Assembly: GCA_964564245.1 (NCBI GenBank)
Contig: CAZMAK010000002.1
Span: forward strand, 21,028-85,027
Source of the DNA: an uncultured Ectothiorhodospiraceae bacterium
GTDB taxonomy: Bacteria > Pseudomonadota > Gammaproteobacteria > UBA9214
Direction: 5' to 3'
DNA: 64,000 nucleotides
Shown: one piece after another, positions 1-64,000 of the stretch
Position numbering within the stretch: the stretch's first letter is position 1
Layout of the letters: the number at the start of each line of letters is the position of its first letter
The notes under the pieces: model-generated
What the model was told of the DNA's origin: nothing
What the model saw: only the letters and a program-made list of their open reading frames with translations
Databases searched by the model: none
Made by a program: the position numbers and the translations under genes

Positions 1-43
1 TCGACATGATCCTGCCCCGTTGCCTGATGGAGGTGCAGACCCT

Positions 44-745
44 GTGAAGATCGTCTCCCGAGTCCGGCTGGTCGTGTTTGACTGGGACGGAACCCTGATG
101 GACTCCGAGTCCCAGATCGTATCCTGCCTGCACGGGGCGATCGCCGACCTTGGCCTGGCACCCATGACGAACGAAACGGTCAGCAACGTGATTGGCCTGG
201 GGCTGCGCGAGGCGATCGACATGCTGGTGCCCGGACAGGACGACGATTTTCGCACGGCCTTTGTCGAGGCCTATCGCCGGCACTGGTTCAGTCATGAGGG
301 TTCCACCCTGTTCAATGGCGCGCGTGCAGTGCTGGACACCCTGAGAGAGCAGGATTTCCTGCTGGGTATTGCAACCGGCAAGGCACGCAGCGGGCTGATG
401 CGCGTACTTGAGCAGACCGGTCTGAGCGGGTACTTTGATGCGACCCGCTGCGCCGACGAGACGCTCTCCAAGCCGCACCCGCAGATGCTGCTGGAGTTGA
501 TGCAGGAGGCCGGTGTCGAGGCACGGCACACCCTCATGGTCGGCGATACGGAATATGATATGGAGATGGCAACCCGCGCCGGTGCCGGCAAGGTGGCGGT
601 GCGTTCCGGCGTACACTCGGCGGAACGCCTGGTACGTCATGATCCGCTGGTATGCCTCGATCATGTGCGCGATTTGCCGGCATGGATGGACCGTGCCGGG
701 CTGCTGGAGCATTCCCGGATGACGACACAACAGGTGAGAACATGA
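44..745 (+). CDS. HAD-superfamily hydrolase, subfamily IA (phosphoglycolate phosphatase-like). The ORF track starts at TTG 20. GTG 44 is preferred because a GGAGG RBS lies 10 nt upstream.
   Basis: N-terminal motif VVFDWDGTLMDSE and GDTEYDMEMATRAGA; stop overlaps downstream sppA start (ATGA). Confidence 0.8.
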   Translation: MKIVSRVRLVVFDWDGTLMDSESQIVSCLHGAIADLGLAPMTNETVSNVIGLGLREAIDMLVPGQDDDFRTAFVEAYRRHWFSHEGSTLFNGARAVLDTLREQDFLLGIATGKARSGLMRVLEQTGLSGYFDATRCADETLSKPHPQMLLELMQEAGVEARHTLMVGDTEYDMEMATRAGAGKVAVRSGVHSAERLVRHDPLVCLDHVRDLPAWMDRAGLLEHSRMTTQQVRT

Positions 746-1722
746 CTGACAAGACCCCGATTCAGGACAAGCCGGACGATCACGATGACAACTGGCACAA
801 GGATCTGGTCGACCGCCTGCTGTTTGCCGCGGTCACCGAACAGCGTCGCGCCCGGCGCTGGAATATCTTCTTCAAGTCCCTGCTGGCCCTCTATCTGCTG
901 GCATTGCTGGTCCTGTACCTGCCGCAGGACTGGTCGGAGCTGACCGCCTCCGGCGAGAAACACACGGCCATGGTGGACCTGACCGGCCTCATCTCGGACA
1001 CCACGGAGGCCAGTGCGGACAACGTGATCGCGGGCCTGCGCGATGCCTTCGACGACAAGAACACCAGGGGCGTGATACTCCGGGCCAATTCGCCCGGTGG
1101 CAGCCCGGTGCAATCCTCCTACATGTACCACGAAATCAAACGCCTGCGCGAACTGCACCCGGATGTCAAGCTGTACGCCGTGGTGACGGACATCTGTGCC
1201 TCGGGTTGTTACTACGTCATTTCGGCCGCGGACGAGATCTATGTCGATGACGCCAGCATCGTGGGCTCCATCGGTGTGCGCATGGACGGCTTCGGCTTCG
1301 TGGATACCCTGAAGCTGCTTGGCGTCGAGCGCCGTCTGTATACCGCGGGCAAGAACAAGGGTTTCCTGGACCCGTTCCTGCCCAGCAAGGAATCCGATGT
1401 CGAGCATGTGCATGCGCTGCTGGACGAGATTCACCAGCAGTTCGAACAGGCGGTGATGGATGGCCGCGGTGAACGCCTGAAGAAGGATACCCCGGAGCTG
1501 TTCAGCGGGCTGGTCTGGACCGGGCAGGAGAGCATCGGCATGGGGCTGGCCGACCATACCGGCAGTGCGGGCTACGTGGCACGCGAGGTGATCGGTGCCG
1601 AGGACATCGTGGATTACACCCAGAAGCCCGACCTGCTGAAACGCATCGGTGATCGTATCGGGGTGGTGCTGGCGCGGGCCGCTACAGAGGTGCTCTCGAG
1701 CGGTACGGGACAGATCCGGTAA
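742..1722 (+). CDS. S49 family signal peptide peptidase (SppA 36K / SohB-like)
   Basis: N-terminal TM segment, S49 motifs ANSPGGSPV and ICASGCYYVISAADEIYV; the ORF-track start at 652 is an upstream extension, and ATG 742 has an RBS. Confidence 0.85.
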   Translation: MTDKTPIQDKPDDHDDNWHKDLVDRLLFAAVTEQRRARRWNIFFKSLLALYLLALLVLYLPQDWSELTASGEKHTAMVDLTGLISDTTEASADNVIAGLRDAFDDKNTRGVILRANSPGGSPVQSSYMYHEIKRLRELHPDVKLYAVVTDICASGCYYVISAADEIYVDDASIVGSIGVRMDGFGFVDTLKLLGVERRLYTAGKNKGFLDPFLPSKESDVEHVHALLDEIHQQFEQAVMDGRGERLKKDTPELFSGLVWTGQESIGMGLADHTGSAGYVAREVIGAEDIVDYTQKPDLLKRIGDRIGVVLARAATEVLSSGTGQIR

Positions 1723-1939
1723 CTGTTGCGTGCTGCACAGTCTTGTGGGATGCGTTTCGCGCAGCGGTGCGGCATGCGTCGCCGTGTGGTCCGGAGCCAG
1801 TGTCAAGGTCGCGAATCGGCTGTCAAGGCCAGCTGCAGGGACGGCGAGGAGCGGAGCTTGCACAGGTATATGAGCACCGGAGCGGGGGCCACAACCCCGC
1901 CCTGGTGCCTGAGCGGTTTTCTGGACAGCTCCCGGTGTC

Positions 1940-2533
1940 CTATGGCAACACAATTCCCGCCTGTTTCAGCATGCTGGTCAGCCGGATCAGCGGCAGGCCG
2001 ATCAGCGCGGTCGGGTCATCGCCTTCCATGCGCTCGAACAGCGTGATGCCGAGGCCTTCGGACTTGAAGCTGCCGGCACAGTGGTACGGTTGATCGGCGC
2101 GCAGGTAGTGTTCGATCTGCGCGTCGTCCAGCGTGCGGAACACCACGTGATAGGGCACCACGTCGACCTGGCAATTGCCGCTGACACTGTCCAGCAGGCA
2201 CAGCCCGGTGTGGAAACTCACGCGTTTGCCGGACAGGTAGCGTAGCTGCGCGACCGCGCGCTCGTGGTTGCCGGGTTTTCCCAGGATGTCGCTGCCGGTA
2301 GTGGCGACCTGGTCGGAACCGATGATCAGCCCCCGGTGAGTCGCGCCTGCGGCACGGGCCTTCAACCGTGCCAGCCTTCCCACCAGCGCCTGCGGGGTTT
2401 CACCGGGCAGTGCGGTCTCGTCGGCATCCGGTGCTACCGTCCGGAACGGGATACCCAGCCGCTCGAGCAATTCCCTGCGAAACGGTGAGGTCGAGGCCAG
2501 GACCAGCGGCAGGTCGTTGTGTGCAGGGTACAT
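1940..2533 (-). CDS. maf: Maf-like nucleoside triphosphate pyrophosphatase (septum formation protein Maf)
   Basis: [22 protein letters not shown]-terminus typical of Maf/YceF. Confidence 0.85.
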
Positions 2534-2544
2534 CGCCGGGCTGC

Positions 2545-4368
2545 TCAGTGATCGGTCACGATCTCGATCAGGGTTTCATCCGGATTGACGCTGTCGCCCC
2601 TGGCGACGTGGATTGCGACGACACGCCCCGCCACCGGTGACTGGATCTCGGTCTCCATCTTCATCGCCTCGGTGATCAGCACCGGGGTGCCGGCACGGAT
2701 TTCATCGCCGGCCGCCACCAGGATGTCGACGATGGTGCCCGGCATCGAGGTGGTCACGTGGCCGGGGCGGGTGGCGCGCGGGCGCTGGCTGCCGGTTTTT
2801 ACCGTGTCCTGTCCGCCGTTGCCGGTGGGCAATTCATCCAGGATCTCCACCAGTACCTCTTCGGGTATCCCGTCGACCGTCATGTAGAAGGGACGGTTAT
2901 CCAGGGTGCGGTGTCCGGTGCCGGTAATGCGGATGTGGTAGGGCTCGCCGTGCAGCGTCACATTGAACTCGGTCGGCCGCGAACGCCGTTCCTGCTTGTC
3001 GCCCGGCGGTGGCTCCAGTGGTTCCGGGGCCAGTGTGCCCTGCCTGCGGTGCTCCAGGAAATCCCTGCCGATCTCCGGGAACATGGCATAGGTCAGTATG
3101 TCTTCCTCGCTCCCGGCGAGTTCGCCGATGTCATCACGCAGGCGATCCATTTCCGGTGACAGCAGGTCGGCCGGCCGGACATCGATCGTCTGTTCGCTGC
3201 CGATGGCGTTGCGGCGGACGGTTTCATTCACTTCCGCCGGTGCGCGGCCATACTTGCCCTGCAGGTAGAGTTTCACCTCGTTGGTGATGGTCTTGTAACG
3301 GTGTCCGGTCAGGACGTTGAGCACGGCCTGGGTACCGATGATCTGCGAGGTCGGCGTCACCAGGGGCGGGTAGCCCAGGTCCTTGCGCACCAGGGGAATT
3401 TCGCGGAATACCTCGTCGAGACGGTCCAGCGCTCCCTGTTCGCGCAGCTGGGTATAGAGGTTGGAAATCATGCCGCCGGGTACCTGGTAGACCTGCACCC
3501 TTGTGTCCGGGTCGTGGAACTCGCCCTCGAACTGGTGATACCTGCTGCGCACCGTGCGGAAATACTGTCCGATGAGCTGCAATGCCTCCAGGTCGAGCCC
3601 GGTCTCGAACGGGGTGTCACGCAGGGCGGCGACCATGCTTTCGGTGGCCGCGTGGCTGGTGCTGCCGGAGAATGAGGAAATCGCGGTGTCGATGTATTCG
3701 CAGCCGTTTTCCACGGCCTTCAGCAGGCACATCTCGGCGGTGCCGGCCGTGGCGTGACAGTGCAGGTGCAGTGGCAGTTGCGTGGCCCTGCGGATGGCGC
3801 TCACCAGTTCCGCCGTCACCATCGGCGTCAGCAGTCCGGCCATGTCCTTGATGACGATGCTGTCGCAACCCATGTCCTGCAGTTCGCGCGCCATGTCGAC
3901 GAAGGTCCGGTTATCGTGGACCGGGCTGGTGGTATAGCAGATCGTGCCCTGGGCATGCCGGCCGGCCTGTTTGACCGCCTCGATCGAGGTCTGCAGGTTG
4001 CGGCTGTCGTTGAGCGCATCGAAGATGCGGAAGACATCGATGCCGTTATCCGCGGCGCGAGCGATGAATGCGCGCACCACGTCGTCGGAATAGTGCCGGT
4101 AACCCAGCAGGTTCTGGCCGCGCAACAGCATCTGCAGGCGGGTGCCCGGCAGCGCGGCACGCAACGCACGCAACCGCTCCCAGGGATCTTCCTTGAGATA
4201 GCGCAGGCAGGTGTCAAACGTGGCGCCACCCCAGACTTCCAGCGACCAGTAGCCGATCCGGTCCAGTTGCTCACAGACCGGCAGCATGTCGGCCGTGCGC
4301 ATGCGGGTCGCGATCAGTGACTGGTGTGCGTCGCGCAGGATGACATCGGTGATGTGAACGGCTGGCAT
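2545..4368 (-). CDS. Pyruvate carboxylase subunit B / oxaloacetate decarboxylase alpha-like (carboxyltransferase 5S + C-terminal biotinyl domain)
   Basis: 607 aa; HMGL-like TIM barrel N-terminus ([21 protein letters not shown]) and biotin attachment motif EAMKMETEI at the C-terminus. Confidence 0.85.
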
Positions 4369-4389
4369 GAGTGTGCTTCCTGCGTGGGG

Positions 4390-5817
4390 TTACATTCCCA
4401 GGTGTGCCGATATGGCGGCGGTCAGTGCCGCGGTCAGTTCCCGCGTGGGCCGGCTGGTGGTGTAGCCTACCAGTTCCGGGTGTGCCTCAACAAACCCGGT
4501 ATCGAACCGGCCGGCACGGAATTCCGGCACCTTGAGCAGTTCGAGGTAAAACGGAATGGTGGTTTTCACCCCGTACACACCGGTGTCCTGCAGTGCGCGG
4601 CTGGCGCGGTTGAGCAACTCCGGCCAGGTCAGTGCCCAGACGGTCAGCTTGGCGCACATGGAATCGTAATACGGGGGGATTTCATAGCCGGTGTAGATGG
4701 CGGCATCGGTGCGTACGCCCGGGCCGCCGGGTGCAAAATAGCGGGTGATGCGGCCGAAGCTGGGCAGGAAGTCATTCTTCGGATCTTCCGCATTGATACG
4801 CAGTTCCATGGAATAACCGCGGCGGCCGATTTCGTGCTGTGCGTAGGTCAGTGGCAGGCCGCTGGCGATGCGGAACTGTTCCTGAACGATATCGATACCG
4901 GTGATGTTTTCGCTGATGGTATGTTCGACCTGCAGGCGGGTGTTCATTTCCATGAAGTAGAAGTTGCCATCCGCATCGAGGAGAAATTCCACCGTGCCGG
5001 CATTCTCGTAGTCGACTGCGCGCGCCGCGCGCACGGCCATCTCGCCCAGCCACTGCCGCTGTTCCCCGCTGATCTGGGGGGAGGGGGCGATCTCGATCAG
5101 TTTCTGGTGGCGGCGCTGTATCGAGCAGTCGCGTTCGAACAGGTGCACGACATTGCCATGCCCGTCAGCCAGGATCTGTACCTCGATATGGCGGGGCCGG
5201 TCGATGCATTTCTCCAGAAAGATCTCGGCGGAGCCGAATGCCTTTCTTGCCTCGGACAGCACCCGGTCATAATTGCGGCGTAGTTCCAGCTCGTTGTTGC
5301 AGCGCCGGATGCCACGTCCGCCGCCTCCGGACGTTGCCTTCAGCATGACCGGGTAGCCGATATCATCGGCCAGTCCGATGGCCTGGCCCAGGCCGGTCAG
5401 GTTGCCGTCACTGCCCGGCACCACCGGGATGCCGGCGGCCTGCATGGCACGCCGTGCCTCGACCTTGTCACCCATGCGGCGGATGACCGTGGCGTCCGGC
5501 CCGATGAACCGGATATGGCGTTGCTGGCAGATCTCGGCCAGCAAGGGGTTTTCCGACAGGAAGCCGTAACCGGGGTGCAGGGCATCACAGCCGGTGGCGA
5601 CGGCGAGATTGACGATGCGGTGGGCGTTCAGATAGCCGGCGATGGACTCCGGTCCGATGTTATGTGCCTCGTCGGCCTTCTTGACGTGCAAGGCGTGCCG
5701 GTCGGCGTCGGCGTAGATGGCCACCGAGGTGATGCCGGCCTCCGCGCAGGCGCGAATGATTCGCACGGCAATCTCGCCGCGGTTGGCGATGAGGATTTTC
5801 TTCAGCACGTTCGGCAC
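4390..5817 (-). CDS. Biotin carboxylase (pyruvate carboxylase subunit A / AccC-like)
   Basis: MPNVLKKILIANRGEIAVRIIRAC..., ATP-grasp and BC C-terminal motifs; 22 nt upstream of the subunit B gene. Confidence 0.9.
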   Translation of the reverse strand: MPNVLKKILIANRGEIAVRIIRACAEAGITSVAIYADADRHALHVKKADEAHNIGPESIAGYLNAHRIVNLAVATGCDALHPGYGFLSENPLLAEICQQRHIRFIGPDATVIRRMGDKVEARRAMQAAGIPVVPGSDGNLTGLGQAIGLADDIGYPVMLKATSGGGGRGIRRCNNELELRRNYDRVLSEARKAFGSAEIFLEKCIDRPRHIEVQILADGHGNVVHLFERDCSIQRRHQKLIEIAPSPQISGEQRQWLGEMAVRAARAVDYENAGTVEFLLDADGNFYFMEMNTRLQVEHTISENITGIDIVQEQFRIASGLPLTYAQHEIGRRGYSMELRINAEDPKNDFLPSFGRITRYFAPGGPGVRTDAAIYTGYEIPPYYDSMCAKLTVWALTWPELLNRASRALQDTGVYGVKTTIPFYLELLKVPEFRAGRFDTGFVEAHPELVGYTTSRPTRELTAALTAAISAHLGM

Positions 5818-5950
5818 CAGGCAGATGGGCAGGCCGGGTCGATTACCCGGAATTCACTCGTGAATCTAGTACGGATTTCGGGATCACCTGTCAATAGCCG
5901 GGTGCCGGGTGTAATCCGTGTGGAAATACCGGAAATTCAGTGATCCGGCT

Positions 5951-5979
5951 TTGACACAGGGCAGGGCCATGGATAGTAT
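5951..5979 (+). promoter_or_regulatory. Putative sigma70 promoter (TTGACA-17-TAGTAT) immediately upstream of yceD
   Basis: TTGACA 5951-5956, TAGTAT 5974-5979, 17-bp spacer; implies a very short or leaderless transcript. Confidence 0.25.
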
Positions 5980-5988
5980 AAACGGGTT

Positions 5989-6501
5989 ATGACGGGCCAC
6001 TTGCCAGACCGGCTGGACTTACTGGCAACTGCGGATGCAGGTCGCGTACTGCACGGGTGCATGAAACTGGCCTCGATGCCGCGGCTGCTGCCCGCGCTGA
6101 CGTCCGCCGATGGCGAACTGCAGGTGAGCCTCGAACTCGGCAAGGACCCGGATGGCACCCGGTACCTGCGCGGTACCATTCGGGGTGAAGTGCAGCTGCA
6201 GTGCCAGCGATGCCTGGAACCCATGAGTCTGTCACTCGATCTTGGTTTTCGCCTCGGTATCGTGCGCGACCAGCAGGGTATGGATGCACTGCACGAGCGC
6301 TATGAGCCGCTGCTGGTCGGGGCCGAGCCTGAATGTCTTGCGGACATCGTAACGGACGAGGTGCTGCTGGCGCTACCACTGGTACCGGCACACGCCGACG
6401 CCGGCGAGTGCCATCAGTTTGTACAGGATTATCTGCCGCCGGAACCGGAAAAGCGGGAAGGCCCGTTTGCGGTGCTGGCGGGTCTGAAGCAGAAAACGTA
6501 A
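5989..6501 (+). CDS. yceD: YceD/DUF177 (23S rRNA accumulation protein)
   Basis: CQRC...EPM and C-terminal acidic tail; conserved position upstream of rpmF-plsX. Confidence 0.8.
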
Positions 6502-6517
6502 CAGAGGAGTAGCAAAC

Positions 6518-6697
6518 ATGGCCGTTCAGCAGAATCGCAAGACGCCGTCGAAGCGTGGCATGCGCCGTTCCCACGACAGGCTGACTGCAAAGGCATTGTC
6601 GATCGAGCCGACCACGGGCGAGACCCATTTGCGTCATCACATCAGCGCCGACGGTTTTTACCGTGGACGCAAGGTGATCGATACAGCGCAGGATTGA
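6518..6697 (+). CDS. rpmF: 50S ribosomal protein L32 (59 aa; absent from the ORF track because it is short)
   Basis: Manual translation [24 protein letters not shown]...[17 protein letters not shown] matches L32. Confidence 0.9.
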
Positions 6698-6800
6698 CCG
6701 AATCTTTCCTGAACAGGACGTGCACCGGCGGGCTGTGAACCCGCACGGTGCATTTTTCATGGGGCCGGGTGCCCGCACCCGCGTGGTCTGACTGCATGGC

Positions 6801-7829
6801 ATGAGCAAGCCCGTAACGATTGCGCTGGATGCAATGGGTGGCGACGTGGGTTGCGGGGTGGTCGTGCCCGCCGCCGTGCATGCACTCAGCGCGAATCCGG
6901 ACCTGCAGGTCATTCTGGTCGGTGACCGGACCGGGATACAGGCCGAGCTGGACCGCCACCCGGCCGCACCGGCCAGTCGCATCCGGGTCCATCATGCCAG
7001 CCAGGCCGTAACCATGGACGAGGCCCCGTCCAGTGCGTTGCGCAACAAGAAGGACTCTTCCATGCGGGTCGCGCTCAACCTGGTCAGGGAGGGCGATGCC
7101 GATGCCTGTGTCAGTGCGGGCAATACCGGCGCCCTGATGGCAACGTCCCGTTTCGTGCTGAAAATGCTGCCCGGCATCGACCGGCCCGCGATCTGTACCC
7201 GGTTGCCGACGCAGCGCACTCATACCTGGGTGCTCGATCTCGGGGCAAACGTCGATTGCGAGGCGGAACACCTGTTCCAGTTCGCCATCATGGGCTCGGT
7301 GCTGGCGCAGTCACTCGACGGCACGGCCAGACCGGCGATCGGGGTACTGAATATCGGCGAGGAAGAGATCAAGGGTAACGAGCAGGTCAGGACGGCCGCG
7401 AAGCTGATCGCCGACAGCCACCTCAACTACGCCGGCTTTGCCGAGGGTGATGATATCTACAAGGGCCGGTTCGACGTGATCGTATGTGACGGGTTTGTCG
7501 GCAACATTGCGCTCAAGACGAGTGAGGGCGTGGCGAAAATGATCGCCACCTTCATCCGGGAGGAATTCCGGCGCAACCTGTACACCCGGCTGGCGGCGCT
7601 GATCGCCATGCCGGTGCTCGGGGCATTCCGCCGCCGCATCGATCCCCGGTTGTACAATGGCGCGAGCCTGCTCGGCCTGGCCGGCATCGTGATCAAGAGT
7701 CACGGCGGCGCCGATGCACTGGCCTTTGCCAACGCCATCAAGGTTGCCGTGCTGGAGGTTCGCGAGGGCGTACCCGACCGGATCCGCGCACAGCTGGACT
7801 CCTGGCAGGAACACAGGCAGGTACAATGA
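6801..7829 (+). CDS. plsX: Phosphate acyltransferase PlsX
   Basis: [18 protein letters not shown]-terminus; synteny. Confidence 0.9.
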
Positions 7830-8794
7830 AATATTCACGGATAACCGGGACCGGTGGTTACCTTCCCGAAAAGGTACTGTCCAACCATGACCTGGAAAAG
7901 ATCATGGATACCTCGGATGAATGGATCCGTGACCGTACCGGAATCAGCAAGCGCCACATTGCCGCAGGCGACGAGACTACCTGTGACCTTGCCGAGATCG
8001 CGGCCATGCGTGCCATGGAAGCGGCCGGCAGGACGCCACGCCAGGTCGATCTGATCGTCTTCGCCACCACCACGCCGGACCGGGTGTTTCCCAGTACCGC
8101 CTGCCTGTTGCAGCAGCGGCTGGACATACACGGTACCGCGGCATTCGACATCCAGGCCGTGTGCACCGGCTTTGTCTACGCACTCGGGGTGGCGGACAAG
8201 TTCATCAGGACCGGTGCCGCGAAGTGTGCGCTGGTGGTGGGTGCGGAAACACTGTCACGCATCGTGAACTGGAATGACCGCAGCACGGCGATCCTGTTTG
8301 GCGACGGCGCCGGTGCCGTGGTGCTGGAGGCCAGCGACGAACCGGGCATCCTGTCCACACATCTGCACGCCGACGGCAGCTACGAACACCTGCTGACCGT
8401 GCCGAGCGGCATCTCGCAGGGCTACGAACACGTGCAGGCCGGCGAGGCCTATGTGCAGATGCAGGGCAACGAGGTATTCAAGATGGCGGTCAACACGCTG
8501 GGCCGCATCGTGGACGAGACGCTGGCCGCGAATCACATGAGCAAGTCGGACGTGAACTGGCTGATCCCGCATCAGGCCAACATCCGTATCATCCAGGCGA
8601 CCGCCAGGAAACTGAAGATGGACATGGACCACGTGGTCGTTACGGTTGATGAGCACGGCAACACCTCGGCGGCCTCCGTGCCGCTGGCGCTGGATACGGC
8701 GGTACGCGACGGTCGCATACAGCGCGGTGAAGTGCTGCTGATGGAGGCATTCGGCGGCGGGTTTACCTGGGGTTCGGCACTGGTCCGCTACTAG
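7826..8794 (+). CDS. fabH: 3-oxoacyl-ACP synthase III
   Basis: [35 protein letters not shown]; active-site Cys context [11 protein letters not shown]; ATGA overlap with plsX. Confidence 0.9.
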
Positions 8795-8844
8795 CACCGG
8801 CACGGCGCCGGACATTCTGTTGAAACAGTCAGCTTCCTGAATAC

Positions 8845-9789
8845 ATGAATACATCAGGCAACAACCTGGCACTGGTCTTTCCCGGGCAGGGCTCTCAGTC
8901 GGTCGGCATGCTGTCCGAACTGGCCATGGCATACCCGCAGGTCACCTCGACCTTCGCCGAGGCCAGCAGCGTACTGGGCTACGACCTGTGGCAACTGGTA
9001 CAGGACGGTCCGGAAGAGGTGCTGAACCAGACCGCGCGTACCCAGCCGGCCATGCTGGCGGCCGGTGTGGCGGTGTGGCGTATCTGGTGTGACCGGGGCG
9101 GCGCACGGCCGGCGATGATGGCCGGGCACAGCCTTGGCGAGTACACCGCACTGGTCTGCGCCGGTGCCATGGACTTCGACGAAACCGTCGCGCTGGTAGC
9201 CGAGCGCGGCCGTTGCATGCAGTCGGCGGTCGCGCCCGGCGTTGGCGCCATGGCGGCCATCCTGGGACTCGATGACGAAACGGTCGGCAGTATTTGCGCA
9301 CAGTCCGCCAATGGCGAAACCGTCAGCCCGGTGAATTACAATTCGCCCGGCCAGGTCGTGATTGCGGGGCACAGTGCAGCGGTCGGGCGTGCCGTGGCGG
9401 CGGCGCAGGCCGCCGGTGCCCGGCGCGCGGTGACCCTGCCGGTGAGTGTGCCTTCCCACTGCAGCCTGATGGAGCCGGCCGCCCGCGAGTTTGCCGTGCA
9501 ACTGGCGCAGGTTACCATCCGGCCCCCGCAGACCCCCGTGGTACAGAACGTCGATGCCGCTGTACACGACCAGCCGCAGCCAATCCGTGAGAATCTCGAA
9601 CGGCAGCTGTACAGCCCGGTGCAGTGGGTGCGTACCGTGCAGGCCATGGCGGGGCAGGGAATCGTCCGGATCATCGAGGCCGGCCCGGGCAAGGTGCTGG
9701 CCGGGCTCGGCAAGCGCATCGACAGGAATATCACGCATGAGTCCGTGCCGGATCCGGCGTCGCTGGATGCCGCGCTGTCCGCAGACTGA
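8845..9789 (+). CDS. fabD: Malonyl-CoA:ACP transacylase
   Basis: LVFPGQGSQSVGM and GHSLGEY motifs. Confidence 0.9.
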   Translation: MNTSGNNLALVFPGQGSQSVGMLSELAMAYPQVTSTFAEASSVLGYDLWQLVQDGPEEVLNQTARTQPAMLAAGVAVWRIWCDRGGARPAMMAGHSLGEYTALVCAGAMDFDETVALVAERGRCMQSAVAPGVGAMAAILGLDDETVGSICAQSANGETVSPVNYNSPGQVVIAGHSAAVGRAVAAAQAAGARRAVTLPVSVPSHCSLMEPAAREFAVQLAQVTIRPPQTPVVQNVDAAVHDQPQPIRENLERQLYSPVQWVRTVQAMAGQGIVRIIEAGPGKVLAGLGKRIDRNITHESVPDPASLDAALSAD

Positions 9790-9803
9790 TCAGGGAGGGG
9801 CAT

Positions 9804-10547
9804 ATGTCATTTATAAACGAGATTGCGCTGGTGACCGGAGCCAGTCGCGGTATCGGCAGGGCGATCGCCGAGTTGCTGGGGAAGCGCGGTGCCGTCGTCA
9901 TCGGTACGGCGACCACCGCATCCGGTGCGCAGGCCATTACCGACGCACTGAAAGCGGCCGGTGTACAGGGCCAGGGCATGGTGCTGAACGTTACCGATCC
10001 GGAATCGATTGCAAGCGTGATCAGGGACATCACATCGCAATACGGCACACCGAGTATCCTGGTCAACAACGCGGGGATCACCCGCGACAACCTGCTCATG
10101 CGCATGAAGGATGAGGAGTGGGACGAGGTGATCAACACCAATCTGAGCTCGGCCTTTCGCATGAGCCGCGCGGTACTCAGGGGGATGATGAAGGCCAGGC
10201 ATGGCCGCATCATCATGATCTCGTCCGTGATCGGTGCAACCGGCAATCCGGGCCAGGCCAATTACGCCGCGACCAAGGCGGGCGTCATCGGCTTTGCGAA
10301 ATCCCTGGCCAGGGAGATCGGCTCGCGCGGTATCACGGTGAATGCCGTGGCCCCTGGATTCATCGACACCGACATGACGCGCGCCCTGCCGGAAGAACAG
10401 CGCGCGGCGCTGCTGGGACAGATCGCACTTGGCCGCCTCGGTGATGTCAGCGATATCGCGAACACCGTGGCATTCCTCGCCTCCAGCGATGCCGGATACA
10501 TCACGGGTGAGACCATCCACGTGAACGGTGGCATGTACATGCACTAG
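9804..10547 (+). CDS. fabG: 3-oxoacyl-ACP reductase
   Basis: SDR motif TGASRGIGRAIA, NAG, YxxxK context. Confidence 0.9.
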   Translation: MSFINEIALVTGASRGIGRAIAELLGKRGAVVIGTATTASGAQAITDALKAAGVQGQGMVLNVTDPESIASVIRDITSQYGTPSILVNNAGITRDNLLMRMKDEEWDEVINTNLSSAFRMSRAVLRGMMKARHGRIIMISSVIGATGNPGQANYAATKAGVIGFAKSLAREIGSRGITVNAVAPGFIDTDMTRALPEEQRAALLGQIALGRLGDVSDIANTVAFLASSDAGYITGETIHVNGGMYMH

Positions 10548-10607
10548 CACTGCCGCTCCGGCGTGCAGGCACAGCGTTGCGCGCGTGTTGCCCGGTCACG
10601 GCAGGCG

Positions 10608-10621
10608 CGTTTGTACAAACG
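10608..10621. promoter_or_regulatory. Perfect 14-bp palindrome CGTTTGTACAAACG upstream of acpP; a second TTTGTACA half-site lies at 10636-10644
   Basis: Read directly from the sequence; lies in the fabG-acpP intergenic region, with a TACAAT -10-like element near 10775. Confidence 0.25.
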
Positions 10622-10829
10622 CAGGCAGATGGTGTTTTTGTACAGGATTAAGCGTTTGTTAATTATATGAAAAAGGCCTGTTGTTGCTGACCCTGCCGGA
10701 TTCTGCAGGATGGCAGTGAAATGACTGCTGCGGGAGCGAATCATCTGACTTGTAAGTTGCGGCAGCCATTCACTACAATACTCGCGCGGCCTCGGCTGCG
10801 CTCCTTCAAACCGAGAGGAATAACCTGAA

Positions 10830-11066
10830 ATGAGTACGATTGATGAACGCGTCAAGAAGATTGTCGTCGAACAACTGGGGGTCAAGGAAGAGGAAGTGAA
10901 TGTCAGCTCTTCTTTCGTTGATGATCTTGGCGCAGATTCTCTGGATACTGTCGAACTGGTTATGGCGCTGGAAGAGGAATTCGAGTGCGAGATTCCCGAC
11001 GAAGAGGCCGAGAAGATCACGACGGTTCAGCAGGCGATCGACTACGTCAACGCACATCTGGGTTAG
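10830..11066 (+). CDS. acpP: Acyl carrier protein
   Basis: [20 protein letters not shown] phosphopantetheine attachment site. Confidence 0.95.
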
Positions 11067-11084
11067 TAACAATCATTGGGTTTT

Positions 11085-11123
11085 CCGGCCGCGCCATAAT
11101 CACGGGTGCGGCCTTTTGTTTTC
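11085..11123 (+). terminator. Rho-independent (attenuating) terminator after acpP
   Basis: GC-rich imperfect hairpin CGGCCGCGCC...GGTGCGGCC followed by TTTTGTTTT. Confidence 0.5.
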
Positions 11124-11163
11124 AGTAATGGTTCCAACGGAGTAGCTTGCGGGGGATCCCGAA

Positions 11164-12408
11164 TTGTCCAGAAGACGTGTGGTGGTGACCGGCCTGGGTG
11201 TGGTGTCCCCTGTTGGTAACAACGTAGCGACGGCCTGGGATAATATCTGCGCAGGCAAGAGCGGCATTGGCCCGATTGCCAACTTCGACATCAGGGAATT
11301 CCCGGTCCGGTTCGGCGGCGAGGTGCGTGACTTCGATGCCACGGAATACATCAACGGCAAGGACGCGCGCCGCATGGGTGCGTTTATCCATTACGGAATC
11401 GCCGCCGCCAGCCAGGCGATTGCCGATTCCGGCATCGAGATCACCGATGCGAACGCGGCGCGTGCCGGCGTTGCGATCGGCTCGGGAATCGGCGGGCTGC
11501 ACGGGATCGAACTCGCCTACCAGAATTTCCTGGACGGCGGGCCGCGCAAGATCTCGCCGTTCTTCGTGCCGGGCAACATCATCAACATGATCGCCGGAAA
11601 TCTTTCCATCATGTACGGCATGAAAGGGCCGAACATCGCGATTGTTACCGCCTGTACCACGTCCACGCACAACATCGGCGTGGCGGCGCGCACCATCGCC
11701 TATGGCGACGCGGAAATCATGGTCGCCGGCGGCGCGGAGATGACGACCTGCCCGACCGGCATCGGTGGCTTTGCAGCCGCCCGGGCACTCTCGACGCGCA
11801 ATGATGACCCGGCCCGGGCCAGCCGCCCCTGGGATGCCGACCGGGACGGATTTGTCCTGAGCGACGGTGCGGGGATCCTGGTGCTGGAGGAGTACGACTA
11901 CGCCCGCAAGCGCGGGGCGAATATCTACTGCGAGATCGTCGGGTTCGGCATGAGTGGCGACGCCTTCCACATGACACAGCCCTCCGAAGGCGGCGAGGGG
12001 CCGGCGCAATGCATGGATTCGGCACTGCGGGATGCCGGTCTGGACCATACCGCGATCGATTACGTCAACGCCCACGGGACTTCCACCCCGGCCGGCGATG
12101 TGGCCGAGACGCTGGCCATCAAGCGTTCGTTCGGTGATTACGCCGGGAAGGTCGCCGTCAGTTCCACCAAGTCCATGACCGGTCACCTGCTGGGTGCGGC
12201 CGGCGGCATCGAGGCAGTGTTTACCACGCTGGCCCTGCGCGACCAGGTCGCACCGCCCACCATCAATCTCGAGAATCCGGATCCGCAATGCGATCTCGAC
12301 TACGTACCGAATACGGCGCGGGACATGAAGATCGATGTCGCGATGTCCAACTCGTTCGGGTTTGGCGGGACCAACGGAACCCTGATATTCCGCCGCCTCG
12401 GTCACTGA
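11164..12408 (+). CDS. fabF: 3-oxoacyl-ACP synthase II
   Basis: [19 protein letters not shown], catalytic Cys motif VTACTTSTH. Confidence 0.9.
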
Positions 12409-12537
12409 GTGTAACCGGGCAGGGCATGGGCACTCGCCGGCTGCGCCGCAGCGACTGTTCCGGAACGCATCACAGCACGCCAGCGGGAACTCCCTTGCGG
12501 GCATTACCGGTTTCTGAACCGCGGAGCCGTTTCACCG

Positions 12538-13890
12538 ATGACGGTCATCGTCAGGGAATTCAACAGTCCGGTCGATCTGCTTGCGCTGCACCGCTTTCGC
12601 CCGTCCCGTTATCCGCACCTGTTGCAGAGCCCGGCACACGACCGCCATGACCTGCTGTTTGCCTGTCCGGGCGAGACCCTGGTACTGGATGCCTCCGGTA
12701 CCCTGCAGGGGCCGCACGCACGCGCGGACGGGGATTTCCTGCGCAGTCTCGATGACTGGTTCCGTGCAGGCGCTGTCGAAGCGGGCCACGGGACACTGCC
12801 GTTCAGCGGTGGCTGGTTTGTCTACCTGGGGTATGAACTGGCCGGCCAGGTCGAGCCCGGGCTGGAGCTGCCGCGCGCCAGCGGGGTGTTGCCGGATGCC
12901 TTTGCCATGCGCTTTCCGGCGGCGGTGCTGCGTGATCGCCACACGGGCGTCACCCGGGTCGTCGCCGAACGGGATCGTCCGGAGCTGCTGGAACGGATTG
13001 TCGAAGACATCAACCGGCAGCCGGCATGCCCTGCCATGCACCCGGTGCAGGCCGGTATCGGGGAGATCCGGGAGGAACCGCCACAGCGTTTCCTGGATGC
13101 GGTCGCACGCATTCATCACTACATCGTCGAGGGCGACGTTTTCCAGGTGAACCTGTCGCGGAACTGGAATATCCAGCTGCAGCAGGCGGCGGATCCGGCC
13201 GGTCTGTACAACGCACTCCGTGTCCATAACCCGGCGCCGTTCGCAGGCCTGGCCACCTGGCAGGATGCCGCAATCATCAGTTCCTCGCCGGAACGGCTGG
13301 TAGCGGTCCGCGACCGGCTGGTGGAGACCCGCCCGATCGCGGGTACCCGCCCGCGTTCACCGGCCGCGGGGACGGACCGGGCGTATTCCGAAGAGCTGAT
13401 GGCCAGTCCCAAGGAGCGTGCCGAGCACATCATGCTGATCGACCTCGAGCGCAACGACCTGGGCAGGATCTGTGTGCCGGGGACGATCGAGGTCAATGAA
13501 CTGATGGTCCTGGAATCGTATGCCCATGTTCACCACATCGTTTCCAATGTGCGCGGCAGGCTGCGCGACCGCATCGCGCCGGGCGAGGTGCTGCGCGCGA
13601 TGTTCCCGGGCGGTACGATCACCGGGTGCCCCAAGGTACGCTGCATGGAAATCATCGCCGAACTGGAACGCCAGCCGCGTGGTGCCTATACCGGCTCCAT
13701 GGGGTACCTCGACCGTAACGGAAACCTGGACATGAATATCCTGATTCGAACCATGGTGAGCCATGGCCGGGAACTGCAGCTGCGCGCCGGCGCCGGTATC
13801 GTCGCGGACTCGGAGGCGGGCGCGGAATTGCAGGAGACCCGCGCCAAGGCGCGCGGACTGCTGCGGGCGCTGGGGCTGGATGCGGCATGA
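12538..13890 (+). CDS. pabB: Aminodeoxychorismate synthase component I
   Basis: Chorismate-binding C-terminal domain (PIAGTRPR, SMGYLDRNGNLDMNILIRT); followed by pabC with ATGA overlap. Confidence 0.8.
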   Translation: MTVIVREFNSPVDLLALHRFRPSRYPHLLQSPAHDRHDLLFACPGETLVLDASGTLQGPHARADGDFLRSLDDWFRAGAVEAGHGTLPFSGGWFVYLGYELAGQVEPGLELPRASGVLPDAFAMRFPAAVLRDRHTGVTRVVAERDRPELLERIVEDINRQPACPAMHPVQAGIGEIREEPPQRFLDAVARIHHYIVEGDVFQVNLSRNWNIQLQQAADPAGLYNALRVHNPAPFAGLATWQDAAIISSSPERLVAVRDRLVETRPIAGTRPRSPAAGTDRAYSEELMASPKERAEHIMLIDLERNDLGRICVPGTIEVNELMVLESYAHVHHIVSNVRGRLRDRIAPGEVLRAMFPGGTITGCPKVRCMEIIAELERQPRGAYTGSMGYLDRNGNLDMNILIRTMVSHGRELQLRAGAGIVADSEAGAELQETRAKARGLLRALGLDAA

Positions 13891-14723
13891 ATACGACGGT
13901 CCTGAAAGTCCGGGTCAATGGACGGCCGCAGGACTCGGTCAGCACCCTGGAGCGCGGGCTGTTGTACGGTGACGGGCTGTTCGAGACGATCGCCGTACGG
14001 GACGGCAGGGCGCAACGCTGGGAGCGGCACATGGAACGCCTGCGCAGCGGCTGTGAACGGCTGGGTATCGTTCCCGTCGCGCCCGCACTGCTGGAGCGCG
14101 AGGTACAATCCCTGTGCAGCGGTGTGCCGCAGGCGGTACTCAAGATCATCATCAGCCGCGGTTGCGGCGGGCGCGGGTACCGGCCTGCGGTGGCCGGCGC
14201 CCCGACGCGGATCATCCAGCTGCACCCCTGGCCGGATGATCCGCCACACCTTGCGCGTGACGGGGTTGCCGTGCGCTGTTGCCGGTTACGGCTGGGACAG
14301 AATCCCGCGCTGGCCGGCATCAAGCACCTCAACCGCCTCGAGCAGGTGCTGGCACGTGCCGAATGGGATGACGCGGGCATTCCGGAAGGACTGCTGCTGG
14401 ATCGTCAGGACCGTCTGATCGAAGGTACCATGAGCAATGTCTTCCTGGTGCTGGGCGGGAGGCTGGTGACTCCGGATCTCTCGCAATGCGGGGTCGCCGG
14501 GGTGATGCGTGCGGAGTTGCTGGGGCTGGCGGCGGATACCGGTATCCATACCGAGGTACGGGCCGTTCCGGTTGCCGAGCTGTTCGACGCAGAAGAGGCG
14601 TTCCTGTGCAACAGTATCATCGGCATCTGGCCGGTATCATCGGTTGACGGACACCGGATCGCTTCTGGTAAGGTAGCCGGCAGGCTGCAGCAGCTCCTGC
14701 AGTCACATTCGCGACCATCCTGA
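13887..14723 (+). CDS. pabC: Aminodeoxychorismate lyase (class IV aminotransferase fold)
   Basis: LLYGDGLFETIAVRDG, class IV fold; synteny with mltG. Confidence 0.75.
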   Translation: MNTTVLKVRVNGRPQDSVSTLERGLLYGDGLFETIAVRDGRAQRWERHMERLRSGCERLGIVPVAPALLEREVQSLCSGVPQAVLKIIISRGCGGRGYRPAVAGAPTRIIQLHPWPDDPPHLARDGVAVRCCRLRLGQNPALAGIKHLNRLEQVLARAEWDDAGIPEGLLLDRQDRLIEGTMSNVFLVLGGRLVTPDLSQCGVAGVMRAELLGLAADTGIHTEVRAVPVAELFDAEEAFLCNSIIGIWPVSSVDGHRIASGKVAGRLQQLLQSHSRPS

Positions 14724-14728
14724 GGAAG

Positions 14729-16461
<1,733 letters not shown>

Positions 16462-16500
16462 GCGGTTGCGTTATCCTGTGATCCGTTATCGGGGGAGTGC

Positions 16501-17493
16501 ATGGACAAGCGGTATCCCTGGCTGAGCAGCAGTCTTGACGTACTGGGCGAGCGATTCGTGCGTGGTGGCATGCCGCACGGATTGCTGATTTCCGGCCAGC
16601 CCGGCCTGGGCAAGAGCTGGCTGGCCTTGCAGCTGGCCGGCCTGGTGCTGTGCGAACGGCACCGGTCCGATCCTGCCCCGTGCGGGCAGTGCGAGGGGTG
16701 CCGGATGTTTGCCGCCGGCGCCCACCCGGACTTTCTCCTTGTCACGCGGGAAACCGACGAAAAGACCGGCAAGCAGGCGTCCTCGATCAAGGTCGACCAG
16801 ATCCGTGAGCTGGCCGGGAAACTGGCATTGTCCAGTCATCGTACCGGCTACAAGGTCGCGGTGCTGAACCCGGCCGAGTCGATGAATCTCAATGCCGCCA
16901 ACAGCTTGCTAAAGACGCTGGAAGAACCGACCGATAACACGGTACTGGTACTGGTCTGCACCAGTCCGGCACGCCTGCCGGCCACGATCCGCAGCCGCTG
17001 TCAGCAGCTGCGGGTTTCCGCGCCGGAACCGACACTGGCGGCGGACTGGCTGGCCGGGCAGATGCCCGGTGTGGATGCCGGTCTGTACCTGCAACTGGCA
17101 GGCGGGGCCCCGCTGGAGGCGCTGCGGCTGGCGGCAGGACAAACCGTCGAGGCCCGTCTCCGGCAGTTCCGCGCGCTGGTTGACGTGCTTGATGGCAAGG
17201 GTGACCCGCTGGGGCTCGCAACGGACTGGGGGCAGGACGAGCAACTGCAGGCCATCCGGTGGTTCCGCGACTGGCTGATGGACCTGTTGCGCATTCGCCT
17301 GGGCGGCGGTGCCGACTCGGTCCGCAACGTGGATCTGAAAGACGGGCTGTTACGACTGGCGCCCCGTCTCGTTGCACGGGATCTGTTCCGGCAGCTCGAA
17401 CGGATCAACCAGGGGCTGCGGATCGCTGACGGGGTGCTGAACCGCCAGCTGATGGCCGAGGAGATCGTGCTGTCCTGGGCCGGCATGAGGTAG
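16501..17493 (+). CDS. holB: DNA polymerase III delta-prime subunit
   Basis: HGLLISGQPGLGKS, zinc module CGQCEGC. Confidence 0.85.
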   Translation: MDKRYPWLSSSLDVLGERFVRGGMPHGLLISGQPGLGKSWLALQLAGLVLCERHRSDPAPCGQCEGCRMFAAGAHPDFLLVTRETDEKTGKQASSIKVDQIRELAGKLALSSHRTGYKVAVLNPAESMNLNAANSLLKTLEEPTDNTVLVLVCTSPARLPATIRSRCQQLRVSAPEPTLAADWLAGQMPGVDAGLYLQLAGGAPLEALRLAAGQTVEARLRQFRALVDVLDGKGDPLGLATDWGQDEQLQAIRWFRDWLMDLLRIRLGGGADSVRNVDLKDGLLRLAPRLVARDLFRQLERINQGLRIADGVLNRQLMAEEIVLSWAGMR

Positions 17494-17510
17494 ATCAAGG
17501 GGAACGTAAT

Positions 17511-17870
17511 ATGTCCATCATCAACAATGCAGCTCCGCGACAGGGAATCCTGTCACTAACCATCAAGGACAAGAGCGCGCTGTATGCCGCCTACATGCCG
17601 TTCATCAAGGGCGGCGGACTGTTCATCCCCACCAAGAAGGAATACAAGATCGGCGAGGAAGTGTTCATGCTGCTGTCGCTGATGGATGATCCGGAGAAGC
17701 TGCCGGTCGCCGGCAGGATCGTCTGGGTCACACCGGCCGGTGCACAGGGTAACCGTGCCGCCGGAATCGGTGTCCAGTTCAGCAGCCAGGATGACGGGGC
17801 GGCACGCAACAAGATTGAAGGGTATCTGGCCGGCGCCCTCGACAGCGAGCGTCCCACGCACACCATGTAG
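17511..17870 (+). CDS. pilZ: Type IV pilus assembly protein PilZ
   Basis: Near-identical motifs to P. aeruginosa PilZ (LSLTIKDKS.LYAAYMPF, AGIGVQF, RNKIE.YLAGALDS.RPTHTM); holB-pilZ-tatD synteny. Confidence 0.9.
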   Translation: MSIINNAAPRQGILSLTIKDKSALYAAYMPFIKGGGLFIPTKKEYKIGEEVFMLLSLMDDPEKLPVAGRIVWVTPAGAQGNRAAGIGVQFSSQDDGAARNKIEGYLAGALDSERPTHTM

Positions 17871-18089
17871 ACGGTATCTGCTGCGTCAGCCGCTCCCGGT
17901 TGCTGGCGCTCCCGAACCCGCACGGCCCCGGCAAACGGGCCGGGTCAGTCTGTTTCCGGACCTGCAGATAGCGGATCGCCCGGTGCCCGATGTGCCGGCG
18001 CCGGGTGACAGCCTGTTCCTGTATCCCGCGGGTTTCCCTGCCCGGTCAAACCTTCTATCATGCGGAAGGCAACCGCTACAGGACCCCCG

Positions 18090-18872
18090 ATGCTTGTCGA
18101 CTCCCACTGCCACCTCGATATGCTCGACCTCGCCCCGTTCGGTGGCCATATCGAAGGCGTGCTGGCCAGCGCCGCGCAGAACGAAGTGGGTCATTTCCTG
18201 TGCGTCTCCATCAATATGGAGGATTTCCCGGCAATGCTGCGGATTGCCGAGGCACACGCCAGCGTGGTGGCCTCGGTCGGACTGCATCCCAACGAGCGCG
18301 GCGGTCATGAACCGACGGTCGAGGAACTGGTCGGGCTGTCCCGGCACCCGAAGATCGTTGCGATCGGCGAAACCGGGCTGGACTATTTTCGCAGCGAGGG
18401 GGATCTGGAATGGCAACGGGAACGGTTCCGGCGCCACATCGCGGCGGCCAGGCGTTGCGGCAAACCGCTCATCATCCACTCGCGTGATGCCCGCGAAGAC
18501 ACGCTGGCGATCCTGGAACAGGAAGGGGCGGGCGAGGTCGGCGGCGTGATGCACTGCTTCACCGGTGACTGGGCCATGGCGCAGGCGGCCATGGCGCTGA
18601 ACTTCCACATCTCGTTTTCCGGGATCGTGACCTTCCGGACCGCCACGGAACTGCAGGAAGTGGCGCTGAAGATGCCGCTGGAGCGGATGCTGGTGGAGAC
18701 CGACTGCCCGTACCTCGCACCCGTACCGCACCGCGGGCGGCCCAACCAGCCGGCATACGTGCGACATACCGCCGAGTTCGTTGCCGCGCTGCGGGGCGAA
18801 CCGTTCGAAACCATCGCCGTGGCCACGACCGAAAATTACCGCAGGCTGTTCGAGCCGGGATTGTCCACGTGA
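18090..18872 (+). CDS. TatD-family metal-dependent hydrolase (YcfH-like). The ORF track starts at 18060; ATG 18090 is preferred.
   Basis: MLVDSHCHLD N-terminus, TatD His motifs. Confidence 0.85.
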   Translation: MLVDSHCHLDMLDLAPFGGHIEGVLASAAQNEVGHFLCVSINMEDFPAMLRIAEAHASVVASVGLHPNERGGHEPTVEELVGLSRHPKIVAIGETGLDYFRSEGDLEWQRERFRRHIAAARRCGKPLIIHSRDAREDTLAILEQEGAGEVGGVMHCFTGDWAMAQAAMALNFHISFSGIVTFRTATELQEVALKMPLERMLVETDCPYLAPVPHRGRPNQPAYVRHTAEFVAALRGEPFETIAVATTENYRRLFEPGLST

Positions 18873-19129
18873 AGAAACTCCGGCACGAGGCGGAACTGGT
18901 CAAGGAGGCGATCCGGGCCGGCGTCGAGTACGGCGAACAGCGGGGTGTGGTCAGGTTCGAGCCGACCGATTCGCAGCATGAGAAGATCGAGTACATCTAC
19001 CGCCTGCTGGTGCACGACAAGGTGATTGCACCGATGCCGGAGGAGCAGGTATCCCAGCAGAGCATGCGCCACCGGCTGGCGATGTGGATCGCCAGGCAAC
19101 TGCCGAAAGACCACCCGTTGCTGAAGTGA
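18869..19129 (+). CDS. Hypothetical 86-aa protein, translationally coupled to tatD (start overlaps the tatD stop)
   Basis: ORF in an otherwise empty gap; charged, not repetitive; I recognise no family. Confidence 0.4.
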   Translation: MKKLRHEAELVKEAIRAGVEYGEQRGVVRFEPTDSQHEKIEYIYRLLVHDKVIAPMPEEQVSQQSMRHRLAMWIARQLPKDHPLLK

Positions 19130-19143
19130 ATCGTGTTGCCCGG

Positions 19144-19527
19144 TCAGGGCAGGGGACGGGGTTTGCGATCCGCACCCACGGCCACGTAGGTCAGGTCGGC
19201 CTGGGTGACCAGCAGCATTTCATGACCTTCCCGCGGCCGTTCCGCGTAGGCCTTTACGTTGACGGTGAGCGATGTCTTGCCGGTGCGGGTGATCTCGGCG
19301 TAACAGCTGATGAGGTCACCGACAAACACCGGTTGCCTGAACTCGAAGGAATTGACGGCCACGGTCACCACGCGTCCGCCCGCGCGGCGGCATGCCACGA
19401 CACTGCCGGCGATATCCACCTGTGACATCAGCCAGCCTCCGAAGATATCGCCGGCGGCATTGGCATCCGACGGCATGGCCATCACGCGTATGGCCGGCGT
19501 GCCGGACGGTGGCCGGTTGTCACTCAT
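19144..19527 (-). CDS. Acyl-CoA thioesterase (hotdog fold, YciA-like)
   Basis: DIFGGWLMSQVDIAG...ITRTGKTSL hotdog thioesterase motifs. Confidence 0.8.
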   Translation of the reverse strand: MSDNRPPSGTPAIRVMAMPSDANAAGDIFGGWLMSQVDIAGSVVACRRAGGRVVTVAVNSFEFRQPVFVGDLISCYAEITRTGKTSLTVNVKAYAERPREGHEMLLVTQADLTYVAVGADRKPRPLP

Positions 19528-19530
19528 GTG

Positions 19531-21339
19531 TCAGTGCCCCTCGTACATCCGCTCGATGCGGTCGGCGAATTCTTCCAGGATACGCCGGCGCTTCAGCTTC
19601 ATGGTCGGTGTGATCATGCCGTTGTCCACGGTCCAGGCCTTCAGTGTGCAACTGATCGCGTGAATACGGGCATAGCCGGGAAATGCGGACAACAAACCCT
19701 GCAGCCGTTCCTTGACGTGGTTGCAGAGGCTTTCGTTGCCCAGTGAGGCCGGGTCGTCGGCATCCAGGCCGAGCGTGCCGGCCACCCGTTTCCATTGTTC
19801 CGGCTCCAGTACGATCACGGCCGACAGGTACGGACGGTTGTCGCCGATGACCATGACCTGCTCGAACAGCGGGTCCAGCGCAATGGCCATCTCCAGATCG
19901 GCCGGCGGAACCTTCTCGCCGTTGGCCAGTACGATGATCTCCTTCAGGCGCCCGGTAATATAGACGTGGTTGTTCACGATCGATGCCTTGTCGCCGGTGT
20001 GGAACCAGCCGTCGGCATCGATCACCTGGCGGGTGGCCTCCTCGTTGCCCCAGTAACCCAGCATGATGCCAGGGCCGCGCGCCAGCAGTTCCTCCTGCTC
20101 ACCGACCTTCAGTTCCAGGCCGCGTAACGGCACGCCGACACTGGCCGGTTCGTTATCATCGATCGGGTTGGCGGTCAGGATCGGGCTGGTCTCGGTGAGC
20201 CCGTAGCCCTGGACCAGGTTCAGACCCAGTCCGATGAATACGCGGGCGATGGGTGTGGGCAGCGGCGCGCCGCCGGAGGCGGCCATGCGCATGCGCCCGC
20301 CCAGCCGCGCCATGATCTTGCCGGCCACCAGCCTGTCCAGCAATGGCCAGAACAGGAATGAGAAATGCCAGCCGGTGCGACGTTGCCGGTATTCAAAACG
20401 GGTCCAGCCGACATTGACCGCGGTATCGAACAGCCAGGTGGCGAGCGGGGATTTCTCTGCCAGCCCGGCACGGATCCGGTTGTAGACGCGTTCGTAGATG
20501 CGCGGTACCGAGATCATGAGGGTGGGACGTATCGTTTGCAGGTCCTCGCCCAGGTCGGGTATCGAACGCGCGTAGGCGACCCTGGCCCCGGCCATCATGG
20601 GGATGTAGTAGCCGACGGTGCGCTCGAAGGTGTGTGACAGCGGCAGAAACGACAGCAACAGGTCGTCAGGATACATCTGCACGATCTCCAGCGCGCCGTC
20701 GCTGTTGGTCAGGATGTTCCAGTGGCTCAGCATCACCCCCTTGGGTTTGCCGGTCGTGCCCGAGGTGTAGACGATGGTTGCCAGGGCGTGCGGGTCGCTG
20801 TCCTCCTCCCGCAGTTCGCCGCTTTCGTGTCCGGACAGCCAGTCGTCGATGTGCCGCACACGCTGTTCACCGCCCGGAACCGGTACCGGTTCAAGCGTCA
20901 GGATACGCGCCAGTCCGCCGAGTTCGTCGAGTACGCCATGGATACCGTTCCATTGCTGCTCGCCCTGCAGCAGCAGCAGTTTGCAGCCGGCATTGTTGAG
21001 GATGTAGGCGATATTGTCCGGGCGGTCATCGGTATACAGGGGGACGACGACCAGTCCGCAGCCCAGTGCGGCCTGGTCGAACAGGACCCATTCGCGGCAG
21101 TTGCGTAACAGGATGGCAACCCGGTCGCCGGGCCGGAAATTTTCCGCAGACAGCGCAGACTGCCAGCGCGACACGTCCCGTCCCGTTTTGGCCCAGCTGT
21201 AGTCGTGCCAGGCATCGTCGACCGGGTTGTATTGCCGGTAGGCGACAAGATCCGGTGTCGTTCTTACGCGTTCACGGAACAGACCGGCCAGTGTTTTCGC
21301 AGCCGCTGCCGGAATGGCACTCTCTGGCTTGTCCTGCAT
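19531..21339 (-). CDS. fadD: Long-chain fatty acid-CoA ligase (AMP-dependent synthetase). The ORF-track N-terminus is an extension; start set at MQDKPES.
   Basis: AMP-binding motif YTSGTTGKPKGVML, C-terminal TPTMKLKRR. Confidence 0.85.
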   Translation of the reverse strand: MQDKPESAIPAAAAKTLAGLFRERVRTTPDLVAYRQYNPVDDAWHDYSWAKTGRDVSRWQSALSAENFRPGDRVAILLRNCREWVLFDQAALGCGLVVVPLYTDDRPDNIAYILNNAGCKLLLLQGEQQWNGIHGVLDELGGLARILTLEPVPVPGGEQRVRHIDDWLSGHESGELREEDSDPHALATIVYTSGTTGKPKGVMLSHWNILTNSDGALEIVQMYPDDLLLSFLPLSHTFERTVGYYIPMMAGARVAYARSIPDLGEDLQTIRPTLMISVPRIYERVYNRIRAGLAEKSPLATWLFDTAVNVGWTRFEYRQRRTGWHFSFLFWPLLDRLVAGKIMARLGGRMRMAASGGAPLPTPIARVFIGLGLNLVQGYGLTETSPILTANPIDDNEPASVGVPLRGLELKVGEQEELLARGPGIMLGYWGNEEATRQVIDADGWFHTGDKASIVNNHVYITGRLKEIIVLANGEKVPPADLEMAIALDPLFEQVMVIGDNRPYLSAVIVLEPEQWKRVAGTLGLDADDPASLGNESLCNHVKERLQGLLSAFPGYARIHAISCTLKAWTVDNGMITPTMKLKRRRILEEFADRIERMYEGH

Positions 21340-21374
21340 GTGCTCCCCCCAGGCAATGGATGCTGAATATTTCC

Positions 21375-23396
21375 CTATGGCAGATCCTGCCAGCCCGGAT
21401 CCGGCGTGAAACGGTCCCCGCGCAATCTTTGCAGTTCGGTCAGCTGCTTGAGCAGGGCCTGTTTGCCGATGGCATCGAGGTAATGCATCGGTCCCCCCCG
21501 GAACGGTGCAAAGCCGGTACCGAAAACCAGTCCGGCATCCAGCAGGTCCGCTTCCGCAACCACGTGTTCGCGCAGGCAGCTGACGGATTCGTTGAGCAGG
21601 CGCAGGACCAGGCGGTTGGTGATTTCCTCCATGTTCCAGTTGCCGGCGGAAGGGGTCGGCTTGACAGGCCTGCCCTTCTTCCACAGGTAATAGCCTCGAC
21701 CGGACTTGCGTCCCAGCTTGCCGGCACTGACGCGTTGTTCGAGACTGGCCGGGATCTCTGCCTGGAAATGGGACGCCAGCACGCGGGCCACATGCAGGCA
21801 GATATCGAGACCGACCGTGTCGGCCAGTTCCACCGGTCCCATCGGCATGCCGTATTGTGTAGCGGCCCGGTCGATCAGGGCCGCCGGGACACCTTCCGCC
21901 TCCAGGATCACGGCCTCCATCAGGTAGGGCATCAGGATGCGGTTCACCAGGAAGCCCGGTGTGCTGGTGACCGGCAACGGCAAGCGGTCAATCCGCCGGG
22001 TAAAGGTCATGGCGTGTGCACTGACTTCGGGTGCGGTAGCCTGGCCGTTGACGATTTCCACCAGCATCATCTTTGCCACGGGATTGAAGAAGTGCAGGCC
22101 GACCAGTCGTTCCGGGCGTGCCAGTGCCGGTGTCAGCTCTTCCAGCGGGATGCTGGAGGTGTTCGTGGCCAGGATGGCATCCGCCTTCATCCTGGGTTCA
22201 ATATTCTTGTATAAAGAACGTTTTACATCGGCATCCTCAAAAATCGCTTCAATTACTATATCCGCCTTCGCCACGCCCTTACCGTGGTGGTCCGGGAGCA
22301 GGCGATCCATGGCAGCGCGGATCGTGACCGGTTGCTTCAATTTCTTTTTGAACAGTGCGTGGGCACGGGCCAGTGCCGGTGCGATCCGCGCCGGTGACTG
22401 GTCCTGCAGGGTGACGCGGAATCCGCGCAGGGCGCACCAGGCGGCGATGTCTCCACCCATGGTGCCGGCGCCGATCACGTGCACGTACTTCGGTTGGTAG
22501 TGCGGGTCCTTGCCCAGGGATTTCAGTTGTTCCTGCAGAAAAAACACCCGCACCAGGTTCCTGGCGGTCACACCGCTCACCAGCCGGGCCAGCGATTCCC
22601 GTTCGCCCCTGAGCATGGCGTCCCTGTCGTTTGCATGCCGGCGCCAGAGGTCGATCATGGCGTACGGTGCCGGGTAGTGCAGGGGTGAGGCGCGCCGGGC
22701 CACCTGCTTGCGCAGGATCCTCGCCAGCAGGGGCCGAACCAGCGGGGAATTGCTGAGCCGTTCCAGTGTGCCGGCCCGATGCACCGGTGGCGCGTCGAGG
22801 ATCAGCTTGCGTGCTGCGTCAGTCAGGTGCCGCTCGGGCACCACCTGGTCCACAAAGCCCATGCGCCGGCCGGCACGACCGTCCACCGTGCGCCCGCTCA
22901 GGATCAGGTCCATGGCCCTGGGCGCACCGATCAGCGGAACCAGGCGCGCACTGCCGCCCCAGCCGGGGTGGATGCCAAGGCGCACCTCGGGCAGGCCGAG
23001 GCGGGTGGCGGGGTCGTCGCGCGTGACACGGTAGCGGCAGGCAAGTGCCAGTTCCAGGCCACCGCCCAGGCAGAAGCCGTGGATGAGGGCGACCGTCGGG
23101 AACGGCAGGGCCTCGAGCCGATTGAAGGCCTGCTGTCCGCTCTCCAGCAGATCCATGGCTTCCTGCCCGGTGCGGATCCGGGCGAAGGACTCGATGTCGG
23201 CACCGGCAATGAATCCGTTGGCCTTGCCGGAGCGGATCACCAGTCCGCGGGGTTGCTGTGCCTGCAGGGCGGCCAGGTGCTGTTCGAATTCCGCCAGCAC
23301 CTCCAGGCTCAGCACGTTGGTGCCGGCACCGTCCTTGTCGAAGGTTAGCCAGGCAATGTGGTCGGGGTCGGTCTCCAGCCGGAAGTGATTGCCCAT
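21375..23396 (-). CDS. Fatty-acid oxidation complex alpha subunit (enoyl-CoA hydratase/3-hydroxyacyl-CoA dehydrogenase, FadJ/FadB). Start set at MGNHF.
   Basis: Crotonase N-terminal domain, NAD-binding VIGAGTMGGDIA, 3HCDH C-terminal domain. Confidence 0.9.
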   Translation of the reverse strand: MGNHFRLETDPDHIAWLTFDKDGAGTNVLSLEVLAEFEQHLAALQAQQPRGLVIRSGKANGFIAGADIESFARIRTGQEAMDLLESGQQAFNRLEALPFPTVALIHGFCLGGGLELALACRYRVTRDDPATRLGLPEVRLGIHPGWGGSARLVPLIGAPRAMDLILSGRTVDGRAGRRMGFVDQVVPERHLTDAARKLILDAPPVHRAGTLERLSNSPLVRPLLARILRKQVARRASPLHYPAPYAMIDLWRRHANDRDAMLRGERESLARLVSGVTARNLVRVFFLQEQLKSLGKDPHYQPKYVHVIGAGTMGGDIAAWCALRGFRVTLQDQSPARIAPALARAHALFKKKLKQPVTIRAAMDRLLPDHHGKGVAKADIVIEAIFEDADVKRSLYKNIEPRMKADAILATNTSSIPLEELTPALARPERLVGLHFFNPVAKMMLVEIVNGQATAPEVSAHAMTFTRRIDRLPLPVTSTPGFLVNRILMPYLMEAVILEAEGVPAALIDRAATQYGMPMGPVELADTVGLDICLHVARVLASHFQAEIPASLEQRVSAGKLGRKSGRGYYLWKKGRPVKPTPSAGNWNMEEITNRLVLRLLNESVSCLREHVVAEADLLDAGLVFGTGFAPFRGGPMHYLDAIGKQALLKQLTELQRLRGDRFTPDPGWQDLP

Positions 23397-23397
23397 G

Positions 23398-24702
23398 TCA
23401 GGTCCTTTCGACCAGCAGGGCGCCGCCCTGGCCGCCACCGATGCAGATGCTGCACATGCCGCGCCTTGCCTGCTCACGTTGCAGCACCTTCAGCATGTGC
23501 AACACGATGCGCGCACCGCTGCTGCCGACCGGGTGTCCGGCGGCGACGGCCCCGCCGTCGACGTTCAGCCGCTGTTCGTCGATCGCCGCAAACGGGGCAT
23601 CCCGGCCCAGTTCCTCGCGGCAGAAACCGGCATCCTGCCACGCCACCAGACAGGCCAGCACCTGGGCCGCGAAGGCCTCGTTGATTTCGTAGTAATCGAT
23701 ATCCGCACTGTCGAGGCCGTGGCGCTGCAGGACCGGCGCCATGGCGTATACCGGTCCGAGTCCCATCTGCGCGGGATCGAGACCGACCCACTGGCTGTCG
23801 ATCAGCTGTCCCAGCACCGGCAGGTCGTACCTTGCGACGACTTCTTCCGATGCCAGCAGCACCCAGGCGGCTCCGTCGGTGATCTGGGCGCTGTTGCCGG
23901 CCGTCACGTTGCCGAGCGGCTTGTCGAACACCGGCCGCAGCTTTGCCAGCTTCTCCATGCTGCTGTCGGTTCGTACACCGTCATCGAAGTCATATACCTT
24001 GCCCTTGTTGTCATACAGCGGTTCGATCTCGTCAAGGCGGCCGGATTCGTGTGCGGCAGCGAGCCGTTCGTGGCTGCGCATGGCAAAGCGGTCCATCTGT
24101 TCACGGGTAATGCCGAAACGGTGGGCAAGGATCTCTGCCGTCTGTCCCATGGACAGACCGACGACCGGGTCGGTGAGTCCGCGCAACAGAGCGATGACCG
24201 GTTTGAAGTGTCCGGGACGCAGCGATCCCAGCAGTTTGATTCTGGCACCGAGGGTGCGTGCACCGGCCAGGTCGGCCAGCCAGTTCACCATGGCGGCGTT
24301 GTACAGAACCGGGGCATGACTCATGGACTCGGTACCGCCGGCCAGCACCAGGCCGGAGCGCCCGGCCGCGATATTCTGTGCAGCTGAATCGATCGACTGC
24401 AGGCCGGAGGCGCAGTTGCGCTGCACGGTCCAGCCCGGTACCCGGTTGCCGCAGCCCAGGCGCAGCGCCACGACACGACCGATATTGGCCTCGTCCGGGC
24501 TCGGCATCATGCAGCCCAGGATCACCTCGTCGAGTGCATCCGGTGCAAACGGCTGGCGTGTCAGCAACGCCTGCCCGGCCGACACCGCCAGGTCCGAGGC
24601 GGCAAACGGCCCGGGTCGGCCGCGTGCCTTGAGGAACGGCGTGCGGCTGCCGTCGACTATAAAGACCGGCCGGCCACCCCACCCAGATTGCTGTGCCCCC
24701 AT
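23398..24702 (-). CDS. 3-ketoacyl-CoA thiolase (FadI/FadA-type)
   Basis: Thiolase motifs VQRNCASGLQ, C-terminal NVDGGAVAAGHPVGSSGARI...CIGGGQG. Confidence 0.9.
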   Translation of the reverse strand: MGAQQSGWGGRPVFIVDGSRTPFLKARGRPGPFAASDLAVSAGQALLTRQPFAPDALDEVILGCMMPSPDEANIGRVVALRLGCGNRVPGWTVQRNCASGLQSIDSAAQNIAAGRSGLVLAGGTESMSHAPVLYNAAMVNWLADLAGARTLGARIKLLGSLRPGHFKPVIALLRGLTDPVVGLSMGQTAEILAHRFGITREQMDRFAMRSHERLAAAHESGRLDEIEPLYDNKGKVYDFDDGVRTDSSMEKLAKLRPVFDKPLGNVTAGNSAQITDGAAWVLLASEEVVARYDLPVLGQLIDSQWVGLDPAQMGLGPVYAMAPVLQRHGLDSADIDYYEINEAFAAQVLACLVAWQDAGFCREELGRDAPFAAIDEQRLNVDGGAVAAGHPVGSSGARIVLHMLKVLQREQARRGMCSICIGGGQGGALLVERT

Positions 24703-27140
24703 GCCTTCTGCTCCTTGGTGAAAAACTCAGGATCGAACGCGTCGACCTGGATAACCCGCTGGCGTGCCGTGATCGCGGCGTGGATGCTGCCAGCCTCCGC
24801 CTCACTGATCACACCGGCCTTGAGACCGGCCTCTGTCGAGGCTTCCGGGTCCCCGTGTTCGAGCTTGCCGGCACGCATGGCGTCGCGCAGTTTGCGCAAG
24901 GCCGGCTCGGCCCTGACGGTCTTCAGCAATGCATCATCGAGTTGTGCCACCGGTTCCCTGTTGTCGTCCGGAATATACACACCTTCAGTAAGCCGGTCAC
25001 GCAGCTCACCGGGTCGCATCAGCAGCTCGGCCAGTTTCCCGCTGAGTGCATCGGACGGACGGCGATAGGGCTTGCCCAGCGGGAAGGTCAGCATGCGCGC
25101 CAGTCGCGCCGCGCTGCGCAGGGGAAGGTTGTCGAAGACCTCGTGCAGGCGCGTCTGGATGTTGTGTAACAGGTCCTGGCAGGCCCATTCGAGCAACGGC
25201 AGTTCCTCGTCCGCTGATCCGTTGTCGTAGTGATGCTTGAGCACCGCACTGCCGAGGTAGAGATAGCTGAGTACATCGCCCAGCCGCCCGGATATCGACT
25301 CGCGGCGCTTGAGGCCGCCGCCCAGCGCCAGCAGGGTCATTTCAACCGTGACGGCAAAGGCCAGGCTCATGCGCCCGAACTGACGGTAGTAGTGGCCGCG
25401 TACCCCGTGCTGCGGCGCATTCAGCAGGCGTCCGCCACTCAGGGTGTGGAACAGGGAACGGCTGCAGGTGCTCATGGCGTGACTGGCGTGACCGCGCAGC
25501 GCCGCGTCGAACGCGGCGACATCATTGCCGGCGACGGCTTCCATTTCACGCAACAGGTACGGGTGACAGCGGATCGCACCCTGACCGAAGATGATCAGGT
25601 TACGCGTGAGGATGTTGGCGCCCTCGACCGTGATCGCAATGGGCAGCGCCTGGTAGGAGCGGGCGATGAAGTTGCCCGGTCCCATGCTGATGCCGCGTCC
25701 GCCGAGGATGTCCATGCCGTCGTTCATCACGACGCGCATGCGTTCGGTCAGGTGATACTTGATGATCGCCGAGGCGACCGAGGGCTCCTCGCCACTGTCC
25801 AGTGCGGCGGTGGTGAAGCCGCGCGCGGCATTCATCATGTAGGTCAGTCCGGCAATGCGTGCCAGTACCTCGCTGACACCCTCGAACCGGCCGATCGGCA
25901 GGCGGAACTGCTTGCGTACGCCGGAATAGGCGCCGACGCTGCGCGCTACCAGTTTTCCTGCAGCGGTGCTCAATGCCGGCAGCGAGATGGCGCGGCCGTC
26001 GGACAGGCAGTTCATCAGCATGCGCCAGCCCTGGCCGACGTAGTCCTGGCCGCCGATCACCCAGTCCATCGGGATGAACACGTCCTTGCCGCGGTTCGGA
26101 CCGTTCATGAAGGCCTGGCTCATCGGGTAGTGGCGTTCACCGATTTCCACACCCGGGGTGTCGACCGGGATCAGTGCCAGGGTGATACCGATTTCCTCCT
26201 GCTCACCGATCAGGTGGTCCGGGTCGTGCAGCTGGAAGGCCAGCCCCAGCAAGGTGGCCACCGGGCCCAGTGTGATGTAGCGCTTCTCCCAGTTGAGGCG
26301 AATGCCCAGCACTCCGTCCTTGCCCTGGAATGACTGGCGGCATACCACGCCGGTATCCGGCATCGAGGCGGCGTCGCTGCCTGCCTCCGGTCCGGTCAGT
26401 GCGAAGCAGGGGATCTCCTGACCCCTGGCCAGGCGCGGCAGGTAGTGCTGTTTCTGAGCCTCGGTGCCATAGGACAGCAGCAACTTGGCCGGCCCCAGTG
26501 AATTCGGCACCATCACCGTGACACCGGCCGAGATACTGCGGCTGGCTACCTTCATGACCACGGCGGAGTGGGCGTTGGCGGAGAAGCCGAGTCCACCATA
26601 CTGCTTCGGGATGATCATCCCGAAGAAGCCGTTATCCTTGAGAAATTCCCAGGTTTCCGGTGTCAGGTCGTGGCGTTGTTCGGTGATTTCCCAGTCGCTG
26701 ACCATGGCACACAGTCGTTCGGTCGGGCCGTCGATGAAGGTCTGTTCTTCCAGGTTGAGTGCAGGGGCAGGGTAGCTGAGTAACCGGTGCCAGTCGGGAT
26801 TGCCGCTGAAGAGATCCGCTTCCCACCAGACGGTGCCGGCCTCGAGGGCCTCGCGTTCGGTCGAGGACATGCCCGGCATGATCCTGCGGTACAGGTCGAG
26901 CAGCGGGGTGATGATGAGCGAGCGGCGCAGCGGATCGGCGACCAGCAACACGGCCACCGGGATGAATACCAGCCAGGCCAGCGTGATGCCCCAGCCCGGT
27001 GGACCATGGACCACGCTCCGGTAGCCCAGCAGGGCGGCGATGGAGGCGATCCAGAGGTAGCGGGAAGCGCGGCGCGCCAGCAGGAAACTGAAAGCGGTGA
27101 TCGCCACGAGCAGTTCGATATACCCGGTCATGATATTCAT
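24657..27140 (-). CDS. fadE: Acyl-CoA dehydrogenase FadE (N-terminal membrane anchor plus DUF1974 C-terminal region)
   Basis: 827 aa; N-terminal TM helices; ACAD N-terminal, middle and C-terminal domains. Confidence 0.9.
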   Translation of the reverse strand: MNIMTGYIELLVAITAFSFLLARRASRYLWIASIAALLGYRSVVHGPPGWGITLAWLVFIPVAVLLVADPLRRSLIITPLLDLYRRIMPGMSSTEREALEAGTVWWEADLFSGNPDWHRLLSYPAPALNLEEQTFIDGPTERLCAMVSDWEITEQRHDLTPETWEFLKDNGFFGMIIPKQYGGLGFSANAHSAVVMKVASRSISAGVTVMVPNSLGPAKLLLSYGTEAQKQHYLPRLARGQEIPCFALTGPEAGSDAASMPDTGVVCRQSFQGKDGVLGIRLNWEKRYITLGPVATLLGLAFQLHDPDHLIGEQEEIGITLALIPVDTPGVEIGERHYPMSQAFMNGPNRGKDVFIPMDWVIGGQDYVGQGWRMLMNCLSDGRAISLPALSTAAGKLVARSVGAYSGVRKQFRLPIGRFEGVSEVLARIAGLTYMMNAARGFTTAALDSGEEPSVASAIIKYHLTERMRVVMNDGMDILGGRGISMGPGNFIARSYQALPIAITVEGANILTRNLIIFGQGAIRCHPYLLREMEAVAGNDVAAFDAALRGHASHAMSTCSRSLFHTLSGGRLLNAPQHGVRGHYYRQFGRMSLAFAVTVEMTLLALGGGLKRRESISGRLGDVLSYLYLGSAVLKHHYDNGSADEELPLLEWACQDLLHNIQTRLHEVFDNLPLRSAARLARMLTFPLGKPYRRPSDALSGKLAELLMRPGELRDRLTEGVYIPDDNREPVAQLDDALLKTVRAEPALRKLRDAMRAGKLEHGDPEASTEAGLKAGVISEAEAGSIHAAITARQRVIQVDAFDPEFFTKEQKAWGHSNLGGVAGRSL

Positions 27141-27356
27141 CCCTGGCGCAGCGCATGCGCCTGTGTCATCCCCTCAGGATTCTAATAATTATATATTAAT
27201 CAATAACTAACAATTTAGACAGGCATGGGTTTGTCAAGTTGCAAGGCCACTTCGGGCATCAGCCCGCCCGTTGCCCGGCTACGGTTCCGGTTATCCTTCA
27301 TGCTATCGGCCGTGGCTCCGTCAAGCTAAGCACAGGGAGCCGGGGTATGCATGGCC

Positions 27357-28478
27357 TCAGCGGTCGAGCAGGCTCAATGCCGTGAACAGCTGCTTGCGCG
27401 GAGTGTGGAAGTGCGGTGAGAACCGTATGCCGCCGCCACGCAGGGCGCAGACGACGTTGTGTTGCTGCAGCGTTTCAAACAGGGACTCGGGCGATTCTTC
27501 CAGCGGGAGAAACGTGACGATGCCCGCATAGCGCCCGGGGGTGTCCGGCGTGAGGACGGTGTACCGGTCCTGCCGGGCCGCCAGGAAGTCGAATATGAAG
27601 CGGCTGTTTTCCTGTATTCGTTGCGCGATTTCCGGCACACCGGTTTCGAGGATCAGTTCGAGGCTCGCGTGCAGGGCATGGACACCCAGCATGTTCGGGC
27701 TGCCGCATTCAAAACGCCGTGCATCGGGTGCCACCTCGCGCGAGGTATCCTCGAAGCGGCCGGCACTGGCCAGCATGTGCCAGCCGTACTGGCGCAGCGT
27801 CAGCTGATCCATGACTTCCCGGCGGCAATAGAACACGGCCAGTCCCTCCGGGCCCAGCAGCCACTTGTGGCCATCGGCCATGACGAAATCCGCCCGGCAG
27901 CCCTGTACGTCCAGCGGGTGGGCGCCCAGGCTCTGGATGGCATCGATGCAGAACAGCACACCGCGTTCCTGGCAGGCGGCGCCCAGCCGTTCCAGGTCCA
28001 GTCGCAGGCCGGTATCGTACTGCACCGAGCTGACCGACAGGACGCGGGTGCGTTCATTCATGCAGGCAATCAGTGCCGCCTCGGGTGAGTCGTGCCGTTG
28101 CAGGTCGGCCTTCCGGGTTTGTACACCGAGTGTCTCCAGTGACTCCCAGACCACCCGGTTGGACGGGAACTCCCGGTTGCCGGTCACGACATTGTCGCCG
28201 CTTTGCCAGGGCAGCCCCCAGGCAACCACCGACAGGGCCTCGGAGGTGTTCTTCAGCAGGGCAACCTCGTCCGTGTGCCTGGCGTTGAGCAGGGTGGCCA
28301 GCTGGCGGCGTAATGCAGCCTCGGTCTGCAGCCAGCGTGGATAATGGCGCGCGCCGGACGTGCCGTTTTCCCGGGCGAATGCGATCACGGCCTGCACGGT
28401 GCGGTGCGGCCAGGGCGCCACGGCGGCATGGTTCAGGTAGATCAGGTCGTCATCCAGCTGGAATGCGGATTCAGTCAT
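27357..28478 (-). CDS. Class V aminotransferase (cysteine desulfurase / IPN-epimerase-like). Start trimmed to MTESAF.
   Basis: LIYLNHAAVAPWP..., FVMADGHKWLLGPEG PLP-lysine motif. Confidence 0.75.
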   Translation of the reverse strand: MTESAFQLDDDLIYLNHAAVAPWPHRTVQAVIAFARENGTSGARHYPRWLQTEAALRRQLATLLNARHTDEVALLKNTSEALSVVAWGLPWQSGDNVVTGNREFPSNRVVWESLETLGVQTRKADLQRHDSPEAALIACMNERTRVLSVSSVQYDTGLRLDLERLGAACQERGVLFCIDAIQSLGAHPLDVQGCRADFVMADGHKWLLGPEGLAVFYCRREVMDQLTLRQYGWHMLASAGRFEDTSREVAPDARRFECGSPNMLGVHALHASLELILETGVPEIAQRIQENSRFIFDFLAARQDRYTVLTPDTPGRYAGIVTFLPLEESPESLFETLQQHNVVCALRGGGIRFSPHFHTPRKQLFTALSLLDR

Positions 28479-28563
28479 GGTGGTGCGCGGGCCGGTTTTG
28501 TGTGACGGGACAGACTTCAGAGTAGAATGCGCGGCTGATATCCATAGGCGGAGCGTATCGAAA

Positions 28564-29121
28564 ATGTCACCTGGTCGCGACCGGATCGCGGTTGTTCTGT
28601 TGTTGCTGCTTGCCGTCGTTTGCGGTCGGGTGCAGGCGGGCGAGGTAAGCCTGCTGATCGATACCGGCGCCGGAACCCTGACTGTGCTGGACGGGGAAGC
28701 GGTGATCCACACCTTCGGTGACATCTCCATCGGCCGCTATGGCGCGACGGAAAACAAGCGCCGCGGTGATAACAGGACCCCGCTCGGGCATTTCCGGATC
28801 GGCTGGATCACCCGCAAGACCCGCTATCACCGCTTTCTCGGGCTGAATTACCCGGACCTTGAAATTGCATCAAAAGCATTTTCTAGTGGATTGATTACAA
28901 AGAATGATTGGCTGGCAATCAGGCATGCCATCAAGCACGGTGAGGTACCCCCGCAAAATACCGCGCTGGGTGGGCGGATCGGCATTCACGGTATCGGGGA
29001 CGGGGACGCCGAGATGCACCAGCAGTATAACTGGACCAACGGTTGCGTGGCGCTGACCAACGAGGAAATCGATCTGCTGCTGACCTGGGTCAGTGTCGGA
29101 ACCCGCGTCGAGATCCGTTGA
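28564..29121 (+). CDS. L,D-transpeptidase (YkuD domain) with signal peptide. Start trimmed to MSPGRD.
   Basis: Signal peptide; HFRIGW...GIGIHG...NGCVALTNEE catalytic His/Cys context. Confidence 0.7.
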   Translation: MSPGRDRIAVVLLLLLAVVCGRVQAGEVSLLIDTGAGTLTVLDGEAVIHTFGDISIGRYGATENKRRGDNRTPLGHFRIGWITRKTRYHRFLGLNYPDLEIASKAFSSGLITKNDWLAIRHAIKHGEVPPQNTALGGRIGIHGIGDGDAEMHQQYNWTNGCVALTNEEIDLLLTWVSVGTRVEIR

Positions 29122-29293
29122 CAGCTCCGTCCGCGCACCGGGATAGTGCTCCCGACCTGCTGATTATTCCGGAATTTATCTGATCAGGGTCATTTCATGT
29201 TGAAATTGAATTCGGTAGCATACGCCCATGCTGCCGGGTAGCCGGCCGCAGAGATGGAAGCGAATACCGATTTTAACCAAGCAGGAGAGAGGA

Positions 29294-29575
29294 ATGTCCC
29301 TTCACACTTCACGTAGTATCCAGGCCCTGGCCGCTGCTGCCATTCTGGTGGCTGGTTTGTCAGGTTGTGCGTCTACCGGTAACAATGCTGCAATGCAGGC
29401 ACAGCAGGCACAGATTGATTCCGCCACTGCCGACGCCGCTGCTGCCAAGGCGGATGCTGCTTCTGCCAAGGCTACTGCCGCCGAAGCACTGCGCACTGCC
29501 AACGAGGCAAAGGCGATTGCGGAAGATACCGAAACCAAGATCGACCGTATGTTCAAGAAGGCCATGCACAAGTAA
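29294..29575 (+). CDS. Major outer membrane lipoprotein (OprI/Lpp-like alanine-zipper lipoprotein) with C-terminal Lys
   Basis: Lipobox LSGCAS, Ala/Gln/Lys heptad coiled coil, ends ...KKAMHK; AGGAGAGAGG RBS; strong terminator downstream. Confidence 0.75.
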   Translation: MSLHTSRSIQALAAAAILVAGLSGCASTGNNAAMQAQQAQIDSATADAAAAKADAASAKATAAEALRTANEAKAIAEDTETKIDRMFKKAMHK

Positions 29576-29601
29576 TCAGTGTGTCTCTGGTGTGATTCAG
29601 C

Positions 29602-29630
29602 AAGGCCCCGGTCGGGGCCTTGTTTTTTGG
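29602..29630. terminator. Bidirectional rho-independent terminator between the Lpp-like gene and the convergent ldt gene
   Basis: AAGGCCCCG-GTC-GGGGCCTT hairpin followed by GTTTTTTGG. Confidence 0.6.
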
Positions 29631-30605
29631 TCAGCGGGTGATCAGCACCGGTATGCCGCTTTTTTCCTTCACCGCCTTGCGCAAGGCCTCACCGTTGAGG
29701 TTCAGGCGCCGGTCTGAATTGATTCCGTTGTTGCCTGATTCCTTCGCCAGCATGTCGGCCACGGCATCCAGTACACGCTGCATGTAGTCCCGGTATTCCG
29801 GTTCGTCTTCTTCCAGTGGCGGGTGCAGCTCGACAAACAGGCCATCGGCCATCCAGCCAAGCTTGATGGGCTGATTGACCAGCTGGACCGGCGTACCGAC
29901 CGGGATATCGGCAAACAGTCCCTCGATGTCTTCCGGGTACATGCGGATACAGCCGTGGCTGACGCGCATGCCGACACCATAGGGTTTGTTGGTGCTGTGG
30001 ATGAGGTAGCCGGGAATGCCCAGATGCATGGCATATCTGCCCAGCGGATTGTCGGGCCCGCCAGGATAGACCTCGGGCAGGTCCCGGCCATCGGCCAGGG
30101 CTTCCTTCCTGATCGAGGCCGGGGGTGTCCAGGTGGGATCGATCTGCTTGCTGACGATGGACGTCCGGCCCAGAGGCGTGCTCCAGTCCATCCGGCCCAC
30201 GCTGATCGGATGCGTGATCATGACCGGTCGCTGGCCGTCGACCGGCTTTGGAAAATAGTACAGGCGCATTTCCGGCAGGTTGATCACGATCCCGGTGCGA
30301 GCGGCCTGTGGCAATACGTAGCGACTGGGTATCACCACCCTGGAATGATTGGCCGGCAGCCAGCGGTCGACGTTCGGATTCGCCAGCAGGATTTCGTTCT
30401 GCCCGATATCGTAACGGCGTGCAATGTCCAGCAAGGTGTTGTCGCGGTTGGCTTCGGTGTACGTGATCTGTCCGATCACGTCCACGTCGGCCGGCGGCAG
30501 GATGAAGGTTTCTGCCTGGCCGACAGATGCAGTCAGCAGCAGGTACAGCCCAAGGGCTGAGCGTACAGAGGGCCTGCAGGCGGCCGGTTTCAGGGGATGG
30601 ATCAT
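29631..30605 (-). CDS. L,D-transpeptidase with N-terminal LysM domain (ErfK/YcfS/YbiS-like)
   Basis: LysM (DTLLDIARRYDIGQNEILLANP) and catalytic HSTNKPYGVGMRVSHGCIRM. Confidence 0.85.
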   Translation of the reverse strand: MIHPLKPAACRPSVRSALGLYLLLTASVGQAETFILPPADVDVIGQITYTEANRDNTLLDIARRYDIGQNEILLANPNVDRWLPANHSRVVIPSRYVLPQAARTGIVINLPEMRLYYFPKPVDGQRPVMITHPISVGRMDWSTPLGRTSIVSKQIDPTWTPPASIRKEALADGRDLPEVYPGGPDNPLGRYAMHLGIPGYLIHSTNKPYGVGMRVSHGCIRMYPEDIEGLFADIPVGTPVQLVNQPIKLGWMADGLFVELHPPLEEDEPEYRDYMQRVLDAVADMLAKESGNNGINSDRRLNLNGEALRKAVKEKSGIPVLITR

Positions 30606-30715
30606 ATCGGCGGCATGTCTATGAGTTCGTGTAATGTATATTATGTTAAATTATAGACAGACCCGTACAGGCCGGCCTTTCCGGCCCCTGGCAGGTGTCC
30701 TGTTCGGATTCCGGT

Positions 30716-31345
30716 TCATTCCTCTCTCCCGCAATGCGCATGGCAATCCAGCAGTATTTTACCGGCAGTCCGCACCGTGTCGCCAAAGGCGATGATGCCG
30801 TCGCGATGCCCGCCCATGACAAACAATCCGCGTTCCCGCATGCCGCCGTCCCGGAACAGACGCATAACCTCGTGCGCCATGGCCGGTGTTCCATACGCCA
30901 CGTTGCGGCGAGTCAGTGGCAAACCCAACCGGTCGGCGGCGTCCCAGATCCGCGCGGAGTGTACATGTAAAACGACCTGTATCGAGCGGTCGAGTTCATA
31001 GAGCATGCCGTGCGTCAGTGCCTCCGATGACGGTGGTACCGGTCCGGTTGCTCTGACCCGGTTGCTCGCCAGGTCGAAATCGATGACCCGCGAGTACTGG
31101 GTGGCCTGCAGCCATTCGGTTGCGCCGGTCTGCGAACCGCTGACCAGGAACGGTAACTCGCCCGGCCGGATGCGGCGGCTGACATTGCCGTAACCGACGC
31201 CTTCATACCGGTCCGGCGACTGGCCGATCAGCCCGAGCTGCCACAGGCGTTGCCGCATGGCACTCAGTTCAGTGAAGTCCAGGGACGGATCGGATGGCGA
31301 CCGGGCGTAGTCGAGTTCGAACTTGATGACACCCTCGTCCTGCAT
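30716..31345 (-). CDS. Class II aldolase/adducin family protein
   Basis: GNVSRR and HVHS motifs typical of the class II aldolase fold. Confidence 0.6.
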   Translation of the reverse strand: MQDEGVIKFELDYARSPSDPSLDFTELSAMRQRLWQLGLIGQSPDRYEGVGYGNVSRRIRPGELPFLVSGSQTGATEWLQATQYSRVIDFDLASNRVRATGPVPPSSEALTHGMLYELDRSIQVVLHVHSARIWDAADRLGLPLTRRNVAYGTPAMAHEVMRLFRDGGMRERGLFVMGGHRDGIIAFGDTVRTAGKILLDCHAHCGREE

Positions 31346-31377
31346 GGGGACCTGCCGCGGAGATTGTACTGAACCGA

Positions 31378-31851
31378 TCAGGGTTTATGGAAGGCGGCGC
31401 GTATCCGTTCCACGCGCCGGCGGTTGACGCCGAAATCACTGCGCCCGACCCGGGAGGCGGAACGGATCTGGATCACACCGGACGCGGGATCCAGCAGGCA
31501 TTCCACGTCGTCCACGAAGCGGAACACCAGGCTGCGGAACTCGAAATGCAGGTAGCCTGCGGAGTGACCGACTTCCTTCGACCGTGCCAGCCCCGCCAGT
31601 ACCTGCCGCAGGTGCTGCATGGCCGCTTCCGGTGCCCCCGTGTAGGCGATCGGCGCCACCTGATGGCCCGGGTCCACGGACTGGCTCGACACACAGTTGG
31701 GTGTATCCGGGCACGGGGCGAGGTGCTCCGGCGTGGCATGGACAGGGACGCTGCTCATACACAGCAGTATAAGTCCGGCTCCGGCCGCGAATGCACCGGC
31801 ATGTTGGAGTATGTGTTTCAAGAGATTCCGTCCGCGCCCTGCTCCGCTCAC
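31378..31851 (-). CDS. DUF1499-like secreted/membrane protein
   Basis: N-terminal hydrophobic segment; PDTPNCVSS and FRS..F.DDVE-type motifs recalled for DUF1499. Confidence 0.45.
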   Translation of the reverse strand: MSGAGRGRNLLKHILQHAGAFAAGAGLILLCMSSVPVHATPEHLAPCPDTPNCVSSQSVDPGHQVAPIAYTGAPEAAMQHLRQVLAGLARSKEVGHSAGYLHFEFRSLVFRFVDDVECLLDPASGVIQIRSASRVGRSDFGVNRRRVERIRAAFHKP

Positions 31852-31877
31852 ACACCGGACTCAAACCGGATCGGGCC

Positions 31878-32369
31878 CTAGTAGCGCCCGGCTGCGACAA
31901 AGTGTTCCTGCCAGTATGGGTCGTTCATGGAGCTGAAGGATACCGGTTTTCCCTTCGAAGGGGCATGGATGAAGCGCCCGTTACCGGCATAGATCCCGAC
32001 ATGGGAAACCCGGTGTCGCCCGGATCGGAAAAACACCAGGTCGCCGGGCTGGATCCTGCTGCGGGCCACGGGCCTGGCATGCCGCAACTGGGTGCTGGTG
32101 CTGCGCGGAATCCGGACACCGGTCCGGCGAAAGGCGAAATAGACCAGGCCGCTGCAATCGAATCCGCGGGGTGAGGCGCCTCCGTAACGATACGGGGCGC
32201 CAAGCATGTCGACGGCAACGCGGAGCGCAGGATGCGCTGGCAGACTGCGGGTATGGGTAGCGTAGTGCGAGGATTCCACCCGGGGCGGCACCGCGGAACA
32301 GCCCTGCAGCAACAGGCCCAGCATCAGGGCCTGCAGCAGGGATCGCAGCACTGTCCCGATCCTGTCCAC
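31878..32369 (-). CDS. NlpC/P60 (C40) peptidoglycan endopeptidase lipoprotein
   Basis: Lipobox LLQGCS; YRYGG...GFDCSGLV...HVGIY catalytic Cys/His. Confidence 0.8.
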   Translation of the reverse strand: MDRIGTVLRSLLQALMLGLLLQGCSAVPPRVESSHYATHTRSLPAHPALRVAVDMLGAPYRYGGASPRGFDCSGLVYFAFRRTGVRIPRSTSTQLRHARPVARSRIQPGDLVFFRSGRHRVSHVGIYAGNGRFIHAPSKGKPVSFSSMNDPYWQEHFVAAGRY

Positions 32370-32404
32370 TGGGTCATCCCGTCATGTTCCACCGTCTGTT
32401 GTCG

Positions 32405-33178
32405 TTATCGGCGCCCTGCCTCCTGTGCTTCAGGCCGGCTCTCGCCGGCCTGCTCCCGTTCGTGATCGAAGTATCCATGCCGGAGGAAATGGAGGATCTG
32501 CGCAATAACCCGCTGGTCCCGCATGATGAAGGTGTGGCCGTCATCGATGACCAGGAAATCACGCATTTCCTGCAGGCGCGCGCTGGCCACCGAGACCTTG
32601 CCGTCATCCTCGCCGGGCAGCAGTGGCGAGAACCAGGGATCCAGGGAAAAGTTGCCGGTGATGATTCCGATCTCGCCGGGTATCGGCCGGAGCCGCCGTG
32701 GCAGGCCGTCCGGTCCCGTACCCAGCTGCTGACCGGCCGGGCCGGTGGCGAGGCGATACAGGTAATCGTGCTTCAGCAGGTCCGTGATCTCGCTGCCCTG
32801 GTTGGGTGGACTCAGCATGACGATACGCCCGAGGTTGTCGATCCGGTGCTCCTGAAGATACTGGCGTACCAGGATGCCACCAAGTGAATGCGTCACAAAA
32901 TGGACCTTCGTTGCGTGCCGTGCCGCACACCAGGCCAGACCGCGCGCGATGGTATGGCTGGCGAGCCACTCGATGTCGTGTTCACGCGAGTCGTAACCCG
33001 GGTTGTCCACGTGGTAACCGGCGTCTGACAGTGCCGTGGCGACTCCCTGCATGGAACGGGGCGTCCGGCCGAGTCCGTGCAGGACAATGACGCACTCCCC
33101 GTCCGGGGCCAGACGGTCCGCTGCCTGCACAGCGGGCACCAGCAGCCAGGCCGCAAGGAACCAGGCATGGGGTTTCAT
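32405..33178 (-). CDS. Secreted alpha/beta hydrolase (lipase/esterase-like)
   Basis: Signal peptide, VLHGL, nucleophile elbow THSLGG. Confidence 0.7.
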   Translation of the reverse strand: MKPHAWFLAAWLLVPAVQAADRLAPDGECVIVLHGLGRTPRSMQGVATALSDAGYHVDNPGYDSREHDIEWLASHTIARGLAWCAARHATKVHFVTHSLGGILVRQYLQEHRIDNLGRIVMLSPPNQGSEITDLLKHDYLYRLATGPAGQQLGTGPDGLPRRLRPIPGEIGIITGNFSLDPWFSPLLPGEDDGKVSVASARLQEMRDFLVIDDGHTFIMRDQRVIAQILHFLRHGYFDHEREQAGESRPEAQEAGRR

Positions 33179-33232
33179 GCCGGGGTATCCCCCGTCAATG
33201 CCACCGGGTTGCCCGCCTGGAACCCGGGCTGT

Positions 33233-33745
33233 TCATGCAGCCCCGGCTTTCCACTGCTGCAGGGCTTCGCGAATGGAGGCCGCGCGTCCCGGCAGTCCGC
33301 TGCGCAGGTAGCCGGTGTAGCAGCGCTCGACGGCATCTGTAAAAGTATCCAGGCCCGTAATGGCAGGATTGCCGAGATTGTCGGCGCTGACCGAGAACGG
33401 GAGGCCAAGCGCTGTGCAGAAATGTTTTTCGATGGCCTGGGGTTTGACCTCAACGGTGAAGAACAACTGCTGCTGTTCCTCGCGGCGCCCGTCCGGTGCA
33501 TACCAGTAACCGAAATCATCCAGGCGACGGCGCTCCTCCCCGGCCACGCACCAGTGCGCCAGTTCATGCAGCGCGCTGCGTTCGTAGTCCCGGGTGAAGC
33601 GGATCTCCGCCCAGCCGTCGTCAGCGGCGGCGAGGTAAAGCGGTTCCTCGTGACCGCCGGACAACCGGGTCCGGAAGTGTACCAGTACCTCGCGATTCAG
33701 TTGCCCGATCCAGCCGGGGAATATAAACGCCTGTTTGTCGGACAT
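33233..33745 (-). CDS. epmC: Elongation factor P hydroxylase (EpmC/YfcM family)
   Basis: HELAHWCVAGEERRRLDDFGYWYAPDGR and VEVKPQAIEKHFC align with E. coli YfcM. Confidence 0.8.
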   Translation of the reverse strand: MSDKQAFIFPGWIGQLNREVLVHFRTRLSGGHEEPLYLAAADDGWAEIRFTRDYERSALHELAHWCVAGEERRRLDDFGYWYAPDGRREEQQQLFFTVEVKPQAIEKHFCTALGLPFSVSADNLGNPAITGLDTFTDAVERCYTGYLRSGLPGRAASIREALQQWKAGAA

Positions 33746-33795
33746 CGTGCATACCGGTTGCTACAATGAGGGGACACAGGCCCGGAGTATAGGCG

Positions 33796-33990
33796 ATGAG
33801 TGGTGTGCAACCGTACCGTGAAATCCAGAACATCGCCCGGACGCTCCGCGATCTGCAGACTCACGCGGAACTGACGGACGCGCTGAACCGGGTCGTATAC
33901 CTGTTCGGGGTTATCCCGCCTGAGCTGCAGGAGCCGGTGGAACAGCTGATGGCGCAATTGCGCCGCAAGCTGGCGCAGGCCGGTTCGTAA
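33796..33990 (+). CDS. Hypothetical 64-aa protein
   Basis: Only ORF in the 280-nt gap between epmC and trxC, on the opposite strand; no recognisable family. Confidence 0.3.
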   Translation: MSGVQPYREIQNIARTLRDLQTHAELTDALNRVVYLFGVIPPELQEPVEQLMAQLRRKLAQAGS

Positions 33991-34026
33991 CGGCCTCGTG
34001 GCGCGCCCTGCCCGGCCGGCCCGTTG

Positions 34027-34464
34027 CTACGGTTGCTGTGAGCGGACCCAGCGGACGATATCGGCGGCGCCCATGGCGCCGGCCTGGCGTGCCACCTCAC
34101 GACCGTTGTGGAACAGGGCCAGCGTCGGGATGCTGCGGATGCCGAACTGGCCGGCGATGCCCTGCTCGTCTTCGGTATTGAGCTTGGCCAGGCGGACCTG
34201 TGGTTCAAGCTGGCGCGCGGCCTCGTGGAAGGCCGGGGCCATCATCTTGCACGGCCCGCACCACGGTGCCCAGAAGTCCACCAGCACCGGGATGTCGTTG
34301 CGGCCGAGCTGCTGATGAAAGTTCCGGCTGGTCAGTTCGACCGGGTGTGCATCGAACAGCGGCCGGTGGCATTTACCGCAGTTCGGCTGGTCGTTCAGAC
34401 GCCCTGTGGTTACGCGATTGACGGCATTGCAGTGCGGACAGACGATGTGTTGCGGATCGTTCAT
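34027..34464 (-). CDS. trxC: Thioredoxin 2 (N-terminal zinc finger plus thioredoxin domain). Start trimmed to MNDPQH.
   Basis: CPHC...CGKC zinc-binding pairs and WAPWCGPCK active site. Confidence 0.85.
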   Translation of the reverse strand: MNDPQHIVCPHCNAVNRVTTGRLNDQPNCGKCHRPLFDAHPVELTSRNFHQQLGRNDIPVLVDFWAPWCGPCKMMAPAFHEAARQLEPQVRLAKLNTEDEQGIAGQFGIRSIPTLALFHNGREVARQAGAMGAADIVRWVRSQQP

Positions 34465-34718
34465 GAGCGGGTTCCGGGAGTGACATTCAATTCCCCTTTC
34501 AATGGTGACTGGCCGCGCAGAATTCAAGTCCGTCCTCACTTCCCGGCCGCAGTGACCGGCGACGGGGACGACAGTCCCGCCCGCCACAGCCGCAGGCGCA
34601 GGCCGATCCCGGTGGTATAGCCGACCTCGGTAAAACGGATGTTACCGGCCGGATCCAGGATGAAGCTGGCGGGAATGCCGTCTCGCAGTCACGGACCGGT
34701 TCCGGGCATCGCCGGTGG

Positions 34719-35498
34719 TCACACCAGCAGCTTGCGCCGCACCAGTGCCACGGCGATGACGTAGCTGACCAGGGCGAAGCCCAGCAGCACGGCCACGTCC
34801 AGCCACGGATGGGCCAGTTCGGTACCGGCCACCAGTCCGCGGGTGAGGTAGACCCCGTGGGTGAGCGGCAACAGCTGCACGAGACCATGCATGGTTTCCG
34901 GCAAGGTGTCGACCGGGTAGAACACGCCGCACAGGATGAACATCGGTGTCACCACCAGCACGAAGTAATAACTGAAAAAGTCATAGCTGCCGGCCAGTGC
35001 ACTCATGATCAGTGCCGGACCGGCGAAGCACAGTCCGATCAGGAACACCACCGGCAGTACCAGCAGGGCGTGCCAGTCGTGCACTACACCCAGCAGCGTG
35101 GCCACCAGCAGGATGGCGCTGCCGCTGAACAGCGCCTTGTTGGCGCACCACAGCATTTCGCCGGCCATGATGTCGTCGACCTCGAGCGGTGTGGCGAGGA
35201 TCGCCTCGTAGGTCTTCTGCGGCACCATCCGCGTGAACACCGAGTACATACCCTCGAAGCTGGCCGTGGTCATGGAGCTCGAGGCAATGATGCCGGTGGC
35301 CACGAACGTCAGGTACGGCAGGCCGGCCATCTCGCCGACGAAGTGACCCAGCCCGAAGCCCAGCCCCAGCAGGTAGATGACGGGTTCGCCGAAGTTCATC
35401 AGGATCGCCGGCACCAGCAGTTTACGCCAGACCAGGATGTTGCGCCGCCACACGTACAGGGCGCCGCGGCGGATGCGCGGCAGTCGCAGCGGGATCAT
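34719..35498 (-). CDS. ABC-2 type transporter permease
   Basis: Six predicted TM helices; ABC-2 family; start overlaps the upstream ATPase stop. Confidence 0.75.
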   Translation of the reverse strand: MIPLRLPRIRRGALYVWRRNILVWRKLLVPAILMNFGEPVIYLLGLGFGLGHFVGEMAGLPYLTFVATGIIASSSMTTASFEGMYSVFTRMVPQKTYEAILATPLEVDDIMAGEMLWCANKALFSGSAILLVATLLGVVHDWHALLVLPVVFLIGLCFAGPALIMSALAGSYDFFSYYFVLVVTPMFILCGVFYPVDTLPETMHGLVQLLPLTHGVYLTRGLVAGTELAHPWLDVAVLLGFALVSYVIAVALVRRKLLV

Positions 35499-36433
35499 CA
35501 GTCGCGCAGCTCCCGGCCGGTCAGGCGCAGGAACACATCTTCGAGTCCGGTGGGCCGGTGGATGTAGCGCAGGCGCGGCCGGTCCTTGAGCTGTCCGGTC
35601 AGTTCCGCGGGCCGGTGTGTATAGCAGTACAGGCTGCTGCCCATGCGTTCCAGCCGGCAGCCGGCGGCGCTGGCCAGCGCCTCGATGTCATCCGGGGCAC
35701 CGCGCACCTCGATCACCTCGGGCTCCACGTAGTGGCTGACCAGGTCGCGCGGCGCGCCCTGCGCGAGGATGCGCCCATGGTCCATGATCACCAGTTCGTC
35801 ACACAGGCGCTCGGCTTCTTCCATGTAATGCGTGGTCAGCAGCAGGGTCTTGCCGCTGTTCTTGAGCTCGTTGAGCCGTCCCCAGATGACGTGCCGGGCC
35901 TGCGGGTCCAGCCCGGTGGTCGGTTCGTCCAGCACCACCAGTTCCGGGTCGTTGATGAGGGCGCGCGCGATGGTAAGCCGCCGCTGCATGCCGCCGGACA
36001 GGGCGTCCGGACGGGAGTGGCGCCGGTCGGTGAGCGAGACGAAGTCGAGCAGCGCATCGATGCGGTTCGCCACCGCTGTGCGCGGCAGTCCGAAGAACGA
36101 GGCATAGATCTGCAGGTTCTCCTGCACGGTGAAATCGGGATCGAGGTTCTCGGCCTGCGGCACGATGCCGGTGCGGGCGCGGATGGCAGAGGCGTGTTCC
36201 TGCACCGGCAGGCCGAATACGGAGAGCGTGCCGCCGCTGACCGGTGTGAGTCCCATGGTCATGCGCAGCGTGGTGGTCTTCCCTGCCCCGTTCGGGCCGA
36301 GAAAACCGAAGCACTGGCCGGCCTGGATATCGAATTCGATGCCGTCGACGGCGGTGCGGCCGTCAAAGGACTTGGTCAGCCCGCGGGCGGAAATCAGTGG
36401 CTGGGCAGGTTGCAAATCGACGGCCGGTTGCAT
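35498..36433 (-). CDS. ABC transporter ATP-binding protein (pairs with the ABC-2 permease)
   Basis: Walker A GPNGAGKTT, signature LSGGMQRRL, Walker B LVVLDEPTTGLD. Confidence 0.85.
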   Translation of the reverse strand: MQPAVDLQPAQPLISARGLTKSFDGRTAVDGIEFDIQAGQCFGFLGPNGAGKTTTLRMTMGLTPVSGGTLSVFGLPVQEHASAIRARTGIVPQAENLDPDFTVQENLQIYASFFGLPRTAVANRIDALLDFVSLTDRRHSRPDALSGGMQRRLTIARALINDPELVVLDEPTTGLDPQARHVIWGRLNELKNSGKTLLLTTHYMEEAERLCDELVIMDHGRILAQGAPRDLVSHYVEPEVIEVRGAPDDIEALASAAGCRLERMGSSLYCYTHRPAELTGQLKDRPRLRYIHRPTGLEDVFLRLTGRELRD

Positions 36434-36524
36434 GGGCCGATTGTAACGGGTTTACGGGGCGTGTGTGGCAGTTGTCGGGCTACGCAGGCAGTTGCACGGC
36501 GTGCGCCGTGCGGTGAATTCCGGT

Positions 36525-37460
36525 CTACGCCGGCAGGAAGTCGATCGGATAGGTAATGGTCACCTCGGTGACATCCTTGGCCCCGAAATTGAACATCTTC
36601 ACGCGGCTGGTGATGCTGGCGGCCAGTGCCGCGTCGTTCAGTTCACTGGAGACCACGCTGCACTGTGTCACCTTGCCGCTCGGGGCGATGGTGAGCTTCA
36701 GCACCACCTTGCCCTGCAGGGTCGGGTTGCTGCGCAGGGCACGGTTGTAGACGCCGTAGATCGAGCCCTTGTTGCGGTCGAACACCATCTGGATCTCCTC
36801 GATGCTGCGCCCGGCCGACCGGTCACCCTTGCCCTTGCCGCCGATGCGTGCGCCGGCCGCATTGCCGGCGGGGCTGTGCACCACGGTGGTGGAGCGCCCG
36901 GCCAGCGAGCCGCCGCCGGTGTTGCGGCTCAGGCTGGCGGTCCGGATGCCGCCACTGCCGCTGGTGGTGCCGGAGGTCAGGATCGCACGTTCGACCTTCG
37001 CCGCCTTGCCACCGGCCTGCGACAGGTTGGTGTTGCTGAAGTTGCGGGCGAGCGAGTTGTCACGCAGATCGGACAGGGCGTCGCTCATGGCGAGAATGCC
37101 GGATTTCTGTGCCTGCTCGCGGGCGCTGGGCTTCGGTACCACCGGCCTGGGCGGCGCCTTGACCACCTTTTTCACGACCGGCTTCGGCTCCTCGACCTTC
37201 TTCGGCAGGGGTTCCGGTTTCTTCTCGACCGGTTTCGGCGGCGGTGGCGGCTTGATGATCTCCTGTTCGAATATCACCTTCGCCAGCCGTTCCGGTTGTT
37301 CGGCCACCGGGTGCCGGATCTCCGGTAACGGCAACAGCGGGACCAGGATACCCAGCACGATCGCGGCCAGCAGGCTGTTGCGGACGATCCGCAGGAAGCG
37401 CAGGTCGTCGTCGTTCGCGACGCCCCAGTTCAGATCGAAGGTCAGCTGGATGGCCGACAT
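36525..37460 (-). CDS. TonB-like energy transducer (N-terminal TM, Pro/Lys-rich spacer, C-terminal TonB domain). Start trimmed to MSAIQL.
   Basis: KPPPPPKPVEKKPEPLPKKVEEPKP spacer; C-terminal GKVVLKLTIAPSGKV... Confidence 0.75.
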   Translation of the reverse strand: MSAIQLTFDLNWGVANDDDLRFLRIVRNSLLAAIVLGILVPLLPLPEIRHPVAEQPERLAKVIFEQEIIKPPPPPKPVEKKPEPLPKKVEEPKPVVKKVVKAPPRPVVPKPSAREQAQKSGILAMSDALSDLRDNSLARNFSNTNLSQAGGKAAKVERAILTSGTTSGSGGIRTASLSRNTGGGSLAGRSTTVVHSPAGNAAGARIGGKGKGDRSAGRSIEEIQMVFDRNKGSIYGVYNRALRSNPTLQGKVVLKLTIAPSGKVTQCSVVSSELNDAALAASITSRVKMFNFGAKDVTEVTITYPIDFLPA

Positions 37461-37461
37461 C

Positions 37462-37968
37462 TCAGCTTCCCTCCAGCGGCTTCTGCAGGACGGCCAGCGA
37501 AACACGCTGGTAGCCGGCACGGGTTACGGTTGCCATGACCTTCTTCAGTAACCGGAACGGGATCTCCCGGTCACCCATGATGGTTGCTTCCATGCGGACC
37601 GGCCGGGTTTCCGGCTGTTTCTGCCGGGCAGCGGCCAGCTCCTTTTCCAGCGCGGCCTGCAGGGTCCGGGAGGTGGTACCGGGATCCTTCAGGATGCGGT
37701 CGACCGATGCGACCACCTTGCCGTAGATCATGACATCCGTCGCATTGACCATGACGACCACGGTCTGGTGTGGCTGCTGTTCGGAGACCGACTCCGGCAG
37801 CCTGACCGATTTGTGGGTCGGCAGGATCTCCCCGTTGGAGGAATTCACCAGCAGGAAAAACACCAGAATGGTGAAGATATCCATCAGCGAGACGAGGTTG
37901 ATACCGAGCGTCCCCTTGCTGCGTTTGTGCTTGCGCTCCATACGTCGGGCGCGCCGTGACATCATCAT
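37462..37968 (-). CDS. ExbD/TolR biopolymer transport protein (second copy)
   Basis: INLVSLMDIFTILVFFLL TM plus ExbD fold. Confidence 0.85.
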   Translation of the reverse strand: MMMSRRARRMERKHKRSKGTLGINLVSLMDIFTILVFFLLVNSSNGEILPTHKSVRLPESVSEQQPHQTVVVMVNATDVMIYGKVVASVDRILKDPGTTSRTLQAALEKELAAARQKQPETRPVRMEATIMGDREIPFRLLKKVMATVTRAGYQRVSLAVLQKPLEGS

Positions 37969-38480
37969 TGGTTGGCAACCTTCACGCCCGGCGGGGCGTC
38001 TCCTATCGAGATTTCGGGGAACAGCTCCGCGCTCTGGAAGCCGTCCGTCGCCACTATCCTCGCCACACGTACGCGGTCCATGACCTGTACCAGTGTGTCG
38101 TAGGGGACGTCGGCCTCGAGCAGCAGGGTGGCGTTGAGCTTGTCGGGGAAGCGCGCCTTGATCTGCTGCAGCAGCTGCGAGAGCTGTTGGTAATCGTAGC
38201 CCGCAGGCGTCCGTGGCAGGCGCCTGATCAGGCCGCCACTGCGGTCTCCGACCTCGATGTCGCCGTCACGGACGATGATCTCGAGATCGAAATCCGGCTG
38301 CGGGACGTTCTGCTCCCGCGCAGCGGCGGCCGGCAGGTTCAGCTGCAGCACCGTGATGCGCGAGAATACCGCGGTGATCAGCAGAAACGGCACCAGTATC
38401 ACCATCAGGTTCATGAAGGCGGTGATATTGATGTCGGTGGACTGCCCTTCCAGCCGACGGCGTCTGAAGCGGTTTCTCAT
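37965..38480 (-). CDS. ExbD/TolR biopolymer transport protein (first copy)
   Basis: INITAFMNLMVILVPFLL TM plus ExbD fold; ATGA-type overlaps on both sides. Confidence 0.85.
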   Translation of the reverse strand: MRNRFRRRRLEGQSTDINITAFMNLMVILVPFLLITAVFSRITVLQLNLPAAAAREQNVPQPDFDLEIIVRDGDIEVGDRSGGLIRRLPRTPAGYDYQQLSQLLQQIKARFPDKLNATLLLEADVPYDTLVQVMDRVRVARIVATDGFQSAELFPEISIGDAPPGVKVANQ

Positions 38481-39130
38481 CCGGCCTTGGCCCCGCCGAC
38501 CTGGCTTTCGGTCAGGCTGTTGAGGAATTTCACCGATGCCATCTCCAGGCTGTCCACCAGCTGCGTGGTCTTGGTCTGCAGCACGGCGTAGATCAGCAGC
38601 AGGGGAATCGCAACCATCAGGCCGAACGCGGTGGTGTTCATGGCCACCGAGATACTGGCGGACAGCATGTCGGCCTTCTCGGACGGATTGGCCGACGCCA
38701 CGGCGGTAAATGCCTGGATCAGGCCGATGATGGTGCCCAGCAGACCCAGCAGCGTGGCGATGTTGGCAAACGTCGCCAGGTAGCCGGTCCGTTTCTCCAG
38801 GTTCGGCACCGTTTCCATCAGGCCCTCTTCCATGGCGATCTCGACATCGTCACGCCGGCGCGAGGTCCGGGCGCGACTCAGCCCGTAACTGAAGATGTGA
38901 CTGATCGCGGATTTCGATTTCTCGGTCAGCAGGGCGACCTGCAGCAGGTCGCCGGCGGCAAGGTGTGGCTGGATCTTTTTCCACAGGCGGTAGTTGCTGG
39001 CGCGGGCCACGCTGAGGTAAAGCCAGCGCTCGACTGCGATGGCCAGGCCGAGTGCAAGCACCACGACGATCGGATACATGAAAATGCCGCCGGACTGGAA
39101 GAATCCGACCACGGTATGGTAGAGGTCCAT
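38477..39130 (-). CDS. MotA/TolQ/ExbB proton-channel protein
   Basis: Three TM helices; TolQ/ExbB family. Confidence 0.85.
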   Translation of the reverse strand: MDLYHTVVGFFQSGGIFMYPIVVVLALGLAIAVERWLYLSVARASNYRLWKKIQPHLAAGDLLQVALLTEKSKSAISHIFSYGLSRARTSRRRDDVEIAMEEGLMETVPNLEKRTGYLATFANIATLLGLLGTIIGLIQAFTAVASANPSEKADMLSASISVAMNTTAFGLMVAIPLLLIYAVLQTKTTQLVDSLEMASVKFLNSLTESQVGGAKAG

Positions 39131-39231
39131 AGTTTTACTCCTGTTGCTTCCCCGTTGGATTACATCAATTACTGCGTGCTGTACGGCTAAATCGGCAGCG
39201 CCCCTGTCAAGTTCAATAAAGATAACCGCAG

Positions 39232-39546
39232 CTATTTGCGGGAACTGTGAACCGCTTCGTAGAATTCCAGCTCGCGCAGAAACACGTCACGATCGATGGG
39301 CGCAAGTGTCTCGTCGACCAGGCTGTTCAGCGGCCGGCCGGCCAGTTCACCGGTCTCGGCCGGCTTCCAGGGCACGATGTTCAGTGCCTTGGGAAGTTCC
39401 TGGTTGCCGGTGATGGTCGTGCCCTCCAGTTCCATCCGGTCGGCTGCCGGCAGCGGGCCGGCCGCGATACACAGGGACAGCAGACCACCTGCCAGGAAGC
39501 GACGGGAGCGGGTCACAACGGTGTTGCACGGATCGATGGCTTTCAT
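39232..39546 (-). CDS. Small secreted protein of unknown function in the ExbB/TonB/TPR operon. Start trimmed to MKAIDP.
   Basis: Signal peptide; coupled (4-nt overlap) to the upstream TPR lipoprotein gene. Confidence 0.5.
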   Translation of the reverse strand: MKAIDPCNTVVTRSRRFLAGGLLSLCIAAGPLPAADRMELEGTTITGNQELPKALNIVPWKPAETGELAGRPLNSLVDETLAPIDRDVFLRELEFYEAVHSSRK

Positions 39547-40160
39547 TTGCCGGCTCCTGCGGTCATCTTTTGCGGTGCCTGCAGCTGCTCCTGCAGGGCG
39601 GTGATCCACTGCTGCAATTGCGGGTCCGTGGAATGTGTCAGTTGCTGATAACGGGCATAGTGCGCCAGTGCCTGTGCGGGATCGGTCAGGTAACGGTCAT
39701 AGAGGATGGCCAGGTTCCAGTTGGCATCGGCATGGTCCGGATCGGCGGTCAGCGCCTGCTGCCAGGCGTCGGCGGCTTCCGCCAGCCGGTTGGCACGGCG
39801 GTACACCATGCCCAGCTGGTTCCATGCCTCGGCCTGTTTCGGGTCGATTTCCAGCGCATGTCTGAAATCGGTCTCGGCAGTCGCGGCATTGCCAAGCTGC
39901 ACGTGGGTAATCCCGAGATTGACCCAGGCACCCGGCAACCGGGGATCCTGTGCGGTGATGGCATCGAGCTGCGTGGCGGCTGCCTGCCAGTCACCGGTCT
40001 GCATCGAGTGGATGGCCGCCTGAAAGGCCGGTTCGAGCTCTTTCGGGCTGACCCGGGGGGATACCGCGTCACTGACCGGCGCCGGGGCATCCTGCTGCCG
40101 CGGCGGCGCGCTGGTACAGCCGGCCCCGAGCATGATCGACGCCAGCAGCAGTGCAGTCAT
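39543..40160 (-). CDS. TPR-repeat lipoprotein. Start trimmed to MTALLLASIMLGAGC.
   Basis: Lipobox LGAGC; at least 3 TPR units (AWNQLGMVYRRANRLAEAADAWQQAL...). Confidence 0.7.
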   Translation of the reverse strand: MTALLLASIMLGAGCTSAPPRQQDAPAPVSDAVSPRVSPKELEPAFQAAIHSMQTGDWQAAATQLDAITAQDPRLPGAWVNLGITHVQLGNAATAETDFRHALEIDPKQAEAWNQLGMVYRRANRLAEAADAWQQALTADPDHADANWNLAILYDRYLTDPAQALAHYARYQQLTHSTDPQLQQWITALQEQLQAPQKMTAGAGK

Positions 40161-40239
40161 TCCGGGTCGGGCGCAAACCGGTTTTCGGCCCCGGTCCGGA
40201 GCCGGGACCACCCGGTCGCGGTACCGGGTTCCGGCGTCG

Positions 40240-43026
40240 TCAGTAAAGGACGGCCACATAGGGGGCACCTCTCTCCTGTTTCGCGTACTTCGCCGGTACC
40301 AGTTCGGCCAGCGCCTGCAGGCTCTTGCCGATCCAGGCGTCATAGAGGCCCGATTGCAGCCGTTCTGCATTCGTTTCATGCAGACTGATAGCCTGCTCCT
40401 CGAACGGATAGGACTGGTCTTCCAGCAGGATGTTGTATTGCTCCAGTGCCTCGGCATCGAGGTTCTTCGGGCGTTCCGACTCCTGCAGTGCCGTGGCCAG
40501 CTGGCGGTACACCTGCGCAGTCTGGTAGGCGGCGGCGGTCGTGACCTCTGCCACACTGTACGCCGCCGCCTGCTCGTACTGCGCCAGGGTTTCCTGCATC
40601 AGGCGCTTTTTCAGCGCCAGGCTTTTCTTCAGGGGCAGACGCAGCGCAACGGCGCTGTAGCGGTCGTGTGCCCGGTCGGCCAGCTGCAGGAGCGCCGTGG
40701 CCGCCAGGTAACGCGTCCGGTCGGTGCGTTCCGCTCCGGCCTGCCGGTCAGCGCTGATGATCTCGTTGAGCCAGTGTTCCTGCGCGCGCGTGTCACCCTC
40801 CGCCAGGTACTGCCTGGCGATGTGGTGCATGGCCTCGATGGCGGGTTCGGCCGGACTCGGAAACTGCGTGAGGTAATAGCGGTAGACGTCGCCAGCCTGT
40901 TTCGCCGCACCGTTGTTGCGGTACAGCTCGGCGGCCTGCCACAGGGCATCCCGGCGTAACGTGGCATCGCCGGCGGCCCGGCCGATCCGTTCGAATTCCC
41001 GGGCCGCCTGCAGCGGCTGGCCCCCTTCCTGGTAGGCGGTCGCGAGCCGGCGTGTGACCTCGGCCTGGCGCGGATCGTCCGGGAACGCCGTACGGAACTC
41101 CTGCAGGCTGCTGGCGGCCGCCTTCCAGTTCTTCAGTTTCAGCAGGCCTGCCGCGGCGTCGTAATCCGCCGTGGCGACGATGCTGGCGCCCGGCGTGGCA
41201 GTACGTACCCGCTGGAAGTGCGCCACGGCCGCGGCCTCGTCGCCGCGCGCACGGGCCGCCTCACCCTGTTTGTAGATAGAGGCGGCAAGTTTCTCAACCA
41301 ACGCGGGTTTTTCCGGGGAATTCCCCGGTGTTCTGGCCAGGGTCTGCTGGTAGGCCTGCTCCGCCTGCAGGTAGTCACCGAGATCGAACCAGGCATGCGC
41401 CTGTACCGTCCAGCAGACCCGCTGCTGTTCGGCGGAGGCCCTCGTGCTGGACGTTACCTGCTTTGCCACCTGGATCGCGCGCGGGTTCTCATGCGCGGCC
41501 AGCAATTCCTCGGCGGACTTGCTCAGTACCGCCAGAGCCTGGGGGTGTTCCGGGAAGGTGGTGGCAAAACGCAGTGCATTGTTGAGCCCCTGCTCATGCC
41601 ATTGCGCACGTGCCGCGCCCTCCAGCAACGCCTCCTCCCTGGCATATGCCAGTACCGACGCGTAACCGGCCTCGGCGGCGTGCTCATGGCTGCCGTAGTC
41701 GTAGGCGGTATGGATATATTCCTGTGCGGCATCGCCGAAGTGGCCCGACTCGAACAGCAGTTCGGCCAGCAGGAAGTTCATGCCGGGGGCCTCGGCACTG
41801 TCACCAAACGAACCGAGAAAGCTGTGGTACCAGCGACTGGCCTCGGCGTAATCGGCGGCCTGCTTGCTGTGCTGTGCCTGTGCGTGGTAGTAGCGCGTCA
41901 GGTCGATCATGGTGCGCTTCAGGAAGCCGAGCACCTGTGTCGCCTCGGTCCTGTCATGATGTTTCCAGTACTCACCCTGCAGGTTGTAGCGATCGACGAA
42001 GGCCTTCTTGCTTTCCAGTACCAGGGTCGGGAACCCGCCGGACTGGTAGGCATCGATCACACGCATCTGGAATGCCGGTGCCTGCAGGTGCACCGGGTTG
42101 GCATCGACGAAGGCCTGGAAGGTCTGTGCCGCGTCGGTGTAACGCTCCTTGTCCAGGTAGAGCTCTCCCAACCGCTCGTATACCACGGCCTCGTAATCAC
42201 GGCTGCCCTGCTGACGAAACAATGCGGCGACGCTCTGCGGCCCCTCCTCGTACGAGAATGCCAGGCTCATGGCACGCAGGGTGTCGTCCACCCGTTCCTG
42301 TTCGGCACGGGACAACGGTTCCGGCGCGGTGCCGGCAGCACGGGTGAGCTTGCGGTCCAGCAAGGCCAGGAAGGTCGCATTGCTCTCGTCGTACAGACCC
42401 TGCTTGAACTCACTCCACCCCAGCTTGTAGAGCGATTGCTCGAAGAATGCACCCTGTGCGCCGGCCTTGACCACGGCGTGGTAGGCCTGCCCGGCCGCGC
42501 GGTAGTGCCGGCTGACGAACTGGATTTCCCCGATCCGGAACTGTGCTTCCTGACCATACCGGCTGTCCGGGTATTGCCCGACCAGGCGGGTCAACGTGGC
42601 GAGTGCCGGTTCCGGTTCCCCGCCCAGTTCATACGCACGCGCCAGCTGATAGAGCACGGCGTCGTTGTCCGGCCGGTCCGGGTAGGTCTCCAGTACCTGC
42701 CGGTACAGGCGAATGGAGTCCTGTACCTGCTGCGGTACCGGGGGTGCGTCATCGCCCGTGGATGCCGCCGGCATGGCCTCCGCCTCCAGGTTGATGTCGG
42801 CCAGCCGGCGCATGGCCTGCGGTCTTGCCGCAGTCCGGTCACCGCTTTCGAGGAAACTGCGATAGGCATTCATGGCCTGCTGTTCGCTGGCCACCAGTGG
42901 CTGATCCTCGATGTGTGGGGGGCGTGTGCCGAGATCCGCTATGGTCGGAGCCTCGTCCCCGTGCATCAGCGAACACCCGGCCAGCCCGGCCAGCAGCACG
43001 AAACACAGGTTGTCCAGCCGCTTCAC
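40240..43026 (-). CDS. Large TPR-repeat lipoprotein (928 aa)
   Basis: Lipobox LAGCS; many TPR-like helical repeats; ATGA overlap with the upstream TPR gene. Confidence 0.8.
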   Translation of the reverse strand: MKRLDNLCFVLLAGLAGCSLMHGDEAPTIADLGTRPPHIEDQPLVASEQQAMNAYRSFLESGDRTAARPQAMRRLADINLEAEAMPAASTGDDAPPVPQQVQDSIRLYRQVLETYPDRPDNDAVLYQLARAYELGGEPEPALATLTRLVGQYPDSRYGQEAQFRIGEIQFVSRHYRAAGQAYHAVVKAGAQGAFFEQSLYKLGWSEFKQGLYDESNATFLALLDRKLTRAAGTAPEPLSRAEQERVDDTLRAMSLAFSYEEGPQSVAALFRQQGSRDYEAVVYERLGELYLDKERYTDAAQTFQAFVDANPVHLQAPAFQMRVIDAYQSGGFPTLVLESKKAFVDRYNLQGEYWKHHDRTEATQVLGFLKRTMIDLTRYYHAQAQHSKQAADYAEASRWYHSFLGSFGDSAEAPGMNFLLAELLFESGHFGDAAQEYIHTAYDYGSHEHAAEAGYASVLAYAREEALLEGAARAQWHEQGLNNALRFATTFPEHPQALAVLSKSAEELLAAHENPRAIQVAKQVTSSTRASAEQQRVCWTVQAHAWFDLGDYLQAEQAYQQTLARTPGNSPEKPALVEKLAASIYKQGEAARARGDEAAAVAHFQRVRTATPGASIVATADYDAAAGLLKLKNWKAAASSLQEFRTAFPDDPRQAEVTRRLATAYQEGGQPLQAAREFERIGRAAGDATLRRDALWQAAELYRNNGAAKQAGDVYRYYLTQFPSPAEPAIEAMHHIARQYLAEGDTRAQEHWLNEIISADRQAGAERTDRTRYLAATALLQLADRAHDRYSAVALRLPLKKSLALKKRLMQETLAQYEQAAAYSVAEVTTAAAYQTAQVYRQLATALQESERPKNLDAEALEQYNILLEDQSYPFEEQAISLHETNAERLQSGLYDAWIGKSLQALAELVPAKYAKQERGAPYVAVLY

Positions 43027-44903
43027 GGCGTCCCTCCCTTGCTCACATGCAGGGCGCTGTCGTAGGTCTGCGCCAGTGCAAAGCGGGCCTGCACCGTGTA
43101 GGTGTCGATGCGTTTCTTCTGCCGTTCCAGTTCGTCGACGGCCAGCTGCTGCAACTGTGCGCCCTCTGCCAGCCGGGCCCGGTCGGTCCTGGCCAGCAGG
43201 GCCTGAATGGTCATGCGCCCGGTACGGATCCGGTTCGAGAAGTCGCGGAATTCCTCCGGGGTATCACTGCGCGCACTGGCCAGTTCGTCGAGTTTCTGCT
43301 GCGACTGCCCGAGCAGCTTCGCGAGCTCCTTCAGGCCGCGTTTTGCCTGCCACAGGCGTGACCGGAAATCCGTGCTCAGTTGCCAGCGCAGGACACCCTC
43401 GAGCAGCCGTTGCCGTTCCCGCAGGTTGGCGGTTCGCTTCGAATCCGGCAGCCGGTCGAGGCGGGCCTTGATGGATTGCAGCTTCTGCCACTGCTGCAGC
43501 TCGGTGGCGTTGGCCAGCGCCATCACGTCATTGCCGGTATCGGCCTGGCGTACCCGGTAGGCAAGCGTCTCGTAGCGGTTCTTCAGTGCCGCCAGGTTTG
43601 CACTCTTCAGTCCCCGCTCCGCCGCGGGACTGCGTTCGGCAAAGCGTGCCTTGCGGGCCGCCAGCATGTCATCGTAGGCATCCATGCTCGCTGCCCAGCG
43701 TTGCAGGTTATTGCGCAGCAGCAGCAGGTCCCGGTAGTTCTTCACGGCTTCCTGGAATTCGTGGGCCGCCATCAGGGTCAGCTGGTAACGCAGTGCCGGG
43801 GACTGGGTGTCAAGCGTGAGCTGCTGCAACCAGCCGGTACCGGTACGCAGATCCTGTTGCTGAAGAATATCCAGCAACTCACCGTTCCTGATTGATTTTA
43901 TGGAGTCATCCAGCTTTCCTTTCTCGCCCTGCAACAGGCTGATTGCATCGTTGTACTGCGCCACGGCGCGCCCGCGCAGCTGCATCCGCGTCAGGGCGTA
44001 CGGCACGGCCAGCAGGGCCTCCTGTACCGCCGGGTCGGTGGCGTCGCGCTGGCCGAGTTCGGTCCAGGGCAACAGTGCGTGATCGAACGCGCGGTTATTG
44101 GCATCGGCCCAGCCGGCGCCGAGCAGCGCCTTGTTGGAGTACGGCCCCTGCAGGCGGACGCGCTCCAGCGTGGCGCGTGACAGCTTGTCTTCGCCGTGTT
44201 GCAGATAGCTGTACCCGAGTGCGAGGTTGGCCTTGTCACGCAGGGTACGCTGCTCCTCGTTCTCGCTATCCATGCTGCCGATGGCGGCCAGGGTCTGCGC
44301 GCCGGCATCCAGCTGGCCGTTGCGGATCTGGGCCACACCGAGGTTGAAGGCCAGGTAGGGGGTCCATGCCCCGGCCTTGTGTGCGGTCTCGATCTGCCGG
44401 ATGGCATCCGTATTTCTGCCCAGCTGCAGCAGCATCAGGCTGCCCAGCAAGGCGCTTTCCGCACGGGTTGCCTGGCTCATCTCGCCACCGACCTGGCCGA
44501 GGGCCTTGAGCGCGGCCTGCGGATCCCCGCGCTCGTAGGAAATCTTCGCGAGGTAGTACCAGGCGCGGTTGCGCGTATCCGTGTCGCTGTGCCCTGCCAG
44601 CAGCTGCTCGAAGATGCGGGTTGCCTCGTTGCGCAGGCCGTAGGACAGGTCCAGGCCGCCCAGCAGCAGTTCCGCCTCGTCGGCATGATGCGGCAGTGCA
44701 TGCTGCGACTTCGCCACCTGCAGACGCACGATGCTGTTGAACCAGTCCTGCTGGTAGTAGTAGAACAGCGCCTCCCCGTACTGCAGGTCAAGGACGCTGG
44801 AGGGCCTGGCCGCTGCGCAGGAAGCCGTGCCCGACCAGAGCAGCAGCAGGCAGCACGTGAGCTGCCTGGTGCGCTGCAACAGTGGATGCCTGCCGGGTTT
44901 CAT
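43023..44903 (-). CDS. TPR-repeat protein with signal peptide (about 626 aa). Start trimmed to MKPGRH.
   Basis: Signal peptide CCLLLLWSGTASCAAA; TPR repeats and C-terminal coiled coil. Confidence 0.75.
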   Translation of the reverse strand: MKPGRHPLLQRTRQLTCCLLLLWSGTASCAAARPSSVLDLQYGEALFYYYQQDWFNSIVRLQVAKSQHALPHHADEAELLLGGLDLSYGLRNEATRIFEQLLAGHSDTDTRNRAWYYLAKISYERGDPQAALKALGQVGGEMSQATRAESALLGSLMLLQLGRNTDAIRQIETAHKAGAWTPYLAFNLGVAQIRNGQLDAGAQTLAAIGSMDSENEEQRTLRDKANLALGYSYLQHGEDKLSRATLERVRLQGPYSNKALLGAGWADANNRAFDHALLPWTELGQRDATDPAVQEALLAVPYALTRMQLRGRAVAQYNDAISLLQGEKGKLDDSIKSIRNGELLDILQQQDLRTGTGWLQQLTLDTQSPALRYQLTLMAAHEFQEAVKNYRDLLLLRNNLQRWAASMDAYDDMLAARKARFAERSPAAERGLKSANLAALKNRYETLAYRVRQADTGNDVMALANATELQQWQKLQSIKARLDRLPDSKRTANLRERQRLLEGVLRWQLSTDFRSRLWQAKRGLKELAKLLGQSQQKLDELASARSDTPEEFRDFSNRIRTGRMTIQALLARTDRARLAEGAQLQQLAVDELERQKKRIDTYTVQARFALAQTYDSALHVSKGGTP

Positions 44904-44926
44904 TGCATCCTGCCGGGATACGGGAG

Positions 44927-45478
44927 TTATTCCCATTCCTGGATGCTGAAGTCGGGTTGCTCGGTGGACGGGTTATCGACGATCTTCAACTCCACGAACC
45001 GCGCCCCCAGTCCCTTCTCGACGCTGACCGTGGCACCGCGCCGGTAGTCACGGCCATTGGGCCCCTTGCCGGTGTAGAAGGCGACCAGTTCATGGGAACC
45101 TGTCTTGAGGTTGCCCATGTACAGGCGCTGGACACCGCCGCGCTGCAGGGCCTCGATCTCGCGCGCGGTGTAAAGATAGTTGCTGACAACGTCGCCATCG
45201 ATCTTCAGTTGCACGGAATCCAGGCTGAAAAACTTGCCGACATCGAGCGAGACAAAGACCGCCAGCTGGGTACTGGCCGGGTACAGCAGGTCTTCTTCCA
45301 GCACGAACAGGTCACGGTTCAGTGCGATCACTTCCTGCTTGAGTGACTGGATATCGCCATCCAGCGTGGCCGCCTTGCCGGGGGCAGGTTCCGCGGCGGA
45401 GCTGACGGTCTGCACCAGCAGCAGCACGGTGCCCGCTACCAGTCGGATGATGCGTAAGGTGACAGGGTTGGTTGACAT
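44927..45478 (-). CDS. Secreted coiled-coil protein of unknown function (first gene of the TPR/ExbBD/TonB operon)
   Basis: Signal peptide; coiled-coil segment LDGDIQSLKQEVIALNRDLFVLEE. Confidence 0.55.
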   Translation of the reverse strand: MSTNPVTLRIIRLVAGTVLLLVQTVSSAAEPAPGKAATLDGDIQSLKQEVIALNRDLFVLEEDLLYPASTQLAVFVSLDVGKFFSLDSVQLKIDGDVVSNYLYTAREIEALQRGGVQRLYMGNLKTGSHELVAFYTGKGPNGRDYRRGATVSVEKGLGARFVELKIVDNPSTEQPDFSIQEWE

Positions 45479-45704
45479 GAATGACCTCGGACTGACCCGG
45501 AAAATGATGGCGCTGTTCCCGGATATGTCGGTAAACCGGCGTAAAAATTGACCGGTTCGCCGCAGAAAAACCGGCTACCGGGCAGTTTGCGTCAGGCTGT
45601 GCGGCCGGGGTGAGCAGCCGGTCACAGTTTCAGGGGGATACGGGTGCGTGCACCGGGAACGTGCCGGGCAGCACTCCCGCGCGGGTGTGCAGACGGGTCC
45701 CGGA

Positions 45705-46703
45705 CTATTGCTTTGCCGGTTCGAGCCCGTCCGAGTAGTGCAGCCTGCCCTCGTTGTCGACCAGGATCGCCTCTGTGTCCGGCAGGGAGTTGATCAGTTG
45801 CAGCCCCTTTTCCACGCCCAGGACGAAGACACTGGTGGACAATGCATCCGTGTCGGTGGCGTGGCCGGCGATGATGCTGGCACTGTGCAGCCGGCGTGCC
45901 GAGTCGCCGGTGCCGGGATCGATGATGTGGTGATAGCGCACCCCGTTTTCCTCGAAGAAACGCTCGTAGTCGCCGGAAGTGGAGATGGCGGCATTTTCCA
46001 GCGGTACAACACTGACCAGACCGTCGTGGTTGCGTGGATCGCGAATACCGACATTCCAGGGATGGTCGCGGTGGTTGCCGATCACCCGGCTGTCACCGCC
46101 GGCACTGACCAGTGCGTCCTGCACACCGGCCTGCAGCAGCAGATCGATACAGCGGTCGACGGCGTAGCCCTTGGCGATACCGCCAAGGTCGATGCGGACC
46201 CCCTTGTGCAGGAAGTGCACGGTGGAGTGTGCGGCATCGAGCTCGACAAAATGCCAGTTGATGTCCGGTACGGTGGCGGCCAGCTGGGCGCGGCTCGGGT
46301 GCCTGCCCTGGCGAAAGTCATACAGGTAGCCGGCGCTGGCGTAGGTGATATCAAATGCACCGTGGGTAATTTCCGAGTACTCCAGCGCCCTGTGGATCAG
46401 CCGGAACAGTTCCGGACTGACCGGTACCGGCTGCTGCGCGGCGAGACGGTTGACACTGGAGAGTTCGCTGTCCGGTTTCCAGGTGCTCATCAGGGTATCG
46501 ATGCGGCGCATTTCTGCCATCACCCTGTCGGCCAGCCCCTCCCCGCGCGTGCTGTCGTCGGTCCACAGTTCGACGCTGACCGAGGTGCCCATGATGGCGG
46601 CATCCCGGTGCAGCCAGCCGGCACCGGCGCCTGGCGACAGCAGGCAGGCCAGCAACAGGATCGGCAAACGGCAGGAACGGCGCATGGGCCGATTATCGGC
46701 CAA
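45705..46703 (-). CDS. apbE: FAD:protein FMN transferase (ApbE/Ftp)
   Basis: Signal/lipobox N-terminus; ApbE motifs AIMGTSVSVELW, IDLGGIAKGYAVD. Confidence 0.85.
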   Translation of the reverse strand: MADNRPMRRSCRLPILLLACLLSPGAGAGWLHRDAAIMGTSVSVELWTDDSTRGEGLADRVMAEMRRIDTLMSTWKPDSELSSVNRLAAQQPVPVSPELFRLIHRALEYSEITHGAFDITYASAGYLYDFRQGRHPSRAQLAATVPDINWHFVELDAAHSTVHFLHKGVRIDLGGIAKGYAVDRCIDLLLQAGVQDALVSAGGDSRVIGNHRDHPWNVGIRDPRNHDGLVSVVPLENAAISTSGDYERFFEENGVRYHHIIDPGTGDSARRLHSASIIAGHATDTDALSTSVFVLGVEKGLQLINSLPDTEAILVDNEGRLHYSDGLEPAKQ

Positions 46704-46728
46704 TGGCGCCGTTTCCGGAATGGCCGGG

Positions 46729-48315
46729 TCAGATGGTGCCGCTGACGACCGGGTTGAAGGCGGTGAGACTGTCCTGCATGGCCGCGTTGCCGAGGCCGTG
46801 GCCAGGGAACAGCGTGGAGAAGTTCCCCTGCTCGCCGTGCAGGGCCATGTAGTTGAGGATCACGGTCTGCGCCAGCAGGTTGACCTGGAGGGCGGCCGGT
46901 GTGGCGCTGGTCTCGACCGAGGCATCCGGACGCATCCAGCCGATCTGCTGGTGCCGCGCCTGCGCCACGGCATCCGCACCCAGCAACAGCGGGCGTGAGC
47001 CGGGATTGTACACCAGGAAGAACGAGCTGGCGGTGGACGAGTTGTCGCCGGTCCACACCCCCTTGCCGCCGCCTGCAGCACTGTTATCGATCATGCCATT
47101 ACTGGCAAGCGAGCCGTCGCTGAAGACGTAGATCATGATGGGCACCCCGACGCGTGCAGCGTATTCCAGGCAGGCACCCATGCAGCGGCCGGCACGCAGA
47201 TCGCGCAGCTCGCCGGTGGCGCGGTCGCCGGTATGGTAGTCAAAGCCACCCATGGAGATGGTGCCGGCACCGGCAAAGCCGTTCACTACCATCTTCATCA
47301 CCGACGCGGTCTTGCGGAATTCCGAGTCGTTATCGAACTCCGCCTGGCTGAAGATGCCGGTGGCGCCGACGATGTCGGGGTCCAGTGCCGGGTTCAGTGA
47401 GGACGGATCACCGAAGCGGTCGGCGATATCGGCCGCCTTGACGTAACCGCAACGCACCAGGTCCTTGATGACGGCATCGGCCGACACCCTGGTGTTGACG
47501 TTGTCGAGTTTCATCTTGCTGATCCGCTCGATGGACTCCATCACGGCGACGGCATCCTGCTGGGACAGCACGCCGATCAGCTGGCCGGTATCGACCATCC
47601 CGGTCACGTCCGAGGGGCGGTCCACCTTGGTCGGGCGCAGCGTCGGGTCGACCATCATGGCCGGTGCCATGGAGTTACCCCCGGATTCCGAGCTCTGCGA
47701 TCCGATCAGGGTCAGCAGGCTGCCGTCCGCACCGGCGCGTGCAATGCCGTACATCGGGTTGTGCGGGTTGTTGCTGGTGTCGTTGTCGGATCGGGCCGGG
47801 ATCACCGCACCGTTGATATCTGCGCTGCGTGCACCGGCCTTTTCGGTGATGCCCTGCAGCATGGCGCTGCTGGCATGGAACGCAAGCCCGAAGTCGCTGT
47901 TGGTGTAGCTGAGACCGGTTACCGGATCGATGGCGGACGGGATCATGTCGCCGGGCAGTCCCAGCTTGCTGTAGCCCTGTGTGCTCAGAAAATCGAGCTG
48001 CCCGCCCTGCTGCCCGACCAGCACGTTGGAACCGGCAATGTTGGCACCACCGGCCAGGTCGAAGCAGATGAACGGGATCTTGCCGGCGCCCAGCGACTTG
48101 ATCCCGCAGGATGCCTTGAGGGCGCTGATGTCTGAAGACAGGGCGGCCGCCGCCTGGCGTGGACTGGCAAACAGCCCGAACAGGGTCGGTGCGGTCACCA
48201 TCCCCATGCCGGCGATCAGTCCCTGCCCGAGGAATTCACGTCGTGTCACCGGACGGCCGTGGCTGTTCAGGCGCAGCGGCTCGTTCAGGTCACGGAATTT
48301 ACGGTTTCTGGCCAT
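46729..48315 (-). CDS. Tat-exported protein of unknown function (DUF1501/DUF1552-like partner of CxxCH proteins). Start trimmed to MARNRK.
   Basis: Twin-arginine motif TRREFLGQGLIAG; FICFDLAGGAN and GGFDYHTGDRA resemble the alkaline-phosphatase-clan DUF1501 family; 25 nt upstream of apbE. Confidence 0.6.
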   Translation of the reverse strand: MARNRKFRDLNEPLRLNSHGRPVTRREFLGQGLIAGMGMVTAPTLFGLFASPRQAAAALSSDISALKASCGIKSLGAGKIPFICFDLAGGANIAGSNVLVGQQGGQLDFLSTQGYSKLGLPGDMIPSAIDPVTGLSYTNSDFGLAFHASSAMLQGITEKAGARSADINGAVIPARSDNDTSNNPHNPMYGIARAGADGSLLTLIGSQSSESGGNSMAPAMMVDPTLRPTKVDRPSDVTGMVDTGQLIGVLSQQDAVAVMESIERISKMKLDNVNTRVSADAVIKDLVRCGYVKAADIADRFGDPSSLNPALDPDIVGATGIFSQAEFDNDSEFRKTASVMKMVVNGFAGAGTISMGGFDYHTGDRATGELRDLRAGRCMGACLEYAARVGVPIMIYVFSDGSLASNGMIDNSAAGGGKGVWTGDNSSTASSFFLVYNPGSRPLLLGADAVAQARHQQIGWMRPDASVETSATPAALQVNLLAQTVILNYMALHGEQGNFSTLFPGHGLGNAAMQDSLTAFNPVVSGTI

Positions 48316-48371
48316 GCATCGTTCCTCGGTCTCTGTCCTGTTCGTTACACATTCGCCGCTGTCACTCTCGA

Positions 48372-50912
48372 CTATTGCACCAGCATGGCCGCACTGCCCA
48401 GCATGGCCGCACAGGTCGCCTTCACGATCTGTTCCGAACGTACGCTGGTGGCACAGGTCGGACTCGCACCACTCGCACAGGCCGTCAGGGTCTGGATCAG
48501 GGACTCCAGTTCGGTCGTGGTGGCGGCCGGGTCCGGCTGTACCGTCAGCCCGGTATTGAATACATGATCCAGCAGTGGCTGGATCACCAGGTTGCGCTTG
48601 GCCGGGCTGTCGAATGCCGTATCGGCCGTCTCCGGGGGCAGCCCGCTGGCGAAGAATCCCGGGAAGTAGGCCTCGCGGGTGATGCTGCCCTGGTTGTCGA
48701 CCAGGGCACTGCAATACTCGATGGCCAGCTGCGCGATCGCCATCTGCTGCGCGGACAGGAAGCCGTCGATGCTTTCCACTGTCGGCAGCTGCTGCTTGAT
48801 GGTCGTGTAGACGTTCTTCACGCCGCTCTGTTCGCGACTGACGCCGGTGATTGCCGCCATGCTGGCGTCGATCTCGTCGAACGTGCGGATGCCGATATCG
48901 GAGGCCGGCGGCAGGTCCGGCGGCGCGGCCGGTGCCAGCGGGGCTGCTTCGGTAACGACATGGGTATCATTGCCCAGCGTCTCGAAGGTCAGGAAGAACT
49001 CGTCGTAATCCGGCCCCTTCTCCAGTGCGATGACGGTACCGAGCGGAGACAGTACCTGTCCGGTACCCGGCGTATAGAGCGCTGCACTGATACTCGTGTC
49101 CAGGTTGCGGTAGGCCTGGCCGACCGCGGCCTCCTTGCCGTTGATGCCGATGCGCATGCCGGACAGCGGGATGTTGTCGGGCGTCACGGCCGGATCGAGT
49201 ACGATGAAACGCGGCTTGTTGAACAGGTAGCTGTAGCTGTCGAACTGGCTGACCTCGAACAGCACATAGCTGTCCGCGATGCCGGTGTGTGCGGAGACAT
49301 TGAACAGCACGAAGAACTTCTCGCCGACTCCGACACTGTAGTTCTGCTGGATCTGTTCCGGTGTCAGGGCACGATTGTGGATGGCCACCATGCGCAGCTT
49401 GCCCTGCCACTGGCGGTCACCCGACACCTCGTTGCCGAGCACGAAGGCGAAGCTGTCATCCCAGTCGTTCAGATTACCGCCCGGGACCGGGTCCATGTCT
49501 CCGGTGAACACGCCGTTGACGTAGACGCGCCGGCCGTTGACCGGGTCGTAGGTCACCACCACGTGCTGCAGTGTGGCCTGCAGGTCCTCGTCCGCATCGG
49601 CGGTCTTCAGTTCCGGCATGCCGTTCGCGTCGGTCGTGCTGCTGCGCTGCAGGAAGTCGTAGCTGTACTTGGTCTGGCCCAGCGTGAAATTGCGTGCGTC
49701 CGTACCTGCCGAGTAACTGACGATCCTGGCCGGTCCTTCCTGCGAGATGTTGGCCGGTACCACCCAGGCCTCGATGCTGTACTCGCCGGTGGCGGTGATC
49801 AGGTCGTGCAGCTTGCGACTGCTGGTGGTGGTGGCCTGTGCCTTGCCGCTGGTGATGTCGATACCCCAGCCGCCGACCCAGGTCACGCCACCGCTCAGGG
49901 TCAGGTGCATTTCTGGCGACACACCACTGGTGTCATAGGCAATATTGCCGCTGCCCTCCTTGAACTGGTAGAGCGCGATCACGTTGTCATCGATGCGGTT
50001 GCCACCGCTGGCGACAATGCCGTCCACCAGCTTCATGGCCTTGCTGGTCACCAGCGCGGGGTTGATCTGTGTCGGGCTGATTGCACCGGCGAACTGGCTG
50101 ATGGCGGCCTCCATGATATCCGCCGAGGCGGCACAGTCGGAGCTGCCGGTATTGTTCGGGTCCCAGCAGTTGTGAAACTCGTTGCGCAGACGCACCACGA
50201 AGCGCGAATTGGCCGGATTGTCCAGGTCCATCTTGGATTTGGCATTCTCGTAGGCCGAATCCGGATCGGCAGTGGCGAAGAACGGGGCCTGCGGGGTACT
50301 GGACGAGTCGGTATGGCAACCCGAGCAGTGGGCAGTCAGGATCGGGTGGACCGTGCTGGCAAACAGCCCGGAATCCGCCGGGAAGCTCTTGCTGTCGCCC
50401 GGGTCGACCAGCACCGGTGCGGTCAGCGCGACCACGGTGCCGCCACTGGTCACGCCACCTGCCCAGGCATTGATATAGGCGGTAATGGTGTCGGCGCAGG
50501 CCTGCCAGTCCGCGGGCGTCGTACCCAGCCAGCAGTTGTGACCGCTGGCCACCTTGGTGACCATGGTTGAGCTGGCCGGGCTGTCGAGATTGATGACCGT
50601 GTTGGCTTCCGCGTAGGCCAGGTTGATGTCGTCACTGCGCACGAAGGCCGGCGTCTGGCCACCGGCGACGTGACAGCTGCCGCAGCGGTTGGTCGGAACG
50701 AGCTTGTCCCAGACATTCAGCTTGAAGGCCTGGATGTCGGCGGTCACGGGTGCGGGTCCGCTGTAGTTCGAGGCGTCACTGACGGTAACCGACGGCGCCT
50801 GGTTGGTCGTGGTGTCCGCGCCACCGCCACAGGCGCCGAGCGCCAGCGTGACCAGCAGCAGGGCCAGTACACGGACCCTCGTGTGCAGCATTTGCCTGAT
50901 GGATTCGCTCAT
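48372..50912 (-). CDS. Secreted lipoprotein with two CxxCH...HNCW cytochrome-c-like modules and a LamG-like (concanavalin) domain
   Basis: Lipobox LALGACGGG; CGSCH...GHNCW and CSGCH...FHNCW repeats; LamG-like segment (GEYSIEAWVVPANISQE); Planctomycete-cytochrome-type architecture. Confidence 0.7.
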   Translation of the reverse strand: MSESIRQMLHTRVRVLALLLVTLALGACGGGADTTTNQAPSVTVSDASNYSGPAPVTADIQAFKLNVWDKLVPTNRCGSCHVAGGQTPAFVRSDDINLAYAEANTVINLDSPASSTMVTKVASGHNCWLGTTPADWQACADTITAYINAWAGGVTSGGTVVALTAPVLVDPGDSKSFPADSGLFASTVHPILTAHCSGCHTDSSSTPQAPFFATADPDSAYENAKSKMDLDNPANSRFVVRLRNEFHNCWDPNNTGSSDCAASADIMEAAISQFAGAISPTQINPALVTSKAMKLVDGIVASGGNRIDDNVIALYQFKEGSGNIAYDTSGVSPEMHLTLSGGVTWVGGWGIDITSGKAQATTTSSRKLHDLITATGEYSIEAWVVPANISQEGPARIVSYSAGTDARNFTLGQTKYSYDFLQRSSTTDANGMPELKTADADEDLQATLQHVVVTYDPVNGRRVYVNGVFTGDMDPVPGGNLNDWDDSFAFVLGNEVSGDRQWQGKLRMVAIHNRALTPEQIQQNYSVGVGEKFFVLFNVSAHTGIADSYVLFEVSQFDSYSYLFNKPRFIVLDPAVTPDNIPLSGMRIGINGKEAAVGQAYRNLDTSISAALYTPGTGQVLSPLGTVIALEKGPDYDEFFLTFETLGNDTHVVTEAAPLAPAAPPDLPPASDIGIRTFDEIDASMAAITGVSREQSGVKNVYTTIKQQLPTVESIDGFLSAQQMAIAQLAIEYCSALVDNQGSITREAYFPGFFASGLPPETADTAFDSPAKRNLVIQPLLDHVFNTGLTVQPDPAATTTELESLIQTLTACASGASPTCATSVRSEQIVKATCAAMLGSAAMLVQ

Positions 50913-50915
50913 GGC

Positions 50916-52109
50916 TCAGTCACCCATGCAGTAGACCGCGGTTTCGGCAAACGCGGTCTTCATGTTGTAGTTCTGGGAGCGGAAATCCGCCGTGATTGCA
51001 TCGACCTCGTTGCGGTCCGCCGTATTGCCCGGTTCGCGCAGGCAGACGGTACGGAAGATCTTTTCCACCTGGCACTGTGCGAAGGCATTGCTGTCCGCCA
51101 GTTCCTGCCCCAGCGACTTGGCGCCGCTGCCACTGCCGGTCAGCGCGGAATCCCAGCCCAGCAGGGCATTCGGGCCGTTGCGCCAGTAATTGTCCCAGTG
51201 GTCGTCCGGGGTCACATAGCCGTATTTGAAGTTGTCCGAGTTGATGGTGTACTTGGGCTGCACGACACCGTCGGTGTACTCCAGGCTGCCGCTGGTGTCG
51301 TTGAAGTTGTAGTAGGCAAAGGCCTGCACCATCGGGTCCATGCCGCTGTGACAGCCCACGCAGGAGTTCAGGAAGATGCGGCTGTCTCCGCCCGGGCTGC
51401 GCGAGACATCCTGCCGGATCCGGTCCGGCGGACGTGTGGTGTCCTTGAGCTCCTCCATGTCGCTGCACAGGTGATTGAGCATCGTGAAGCGGAACATGGC
51501 GCGGTTGGTGCCGGCAATGAAGAATGCGGCGGCGGCGGCGCGCGTGGTCATGACGCCGGCCGTCGCGGCGGGTGGCAGGGAGGTCAGTGCGGACTGCTGG
51601 CGCTGTACCAGCGCGGTCTTCAGGTCGATGCCCTGGTTCTCCAGGGCCTCGTAGTGGTCGTTGTTGTCCATGCTGTAGGGCGGCAGTCCCAGTGCGGGAT
51701 CGCCGATGTACAGGATGTCGCCGGACAACACCTGGTTGAACGGTACGTCGTCGCGGATCATGCCGATGACCGTGGCGGTGTAGTCATTGAGCGGTGCAAA
51801 TACCGTCTGGTCACGGTTGGTCCAGGGGGTGACGAAATTCTTCAGCGTCACGTTGTAGAAGGCACTGTTGTCCATGGCCATCTGTGCGGCGCCAATGGCG
51901 TCATTGTTGACGATGGCGGTTTCCATGTCTCCCAGAACGGTTTCCGATGGCGGGATGCCGGCCAGCCGGTCATGGATGCGCTTTGCCTGGCGGCGTTCGA
52001 GGTCGCCGGCCAGGGCGGTGGCCGCGACGGTCACGGTCAGCAGGATTAACAGGCCCGCGTGCCGGAGCACCGGAAAACGACGGATAGTTCGTTCGGTTGG
52101 AGAACGCAT
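50916..52109 (-). CDS. Secreted CxxCH-motif protein (cytochrome-c-like domain protein of unknown function)
   Basis: Signal peptide; single CVGCH motif; 3 nt upstream of the 846-aa gene. Confidence 0.65.
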   Translation of the reverse strand: MRSPTERTIRRFPVLRHAGLLILLTVTVAATALAGDLERRQAKRIHDRLAGIPPSETVLGDMETAIVNNDAIGAAQMAMDNSAFYNVTLKNFVTPWTNRDQTVFAPLNDYTATVIGMIRDDVPFNQVLSGDILYIGDPALGLPPYSMDNNDHYEALENQGIDLKTALVQRQQSALTSLPPAATAGVMTTRAAAAAFFIAGTNRAMFRFTMLNHLCSDMEELKDTTRPPDRIRQDVSRSPGGDSRIFLNSCVGCHSGMDPMVQAFAYYNFNDTSGSLEYTDGVVQPKYTINSDNFKYGYVTPDDHWDNYWRNGPNALLGWDSALTGSGSGAKSLGQELADSNAFAQCQVEKIFRTVCLREPGNTADRNEVDAITADFRSQNYNMKTAFAETAVYCMGD

Positions 52110-52150
52110 CGATTATGCCCCGGCTCTGGTTAGTTGGTCGGGATGCCCTT

Positions 52151-52189
52151 CGGTCCCTGGGTTCCTGTGAGCATCGGTCCCTGTGAGCA
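52151..52189. promoter_or_regulatory. Tandem copies of the element TCGGTCCCTG(GGTTCC)TGTGAGCA in a divergent promoter region
   Basis: CGGTCCCTG at 52151 and 52175, CTGTGAGCA at 52166 and 52181. Confidence 0.25.
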
Positions 52190-52351
52190 AATCCTGATGG
52201 CTGGATGAGAAAAATTCTGTGACCCACCTCGCGGTTCGGTACTGCCGGTATCCCTATAGTGACTGTGCGTATTTGCAGCCACGGCAACTGTGCGGCCGGT
52301 CACAACCGGCTGCACCGTTATCAGGTTTTCCATCCGGAGCGCCGATTACCC

Positions 52352-54934
52352 ATGACCATGAACATCCATTCCAGAAACATCCCTGCAGCATTCCTGGCCA
52401 CCTGGCTGGCTGCCGCGCTGCTGTTGTCCGGCTGTGGCGGCGGTAGCGGGGGTAACGGACAGGACCCGGACCCGCTGGTGTCGGATTACGGCATGGCGTT
52501 CGTCAAACGGCCGCTGGCCGTGGATGGAACGACGGGTGCCGTCATACAGCCGGACATCACGGAGGTGGAATCCTACACAGCGGGTGGTGACCTGTATTAC
52601 CGCGACCTCGTTTCGCCCGGCGCCCCGCAACGCAACATCACCGGCGCGGTGACCGGCGGCCTGGGGGATGTCAAGGACGTCGAGGTCTCATACGACGGTA
52701 TGCGCCTGCTGTTTGCCCTGCGCCTGCCCGATATCGACGGCCTCGATCCCGAGGACCAGCCGACCTGGAATATCTGGGAATACGATATCCAGACAGATGA
52801 CCTGCATCGCGTCATCAGCTCGGACATCACGGCGGAGGCCGGCCAGGATATCGCGCCGCACTACCTGCCGGATGGCCGCATCATCTTTTCCTCGACGCGC
52901 CAGCGTCAGTCCAAGGCGACACTGCTCGATGAAAACAAGGCACAGTTTTCCGCGCTGGTTGAGGATCTCGGTCTCGGGGAGCACGCCATGGTCCTGCACG
53001 TCATGGATGGCGATGGCGGTAATATCCACCAGGTGTCGATGAACCAGAGTCACGACCTGGTGTCGACGGTGCTGGACACCGGCGAGGTGGTATTCAGCCG
53101 CTGGGACCACATGGGGGGTCGTGACGCCGTCAGCCTGTACCGGATGCATCCGGACGGATCCGAGTTGCAGCCGTACTACGGCGTGCACAGCCATGACACC
53201 GGCACCAATGGCGCCACGGTACAGTTCCTGCAGCCGCACCAGTTGCAGGATGGACGACTGATGACCATCCTGCTGCCGTTTACCGGCTCCTGGCGTGGCG
53301 GTGACCTGGTGACGATCGATGTCGACAATTACCTCGACAACACCTATGCGACGGCCGCCAACCAGGGTGTGCTGTCCGGCCCGGCCCAGGAAGCGGCTAC
53401 CGCCAACGAAGTGCATACCGATGGAACCATTTCCCCCGGCGGACGGTTCCGGTCGGCGTGGCCGCTGAATGACGGAACCGGCCGCGTACTGGTCAGCTGG
53501 AGTGCGTGCCGCGTACTGGTGAACAACCAGCCCCAGCCGTGCACGGCCGCCAACCTGGCAGCCCCGGCGCCGGTCGAAGCCGACCCGATCTACGGCATCT
53601 TCCTGTACGACCGGGACAACGGGACCCAGTTGCCGATCGTGGTGCCGCAGGAAGGCTTCGAGTTCAGCGACGTGGTGGCTGCCACCCCGCACCCGGTGCC
53701 GCCGATCCTGTATGACAAGCAGCGCGGGGTCGAGCTGGAGTCGCAGGCCTACGACGAAGGGGTCGGCTATCTCGACATCCGCAGCGTCTACGATGTCGAC
53801 GGTGTCGATACTGCGCCGGGTGGCATTGCGGCCACCGCCGATCCGGTACAGACACCGGCGTCCGCGCGCCCCGCCCGCTTCCTGCGCATCGTCAAGGCCG
53901 TCGGTATCCCCGACCGGAACACCAGGGTCGTGCCGGCCACCGCCTTCGGGCGCAGCACCGGGCAACTGATGCGCGAGATCATCGGCTACGTACCGGTGCA
54001 GCCGGATGGTTCAGTGCGCGTGAAGGTGCCGGCCAATGTACCGCTGGCCATCAGTGTGCTGGATGCCGAGGGCAAGCGCATCGGCGCCCGGCACCAGAAC
54101 TGGCTGCAGGTGCTGCCGGGCGAGACGGTGCAGTGCAACGGCTGCCACGACCACGCCAGTGGTGTCGCGCATGCCAATCCCCGGGGACCGGCGCCGGTCT
54201 GGGGCGGTGCCCAGGCCACCGGCGTAGAATTTCCCGATACCGACCCTGCCCTGTCACCGGATTATGGCGAGACCATGGCCGAGACCCTGACTCGCTTCGA
54301 ACCGGCCACCCTGCTCCCTGCCGTCGACGTGAGCTATGAAGACGTCTGGACCGATCCGAACGTGCAAACGCCGGACGCCTCGTTTTCCTATCGCTACGCC
54401 GACCTGACCACCCCGGTACCGACCACGGCGGCCTGCCAGACCGCCTGGACTCCCCTGTGCCGGATCGTCATCCACTACGTGCAGCACATCCACCCGCTGT
54501 GGAGTTTCGACCGCGGTGCCAACACCTGCACGAGTTGCCACAACCACGTCGATGCGGCCAATGCCCCCATGGTGCCGGCGGCACAGCTCGACCTGAGCGA
54601 CGGGGTCGATCCGGTCGTCACGGAACAGTTCAGTGCCTACCGTCAGCTGCTCTTCCCGCATGACGAGCTGGAAATCGGCACGTCCGGCAACCTGGAGCCA
54701 GTGATGGTGCCGGGACCGCCGGACCCGGTTACGGGCCTGCCGACGGCCCCGGTCACGGTGACGGTGAATCCGGTGATGAGTCCGGCGGGCGCCCGTGCCA
54801 GCGCCGCCTTCTTCGCGCCCTTCGCCGCCGGCGCATCACATGACGGATTTCTGACGCCTGCAGAATTGCGGCTGTTGGCCGAATGGCTGGATATCGGCGC
54901 GCAGTATTACAACGATCCGTTCGCCGTACCGTGA
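52352..54934 (+). CDS. Lipoprotein with PD40/TolB-like beta-propeller repeats and two CxxCH motifs. Start trimmed to MTMNIH.
   Basis: Lipobox LLSGCGGG; PD40-like DIAPHYLPDGRIIFSS; CNGCH and CTSCH motifs. Confidence 0.7.
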   Translation: MTMNIHSRNIPAAFLATWLAAALLLSGCGGGSGGNGQDPDPLVSDYGMAFVKRPLAVDGTTGAVIQPDITEVESYTAGGDLYYRDLVSPGAPQRNITGAVTGGLGDVKDVEVSYDGMRLLFALRLPDIDGLDPEDQPTWNIWEYDIQTDDLHRVISSDITAEAGQDIAPHYLPDGRIIFSSTRQRQSKATLLDENKAQFSALVEDLGLGEHAMVLHVMDGDGGNIHQVSMNQSHDLVSTVLDTGEVVFSRWDHMGGRDAVSLYRMHPDGSELQPYYGVHSHDTGTNGATVQFLQPHQLQDGRLMTILLPFTGSWRGGDLVTIDVDNYLDNTYATAANQGVLSGPAQEAATANEVHTDGTISPGGRFRSAWPLNDGTGRVLVSWSACRVLVNNQPQPCTAANLAAPAPVEADPIYGIFLYDRDNGTQLPIVVPQEGFEFSDVVAATPHPVPPILYDKQRGVELESQAYDEGVGYLDIRSVYDVDGVDTAPGGIAATADPVQTPASARPARFLRIVKAVGIPDRNTRVVPATAFGRSTGQLMREIIGYVPVQPDGSVRVKVPANVPLAISVLDAEGKRIGARHQNWLQVLPGETVQCNGCHDHASGVAHANPRGPAPVWGGAQATGVEFPDTDPALSPDYGETMAETLTRFEPATLLPAVDVSYEDVWTDPNVQTPDASFSYRYADLTTPVPTTAACQTAWTPLCRIVIHYVQHIHPLWSFDRGANTCTSCHNHVDAANAPMVPAAQLDLSDGVDPVVTEQFSAYRQLLFPHDELEIGTSGNLEPVMVPGPPDPVTGLPTAPVTVTVNPVMSPAGARASAAFFAPFAAGASHDGFLTPAELRLLAEWLDIGAQYYNDPFAVP

Positions 54935-54956
54935 TGACTGACGAGTAGAACTGTCT

Positions 54957-55730
54957 GTGAATCGAGCCGGGGAGGAACGCGGTTGCCGGGGACGCCTGCA
55001 CTGGTTGGCAGGTGTCCTGCTGTACGGGTGTGCGCTGGCGGCACAGGCCGCGGATGCGGACTACTACCAGGTGCGCGTGGCGGCCCCTTACCTGGAGTTG
55101 CATACCGGCCCCGGACGCGGCTACCCCGTATTCTACGTGGTCGACCGCGGCGAACTGGTCGACGTGGTCAAGCGCCGCACGGACTGGTTCCTGGTGCGCA
55201 GTGCGCGCGGCAAGGAAGGCTGGGTGAAGCGTGCCGACATGGAACTGACCGTTTCGCCGGAAGGTGCCCCGACACAGTTTTCCGAGGCCGGGTTCGGGGA
55301 TTTTTCCCGGCGCCGCCGGGAACTCGGGGTGATGGCAGGGGATTTCGAGGGGGCAAATGTCATGACCACCTATGCCGGTTACTACCTGACCCGCAACCTG
55401 TCGGCGGAGCTGCAGTTTTCGCAGGTGTTCGGAAGCTATTCCAATGCGCTCAGCGCCACGGTCAACGTGCTGGCGCAACCGTTTCCGGAGTGGCGCCTGT
55501 CGCCCTATTTTCTGCTGGGTACCGGCGTCATCCGCACCAACCCGAATGTCACGCTGGTGAGCGAGCAGGACCGTAACGAGCAGATTGCACAGGCCGGGAT
55601 CGGCGCGCGCTGGTATCTGACCCGTCGCTTCATCCTGCGGGCCGAATACCAGAACCACGTCATCTTCCAGAACACGGATGACAACCAGGAGATCAACGAA
55701 TGGAAAGCCGGGTTTGCCTTTTTCTTCTGA
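54957..55730 (+). CDS. Outer-membrane beta-barrel protein with N-terminal SH3b domain
   Basis: Signal peptide; SH3b-like YYQVRVAAPYLELHTGPG...WVKRADM; amphipathic beta strands ending in C-terminal FAFFF. Confidence 0.65.
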   Translation: MNRAGEERGCRGRLHWLAGVLLYGCALAAQAADADYYQVRVAAPYLELHTGPGRGYPVFYVVDRGELVDVVKRRTDWFLVRSARGKEGWVKRADMELTVSPEGAPTQFSEAGFGDFSRRRRELGVMAGDFEGANVMTTYAGYYLTRNLSAELQFSQVFGSYSNALSATVNVLAQPFPEWRLSPYFLLGTGVIRTNPNVTLVSEQDRNEQIAQAGIGARWYLTRRFILRAEYQNHVIFQNTDDNQEINEWKAGFAFFF

Positions 55731-55735
55731 GACCG

Positions 55736-56371
55736 GTGCTGGCGCCGGTGCTGGTGGTCGCCCTGGGCGGTTGTTCGTGGCTGCACGACAGGGAACAACC
55801 GGTCTACAGCGATTCGGAACCGGTGATCAAGCCGGAGATCGAACGGCGCACCATCACGGAGGCCAACATCGACAGCGAGGACATCGAGGTCGGTGCCTTC
55901 GCCGGCGTGATGAGTATCGAGGACTTCGGCAGCAATGTCGTGGCCGGTGCCCGGTTCGATTATCACGTGACCGAGGATTTCTTCGTCGAGGGCGCACTTG
56001 GCGCGAGCCGTGCCGGCAAGACCAGCTATGAGACCCTGAGTGGCGGTTCACAGCTGCTGACCGGCAGCCAGCGCAACCTGCGCTACTACAACCTGTCCGC
56101 GGGCTACAACCTGCTGCCGGGGGAGAGTTTCTTCGGGGGCAAGCATGCCTTCAACAGCGCTGTATACCTGATGGCAGGGGTCGGCAACACCGAGTTTGCC
56201 GATGAAAGCCACTTTACCGTCAACGCCGGTGCCGGCTACCGTTTCCTGGTCAACGACTGGGTGGCGCTGCATCTCGATTTCAAGGACCACATCTTCAGTT
56301 CCGATCTGCTTGGAACCAGCAAGACCACCCACAACCTGGAAGCTACTGCCGGTGTATCCGTATTCTTCTGA
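55736..56371 (+). CDS. Outer-membrane beta-barrel lipoprotein. GTG 55736 preferred; the ORF-track ATG 55700 overlaps the preceding gene.
   Basis: LAPVLVVALGGCS lipobox; C-terminal ...GVSVFF; OmpA-like 8-strand barrel pattern. Confidence 0.55.
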   Translation: MLAPVLVVALGGCSWLHDREQPVYSDSEPVIKPEIERRTITEANIDSEDIEVGAFAGVMSIEDFGSNVVAGARFDYHVTEDFFVEGALGASRAGKTSYETLSGGSQLLTGSQRNLRYYNLSAGYNLLPGESFFGGKHAFNSAVYLMAGVGNTEFADESHFTVNAGAGYRFLVNDWVALHLDFKDHIFSSDLLGTSKTTHNLEATAGVSVFF

Positions 56372-56381
56372 GGAGGCTCAC

Positions 56382-56954
56382 ATGCGTAACCTGATTCCTG
56401 CACTGCCGAAACCGGTCAGCCATTCATTTCTTTACGGCATGGCGCCTCTGCGCCTTTGCGTGAAAAACCTGTTTGCGCCGTTCATGGGCGCCGCCCTGAT
56501 CCTGCTGGCGAGCGTCGCGGTGGCCGGCACCACGGCGTCCCCGGCGCCGGACTTCACCCTGAAGAGCAACAGCGGCGAAAACCTGAAGCTCAGCGAGCTG
56601 CGTGGCGATGTCGTGCTGATCAATTTCTGGGCGTCCTGGTGCGGACCCTGCCGGCAGGAGATGCCGTTGCTGAGCGAACTGCATGACAAGTACAAGGATC
56701 TGGGCTTCACCGTGCTGGGTGTCAACGTGGAGGAGAATTCCGCCCAGGCACGCAAGCTGCTGAAGGAGTCTCCGGTCAGCTTCCCGGTGCTGTTCGACAA
56801 TGACAGCACGGTCAGCAAGGAATACAACGTGGTCGCGATGCCGAGCACGGTACTGGTGGATCGCGATGGCAACGTGCGTTACCTGCACAAGGGCTACCAG
56901 CCGGGCGATGAAACCACTTACCTGGACAAGGTGCGCAACCTGATCCGGGAGTGA
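56382..56954 (+). CDS. TlpA-family periplasmic thiol:disulfide oxidoreductase
   Basis: AGGAGG RBS; signal/TM; FWASWCGPCRQE active site. Confidence 0.8.
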   Translation: MRNLIPALPKPVSHSFLYGMAPLRLCVKNLFAPFMGAALILLASVAVAGTTASPAPDFTLKSNSGENLKLSELRGDVVLINFWASWCGPCRQEMPLLSELHDKYKDLGFTVLGVNVEENSAQARKLLKESPVSFPVLFDNDSTVSKEYNVVAMPSTVLVDRDGNVRYLHKGYQPGDETTYLDKVRNLIRE

Positions 56955-57184
56955 CGGGAATGAAACTGCAATTGCCGCTGCTGCTGTGCGCCGGGCTGCT
57001 GCTGGGAGGTTGCAGCCACCTTGAGCCGTGGGTGAAGCCGTATGAGCGCGCCAACCTGGCCGATCCGGTCATGAGCGCGGACCGGGACCCGGTATCCAGC
57101 GCCTATATCGCCCATGTGTACCCGGTACGCGAGGCGGCGCGCGGCGCCGCGGGCGGGCACGGAGGCGGCTGTGGCTGTAACTAG
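56951..57184 (+). CDS. DUF4266 small lipoprotein (C-terminal GGGCGCN)
   Basis: Lipobox LLGGCS; C-terminal GHGGGCGCN; ATGA overlap with tlpA-like gene; typical neighbour of DUF3570. Confidence 0.65.
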   Translation: MTGMKLQLPLLLCAGLLLGGCSHLEPWVKPYERANLADPVMSADRDPVSSAYIAHVYPVREAARGAAGGHGGGCGCN

Positions 57185-58331
57185 GTATCTGTGGCCGGGC
57201 TGTAGTGCACTGGGTGTCCTGCTATGGGGCATCGGCCACGCCGGTGTACTGCCCGAAGAACGGGCCGACGTGCTCTATCACTCCTACGACGGTGGCGGCG
57301 TGACAGTCAGCGGGCCCTCGCTGCTGGTGCTCAAGAAGGTCGGCAGTAACACGGAGCTGAACGGCAACTACTACGTGGATTCCATCAGCGGCGCCTCCAT
57401 CGACGTGCAGGTCATCAGCGGCGCCAGCCAGTATTCCGAGAAACGTACCGAGATGACCGGCGGGGTCGACTACCAGCACGGCAACTCGACCATGAGTCTC
57501 TCCTATACCAACAGCAAGGAAAACGACTACAAGGCGAACACCGCCAGTTTCAACATCAGTATGGACATGTTCGACAACATGACCACACTGACGATGGGCT
57601 ACACGCGCGGTTGGGATACGGTGGGCAAGACCGGTGACCCGACACTTGCGGCCGGCCTGGACCGGCAGAACTACCGGCTCGGCATCAGCCAGGTCCTTAC
57701 CCGGAACCTGGTCATGGAGCTCAATTACGAAGGGATAACCGATGAGGGCATGCTGAACAACCCGTATCGCAAGGTGCGTTACCGGGATCCCCTCGATACG
57801 CTGGATGGTTACAGCTTTGCTGACGAAAAATATCCGCATACCCGCACCAGCAGTGCGTTGGCGATGCGCATGCGTTATTTCCTGCCCTGGCGCGCCTCAC
57901 TGTCCGCCGGGTACCGCTACTTCGCCGATACCTGGGGTATCGATGCGCACACCGTGGAGGTGGGATACACCCACCCGTTGCTCGATCGCTGGATGCTGGA
58001 AACGACACTCCGCCAGTACACGCAGACATCCGCCGACTTCTACAGCGATCTGCTGGACTTCAATGGTTCGCAGAATTTCTACGGGCGTGACAAGGTGCTG
58101 AGTTCGTTCAGCGACAGTTCGATCGGGGTCAAGCTTGGTTTCGACATCATCAAGGGTGGCTGGCACGGCATCGACCATGCCAGCCTGAACCTGGCCTGGA
58201 ACAAGATCTGGTACGACTACCGGAACTTCCGCGATCTGCGGGTGGTATTGCCTGCCGCCGAGGTCGGAAACGAACCGCTGTACCATTTCTCCGCCAACGT
58301 GGTGCAGTTCTTCATGTCAGCGTGGTTCTGA
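57171..58331 (+). CDS. DUF3570 outer-membrane beta-barrel protein carrying a DSISGAS flavinylation-type motif. Start uncertain; GTG 57171 preferred over the ORF-track ATG 57114.
   Basis: Signal-like LWPGCSALGVLLWGIGHA; alternating beta strands; C-terminal ...FMSAWF; DSISGAS plus a second ISGAS. Confidence 0.65.
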   Translation: MAVTRYLWPGCSALGVLLWGIGHAGVLPEERADVLYHSYDGGGVTVSGPSLLVLKKVGSNTELNGNYYVDSISGASIDVQVISGASQYSEKRTEMTGGVDYQHGNSTMSLSYTNSKENDYKANTASFNISMDMFDNMTTLTMGYTRGWDTVGKTGDPTLAAGLDRQNYRLGISQVLTRNLVMELNYEGITDEGMLNNPYRKVRYRDPLDTLDGYSFADEKYPHTRTSSALAMRMRYFLPWRASLSAGYRYFADTWGIDAHTVEVGYTHPLLDRWMLETTLRQYTQTSADFYSDLLDFNGSQNFYGRDKVLSSFSDSSIGVKLGFDIIKGGWHGIDHASLNLAWNKIWYDYRNFRDLRVVLPAAEVGNEPLYHFSANVVQFFMSAWF

Positions 58332-58427
58332 GGCAAGCGATATTACCGGCATGCCGGTTAGCCGCTCCTGCCCTGCGGGCGCGATCAGATGCGCATCGCA
58401 ACCGGTCAGGGTGCCCGGGAGCGCGCT

Positions 58428-58715
58428 CTACCCGTGCGCGATCTCCTTGTCGGTAAACAGGTAGTCCCTCAGTTCCCTGTCGAACGCCGTGTCCTGCCGG
58501 CGGATCCACTCCAGCACCATGGAGGCATGTTCCTTCTCCTCGTCACGATTGTGCGCCAGGATCGCCCTCAATGCCGGGTCCTTGCAGGCGTCGACGCGCT
58601 GGTTGTACCAGTCCACTGCCTCCAGTTCTTCCATGAGCGAGATGATCGCTCGATGCATGTCGCGGGTTGCGTCCGTGAGTTCATCGACCGGTTCATGATA
58701 GCCTTCATTTGCCAT
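58428..58715 (-). CDS. Ferritin-like protein, EncFtn (encapsulated ferritin)-like, lacking an evident targeting peptide
   Basis: HEPVDEL...EELEAVDWYNQRVDA...AHNRDEEKEHASMVLEWIRR matches my recollection of EncFtn di-iron motifs. Confidence 0.55.
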   Translation of the reverse strand: MANEGYHEPVDELTDATRDMHRAIISLMEELEAVDWYNQRVDACKDPALRAILAHNRDEEKEHASMVLEWIRRQDTAFDRELRDYLFTDKEIAHG

Positions 58716-58745
58716 GTACTGTTCTCCAACCGTTGACGGTTTCGT

Positions 58746-59810
58746 GTGATGAATTTTCGTGCCGTGTCACGTGCCTTGCCGGTGTACCTGCTGCTGGCGT
58801 GCCTGGCCGGCTGTATGCAGCCGCAGCTGCAGCATCCTGATCCGAATGCTAACCGTGTGCCGGCACTAAATCCAGCACAGGCCGTCATGAGCGACGGTTA
58901 TTCATTGCCGTTATCGATCAGTGCACCGGACGGCGATGTGCAGGCGGTGTTACTGGCACTGCACGGGTTCAATGACTATCGCAACGCCTTTCATGGCCCG
59001 GCCCGCGTGTTTGCGCAGGCCGGCATCATGACCGTGGCCTATGACCAGCGGGGTTTTGGTGCGACTGCGCAGCGCGGCCTGTGGGCCGGACGACAGCGCA
59101 TGCAGCAGGATGCCCTTACTGTCGCCCGGCTGCTGTGCGCACGGCACCCGGGGGTGCCGTTGTACCTGCTCGGCGAGAGCATGGGAGGTGCCGTGGTGAT
59201 CGAGCTGTTGCAGCAGGATCTGCCGGATTGTGTCGCGGGCGCCGTGCTGGTTGCGCCGGCGATCTGGGGCTGGCAGACCATGCCGTGGTGGCAGGACCTC
59301 GCGCTGCGTGCAGCGGCGCACCTGTTGCCCGGGACCACCGTCACCGGTGAGGGCCTGCACATCACCCCATCCGACAACCGGGAGATGCTGCGGGCGCTAG
59401 GGCGCGATCCACTGGTGATCAAGGCGACCCGCATCGATACCATATACGGCCTCACCAACCTGATGGACGCCGCCTTCCTTGCAAACACCCACTTCCCGGT
59501 GCCGGTGCTGCTGCTGTACGGCGAGCACGACGAGATCATCCCGCCGTATGCCATGTGCCGGTATCTGCAGCGATTTCTCGGTAACCGTGCCGGTTCACGG
59601 ACGCTGGCGCTGTACCCGAACGGCTATCACATGCTGACCCGTGACCTGGAGGCGCAGGTCGTACTGGGGGATATCGTGGCCTGGATACAGGACCGGAACG
59701 CCGCCCTGCCCTCCGGTGACCGGGTCACGGGCGACTCGGAACGGCTGGCCGGCCTGTGTGCGGGGGCCGGAGAATCTGCCGGCCCCGCCGAGCGCGGCGG
59801 GGAAAATTGA
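58746..59810 (+). CDS. Alpha/beta hydrolase lipoprotein (lysophospholipase/monoglyceride-lipase-like)
   Basis: Lipobox LLACLAGCM; LHGFNDY, GESMGG nucleophile elbow. Confidence 0.75.
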   Translation: MMNFRAVSRALPVYLLLACLAGCMQPQLQHPDPNANRVPALNPAQAVMSDGYSLPLSISAPDGDVQAVLLALHGFNDYRNAFHGPARVFAQAGIMTVAYDQRGFGATAQRGLWAGRQRMQQDALTVARLLCARHPGVPLYLLGESMGGAVVIELLQQDLPDCVAGAVLVAPAIWGWQTMPWWQDLALRAAAHLLPGTTVTGEGLHITPSDNREMLRALGRDPLVIKATRIDTIYGLTNLMDAAFLANTHFPVPVLLLYGEHDEIIPPYAMCRYLQRFLGNRAGSRTLALYPNGYHMLTRDLEAQVVLGDIVAWIQDRNAALPSGDRVTGDSERLAGLCAGAGESAGPAERGGEN

Positions 59811-59958
59811 TCTGAATCAAGCAATCCGGATAATCCGGCCGGCCGGCTCTGTCCCGGTACTGGCCTATCCCGTCCGCGGTTTATACACTGTATCCTGAAA
59901 CCGGTGGAAATCTGTCACGCACCGGTTGTATCTGGCATCACAAACGGAGGGTAAGAAA

Positions 59959-60318
59959 GTGAAGAAAATATCCAGTCTCATTGCAACCGTTGTCATTGCC
60001 GCGTCAGCGATCCTGGCAAGCGGAACCGCCAGCGCGTGGTGGGGCAATAACGATTACTGGGGTGGCCCCTGGGGTGGTTATCCAGGCTATTACGGTTACG
60101 GCTACCCGGGTTATGGCTGGGGTGGCTATCCGGGCTATGGCTGGGGCGGCTATCCGGGCTACGGCTGGGGTGGCTATCCGGGCTATGGCTGGGGCGGCTA
60201 TCCGGGATACGGCTGGGGTGGTTACCCCGGTTATGGCTGGGGTGGCTATCCGGGCTACGGGTATGGTGTTGCCCCGGTAGAACCGGCGGCACCGTCGACT
60301 ACAACCAAGGCCAAGTAA
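59959..60318 (+). CDS. Small secreted Gly/Tyr/Trp-rich repeat protein (GYPGYGWG octapeptide repeated about 7 times); GTG start with GGAGG RBS
   Basis: Signal peptide KKISSLIATVVIAASAILASGTASA; low-complexity mature region; strong terminator. Confidence 0.6.
   Translation: MKKISSLIATVVIAASAILASGTASAWWGNNDYWGGPWGGYPGYYGYGYPGYGWGGYPGYGWGGYPGYGWGGYPGYGWGGYPGYGWGGYPGYGWGGYPGYGYGVAPVEPAAPSTTTKAK
60073..60270 (+). repeat. Imperfect 24-bp tandem repeat (GGCTATCCGGGCTATGGCTGGGGC, about 8 copies) encoding the GYPGYGWG repeats
   Basis: Direct reading; copies differ mainly at synonymous positions. Confidence 0.8.
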
Positions 60319-60340
60319 TCTCAGGTCCGTATACGACCGG

Positions 60341-60376
60341 GGGCGCAGCCGGAGACGGGTGCGCCCTCTTTTTTCC
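60341..60376. terminator. Rho-independent (bidirectional) terminator
   Basis: GGGCGCA...TGCGCCC hairpin followed by TCTTTTTTCC. Confidence 0.55.
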
Positions 60377-60394
60377 GGGACCGGTGCCACCGGC

Positions 60395-62062
60395 TTAATA
60401 GGGCCTGGTTGCCGGATAGTCACGAAATACATTCATGACCTGCACGGCCGGTGCCTGCAACACTGACCAGGTGAACAGGTCTTCCGGTTGCGGCAGCTTG
60501 TCGGCACGGTAATCCCCCAGGATCCGGTTCAGACGTTCGGTGGCAACCGGCGTGCTCCACGCGGACATCGTGACCAGGGACTCCTGGATCGTGGACGCCT
60601 GGCTAAAGTCACCGCTGGCGGCAAGTGCCAGTGCCAGCATCTCCTGCGCCGGGGGCGAGGGGTGATCCTTCGCCACCTGCCGTGCCTTTGCCAGTGCCGC
60701 GCCGGCCTCTCCCGCCTCGCCGCCACTGGCCTGCAACTGGATGTCGAGGAACTCGAGGATCCCCTGTTCGGGGAAGCGCTGCAACGCACGCTCGACCAGC
60801 TGTTGCGCCCGGGGCATTCCGTTTGCGAGCTGCAGCAGCGCGCCCGCGTAAGGCAGGTATGCGGCGAGGTTTTCCGGCGCCGCCGCGATACTGCGGGCAT
60901 AGTGCGACACGGCCTGCTCATACTGGCCGCGACGGTAACAGTCATTGCCCAGCTGCAGATGCGCGCCGGCCTGTTCGGGCTCGGCGCGGAGCGCGGCCTG
61001 GTAATGCCTGCGCGCGGCATCCATGTCACCGTCCCCCTCACTCAGTACGCCAAGCAGGAATGACGCCAGTGCGGCAGCCGGCTGCCGGTCGAGCGCTGCC
61101 TGCAGCTGCTCACGCGCCCGGTCATGGTCGCCGCTCAGGTACAGCGCACGGGCGTAACTGACACGCGCGTTGACGTTGTCTTCCTCGCGTGCGAGGCCGG
61201 CGGCGAAGGCATCGCGCGCGGCCGCGTAGTCGTGCCGGCGGTAGGCCTTCATGCCCGTGATGAAATGGATGTGCGAACCGTGTTTCAGTGCCTGCAGGCT
61301 ATCGATCTGCGGGTCCGTGAAGGCAGGCAATGTATCACCCATCAGGGCGAACTGCTGTTTCGCCTGCTCGCGCTGACCACTGGCACGCAACGCCTGCCCC
61401 AGCGAGTAGTGCACACGGTTCGCCTGTGGCTGCAGCGCAAGCGCCCGTTTGAAGTGGTCGATCGCATCCGCGTAGTGCCGCTGCAGCAGGTCCAGCTGCC
61501 CCAGCCCATGATGGGCGGCCGCGGCCAGGCCCGCGTCGTTGATGACCGCCAGGTAGGCCTGCCGCGCCCGGTCCGGTTCATCGAGTTCGCGCCAGGCGTC
61601 CGCCAGCCGCAGGGTCAGTGCCAGGTAATCGGGACGCAGCTGCCGCGCCTGTTCGTATCCCGCCACGGCCTGCCTGAGTTCACCGATGCTGGCGGCGAGG
61701 TAGGCCGAGTAGTAGATCCAGCGGAATTCTCCGGGGGCAAGCCGCCTGGCGTTGTCATAGCAGGTGGCGGCCGGGCTGTACACGAACTGGACCTGGTACA
61801 GAGCGCCCAGTTCACCGTAACTCTCCGCCAGTTCGGCATCCGGCGCCTGTTTTTCGATGGCGTCGGCGACACGCTGGCGTGCCTCGATCAGCTGTGCCCG
61901 GCTGTCGGAGTCCAGTGCGTCGAGGCCGATCTCCGCAACCGGTGACAGTCGCTTGGACAACGACGCCGGCAACCCGGACAGGGCGTCGGCGCGGACCGGC
62001 TGTGCAAGGCAGGACAGGGTCCCGGCACCCGCCAGCAGCAGGATGCGCAGCAGCGCGGCCAT
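60395..62062 (-). CDS. TPR-repeat protein with signal peptide (about 555 aa). Start trimmed to MAALLRILLL.
   Basis: Signal peptide; many TPR units (e.g. AHLQLGNDCYRRGQYEQAVSHYARSI). Confidence 0.75.
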   Translation of the reverse strand: MAALLRILLLAGAGTLSCLAQPVRADALSGLPASLSKRLSPVAEIGLDALDSDSRAQLIEARQRVADAIEKQAPDAELAESYGELGALYQVQFVYSPAATCYDNARRLAPGEFRWIYYSAYLAASIGELRQAVAGYEQARQLRPDYLALTLRLADAWRELDEPDRARQAYLAVINDAGLAAAAHHGLGQLDLLQRHYADAIDHFKRALALQPQANRVHYSLGQALRASGQREQAKQQFALMGDTLPAFTDPQIDSLQALKHGSHIHFITGMKAYRRHDYAAARDAFAAGLAREEDNVNARVSYARALYLSGDHDRAREQLQAALDRQPAAALASFLLGVLSEGDGDMDAARRHYQAALRAEPEQAGAHLQLGNDCYRRGQYEQAVSHYARSIAAAPENLAAYLPYAGALLQLANGMPRAQQLVERALQRFPEQGILEFLDIQLQASGGEAGEAGAALAKARQVAKDHPSPPAQEMLALALAASGDFSQASTIQESLVTMSAWSTPVATERLNRILGDYRADKLPQPEDLFTWSVLQAPAVQVMNVFRDYPATRPY

Positions 62063-62121
62063 CCGGTGCCCGGCCCCGTCCGCGAGACCAGGGCATACCT
62101 TCGGGCCGGACACGCTGCGAC

Positions 62122-63972
62122 TCACCGGGTCCCTGCCCGTGGTGCAGCTGAGGCGCTGTCCTGCCGGACATGCAGCATGGTGTCGACCTCGTTCACATCC
62201 ACGTTCTGGGTCTGGCCGCCGGGCCAGCGGACCTGCAGGCTATCGACGTGGTCGGCATCGCCCAGCCCGAACGTGACCGGCAACTCGGACTGGGACAGGT
62301 AGCTGCGCGTGGGCATGACCTGGCGTCGCTGCGTGACACCGTCCGCAACCAGTTCCAGCTCCGCTCCGATCGCGCTGCGATTGGCCTGGACTCCCTCCAG
62401 CTGCACCCGCAGCCAGTGGTGGCCGGTGTGCTGGTCGTTGCGCAGCAGTACCGCACGCCGGCCGTTCTGGAGGACGGCGATATCGAGGTCCCCATCACCG
62501 TCGATGTCGGCGAAGGAGGCGCCACGGCCGACCATGGTCTGGGTGATGGCACCCGGATCATCGACCAGCCGGAAGCGGTTCCGGCAGCGCGCCCCGCAGT
62601 TCCAGAACAGCTGTCCCGGCTGCGCGTAGGTCTGGCTGGGTTGCACGAGATTGATCTCCTTCTCGAGATGGCCGTTGGCCTGGAACAGGTCCAGGCGGCC
62701 GTCGAGATCGTAGTCGAAGAAAAACAGGCCGAACGTGAGCGCCAGCCGGGAGGCAGGGCCGAATCCCTCCAGTACCGCCTCGTCGGCAAACGGTGCCTGA
62801 CCGTTTTCCGTGACAAACAGCGAGCTCATCTCGTTGGCGAAGTTGCCGATCCCGACGCCGAGTTCCCGGTCATTGCGGAACCATGCGCTGTCGATGCCCA
62901 TGGCGCCGGTGGACTTGCCATTCTGGTCGTAGGCGATGCCCTCCATGACGCCGGTCTCCTCGAAGTGTCCGTGGCCGAGATTGTGGTAGAGGAAGTTGCG
63001 GGTGGTGTCGTTGGAGACAAACAGGTCCGGCAGTCCGTCACGGTCGTAGTCGACCGGTGCCACCGCCAGGGCCTTGCCGGGGACCAGTGCGCCGTTCTGG
63101 TCGTGCACCACGATGCCGGAGGTTTCCGAGATGTCGGTGAAGGTGCCGTTCCCGTCATTACGGTACAGGCGGTTGGTGGTGCCGAAGAAGTGATTCGGCG
63201 CACCAATGGCGCGTCCCAGTCCGGTGACGCGGAAATCGATTTCCAGGTCGGTCTTGCGCGACCAGTCGATGTAGTTGCCGACGAACAGGTCGAGGTCGCC
63301 ATCGAGGTCGATGTCGACGAAGGCGGCCGCAGTGCTCCAGTCTGTCCTGATGCCGGCCGTGTGGCTGGCGGCCGTGACCTCGACAAACCGGCCGTGCCGG
63401 TTCCTGAACAGGTGGTTCGCCCCCAGGGCGGTGATGTAGAGGTCGGTCCAGCCGTCATTGTCATAATCACCGACGGCGACCCCCATGCCGTAGCAGTGAA
63501 ACGCCAGTCCGGCCTCCTGCGTGACGTTGGTGAAGCTGCCATGGCCGTCATTGCGGTACAGCGCCGGATACGGCGTTGTTGCTTTTTCGTGGCCGGGGAA
63601 CCAGTCCGAATTGATCAGCAGCAGGTCCTGGTCCCCGTCATTGTCATAGTCGAGGAAGGCCACGCCGCTGCCCATCGCCTCCGGCATGAGCTTTTCGCCA
63701 TAGGCACCGCTGGTATGCACGAAGTCGATGCCGGCGGTCATGGTGACGTCGGTGAAGGTGACCGCCGGCGGGGACGGCTCGGACGGATTTTCGCCCATCA
63801 CCGGCGTTGCAACCGAAGCGGTGTCCGGCAGCGCCGGTGGCAGATCATGATCGCGCGACAGCCAGATCATGCCACCGGCCGCGAGTGCAAGCACGACGAT
63901 GACCACCAGGGAACGATAGAACGCACGCCGGATAACGGTGTCGCCCGGGTTGACCGGCCGTGGTGAACTCAT
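62122..63972 (-). CDS. CRTAC1-family protein (FG-GAP/VCBS repeats plus ASPIC/UnbV-like C-terminus)
   Basis: N-terminal TM/signal; repeated DxDxDGxxD Ca-binding loops (VGDYDNDGWTDLYI, DIDLDGDLDLFVGNY); classic pairing with a downstream TPR gene. Confidence 0.75.
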   Translation of the reverse strand: MSSPRPVNPGDTVIRRAFYRSLVVIVVLALAAGGMIWLSRDHDLPPALPDTASVATPVMGENPSEPSPPAVTFTDVTMTAGIDFVHTSGAYGEKLMPEAMGSGVAFLDYDNDGDQDLLLINSDWFPGHEKATTPYPALYRNDGHGSFTNVTQEAGLAFHCYGMGVAVGDYDNDGWTDLYITALGANHLFRNRHGRFVEVTAASHTAGIRTDWSTAAAFVDIDLDGDLDLFVGNYIDWSRKTDLEIDFRVTGLGRAIGAPNHFFGTTNRLYRNDGNGTFTDISETSGIVVHDQNGALVPGKALAVAPVDYDRDGLPDLFVSNDTTRNFLYHNLGHGHFEETGVMEGIAYDQNGKSTGAMGIDSAWFRNDRELGVGIGNFANEMSSLFVTENGQAPFADEAVLEGFGPASRLALTFGLFFFDYDLDGRLDLFQANGHLEKEINLVQPSQTYAQPGQLFWNCGARCRNRFRLVDDPGAITQTMVGRGASFADIDGDGDLDIAVLQNGRRAVLLRNDQHTGHHWLRVQLEGVQANRSAIGAELELVADGVTQRRQVMPTRSYLSQSELPVTFGLGDADHVDSLQVRWPGGQTQNVDVNEVDTMLHVRQDSASAAPRAGTR

Positions 63973-64000
63973 GATGTGGCTCCCTGACAGGCCGGCGCGA

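Follow-up and report, generated by a model that had tools for sequence, protein, structure and literature searches.

The known systems closest to the locus analysed here are the core complexes of Gamma- and Betaproteobacteria, from which, according to Luciano et al. (2011), both the gliding (Agl-Glt) and the spore-coat (Agl-Nfs) machinery of Myxococcus descend (PMC3169522). The entries of their Table S3 follow the order GltC-like, GltD-like, GltE-like, one unlisted gene, AglR, AglQ, AglS and GltG, and comprise TPR proteins of 550-692 (GltC-like), 922-1016 (GltD-like) and 162-263 aa (GltE-like), motor subunits of 205-272 (AglR), 168-188 (AglQ) and 162-185 aa (AglS), and a GltG of 321-334 aa, with one of 535 aa. 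Published loci are Tgr7_0536-0543, Maqu_1595-1602, HCH_02626-02634, Sde_2954-2961, CJA_3313-3319, TERTU_3740-3747, Sfri_1223-1230 and Mpe_A1224 onward.

The window, a 64-kb stretch of DNA from an uncultured gammaproteobacterium sampled in metagenomes, a source that is not among the genomes of that list, contains nine co-directional minus-strand genes (36525-45478):

g1, 44927-45478, minus strand: 183 aa, signal peptide, no Pfam match
g2, 43023-44936, minus strand: 637 aa (626 aa from Met12), signal peptide, TPR, GltC position
g3, 40240-43026, minus strand: 928 aa, TPR, lipobox LAGC, GltD-like
g4, 39543-40160, minus strand: 205 aa, TPR, lipobox GAGC, GltE position
g5, 39232-39546, minus strand: 104 aa, signal peptide, no Pfam match
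g6, 38477-39130, minus strand: 217 aa, MotA_ExbB (PF01618), AglR-like
g7, 37965-38480, minus strand: 171 aa, ExbD (PF02472), AglQ position
g8, 37462-37968, minus strand: 168 aa, ExbD (PF02472), AglS position
g9, 36525-37460, minus strand: 311 aa, TonB_C, GltG-like

The ORF listing and domain scans agree with the first-pass annotation on the extent and domains of this block, including its three TPR proteins (626, 928 and 205 aa), as g2, g3 and g4 all have TPR matches. Four junctions are 4-nt overlaps (g2/g3, g4/g5, g6/g7 and g7/g8), one fewer than had been counted. g1 and g2 overlap by 10 nt, or lie 23 nt apart if g2 uses the 626-aa start, while gaps of 79, 101 and 1 nt separate g3/g4, g5/g6 and g8/g9, respectively. 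A weak hairpin follows g5, and the nine genes are predicted to form a single operon; their GC content does not stand out from that of the remaining window. Of 80 related loci long enough to show all nine genes, about 70 preserve this order, both in Gammaproteobacteria (Steroidobacteraceae, Thiogranum, Thiohalobacter, Woeseiaceae) and beyond (the Burkholderiales Rhizobacter and Aquabacterium, Zetaproteobacteria, Nitrospirota); because the same nine genes recur in the same order, the block is real and no chance run of ORFs.

Comparison with the Table S3 entries (PMC3169522) highlights the same gene order from g2 to g9 (637/928/205/104/217/171/168/311 aa), the same single co-directional cluster and the same short, FHA-less TonB-like GltG; sizes also match, except that the window GltG-like protein is slightly shorter. 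Gene order and sizes, together with the transducer and motor scores described below, support the earlier Agl-Glt core-like reading, and we consider the operon very likely to specify a stand-alone Agl-Glt core complex, a Tol/Ton-like envelope machine driven by the proton-motive force. The link to Myxococcus runs through NCBIfam models, one Bdellovibrionota cluster and the published table.

The motor subunits were compared using profiles of the window proteins and their orthologues, scored on a Glt cluster from Bacteriovoracaceae (Bdellovibrionota), L085, which is anchored as such by NCBIfam GltG, GltC and OMP_myx_plus matches. The g6 profile scores 195.6 bits on AglR of L085, against 48.8 on E. 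coli TolQ and 42.5 on ExbB. The two ExbD-like profiles each favour their positional counterpart in L085: g7 reaches 72.3 bits with the first ExbD but 26.2 with the second (37.3 with E. coli ExbD), and g8 reaches 71.2 bits with the second but 21.7 with the first (E. coli ExbD reaches about 37 bits in this paralogue comparison). The profile scores show one-to-one orthology of AglR, AglQ and AglS with the Bdellovibrionota cluster, well above TolQR/ExbBD scores, in line with the earlier distinction from TonB-ExbBD and TonB2 systems. Although g6 matches PF01618 (102.6 bits), it reaches 72 bits with the TolQ equivalog model (cut-off 221) and 50 bits with that of ExbB (cut-off 206), and none of the operon proteins attains a canonical TolQ, TolR, ExbB or ExbD equivalog cut-off; clustering with canonical ExbBD was not found. 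In g6, the channel threonines corresponding to TolQ T145 and T178 are found in 72/72 sequences, and the transmembrane Asp of g8 is present in 67/67. At the column of TolR D23, where the transmembrane proton-relay Asp would be expected, g7 has Asn in the window, as do 38 of 70 sequences, the other 32 having Asp. In M. xanthus AglQ, by contrast, the equivalent D28 is essential and D28N kills the motor (PMC3858216).

The 311-aa start of the transducer g9 exactly matches public protein P0001, whereas the longest ORF would give 331 aa. The protein passes NCBIfam NF033768, the AgmX/PglI C-terminal domain of GltG/GltJ, with 75.8 bits (curated cut-off 40), and scores 49 bits with gliding_GltG over the C-terminal domain only; the generic TonB models are passed narrowly, with 28.9 bits for TonB_C and 30.1 for TIGR01352 tonB_Cterm (cut-off 27.1). 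After a short cytoplasmic N-terminus and one transmembrane helix comes a spacer rich in Pro and Lys, then an extended segment of high conservation (∼113-200) and finally a TonB-CTD-like domain of AgmX/PglI type, the AlphaFold2 model of which matches the C-terminal domains of HasB, TonB, FusB and TolA (Foldseek). There is no FHA domain, and the transmembrane helix starts near residue 20, compared with residues 330-348 in M. xanthus GltG (PMC11761067).

Of the TPR proteins, g3 scores 109.1 bits with TIGR02795 tol_pal_ybgF (cut-off 90.1) over several stretches, indicating YbgF/CpoB-like TPR modules, and aligns with a 954-aa protein of L085 over 304 collinear columns (hhalign 86.4%), while other TPR proteins in this GltD comparison remain below 1%. 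Its GltD likeness is specific and collinear, and g3 is presumed to be a periplasmic pillar binding GltG. Cys18 of its lipobox is invariant among 16 close homologues, and relatives are encoded by at least 391 GTDB species genomes. The likeness proposed for GltE, on the other hand, proved generic: g4 has strong generic TPR matches in Pfam, but reaches 34.6 bits with gliding_GltE (cut-off 225), ranked under other TPR families. Similarly, g2, with an N-terminal TPR region (TPR_16 and TPR_19) and a long helical C-terminal half, gives no match to gliding_GltC at E below 5 and a non-specific hhalign probability of 16% with Bdellovibrionota GltC. The putative GltC-like and GltE-like assignments of g2 (76/82 loci) and g4 (74/82 loci; 238 aa rather than 205 aa in the public gene call on the identical contig) combine generic TPR similarity with position and size, which agree with the MXAN_2541-like and MXAN_4869-like entries of Table S3, respectively (PMC3169522). 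With rough start calls, a lipobox is present in 31/79 GltD-like and 35/73 GltE-like orthologues, suggesting lipidation is not universal. Myxococcales GltD (∼1190-1200 aa) and GltE (450-455 aa) are much longer than their window counterparts.

The conserved first gene, g1, a ninth conserved gene of the block, had been described as a secreted coiled-coil protein. The signal peptide stands, but the protein is not mainly coiled coil: its AlphaFold2 model (pLDDT 80.7) has a single long helix (residues 33-65) and then a predicted Ig/transthyretin-like β-sandwich (71-182). The NCBI family name, ‘AraC family transcriptional regulator’, is a misfit. No family match for g5 was obtained in Pfam and NCBIfam model scans; it is found in 74/82 loci and carries the invariant motif GN.E.PK.L.IVPW ... 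P.D...F.R. In Table S3 (PMC3169522), a gap in the locus tags separates the GltE-like from the AglR-like genes; g5 sits at this place and probably corresponds to the ‘additional gene’ of the published complexes. L085 has a small protein at the GltF position, but homology between it and g5 was not demonstrable (hhalign 1.2%).

TonB systems with two ExbD genes exist, e.g. in Xanthomonas, and the Pfam assignments (MotA_ExbB, ExbD twice, TonB_C), the narrow tonB_Cterm pass and the TonB-, HasB- and FusB-like model of the g9 C-terminal domain could indicate a variant TonB-ExbB-ExbD system with duplicated ExbD, energising the import of iron or another nutrient by a TonB-dependent outer-membrane transporter whose gene lies elsewhere. 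The protein superfamilies and force transmission to the outer membrane are indeed shared. Nutrient uptake is nevertheless very improbable, as the ExbB- and ExbD-like proteins do not belong to the canonical families, fall far short of the equivalog cut-offs and score three to four times higher on the Glt cluster than on E. coli ExbBD, while for the g9 C-terminal domain the GltG/GltJ-specific model is a much better match than the generic TonB ones. Linkage to three TPR and two small secreted proteins is invariable across ∼70 genomes, with no TtpC-like or DUF3450-type partner as in TonB2/TtpC systems (g1 matches no family). Scans of the window found neither a TonB-dependent receptor among ORFs of at least 575 aa, as first noted, nor a Fur box at ≤3 mismatches. 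A second, divergent Tol-Pal-like system for generic envelope maintenance (outer-membrane tethering/constriction, lipid homeostasis) shares the general logic, namely a TolQ/TolR-family motor driven by the proton-motive force, an elongated transducer that begins with a transmembrane helix and ends in a TolA/TonB-like domain, and a periplasmic partner with CpoB/YbgF-type TPR modules; TolQ is also the top-scoring named family for g6, and g3 passes the YbgF/CpoB model. However, the TolQ and TolR cut-offs are missed by a wide margin, TolB and Pal are absent from operon and window, and the partners are a Glt-type set, with two different TolR-like subunits, three TPR and two additional small secreted proteins. 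We regard this alternative as unlikely; it concerns output more than identity, and overlaps with the core-complex explanation.

As in M. xanthus Agl-Glt/Agl-Nfs, there is a homologous motor of AglR and two TolR-like subunits, a GltG/GltJ-type C-terminal domain, a GltD-like TPR pillar and a TPR lipoprotein at the GltE position, and an OMP_myx_plus β-barrel of the same family as the L085 GltB-position barrel lies ∼10 kb away. A functional gliding or surface-trafficking machine like that of Myxococcus or Bdellovibrio is still hardly to be expected, since g9 has no cytoplasmic FHA domain such as that of GltG, the cytoplasmic platform is missing, and counterparts of GltF, GltH, GltI, GltJ, GltK, CglB, AglZ and MglA were not identified in the operon (Group A components GltA, B, F, H, I, J, K and CglB being absent from the window system). 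Luciano et al. moreover concluded that the core genes, which occur in non-gliders, are insufficient for motility (PMC3169522). A more specific role, compatible with the core-complex identity, would be an energising or positioning module for the adjoining extracytoplasmic redox island of haem lipoproteins, a flavinylated DUF3570 outer-membrane barrel with ApbE, TlpA, DUF4266 and OMP_myx_plus barrels. Cytochrome, ApbE/DUF3570/TlpA and OMP_myx_plus genes lie directly upstream of g1 in 42 of the 51 loci that have over 6.5 kb of sequence on that side, although these counts are not independent because many positive loci fall in a single order. The linkage recurs in at least three lineages with differing gene orders, one locus (L064) having HZS_alpha-like cytochrome, SH3-OMP, OMP_myx_plus, TlpA, DUF3570, ApbE and g1 in a single co-directional array, and in M. 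xanthus outer-membrane barrels serve as docking sites for GltC (PMC11761067). Conversely, the island is absent from nine loci, including Woeseiaceae and Nitrospirota, ApbE-DUF3570 clusters are common and described with no mention of a Tol-like motor (PMC8238504), and pairwise similarity between the window barrel and the L085 GltB-position barrel is not significant, making this role rather doubtful. The ABC-2 exporter mentioned in the first-pass annotation is present in 3-5 loci and is not a conserved neighbour. The main text and tables of Luciano et al. (PMC3169522), as far as accessible, mention neither g1, nor the AglQ-like Asn, nor synteny with redox genes; the conserved ninth gene, the natural Asn and the linkage to redox/OMP_myx_plus genes are possibly new details.

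For the core complex, stoichiometry, protein contacts and output are proposed by analogy. The AglR-like channel protein and the two non-equivalent TolR/ExbD-like subunits, which are encoded together, would form a 5:2-type inner-membrane motor as in ExbBD, TolQR and AglRQS. As the AglS-like subunit alone keeps the transmembrane Asp, the axle would have to be a heterodimer, protonatable at one site only. This motor may drive the GltG-like transducer through its transmembrane helix, and the spacer, conserved segment and C-terminal domain of the transducer would cross the periplasm to dock on the GltD-like TPR lipoprotein, the YbgF/CpoB-like modules of which resemble a TolA-binding protein; the AlphaFold model of M. 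xanthus GltG-GltD provides a template (PMC11761067). The GltE-like lipoprotein, the GltC-like protein, g1 and g5 would complete the scaffold near the outer membrane. The output would be mechanical work on an outer-membrane-associated target rather than TonB-box-dependent nutrient import, and in this lineage the best candidate targets may be the adjoining outer-membrane barrels and redox proteins.

The ORF table, the translations and searches of Pfam and NCBIfam place nine genes in a single direction on the minus strand at 36525–45478, with the domains listed in the first-pass annotation and with small corrections to it.

Genes of the operon in order of transcription, with the role or position assigned to each
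g1, 44927–45478, minus strand: 183 aa, signal peptide, no Pfam or NCBIfam family
g2, minus strand: GltC-like position, 637 aa (626 aa from Met12), TPR
g3, minus strand: GltD-like, 928 aa, many TPRs, lipobox LAGC
g4, minus strand: GltE-like position, 205 aa, TPR, lipobox GAGC
g5, minus strand: 104 aa, signal peptide, no Pfam or NCBIfam family
g6, minus strand: AglR-like, 217 aa, MotA_ExbB
g7, 37965–38480, minus strand: AglQ-like, 171 aa, ExbD
g8, 37462–37968, minus strand: AglS-like, 168 aa, ExbD
g9, minus strand: GltG-like, 311 aa, TonB_C

Genes overlap by 4 nt at four junctions (g2/g3, g4/g5, g6/g7 and g7/g8), and the five such overlaps claimed earlier are therefore one too many. The g1/g2 junction is a 10-nt overlap, or a 23-nt gap if the shorter g2 start is used, and the remaining junctions are gaps of 1, 79 and 101 nt. 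Gene calls on an identical metagenome contig agree with this layout, and the public protein P0001 is identical to g9 from the 311-aa start. The GC content of the window is uniform, a promoter scan gave no sigma-70-like site, and terminator-like hairpins are in no excess over shuffled sequence (9 vs 6.8).

A gene set of this composition was described by Luciano et al. 2011 (PMC3169522), who define as Group B a core complex of gltC, gltD, gltE, gltG, aglR, aglQ and aglS with one extra gene, a conserved envelope machine that they see as ancestral to gliding and spore-coat assembly in Myxococcus. [quoted passage not shown]

Core-complex proteins in the entries of Table S3 used here (PMC3169522), in cluster order, with the window protein at the same position
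1st, MXAN_2541-like (GltC-like), 550–692 aa: g2, 637 aa
2nd, MXAN_4870-like (GltD-like), 922–1016 aa: g3, 928 aa
3rd, MXAN_4869-like (GltE-like), 162–263 aa: g4, 205 aa
4th, one locus tag skipped, between GltE-like and AglR-like: g5, 104 aa
5th, MXAN_6862-like (AglR-like), 205–272 aa: g6, 217 aa
6th, MXAN_6861-like (AglQ-like), 168–188 aa: g7, 171 aa
7th, MXAN_6860-like (AglS-like), 162–185 aa: g8, 168 aa
8th, MXAN_4867-like (GltG-like), 321–334 aa, one at 535 aa: g9, 311 aa

The window holds the same single cluster in the same order, C-D-E-x-R-Q-S-G. Taken with sequence tests of the motor, GltG-like and GltD-like proteins, gene order and size show the Agl-Glt core identity proposed in the first-pass annotation to be essentially correct. 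The system is thus another case of the kind described in 2011 and not new in kind.

A HMMER scan with g6, covering 1.84 billion cluster representatives in full, yielded a compact high-scoring subfamily of 163 representatives (E 1e-30 or better), one of which, from a Bacteriovoracaceae MAG, led to a contig (L085) with a Glt-type cluster. Its genes specify a barrel of the OMP_myx_plus family, GltC (NF033756, 99 bits), a small protein, a MotA_ExbB protein and two ExbD proteins; further members are a protein of 954 aa, a TPR lipoprotein and a GltG that contains an FHA domain (NF033760, 125 bits; NF033768, 63.5 bits). The window proteins were combined with their orthologues into profiles, which were scored on the L085 and E. 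coli proteins. The g6 profile gives the L085 AglR 195.6 bits, against 48.8 bits for E. coli TolQ and 42.5 bits for ExbB. Directly downstream of g6 lie two distinct TolR/ExbD paralogues in the AglQ and then the AglS position; the g7 profile prefers the first L085 ExbD (72.3 bits; second ExbD 26.2, E. coli ExbD 37.3) and the g8 profile the second (71.2 bits; first ExbD 21.7, E. coli ExbD 37.6). Each paralogue favours its positional counterpart, and the duplication therefore predates the split of core-type and Glt-type clusters.

The same genes, with the TonB_C domain of g9, could be taken for a TonB uptake system or for a generic Tol-Pal paralogue. Both readings are disfavoured, as g6–g8 score far under every TolQ, TolR, ExbB and ExbD equivalog cut-off: 49.6 vs 206.2 on the ExbB model TIGR02797, 30.1 and 16.2 vs 152.95 on the ExbD model TIGR02803, 72.4 vs 221 on the TolQ model TIGR02796, and 30.3 and 30.9 vs 127.3 on the TolR model TIGR02801. 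These curated cut-offs, together with the comparative profile scores that favour the Glt-cluster motor, rule out membership of the canonical TonB/ExbBD or Tol-Pal systems and uphold the distinction from classic TonB-ExbBD drawn at first pass. No TonB-dependent receptor was found among the large ORFs of the window, in keeping with the earlier remark that none is nearby, and a Fur box, which that reading had set against itself, was looked for in the window and not found. As for Tol-Pal, the one part of that type present is a YbgF/CpoB-type TPR module inside g3, and neither TolB nor Pal was detected in the window.

Sequence and an AlphaFold2 model indicate that g9 crosses the membrane once and carries a Pro-rich spacer and a TonB-like C-terminal domain of the GltG/GltJ type. 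The modelled C-terminal domain resembles those of HasB, TonB, FusB and TolA, and between the Pro/Lys spacer and this domain runs a strikingly conserved extended segment (residues ~113–200). Here the proposed Glt profile checks succeed: g9 scores 75.8 bits on NF033768 (AgmX/PglI C-terminal domain; cut-off 40) and 49 bits on gliding_GltG, in the C-terminal domain only, with just 28.9 and 30.1 bits on generic TonB models. The outcome differs for g2, which has no match at E <5 on NCBIfam gliding_GltC, where the L085 GltC scores 99 bits, and for g4, which reaches 34.6 bits on gliding_GltE against a cut-off of 225 and scores higher on unrelated TPR families. In hhalign the GltC comparison of g2 gives 16%, its profile comparisons are non-specific, as is hhalign for g4, and the likeness of both proteins to Glt proteins is that of generic TPRs. 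Their membership as GltC and GltE rests on position and size (for g2, by Table S3), to which g4 adds a lipobox that fits GltE.

The g3 protein and the L085 protein of 954 aa in the GltD position can be aligned over 304 collinear columns (hhalign probability 86.4%), other TPR proteins in the same comparison staying below 1%; the size and position of g3 fit the Table S3 GltD, the sequence comparison being with the L085 protein. Several stretches of g3 exceed the cut-off of the YbgF/CpoB TPR model, which fits a role as binding partner of a TolA-like protein. The M. xanthus machinery has been modelled with AlphaFold; there an unstructured part of GltG is wound around GltD, and the C-terminal domain of GltG sits on the N-terminus of GltD (PMC11761067). 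Because cut-offs, profile scores and hhalign all favour Glt-type counterparts, assignment of the motor, GltG-like and GltD-like proteins to the core complex is well supported at the sequence level.

This kinship might suggest a gliding machine, a reading that is likewise disfavoured. The GltG of Myxococcus gliding has an FHA domain, whereas g9 has none and only ~20–27 cytoplasmic residues. The window system also falls short of the Myxococcus Group A set (GltA/B/H barrels, GltK, CglB, GltF, GltI and GltJ), and no counterpart of GltJ or GltF was found in the window system. The small protein g5, with the invariant motif GN.E.PK.L.IVPW, occupies the position of gltF in the Myxococcus G1 cluster; as a GltF homologue it is not supported, for a motif is alike by eye but hhalign gives 1.2% against the L085 protein at the GltF position. 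The other small secreted protein, g1, is very well conserved (63–85% identity among the homologues listed). Its model runs from a signal helix through a 33-residue helix to an Ig/transthyretin-like sandwich, and structure comparison gave no informative neighbour. The family bears the NCBI name ‘AraC family transcriptional regulator’; neither sequence nor model supports a DNA-binding regulator role, and the name is a misnomer.

A scan of GTDB species genomes with the GltD-like alignment confirmed at least 391 relatives. The best 80 of these loci are mostly from uncultured Gammaproteobacteria (Steroidobacteraceae, Thiogranum, Thiohalobacter, Woeseiaceae), the rest from Burkholderiales (Rhizobacter, Aquabacterium, Caldimonas), one Zetaproteobacteria MAG and one Nitrospirota MAG; none of the species in the part of Table S3 used here is among these 80. 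When all window proteins were searched by tblastn in 82 loci, the nine-gene block proved collinear wherever contigs permit, with g1 present in 71, the GltC-, GltD- and GltE-like genes in 76, 81 and 74, g5 in 74, the AglR-, AglQ- and AglS-like genes in 73, 71 and 70, and the GltG-like gene in 67. The closest GTDB relative among the matches listed (CAVYIJ010000001.1) shares 65% GltD identity and the same 13-gene arrangement; its record title, ‘uncultured Halobacteria archaeon’, looks wrong, because lipoproteins and a Tol-like motor are Gram-negative bacterial gene content.

The operon is flanked on one side by an exporter and on the other by redox and outer-membrane-barrel genes.

Genes flanking the operon
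34719–36433, minus strand: ABC ATPase (NodI_C) and ABC-2 permease, NodIJ/YadGH-like, 91 nt downstream of g9
45705–46703, minus strand: ApbE
46729–48330, minus strand: Tat-signal 533-aa protein, no family match
48372–50912, minus strand: 846-aa lipoprotein, two CXXCH motifs, LamG domain
50916–52109, minus strand: 397-aa CXXCH protein, DUF1585/PSD2
52259–54934, plus strand: 891-aa HZS_alpha-like lipoprotein, hydrazine synthase alpha middle domain, two CXXCH motifs (two-haem), weak PD40 repeat match
54957–55730, plus strand: SH3 and beta-barrel protein, TIGR04565 42 bits, under cut-off
55700–56371, plus strand: OMP_myx_plus barrel, TIGR04565 172.7 bits
56196–56954, plus strand: TlpA-like redoxin
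about 56960–57180, plus strand: DUF4266-like CXC small lipoprotein, ending GCGCN
57114–58331, plus strand: DUF3570 protein, two SGAS motifs

The first-pass annotation had pointed to the ABC-2 exporter beside the operon. It does adjoin the block, in 3–5 loci, all of them closest relatives; because the linkage is limited to these, the NodI/J-like genes are probably unrelated housekeeping, and we rejected the exporter as a component of the system. Further off on the minus strand, the fatty-acid beta-oxidation cluster at 19531–27140 (acyl-CoA dehydrogenase, thiolase, FadB-like bifunctional enzyme and AMP-binding ligase) is ordinary metabolism, and at 60395–63972 a 576-aa multi-TPR protein adjoins a 616-aa FG-GAP/ASPIC-UnbV repeat protein.

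Four genes upstream of g1 run in the same direction (ApbE, the Tat protein, the LamG lipoprotein and the DUF1585 protein). The last three resemble what we take to be a Planctomycete-style cytochrome pairing, and in ~30 loci of Steroidobacteraceae and the window clade they stand immediately upstream of the core block; a homologue of the HZS_alpha-like protein heads a co-directional array upstream of the block in 12 loci. The SH3-barrel and OMP_myx_plus genes are adjacent, and both encode small outer-membrane beta-barrel proteins. The OMP_myx_plus barrel, 10 kb from the operon on the opposite strand, belongs to the family that also includes the barrel at the GltB position of L085, in a Bdellovibrionota Glt cluster, pairwise similarity between these two barrels not being significant.

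ApbE, DUF3570, DUF4266 and thioredoxin form a known flavinylation cluster, according to Meheust et al. 2021 (PMC8238504); in the supplement text of that study that was searched, no ExbB/ExbD Pfam accessions were found in DUF3570 clusters. The window cluster is complete but split by an inversion, and a related locus (L064) has the same genes in one co-directional array ending ApbE-g1, just upstream of g1. Subsets of the neighbourhood genes lie directly upstream of g1, in two arrangements, in 42 of the 51 loci with >6.5 kb of upstream sequence and are missing from the other 9, counts that ignore kinship; a functional link of this neighbourhood to the core block is suggestive and not universal. 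None of the nine operon proteins has the [ST]GA[ST] flavinylation motif, and g1–g9 thus do not look like ApbE substrates.

All 72 AglR-like proteins keep the two threonines of the channel that correspond to TolQ T145 and T178. In the proton-relay column (TolR D23, ExbD D25) g8 and the whole g8 group (67/67) have Asp. The g7 residue is Asn, as in 38 of the 70 members of its group, Steroidobacteraceae retaining Asp. In M. xanthus the aglQ D28N substitution abolished proton conductance and paralysed the machine (PMC3858216), and a 2022 review treats the choice between AglQ/AglS homodimers and heterodimers there as an open question (PMC9389320). That Asn occurs naturally in the g7 group is an argument for an AglQ-like subunit that functions only in company with its AglS-like partner, in a heteromeric AglQ/AglS axle.

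Of a possible mechanism, the window itself shows the operon composition, the channel residues that are conserved, the asymmetric Asp/Asn pair and the GltG-type C-terminal domain, along with YbgF-like modules, lipoboxes and signal peptides. Analogy with ExbBD, TolQR, AglRQS and the structural model for M. xanthus suggests that a motor of the form AglR5:(AglQ-like/AglS-like) would convert proton-motive force into action on the transmembrane helix of GltG, which would cross the periplasm and hold the GltD-like pillar. Beneath the outer membrane, g1, g5 and the GltE- and GltC-like proteins would round off a scaffold, and this scaffold would pass the work to an outer-membrane target. We consider it unlikely that the core complex serves, here and in many related lineages, as mechanical partner to a redox assembly of the outer membrane, with a natural ‘half-dead’ heterodimeric stator for the positioning, gating or assembly of extracytoplasmic electron-transfer proteins. 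The assembly in this improbable scheme would consist of the flavinylated DUF3570 barrel, the GltA/B-family (OMP_myx_plus) barrels and the haem lipoproteins, and the stator, just as speculatively, of the AglQ-like Asn with the AglS-like Asp.

The interest of the locus lies in the question of what the core complex of 2011 does, and in three handles on it. The parts list is now fuller, with nine conserved genes including g1; the natural Asp-to-Asn change in the AglQ-like subunit bears on the AglQ/AglS axle question (PMC9389320); and the recurrence of ApbE/DUF3570/TlpA, c-type cytochrome and OMP_myx_plus genes beside the block nominates candidate targets that could be tested in carriers amenable to cultivation, Rhizobacter and Aquabacterium among them. 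If the core complex were indeed a partner of the redox assembly, this would be its first function, and GltA/B-family barrels would already be tied to the core outside Myxococcota and Bdellovibrionota.

Follow-up and report, generated by a model that had tools for sequence, protein, structure and literature searches.

The locus lies within a 64-kb window, the whole stretch of DNA that was analysed, and is built around four co-directional minus-strand genes, designated P1, P2, P3 and ApbE (Table 1). The gaps between them are 3, 56 and 25 nt, as the first-pass annotation had described, and the last becomes 43 nt if the first ATG is taken as the ApbE start. No terminator-like sites were identified in the P1-P2, P2-P3 or P3-ApbE junctions. 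Genes for a hydrazine synthase (HZS) alpha-like lipoprotein, two outer membrane (OM) barrels, TlpA, DUF4266 and DUF3570 diverge from P1. All of these neighbours had been recognized in the first-pass annotation, which named the TlpA-DUF4266-DUF3570 unit merely as a neighbour. The intergenic region between P1 and the HZS-like gene carries a CRP-type palindrome with one mismatch to TGTGA-N6-TCACA; sites with at most one mismatch occur in 27 of 102 related intergenic regions, whereas control segments gave a mean of 1.1. The block downstream of ApbE is found in approximately 40% of relatives (183-aa protein (h183) and TPR genes at 38–39 of 92 loci, ExbB at 31 of 92).

Table 1. Features of the locus, in window coordinates unless given as residues.
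Feature	Position	Strand	Description
Downstream block	36525..45478	-	183-aa secreted protein, three TPR proteins, ExbB, two ExbD, TonB-like protein
ApbE	45705..46703	-	332 aa, signal or lipoprotein-type N-terminus
P3	46729..48315	-	528 aa, Tat-exported, TRREFLGQG
P2	48372..50912	-	846 aa, lipoprotein, lipobox LALGAC/GGG
P2 CxxCH...HNCW...C modules	residues ~57-150 and 182-276		
P2 LamG domain	residues 367-522		
P2 second beta-sandwich	residues ~530-645		
P2 C-terminal helical domain	residues 678-845		
P1	50916..52109	-	397 aa, Sec-exported, one CxxCH (CVGCH; C250/C253/H254)
CRP-type palindrome	52289..52304		TGTGCGGCCGGTCACA
HZS-alpha-like lipoprotein	52352..54934	+	861 aa, beta-propeller region and two CxxCH, divergent from P1
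SH3 domain and small OM beta-barrel protein	54957..55730	+	Gene-order place conserved
OM beta-barrel lipoprotein	55700..56371	+	TIGR04565 OMP_myx_plus, 173 bits
TlpA/ResA-type periplasmic thiol:disulfide oxidoreductase	56439..56954	+	CxxC kept in 103/104
DUF4266 (PF14086) small lipoprotein	56960..57181	+	C-terminal CGC; CXC kept in 91-92/92
DUF3570 (PF12094)	57114..58331	+	Flavinylation-type sites DSISGAS at S95 and VISGAS at S105

The first gene of the operon, P1, encodes the expected secreted protein with a single CxxCH, a motif that is retained in all 116 homologues. The protein reaches 26.0 bits against the PSD2 HMM, which is borderline with respect to the gathering cut-off of 25.8. PSD2 is matched by 30 of 31 P1 homologues (E<=1), and 28 of the 31 also match PSCyt3 weakly (best E 0.0077), P1 of the window not being among them. 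These matches point to weak kinship of P1 with the PSCyt3/PSD2 (DUF1588/DUF1585) proteins, to which it may be distantly related. No related solved structure was found for P1. The kinship to PSCyt/PSD proteins proposed for this operon does not extend to P2, in which HMM searches identified no PSD or PSCyt domain.

The next gene encodes P2, a lipoprotein with two CxxCH/HNCW modules (CGSCH at 77 and HNCW at 125; CSGCH at 196 and HNCW at 247) and a LamG domain matched by Laminin_G_3 (E 3e-22). This is the architecture predicted beforehand, except that CxxCH and HNCW are separated by 43–46 residues rather than about 55. Module 2, with both CxxCH and HNCW, is universal (125/125 homologues) and module 1 is present in 111 of the 125; distant lineages can do without module 1 and LamG. 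The C-terminal helical domain is conserved, and at loci where P2 is split the haem module and the C-terminal domain still flank P3. No solved relatives were found. Cytochrome HMM matches to the P1 and P2 modules fall below threshold (Cytochrome_CBB3 17 vs 27 bits, Cytochrom_C 17.1 vs 21.3), and the CxxCH motif, His included, is strictly invariant over 30–100% identity. From this motif conservation we infer that P1 and P2 probably each carry covalently attached haem.

The third gene encodes P3, whose start codon is backed by the alignment of homologues and whose family-wide motifs are DLAGGxNIAGSN, DDTxNNPHNP, GGYDYH and TDGG. The predicted twin-arginine signal is present, but the assignment of P3 to the DUF1501 or DUF1552 type was not upheld. 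No Pfam or NCBIfam model matches P3 at E<=10, and ten distant relatives (E<=1) gave only chance-level matches to unrelated families (E 0.25 and 0.86). By HMM, neither P3 nor its distant relatives match DUF1501 (PF07394) or DUF1552 (PF07586). The P3 family profile retrieves only 1495 clusters from 1.8 billion representatives, and a tblastn search against plasmids found nothing. P3 is thus an unnamed, new family without an existing Pfam or NCBIfam model, and its structural model predicts an alkaline-phosphatase-superfamily core. The model is of mediocre quality (pLDDT 60, pTM 0.65), with residues 177–302 unmodelled. No conserved nucleophile could be assigned in P3, there being no CxPxR and no assigned Ser/Thr. 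The Pfam clan of DUF1501 has the alkaline-phosphatase-like fold, and P3 combines such a predicted fold with a twin-arginine signal.

The fourth gene encodes the flavin transferase ApbE, as annotated, with a match of 296 bits to PF02424 (cut-off 25.6) that covers the profile from 1 to 266 of 266. It scores 146 bits against the 498 required by the NCBIfam equivalog, so it is a family member but not the E. coli-type equivalog. It is the single ApbE of the window, and the pairing with NQR/RNF substrates that had been considered as an alternative finds no such substrate there. Among related loci, ApbE lies downstream of P3 in 32 of 92 and was not found there in the other 60; in approximately 19 it immediately neighbours P3 on the same strand, in approximately 11 it is convergent and in approximately 10 inserted genes separate the two. 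ApbE is therefore not a fixed member of the P1-P2-P3 operon. The description "ApbE-terminated" holds for this lineage only, since in most relatives the gene is convergent, displaced or missing from the flank; transcription of apbE as a separate unit, also raised beforehand, applies in part, to other lineages.

The motif D[GSA]x[ST][GS]A[ST] occurs only in DUF3570 among window ORFs of at least 100 aa, and neither a conserved [ST]GA[ST] nor a conserved Dxx[ST][GS]A[ST] motif was identified in P1, P2 or P3. Across 52 relatives of DUF3570, which is probably an OM beta-barrel, the A-S positions of the sites do not vary, and the G position is S, G or A; the window protein has SGAS twice. In distant lineages ApbE adjoins DUF3570. 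Co-presence of the two gave a Fisher p of 0.23, a comparison in which DUF3570-less loci are too few. Méheust et al. (2021, eLife, PMC8238504) describe ApbE/DUF3570/DUF4266/thioredoxin-like protein as a four-gene cluster, the "DsbD system", with flavinylation of DUF3570 by ApbE shown by experiment for the Chlorobium luteolum protein only. As maturase of the DsbD/TlpA-DUF4266-DUF3570 cassette, the ApbE at the operon end most likely acts on DUF3570. An FMN-modified extracytoplasmic protein therefore does appear to take part, as had been proposed, but the acceptor is probably DUF3570, 10 kb away, rather than P1, P2 or P3. DsbD is not encoded in the window and is present elsewhere in the same genome.

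The first gene of the divergent set encodes the HZS-alpha-like lipoprotein, which is collinear with 5c2v_A (E 8e-6), matches the middle domain PF18582 with 61 bits and retains both CxxCH in 95 of 96 homologues. A role as hydrazine synthase was rejected: the protein scores 44 bits against NF052339 (equivalog cut-off 800), genes for the HZS beta and gamma subunits were looked for in the island and not seen, and anammox organisms are not among the hosts. P1, P2 and the HZS-like lipoprotein together bring five CxxCH sites to the island, along with conserved additional cysteines.

The proposed extracytoplasmic location of these genes is supported, and the idea that they form an island is strongly supported by gene order over more than 100 loci. 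P1 and P2 lie beside P3 in 113 of 113 loci with enough flank, even where P3 is only 30–40% identical. The divergent set (HZS-like lipoprotein, two OM barrels, TlpA, DUF4266, DUF3570) stands opposite this trio in 86 of 93 loci; counted singly, DUF3570 is present in 86 and the HZS-like gene in 87 of the 93. The island is conserved widely, in Gammaproteobacteria plus some other lineages, with Microbulbifer, Paraglaciecola and Kangiella among its cultured carriers. At the distant loci L102, L107 and L132, P1-P2-P3 has ApbE-DUF3570-DUF4266-TlpA as its immediate divergent neighbour, the HZS-like gene and the barrels being absent, and the cassette of L107 also has a full DsbD. In L127 and L140, 21-haem and 9-haem cytochromes take the place of the flavin cassette beside the trio, which suggests that the electron donors of the trio are interchangeable, and a GspD-like secretin or multihaem cytochromes adjoin the trio in some relatives. 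At L088–L090 and L106 the 10-kb flanks of the trio contain no DUF3570 and no cytochrome, so coupling of trio and cassette is not obligatory.

The reading that we favour, with roughly even confidence, is a conserved extracytoplasmic redox island, present in the window as one copy, in which a P1-P2-P3 core is normally wired to a flavin input cassette. It builds on the gene content, motif conservation, synteny, P3 fold class and flavinylation motif found in this analysis, to which we add a proposal for the direction and order of electron flow, the OM topology and the terminal chemistry. The core would comprise P1 with its one c-type haem motif, P2 as an OM lipoprotein with one or two CxxCH...HNCW modules, and Tat-exported P3, and would be fed by the known electron-input cassette DsbD/TlpA - DUF4266(CXC) - DUF3570(FMN), matured by ApbE. 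Reductant would pass from cytoplasmic thioredoxin through DsbD, TlpA and DUF4266 to FMN on the DUF3570 barrel, where two-electron thiol chemistry could be split into one-electron steps. The FMN would then reduce the haems of P1, P2 and the HZS-like lipoprotein, and the electrons may end at a P3 metal site or an HZS-like catalytic haem, at or near the outer membrane.

An unlikely alternative is that the trio is a self-contained hydrolytic or glycan-/phosphoester-processing module, with LamG binding carbohydrate and P3 acting as an esterase, and that the cassette and TonB block are merely adjacent. The predicted P3 fold is that of phosphatases and sulfatases, LamG is similar to lectin and CBM domains, and the genomic context of PSCyt proteins in Verrucomicrobia has linked them to sulfatases and the use of carbohydrates; at some loci the trio stands by itself, and the CRP-type site may point to control by carbon status. 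For a plain hydrolase, however, it is hard to see why two obligate partners should have haem motifs that never vary. LamG is dispensable, multihaem cytochromes take the place of the cassette in other lineages, and trio and cassette are divergently arranged in 92% of loci, an arrangement that distant lineages rebuild in a different, minimal form.

Less probable still is a role of the cassette in biogenesis instead of catalysis, whereby TlpA and DUF4266 would keep either the five apocytochrome CxxCH sites or the cysteines of HNCW...C reduced, to allow haem attachment or folding, in the manner of CcmG/ResA. The window TlpA does score best with ResA and DsbE-type models, which favours this reading, as do the CxxCH sites and extra conserved cysteines of the island. 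What a flavinylated barrel would contribute to the reduction of apocytochromes is not obvious, however, the cassette has unrelated clients as well, and according to PMC8238504 the quartet TlpA/DUF4266/DUF3570/ApbE occurs in hundreds of genomes without P1, P2 or HZS-like cytochromes.

It is very improbable that the CxxCH motifs are metal-binding or disulfide motifs of an envelope complex with a structural or adhesive rather than a redox function, a reading to which the sub-threshold cytochrome matches of P2, the lack of solved relatives and the extra conserved cysteines, suggestive of disulfides, would lend themselves. The invariant His speaks for haem, as does the HZS-like neighbour, in which the alignment with hydrazine synthase alpha takes in the CxxCH that binds haem there; P1 has kinship with PSCyt3, and in one protein bearing a related PSD domain a crystal structure confirms a c-type haem domain.

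Least probable of all is the original proposal that ApbE is integral to the operon and modifies P1, P2 or P3: the short, terminator-free P3-ApbE junction, the adjacent same-strand arrangements, an SGAS at P2 residue 814 and the statement of Méheust et al. (PMC8238504) that ApbE substrates remain to be identified are outweighed by the lack of a conserved flavinylation motif in the three proteins (the P2 SGAS is kept in 14 of 125 homologues), the convergent, separated or missing ApbE of other loci and its place beside DUF3570 in distant lineages.

The favoured redox island can be compared with several known systems. Pairs of PSCyt3/PSD2 (DUF1588/DUF1585) with Tat-exported DUF1552 and of PSCyt1/2-PSD1 with DUF1501 are described from Planctomycetes and Verrucomicrobia (He et al. 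2017, PMC5615132). The likeness is that a CxxCH protein whose C-terminal region is PSD2-like adjoins a Tat-exported partner and that LamG (pfam13385), a common accessory in PSCyt proteins, is found in P2. The differences are that the P1 matches are marginal, P2 has none, P3 is neither DUF1552 nor DUF1501, leaving no DUF1552 partner beside P1, and the system has three members instead of two and is linked to a flavinylation cassette. The window shares all four components with the cluster of Méheust et al., including the DUF3570 double site, DUF4266 CXC and an extracytoplasmic ApbE, and likewise lacks a co-located DsbD, as do 316 clusters in that work, whereas the relative L107 has DsbD in the cluster. 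The quartet, contiguous in L102, L107 and L132, is here split over 45705–58331, with P1-P2-P3, the HZS-like lipoprotein and two OM barrels separating ApbE from DUF3570; the available part of PMC8238504 makes no mention of this set as partners of the quartet.

With hydrazine synthase alpha (Kuenenia, PDB 5c2v) the HZS-like lipoprotein shares collinearity, the middle domain and two CxxCH at corresponding places, whereas by HMM only the middle domain is matched. P3 shows 6–12% identity to members of the alkaline phosphatase superfamily (PhoK 5xwi, NPP 7mw8, S1 sulfatases, phosphoethanolamine transferases), with no sequence-level match, and differs in its large unmodelled insertion, its lack of a recognisable nucleophile motif and its obligate haem-protein partners, which are unlike those of any characterised member. 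We know of no enzyme of this superfamily with a redox reaction established as its normal role. Porin-cytochrome conduits of the MtrCAB type combine a carrier in the periplasm with an OM barrel into which a redox partner is inserted and with haem lipoproteins of the outer membrane. The island may follow a similar logic by analogy, without homology, and the redox centre of its barrel would be a thiol-fed covalent FMN rather than a decahaem.

The four genes of the operon predicted by the first-pass annotation are confirmed as co-directional ORFs at the coordinates described, with intergenic gaps of 3, 56 and 25 nt and no terminator-like sites found in any of the junctions. They encode P1 (one CxxCH motif), P2 (a LamG lipoprotein with two CxxCH motifs), P3 (a Tat-exported protein) and the flavin transferase ApbE. 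The earlier interpretation of these genes is supported in part, and the spacing from CxxCH to HNCW in P2, previously given as about 55 residues, is 43–46 residues.

Coordinates of the features discussed, in the window unless a related locus is named
Feature	Position	Strand	Description
P1	50916-52109	-	397 aa; Sec-type signal; CVGCH at residue 250
P2	48372-50912	-	846 aa; lipobox LALGAC/GGG; CxxCH at 77 and 196; HNCW at 125 and 247
P3	46729-48315	-	528 aa; N-terminus MARNRK...TRREFLGQG
P3 residues 1-22	48250-48315	-	region before the twin arginines
ApbE	45705-46703	-	332 aa; PF02424 match, 296 bits
Downstream block	36525-45478	-	after ApbE; 183-aa secreted protein, three TPR proteins, ExbB, two ExbD, TonB-like
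CRP-type palindrome	52289-52304		one copy, within 52110-52351
Direct repeats	52150-52189		divergent intergenic region
Thioredoxin-2 gene	34027-34587	-	TrxC-type, Zn-ribbon and thioredoxin
FG-GAP/ASPIC-UnbV repeat protein	62122-63972	-	616 aa
21-haem c-type cytochrome	L127:168-2720		divergent to P1-P2-P3
9-haem c-type cytochrome	L140:94-2460		divergent to P1-P2-P3
GspD-type secretin gene	L132:9780-11912		directly behind P3
ORF with GspD-type N-terminus	L102:10154-10840		next to P3

The CxxCH motifs noted in P1 and P2 are conserved well above chance. In P1, residues C250, C253 and H254 are invariant (116/116 homologues), as is module 2 of P2 (C196/C199/H200 and H247/C249; 125/125), and module 1 of P2 is retained in 111 of the 125. 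P1 scores 26.0 bits against the PSD2 (DUF1585) model, which has a cut-off of 25.8, and its homologues match PSD2 in 30/31 cases and, weakly, PSCyt3 in 28/31; P1 is therefore a distant PSCyt3/PSD2-type protein. The c-type cytochrome domain of one PSD-domain protein, Cbp2D, has been confirmed crystallographically. The anticipated PSCyt/PSD relationship thus holds for P1 but not for P2, in which HMM searches identified no PSD or PSCyt domain and sub-threshold cytochrome c matches only. The Laminin_G_3 (LamG) domain spans residues 367–522 of P2, and the AlphaFold model of the protein (pLDDT 63) has four parts: the two helical CxxCH modules, LamG, a second beta-sandwich and a C-terminal helical domain that is confidently modelled. 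Comparison of P1 with P2 using hhalign revealed no domain in common, and a PDB sequence search with the P1, P2 and P3 profiles returned nothing meaningful, leaving all three without a solved relative by sequence.

The assignment of P3 to the DUF1501/DUF1552 type was not upheld. P3 has zero matches in Pfam and NCBIfam even at E<=10, and ten relatives with 30–40% identity gave chance-level matches only, to unrelated families. The P3 family profile gathers only 1495 clusters among 1.84 billion representatives and therefore describes a compact family of its own that does not merge with the very large DUF1501/DUF1552 families. The family is highly conserved, with 67–93% identity among the gammaproteobacterial homologues listed. 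Several NCBI MAG records label P3 homologues as 'general secretion pathway protein GspF', a name that is wrong, as P3 is not GspF. Within P3 residues 1–22, the stretch preceding the Tat twin arginines is itself conserved (PL.H..H..P.TRR.FL) down to relatives with 30% identity. Conservation of this kind is unusual for the n-region of a signal peptide; a dedicated Tat chaperone might dock there. A tblastn search of plasmids with P3 produced no match.

Species-representative genomes gave at least 599 pattern-matching stretches, at least 550 of which proved to encode a P3 relative, and a metagenome scan with distant members of the family (a subset of the broad P3 alignment) confirmed 557 stretches. 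Among the carriers named are Paraglaciecola, Aliiglaciecola, Glaciecola, Microbulbifer, Kangiella, Neptunicella, Corallincola, Thiodiazotropha and Sedimenticola. Gene order was surveyed in 165 loci with HMMs built from the window proteins, and genes of high-GC loci were called by a GC3-based method. Every locus with 4.2 kb or more of upstream sequence (113/113) has P1 and P2 alongside P3. Where at least 9.5 kb is available, DUF3570 is present in 86/93 loci and the HZS-like gene, a divergent lipoprotein gene resembling hydrazine synthase alpha, in 87/93. The order found in this survey is always DUF3570-DUF4266-TlpA-OMP-SH3/OMP-HZS-like, divergent from P1-P2-P3. One locus, L166 (CP070821.1), appeared to have neither P3 nor the DUF3570 cassette; it contains 300 N and a P2 truncated at residue 738, and the absence is probably a scaffolding artefact or assembly gap.

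The ApbE-terminated arrangement holds for the window, where the gene directly follows P3, but its placement varies among relatives. Of the 92 loci whose flank extends 6 kb or more beyond P3, 32 have ApbE downstream of P3. The gene directly adjoins P3 in the same orientation in about 19 loci and convergently in about 11, is shifted 1.3–1.5 kb from P3 in about 10 and is farther off in the rest; a response regulator and an Hpt protein intervene in L167. The downstream TPR/ExbB/ExbD/TonB block, in which one TPR protein has YbgF/BamD-like repeats, is found behind P3 or ApbE in approximately 40% of loci, the window included. No TonB-dependent receptor was seen among the island ORFs examined. An ABC transporter pair beyond the TonB-like gene is followed, 2 kb from that gene, by a thioredoxin-2 gene, which could supply electrons to a DsbD-type pathway from the cytoplasm or could lie there by coincidence. 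Outside the conserved island, an FG-GAP/ASPIC-UnbV repeat protein is encoded beside a 576-aa TPR protein and an alpha/beta hydrolase.

In three loci whose P3 is approximately 37–39% identical to the distant query of the metagenome scan (L102, L107 and L132), the genes immediately next to P1-P2-P3, in divergent orientation, form a contiguous ApbE-DUF3570-DUF4266-TlpA cluster, and the HZS-like gene and small barrels (the SH3/OMP and OMP proteins) are absent. The cluster of L107 additionally carries a complete DsbD. The gene directly behind P3 in L132 encodes a GspD-type secretin with a full match to the secretin models (Secretin, Secretin_N and N0 domains), and the ORF next to P3 in L102 has a similar GspD-type N-terminus. 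Two high-GC metagenome loci (L127 and L140) encode multihaem c-type cytochromes in place of the DUF3570 cassette. In the low-GC loci L086–L090, P2 is divided into two proteins. An ORF of about 250 aa, located between P1 and P3, encodes the C-terminal helical domain, and the product of the gene behind P3 combines haem module 2, present twice, with the second beta-sandwich; LamG is absent. A conserved protein with the CxxCH motif YPxFIxKGYxxCxxCH, unmatched in Pfam, is encoded divergently in these loci. From the gene content of these distant lineages, the core therefore consists of P1, haem module 2, the C-terminal domain of P2, and P3; LamG and haem module 1 count as accessories, as do the HZS-like protein and the small barrels, and the electron partner is interchangeable.

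The divergent region between P1 and the HZS-like gene contains a CRP-type palindrome, TGTGA-N6-TCACA. When the equivalent region was surveyed in L004–L167, the palindrome occurred with at most one mismatch in 27/102 loci, with nine perfect copies, compared with a mean of 1.1 and a maximum of 4 in randomly drawn segments of equal length from those loci. Among the motifs scanned, it is the only one clearly enriched: an ArcA-like pattern (9 versus 0 shuffled) and an FNR-type pattern (6 versus 2) are slightly above background, and Fur, PhoB, sigma-54, sigma-E, OxyR, Zur and NarL motifs are at or below shuffled levels. This sole regulatory clue suggests control by a Crp-family regulator. The direct repeats TCGGTCCCTG (two copies) and CCTGTGAGCA (two copies) in the same region are window-specific and were found in no related locus.

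For one DUF3570 protein, experiments in Méheust et al. [quoted passage not shown] The window DUF3570 carries DSISGAS and VISGAS, with the A-S positions invariant in 52 relatives, and among the window's ORFs of 100 aa or more it alone has the motif D[GSA]x[ST][GS]A[ST]. An SGAS at residue 814 of P2 is not conserved (14/125 homologues). ApbE is present as a single copy in the window, and the parsimonious reading is that it very probably matures DUF3570. A Fisher test of ApbE presence against DUF3570 presence was not significant (p 0.23), with just six loci lacking a DUF3570 match, two of which are probably flank-cut. The DUF4266 protein ends in CGC, its first Cys kept in 92/92 cases, and the CxxC of TlpA is retained in 103/104; no DsbD is encoded within the 64-kb window.

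Lipoboxes without Asp at +2 are found in P2, the HZS-like protein, the second barrel protein and DUF4266, and localisation was read from this lipobox rule as well as from a C-terminal Phe, typical of outer-membrane proteins, which ends DUF3570 and both small barrels. DsbD and TlpA act as reductive thiol carriers, and FMN can link two-electron thiol chemistry to one-electron haem carriers. A relay is proposed on the basis of this chemistry and these localisation signals: electrons would pass from DsbD through TlpA and DUF4266 to DUF3570-FMN, and from there to the haems of P1, P2 and the HZS-like protein, with the terminal chemistry at the outer membrane on the P3 metal site or the HZS-like haem. 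Multihaem cytochromes may provide an alternative input in some lineages. The trio of P1, P2 and P3 is likely a haem-dependent redox module, and the specific route from thiol through flavin and haem to P3 is put forward tentatively. It is doubtful that the island is a new trans-envelope reductase, in which reducing power from thiols (DsbD/TlpA/DUF4266) would be turned into single electrons by covalent FMN on the outer-membrane barrel DUF3570 and passed to outer-membrane haem lipoproteins, for redox at an alkaline-phosphatase-fold metal centre in the Tat-exported P3; the alkaline-phosphatase superfamily is not known to have an established redox role. If true, such a reductase would give the first functional handle on PSCyt/PSD systems with Tat partners, unexplained since 2004.

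The island physically joins two widespread extracytoplasmic protein sets with no known function, the flavinylated DUF3570/DUF4266/TlpA proteins and the CxxCH PSCyt/PSD-type proteins with Tat partners. It supplies a defined electron-input module and a defined candidate output module, and both can be tested in several carriers that are marine Gammaproteobacteria in culture (Microbulbifer, Paraglaciecola, Kangiella and Neptunicella). It also flags P3 as a highly conserved family with no Pfam or NCBIfam model that is at times misnamed. The flavinylation cassette is already known; the P3 family, the obligate trio and its systematic linkage to the DUF3570 cassette are new, and no description of this combination was found in the literature on the DUF families concerned. 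The HZS-like protein aligns collinearly with the alpha subunit of hydrazine synthase (5c2v_A; E 8e-6), but its 44 bits are far below the equivalog cut-off of 800 bits. ApbE, DUF3570, a thioredoxin-like protein and DUF4266 form a recurrent cluster, reported to include DsbD in 227 cases and to lack it in another 316 (PMC8238504), and all four components are also present in the window. The DUF4266/DUF3570/TlpA trio also adjoins unrelated JDVT-CTERM proteins (Haft 2023), which fits a portable electron-supply cassette for different clients.

Follow-up and report, generated by a model that had tools for sequence, protein, structure and literature searches.

A DUF3570 beta-barrel gene in the window (the whole 64-kb stretch of DNA that was analyzed) overlaps the gene for a DUF4266 mini-lipoprotein, which in turn overlaps a gene for a TlpA-like thioredoxin, and the barrel protein contains a sequence of the kind at which ApbE enzymes attach FMN. 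This arrangement raises the question of whether the three products form a redox system that joins thiol chemistry to a flavinylated outer-membrane protein, as the first-pass annotation had proposed.

Our results support a model in which the locus is very probably a member of the published ApbE/DUF3570/thioredoxin-like/DUF4266 extracytosolic flavinylation system. The idea of a flavinylated DUF3570 protein is already known, having been published and tested in 2021 by Méheust et al. (eLife 2021, PMC8238504), who reported two conserved [S/T]GA[S/T] motifs in DUF3570. In that study, co-expression of the C. luteolum DUF3570 protein with its ApbE led to flavinylation, and the signal disappeared only from the protein with alanine in place of both serines (PMC8238504). 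The locus described here is one more member of the known DUF3570 system and leaves existing knowledge unchanged. What it adds is a conservation pattern for the motifs, a predicted placement of the loop that carries them and a set of module companions, which may guide experiments on the role of DUF3570; the physiological role of the system was left open by PMC8238504 itself.

Gene layout and the predicted products

The features of the locus are as follows.

56382-56954, plus strand: TlpA thioredoxin-like gene; ATG start, 190 aa, N-terminal signal or anchor
56951-57184 (GTG start) or from 56960 (ATG start), plus strand: DUF4266 mini-lipoprotein gene
57171-58331, plus strand: DUF3570 barrel gene; GTG start, 386 aa
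57378-57398, plus strand: predicted flavinylation site 1, D70-S-I-S-G-A-S76; putative acceptor Ser76
57411-57428, plus strand: predicted flavinylation site 2, V81-I-S-G-A-S86; putative acceptor Ser86
52259-54934, plus strand: HZS_alpha-like haem lipoprotein, 891 aa; gene 1 of the plus-strand operon
54957-55730, plus strand: SH3 plus small outer-membrane barrel protein (SH3_3 1.4e-09, OMP_b-brl 2.2e-08)
55700-56371, plus strand: small outer-membrane barrel (TIGR04565 OMP_myx_plus 5.5e-51)
46729-52109, minus strand: divergent arm, encoding the 397-aa, 846-aa and 528-aa proteins
50916-52109, minus strand: 397-aa CXXCH protein with DUF1585
48372-50912, minus strand: 846-aa lipoprotein with two CXXCH motifs and Laminin_G_3
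46729-48315, minus strand: 528-aa Tat-exported protein (Tat528)
45705-46703, minus strand: ApbE FAD:protein FMN transferase, exported; probable start MRRSCRL... at ~46685

The TlpA, DUF4266 and DUF3570 reading frames overlap on the plus strand, in agreement with the earlier view of them as three coupled genes. The TlpA start codon (ATG 56382) has GAGGAGG 5 nt upstream; the TlpA and DUF4266 genes overlap in the sequence GTGA and the DUF4266 and DUF3570 genes by 14 nt, and both overlaps fit translational coupling. For the DUF3570 gene, GTG 57171 is the most likely start: GGAGG precedes it by 5 nt, and translation from it yields a product identical to database protein P0001 (386 aa). These two observations disfavor a start at ATG 57114. 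A scan of positions 51900-58800 for promoters and terminators gave signals no better than chance and was uninformative. The first-pass annotation had also placed these genes within an 'island'. We dropped the reading of a mobile element because GC content is even across the region (0.60-0.66) and housekeeping genes lie on both flanks, so that the locus is not an obvious mobile island.

The products of the first two genes are as originally described, a TlpA protein with WCGPC and a DUF4266 protein ending in GGGCGCN, according to both their Pfam matches and their sequences. The TlpA protein matches Redoxin (5.4e-32), AhpC-TSA (5.5e-32), Thioredoxin_8 and other Pfam families, with no match to PF13899 in the Pfam scan, and 61 of 67 related loci retain its WCGPC active site. 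Its best NCBIfam match is ResA (3e-35), at 121.7 bits against a model cut-off of 170. Because it does not reach the equivalog cut-off of either the ResA or the TlpA model, the assignment holds at family level only, that of a probable TlpA/ResA-like periplasmic thiol:disulfide oxidoreductase. The DUF4266 protein matches PF14086 (3.5e-21) and has the lipobox LLGGC, and the last five residues of its C-terminus, GCGCN, are invariant across the related loci (67/67).

The ApbE gene, said to lie about 10 kb upstream, is found ~10.5 kb upstream of the DUF3570 gene, on the minus strand within the divergently transcribed arm. Its product matches PF02424 (E = 4.8e-88) and has the signal/lipobox sequence MRRSCRLPILLLAC at its N-terminus. 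This distance exceeds the span of 5 genes on each side that Méheust et al. used. In a set of 80 related loci, 25 have an ApbE gene in the 10 kb downstream of Tat528 and the other 55 do not. A motif scan of the window proteins confirmed that none besides DUF3570 contains D..[ST]GA[ST] and revealed no other ApbE substrate by motif; the 846-aa protein has just ACASGAS. Since the sole such motif in the window sits in DUF3570, the ApbE encoded in the locus has an obvious substrate in this protein, and we presume from the sequences that this ApbE is its modifying enzyme.

The motif pair and the predicted barrel

Site 1, DSISGAS (residues 70-76), begins 45 residues past the predicted signal-peptide cleavage site, placed by eye between HAG and V, and agrees at every position with the minimal ApbE motif, D-x-x-[S/T]-G-A-[S/T], as defined in PMC12052999. 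Site 2, VISGAS (residues 81-86), has the SGAS sequence and no Asp at position -6. Both sites are thus located where the first-pass annotation had reported them, with the SGAS pair at residues 73-76 and 83-86. When the DUF3570 protein was shuffled 200,000 times, D..[ST]GA[ST] arose by chance in 0.4% of the shuffles and two [ST]GA[ST] motifs within 12 residues in 0.0055% (5.5e-5).

Among DUF3570 homologues the motif region is kept in its Asp, Ala and Ser and not in its Gly. At site 1, all 120 close homologues have Asp(-6), Ser(-3), Ala(-1) and Ser(0); among 67 diverse representatives, Asp is found in 57, Ser or Thr at -3 in 56, Ala in 58 and Ser or Thr at 0 in 64. Taken across relatives, this site is nearly invariant in its putative acceptor Ser and in Ala(-1) and Asp(-6). 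Gly(-2) is replaced by Ser, giving SSAS, in 116 of the 120 close homologues, and therefore the strict motif is not what selection keeps in this clade; the pattern suggests that selection keeps D-x-x-[S/T]-x-A-S, without the textbook Gly. Whether ApbE can modify sites of the SSAS type is a question that follows from this conservation; relatives such as P0005 and P0062 carry DSISSAS and VVTTAS. At site 2, 118 of the close homologues have Ala(-1) and Ser(0); of the 67 diverse representatives, 54 have the Ala and 56 the Ser. The Gly of site 2 is deleted in 43 of 120 close homologues (about 40%). Two strict [ST]GA[ST] motifs occur in only 5 of the 120. Some distant DUF3570 proteins of the same operon type, one of them at 28% identity, are without the acceptor serines, which argues that the barrel also has a flavin-independent role. 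Family-wide conservation of the alignment columns suggests that Ser76 and Ser86 are the counterparts of the serines modified in C. luteolum.

The DUF3570 protein matches PF12094 with 144 bits (cut-off 25; E = 7.8e-42), and a homologue search returned 3607 proteins at E <= 1e-5, all with PF12094. Its C-terminus is W-F, and its AlphaFold (AF2) model has ~18 strands, with a pLDDT of 78.6 and a pTM of 0.76. A Foldseek search with this model returned the PelB, FadL, OccK, CymA, OmpG and PgaA barrels, with top E values of ~1e-8 to 1e-7, and the protein is predicted to be an outer-membrane beta-barrel. In the model, neither site is buried in a membrane-embedded strand: the pair spans the last part of strand 3 and the following loop, which projects from the barrel on the side of the other long loops, opposite the periplasmic turns and not mid-membrane. 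Model confidence is low for the motif loop, including site 2 (pLDDT < 50). A Pfam scan (E <= 0.01) found no FMN_bind domain in DUF3570, the motif being in a barrel loop instead. The predicted position of the loop opposite the periplasmic turns raises the question of where and how flavinylation and electron transfer happen.

Known systems and possible electron paths

Clusters of ApbE, DUF3570, a thioredoxin-like protein and DUF4266 with its CXC were counted by Méheust et al., 227 of them with DsbD and 316 without (PMC8238504). The C. luteolum DUF3570 (ABB24424.1) and ApbE (ABB24423.1), which belong to the 'DsbD systems' class, share with the present locus PF12094, two close [S/T]GA[S/T] serine sites, a thioredoxin-like partner and a C-terminal CXC in DUF4266; an ApbE gene accompanies both, at a greater distance here. 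Among the ORFs of the whole 64-kb window we found no DsbD (PF02683) or other transmembrane electron carrier, and in this respect the locus is like the 316 DsbD-less clusters. In C. luteolum the ApbE gene is adjacent, whereas here it is 10.5 kb off on the opposite strand. The thioredoxin-like partner is of the Redoxin/AhpC-TSA (TlpA) type here and PF13899 in the Méheust clusters, two Pfam families with a common fold and role class, and the two small barrels, three CXXCH lipoproteins and Tat-exported protein found here are unmentioned in PMC8238504.

Several observations strengthen the assignment to the published system: the Pfam matches of all four proteins, the perfect site 1, the rarity and conservation of the motif pair, the gene overlaps, the exported ApbE, the retention of GCGCN and WCGPC, and an AF2 barrel that has the motifs in a loop and the strand end before it and that finds outer-membrane barrels in Foldseek. 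It is weakened by the non-adjacent ApbE, which is on the other strand and has counterparts in only 25 of 80 loci, by the absence of Gly at site 1 in most close relatives and of Asp(-6) at site 2, by the lack of DsbD in the window and of a PF13899 partner, by the distant DUF3570 proteins without acceptor serines and by the low confidence of the motif loop. The earlier proposal that a flavinylated DUF3570 works with a thioredoxin-like protein and a Cys-rich DUF4266 nonetheless gains support from the C. luteolum homologue (PMC8238504), from conservation of the motif region and from the modelled position of the sites. The analysis itself shows the gene identities, the motifs with their conservation, the modelled barrel fold and loop position, and the synteny. 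We infer the flavinylation of this particular DUF3570 protein, as well as the thiol-to-flavin path with its direction, topology and acceptor.

Comparison with better-characterized proteins points to both shared chemistry and a distinct setting. The FMN_bind substrates NqrC, NqrB, RnfG and PplA likewise have D-x-x-[S/T]-G-A-[S/T], an FMN phosphoester on the last Ser/Thr and an extracytosolic ApbE, whereas DUF3570 has no FMN_bind domain, its sites are in a flexible loop of a predicted barrel and its putative acceptor is Ser, the preferred residue being Thr. The TlpA protein has in common with the TlpA/ResA/CcmG oxidoreductases fed by DsbD/CcdA a thioredoxin fold, WCGPC and an N-terminal signal or anchor, but its gene is coupled to DUF4266 and DUF3570 rather than to cytochrome-maturation or cytochrome-oxidase assembly genes. 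The porin-cytochrome conduits (MtrAB/MtrC) offer a functional analogy only, in that a barrel, redox cofactors and nearby lipoprotein cytochromes could in principle provide a trans-outer-membrane electron route; electron transfer here would be hypothetical. There is no homology to MtrAB/MtrC, and the ~18-strand barrel has predicted loop flavins and no decahaem protein sheathed within it.

[quoted passage not shown] The loop that follows strand 3 would then carry the flavins, either facing away from the periplasm or tucked into the barrel lumen. A DsbD/CcdA from another genomic location would keep the WCGPC of TlpA reduced, TlpA would exchange with the C-terminal Cys-Gly-Cys of DUF4266 by thiol-disulfide chemistry, DUF4266 would exchange with the flavins, and the co-conserved CXXCH lipoproteins are candidates for the final partner. 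If the flavin loop faces outward or lies within the barrel lumen, then TlpA, the Cys-Gly-Cys of DUF4266 and the two flavins could form a trans-outer-membrane relay, an arm of a larger machine that includes the barrels, the three CXXCH lipoproteins and the Tat-exported enzyme. We regard this extension as rather unlikely. As far as could be found, such a machine has no earlier description; if it exists, it might act on iron or some other redox substrate outside the cell. The 'redox relay to the cell surface' of the first-pass annotation is, as speculation, compatible with the loop topology of the model.

Other readings of the same evidence deserve consideration. In this gammaproteobacterial clade the motif region could be mainly a structural or assembly element of a barrel that carries no flavin or one flavin in vivo, the SGAS pair being a coincidence of this lineage on a conserved D-S-I-S-x-A-S-I-D-V scaffold. 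The replacement of Gly at site 1, its deletion at site 2, the scarcity of paired strict motifs, the 55 loci with no ApbE close downstream of Tat528 and the 28%-identical protein without acceptor serines would all fit such an element. However, the conserved positions, Ser(0), Ala(-1), Ser/Thr(-3) and Asp(-6), are those that matter most to ApbE, and here a perfect motif goes with an ApbE gene in the wider locus. Where no ApbE gene lies close by, the genome may rely on one located elsewhere, for example beside nqr. In the K. pneumoniae fumarate reductase, a G-to-A change leaves ~50% of flavinylation and a D-to-A change has a minor effect (PMC12052999), and the C. luteolum homologue is modified at both sites (PMC8238504). 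Taken together, we consider a mainly structural motif region highly unlikely.

The role of TlpA is also subject to more than one interpretation. It could be mainly a ResA/CcmG-type reductase that holds the CXXCH cysteines of the cytochrome lipoproteins in the reduced state needed for haem attachment. An active site of the WCGPC kind is typical of reducing proteins, ResA is the best NCBIfam match and the three co-conserved neighbors of 891, 846 and 397 aa contain five CXXCH motifs. Nevertheless, the ResA score is below its cut-off, the overlapping trio persists where the divergent cytochrome arm is missing, and the trio occurs together in hundreds of Méheust clusters for which cytochromes are unmentioned (PMC8238504), making a principal role in haem attachment quite improbable. 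Conversely, the direction of flow could be reversed, with the trio acting as a QSOX/Erv-like outer-membrane thiol oxidase in which electrons pass from thiols through TlpA, the DUF4266 CGC and the flavins to haem lipoproteins or oxygen. The layout of a Trx fold, a Cys pair and a flavin resembles that of flavin-dependent sulfhydryl oxidases, the window is without a DsbD to supply reducing power and the co-conserved haem proteins are potential electron acceptors. WCGPC-type TlpA proteins, however, are usually reductants. In addition, DsbD, which delivers electrons outward, is present in 227 DUF3570 clusters elsewhere (PMC8238504), and we view reversed flow as improbable.

The wider conserved module

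The trio is part of a module that also includes two small outer-membrane barrels, three CXXCH lipoproteins and the Tat-exported protein, which has an alkaline-phosphatase fold. This module is present in all of the gammaproteobacterial loci that extend far enough (67/67). The SH3 plus small barrel protein and the TIGR04565 barrel, both encoded in the conserved operon ahead of TlpA, are each present in 67 of 80 related loci, the former also beside distant DUF3570 genes. The 891-aa lipoprotein has a hydrazine-synthase-alpha-like middle domain (HZS_alpha 1.7e-16; PDB 5c2v 9.6e-06) and two CXXCH haem motifs (CNGCH and CTSCH), and its gene accompanies DUF3570 down to 33% identity. TlpA, DUF4266 and DUF3570, with their genes overlapping, are also found together in loci without the divergent cytochrome arm. 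The divergent-arm proteins are best viewed as co-conserved context and as candidate partners of the trio. More generally, haem lipoproteins, small barrels and a Tat-exported enzyme are fixed companions in many marine and sediment Gammaproteobacteria, which makes them candidate partners; culturable carriers include Paraglaciecola, Microbulbifer and Alteromonas. Because Haft 2023 linked some JDVT-CTERM proteins to DUF4266/DUF3570/TlpA neighborhoods, we inspected the C-terminus of the 891-aa protein by eye, and in this one protein no JDVT-CTERM sorting signal was seen. Separately, TonB-ExbBD/TPR genes and an EncFtn-like gene often lie close to module loci.

A member of a known ApbE substrate family and its neighborhood

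Apart from its two canonical SGAS motifs, the locus studied here is an ordinary example of the DUF3570 flavinylation system already in the literature. The first-pass annotation had read three plus-strand genes as encoding TlpA, DUF4266 and DUF3570 proteins and had placed an ApbE-type motif about 45 residues past the DUF3570 signal peptide, followed by a second ISGAS. Pfam matches, WCGPC and GGGCGCN bear out the gene assignments, and both motifs are present:

56382-56954, plus strand: TlpA (Pfam Redoxin 5.4e-32, AhpC-TSA 5.5e-32), with WCGPC
56951 or 56960 to 57184, plus strand: DUF4266 (PF14086, 3.5e-21), with lipobox LLGGC and C-terminus GGGCGCN
57171-58331, plus strand: DUF3570 (PF12094, 7.8e-42), GTG start, 386 aa
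57378-57398, plus strand: site 1, DSISGAS, DUF3570 residues 70-76, 45 residues past the predicted cleavage site between HAG and V (386-aa numbering)
57411-57428, plus strand: site 2, VISGAS, residues 81-86, the second motif of DUF3570
45705-46703, minus strand: ApbE (PF02424, 4.8e-88), with an N-terminal export/lipobox sequence

In the DNA, GAGGAGG lies 5 nt upstream of the TlpA ATG, and the TlpA/DUF4266 junction is a GTGA overlap. We place the DUF3570 start at GTG 57171 because GGAGG lies 5 nt upstream, the 386-aa product is identical to the database protein P0001, and the gene then overlaps DUF4266 by 14 nt; an alternative ATG at 57114 was set aside. GCGCN at the DUF4266 C-terminus is invariant in 67/67 related loci, 61 of which also have WCGPC intact in TlpA.

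In 200,000 shuffles of DUF3570, D..[ST]GA[ST] arose in 0.4% and two [ST]GA[ST] motifs at most 12 residues apart in 0.0055%. No candidate protein of the window other than DUF3570 contains D..[ST]GA[ST], in agreement with the earlier statement that other proteins lack a comparable motif and that the 846-aa protein has ACASGAS. The ApbE gene is real but lies on the strand opposite to the trio, and the description of the region as an island does not hold: its composition is not distinct, and its flanks are housekeeping genes (fab cluster, tmk, holB, beta-oxidation genes).

Work that set out from 'orphan' apbE genes (Méheust, Huang, Rivera-Lugo, Banfield and Light, eLife 2021, PMC8238504) added DUF3570 to the ApbE substrates and described two conserved [S/T]GA[S/T] motifs across 228 DUF3570 proteins associated with flavinylation. 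The Chlorobium luteolum protein was flavinylated on co-expression with its own ApbE, and the signal was abolished only when both serines were changed to alanine. [quoted passage not shown] Thus, the hypothesis of a DUF3570 ApbE substrate acting with a thioredoxin-like protein and DUF4266 is supported but already published, and it and its proposed tests are a rediscovery. A literature search found no later work on this flavinylation system, and a 2025 ApbE review (PMC12052999) does not mention DUF3570. What the locus adds is the non-conservation of a motif glycine, the predicted loop topology and a large co-conserved module.

Conservation of the two sites

We compared a close set of 120 DUF3570 homologues (56-100% identity, mostly Gammaproteobacteria) and a broad set of 67 full-length representatives, drawn from the 2582 matches (E <= 0.001) of an exhaustive search through 1.8 billion proteins. 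Across the close set, the block N-Y-Y-V-D-S-[IV]-S-x-A-S-I-D-V hardly varies; at position -2 of site 1, 116/120 have Ser and only 4/120 Gly, and site 2 reads [ST]-G-A-S in ~60% and T-A-S, with Gly deleted, in ~40%. The representatives show the same pattern: at site 1, Asp at -6 (57/67), Ser/Thr at -3 (56/67), Ala at -1 (58/67) and a Ser/Thr acceptor (64/67), with Gly 23, Ser 23, Asn 7, Asp 7 and Ala 6 at -2, and at site 2, Ala in 54/67 and Ser in 56/67. The motif is therefore conserved in its Asp, Ser/Thr, Ala and acceptor Ser, but not in its Gly. The minimal ApbE motif is D-x-x-[S/T]-G-A-[S/T]; G-to-A and A-to-V changes each cut flavinylation to ~50%, D-to-A has minor effects, and acceptor loss abolishes it (PMC12052999). 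Read alongside column conservation, these effects mean that the positions mattering most to ApbE are those conserved in DUF3570 relatives.

In most relatives, an Asp two residues past the first acceptor also occupies position -6 of site 2 (D-V-V-T-T-A-S), which points to an ancestral layout of two tandem D-x-x-[S/T]-x-A-S units. In the window protein, a two-residue insertion moves that Asp to -8 and restores SGAS at site 2. Two strict [ST]GA[ST] motifs occur in only 5/120 close homologues, and having both canonical SGAS motifs, as here, is rare among close relatives.

A few distant DUF3570 proteins have lost both acceptor serines, such as P0270, reading DQVRAPDVD...PRAR. P0270 (locus L092, 9001-10161) and another distant protein, P0192 (locus L089), at 28-33% identity, still sit inside an operon of SH3-OMP (an SH3 and small-barrel protein), small barrel, TlpA, DUF4266 and DUF3570. 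With the serines gone but the operon kept in P0270, barrel and partners therefore occur without flavin as well.

Loop position and candidate electron flow

An AlphaFold2 model built from 72 sequences (pLDDT 78.6, pTM 0.76) is a barrel of ~18 strands, and Foldseek against the PDB returned only outer-membrane barrels (PelB, FadL, OccK, CymA, OmpG, PgaA). In model numbering (protein number minus two), the first motif ends strand 3 (59-71), and the site 1 acceptor and the entire second motif fall in the 15-residue loop leading to strand 4 (87-101), where pLDDT is below 50. Both sites are thus predicted at a strand end or in a loop, and neither mid-membrane. The loop shares strand parity with the long loops at 284-309 and 353-367 and lies opposite both termini and the short turns; by the usual outer-membrane-protein rule, we infer that it would be extracellular or folded into the barrel lumen. 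Such a position implies that periplasmic ApbE would act ahead of barrel assembly, which fits the published finding that signal-less DUF3570 from inclusion bodies carried flavin (PMC8238504).

The published account is the best supported for this locus. Exported ApbE would flavinylate Ser76, and probably Ser86, in the periplasm before the barrel enters the outer membrane, and TlpA would exchange electrons with the DUF4266 Cys-Gly-Cys, which in turn would exchange them with the DUF3570 flavins. TlpA is presumably reduced by a DsbD/CcdA encoded elsewhere in the genome, since none turned up among the ORFs scanned across the 64-kb window. Co-conserved haem lipoproteins are candidate electron partners; a rival reading is that TlpA mainly serves haem attachment to these neighboring cytochromes. 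Two further rivals are a reversed, sulfhydryl-oxidase-like flow of electrons and a motif region that is mainly structural in this clade, with flavinylation partial or absent.

An extended operon and co-conserved module

The trio ends a longer operon: an 891-aa lipoprotein with a hydrazine-synthase-alpha-like (HZS-like) domain and two CXXCH, SH3-OMP, a TIGR04565 small barrel (OMP223), TlpA, DUF4266 and DUF3570. A divergent arm runs from a 397-aa CXXCH/DUF1585 protein (cyt397) through an 846-aa lipoprotein with two CXXCH and Laminin_G_3 (cyt846), a 528-aa twin-arginine-signal protein (Tat528), ApbE, a 183-aa secreted protein and three TPR proteins to ExbB, ExbD and TonB. The part downstream of ApbE (36525-45478, minus strand) has TPR proteins of 637, 928 and 337 aa and a TonB-C protein.

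A search of one genome per GTDB species with Tat528 matched >590 stretches; from these we retrieved 80 loci and scored them by tblastn with window proteins:

Homologues of window proteins in the 80 fetched loci
cyt846: 77
cyt397: 71
HZS-like protein: 68
SH3-OMP, OMP223, TlpA, DUF4266: 67 each
ApbE, within 10 kb downstream of Tat528: 25
183-aa protein/TPR/ExbBD/TonB block: 13-28

The TlpA/DUF4266 end falls within 67 of the loci, and every one of these has the complete set from Tat528 to DUF4266; DUF3570 itself is lost at the locus edge in many. Carrier genera include Paraglaciecola, Alteromonas, Microbulbifer, Thiodiazotropha and Sedimenticola, and in Paraglaciecola arctica the genes past Tat528 are unrelated. 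With DUF3570, this gammaproteobacterial module (L006-L084) has nine genes, at 46729-58331 in the window. Near distant DUF3570 proteins, five genes (SH3-OMP to DUF3570) persist as a unit, often preceded by an HZS-like cytochrome, and one such locus keeps a divergent Redoxin/TPR arm despite lost flavin serines. A TPR arm similar to that of the window adjoins a distant DUF3570 operon.

The large module appears undescribed. The published DUF3570 clusters do not mention this extended context, noting only VIT1 (25 clusters; PMC8238504). Haft (2023, bioRxiv 10.1101/2023.06.07.544157) reported full-length-homologous JDVT-CTERM proteins beside the DUF4266/DUF3570/TlpA neighborhood of a few species; by eye, the 891-aa protein has no JDVT-CTERM C-terminal sorting signal.

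An EncFtn-like (encapsulated-ferritin-like) gene (58428-58715, minus strand) converges on the DUF3570 end and is followed by an alpha/beta hydrolase gene (58746-59810); both also lie behind DUF3570 in L001, a 61%-identical locus. No encapsulin shell gene was found among the ORFs scanned. Speculatively, this neighbor, the TonB system and the literature link to VIT1 hint at iron. Farther on, 59926-60318 (plus strand) translates as a 130-aa secreted protein made mostly of about seven tandem GYPGYGWG repeats, rich in Gly, Tyr and Trp, and 60395-63972 (minus strand), just outside the module, encodes a 576-aa TPR protein and a 616-aa FG-GAP/ASPIC-UnbV repeat protein.
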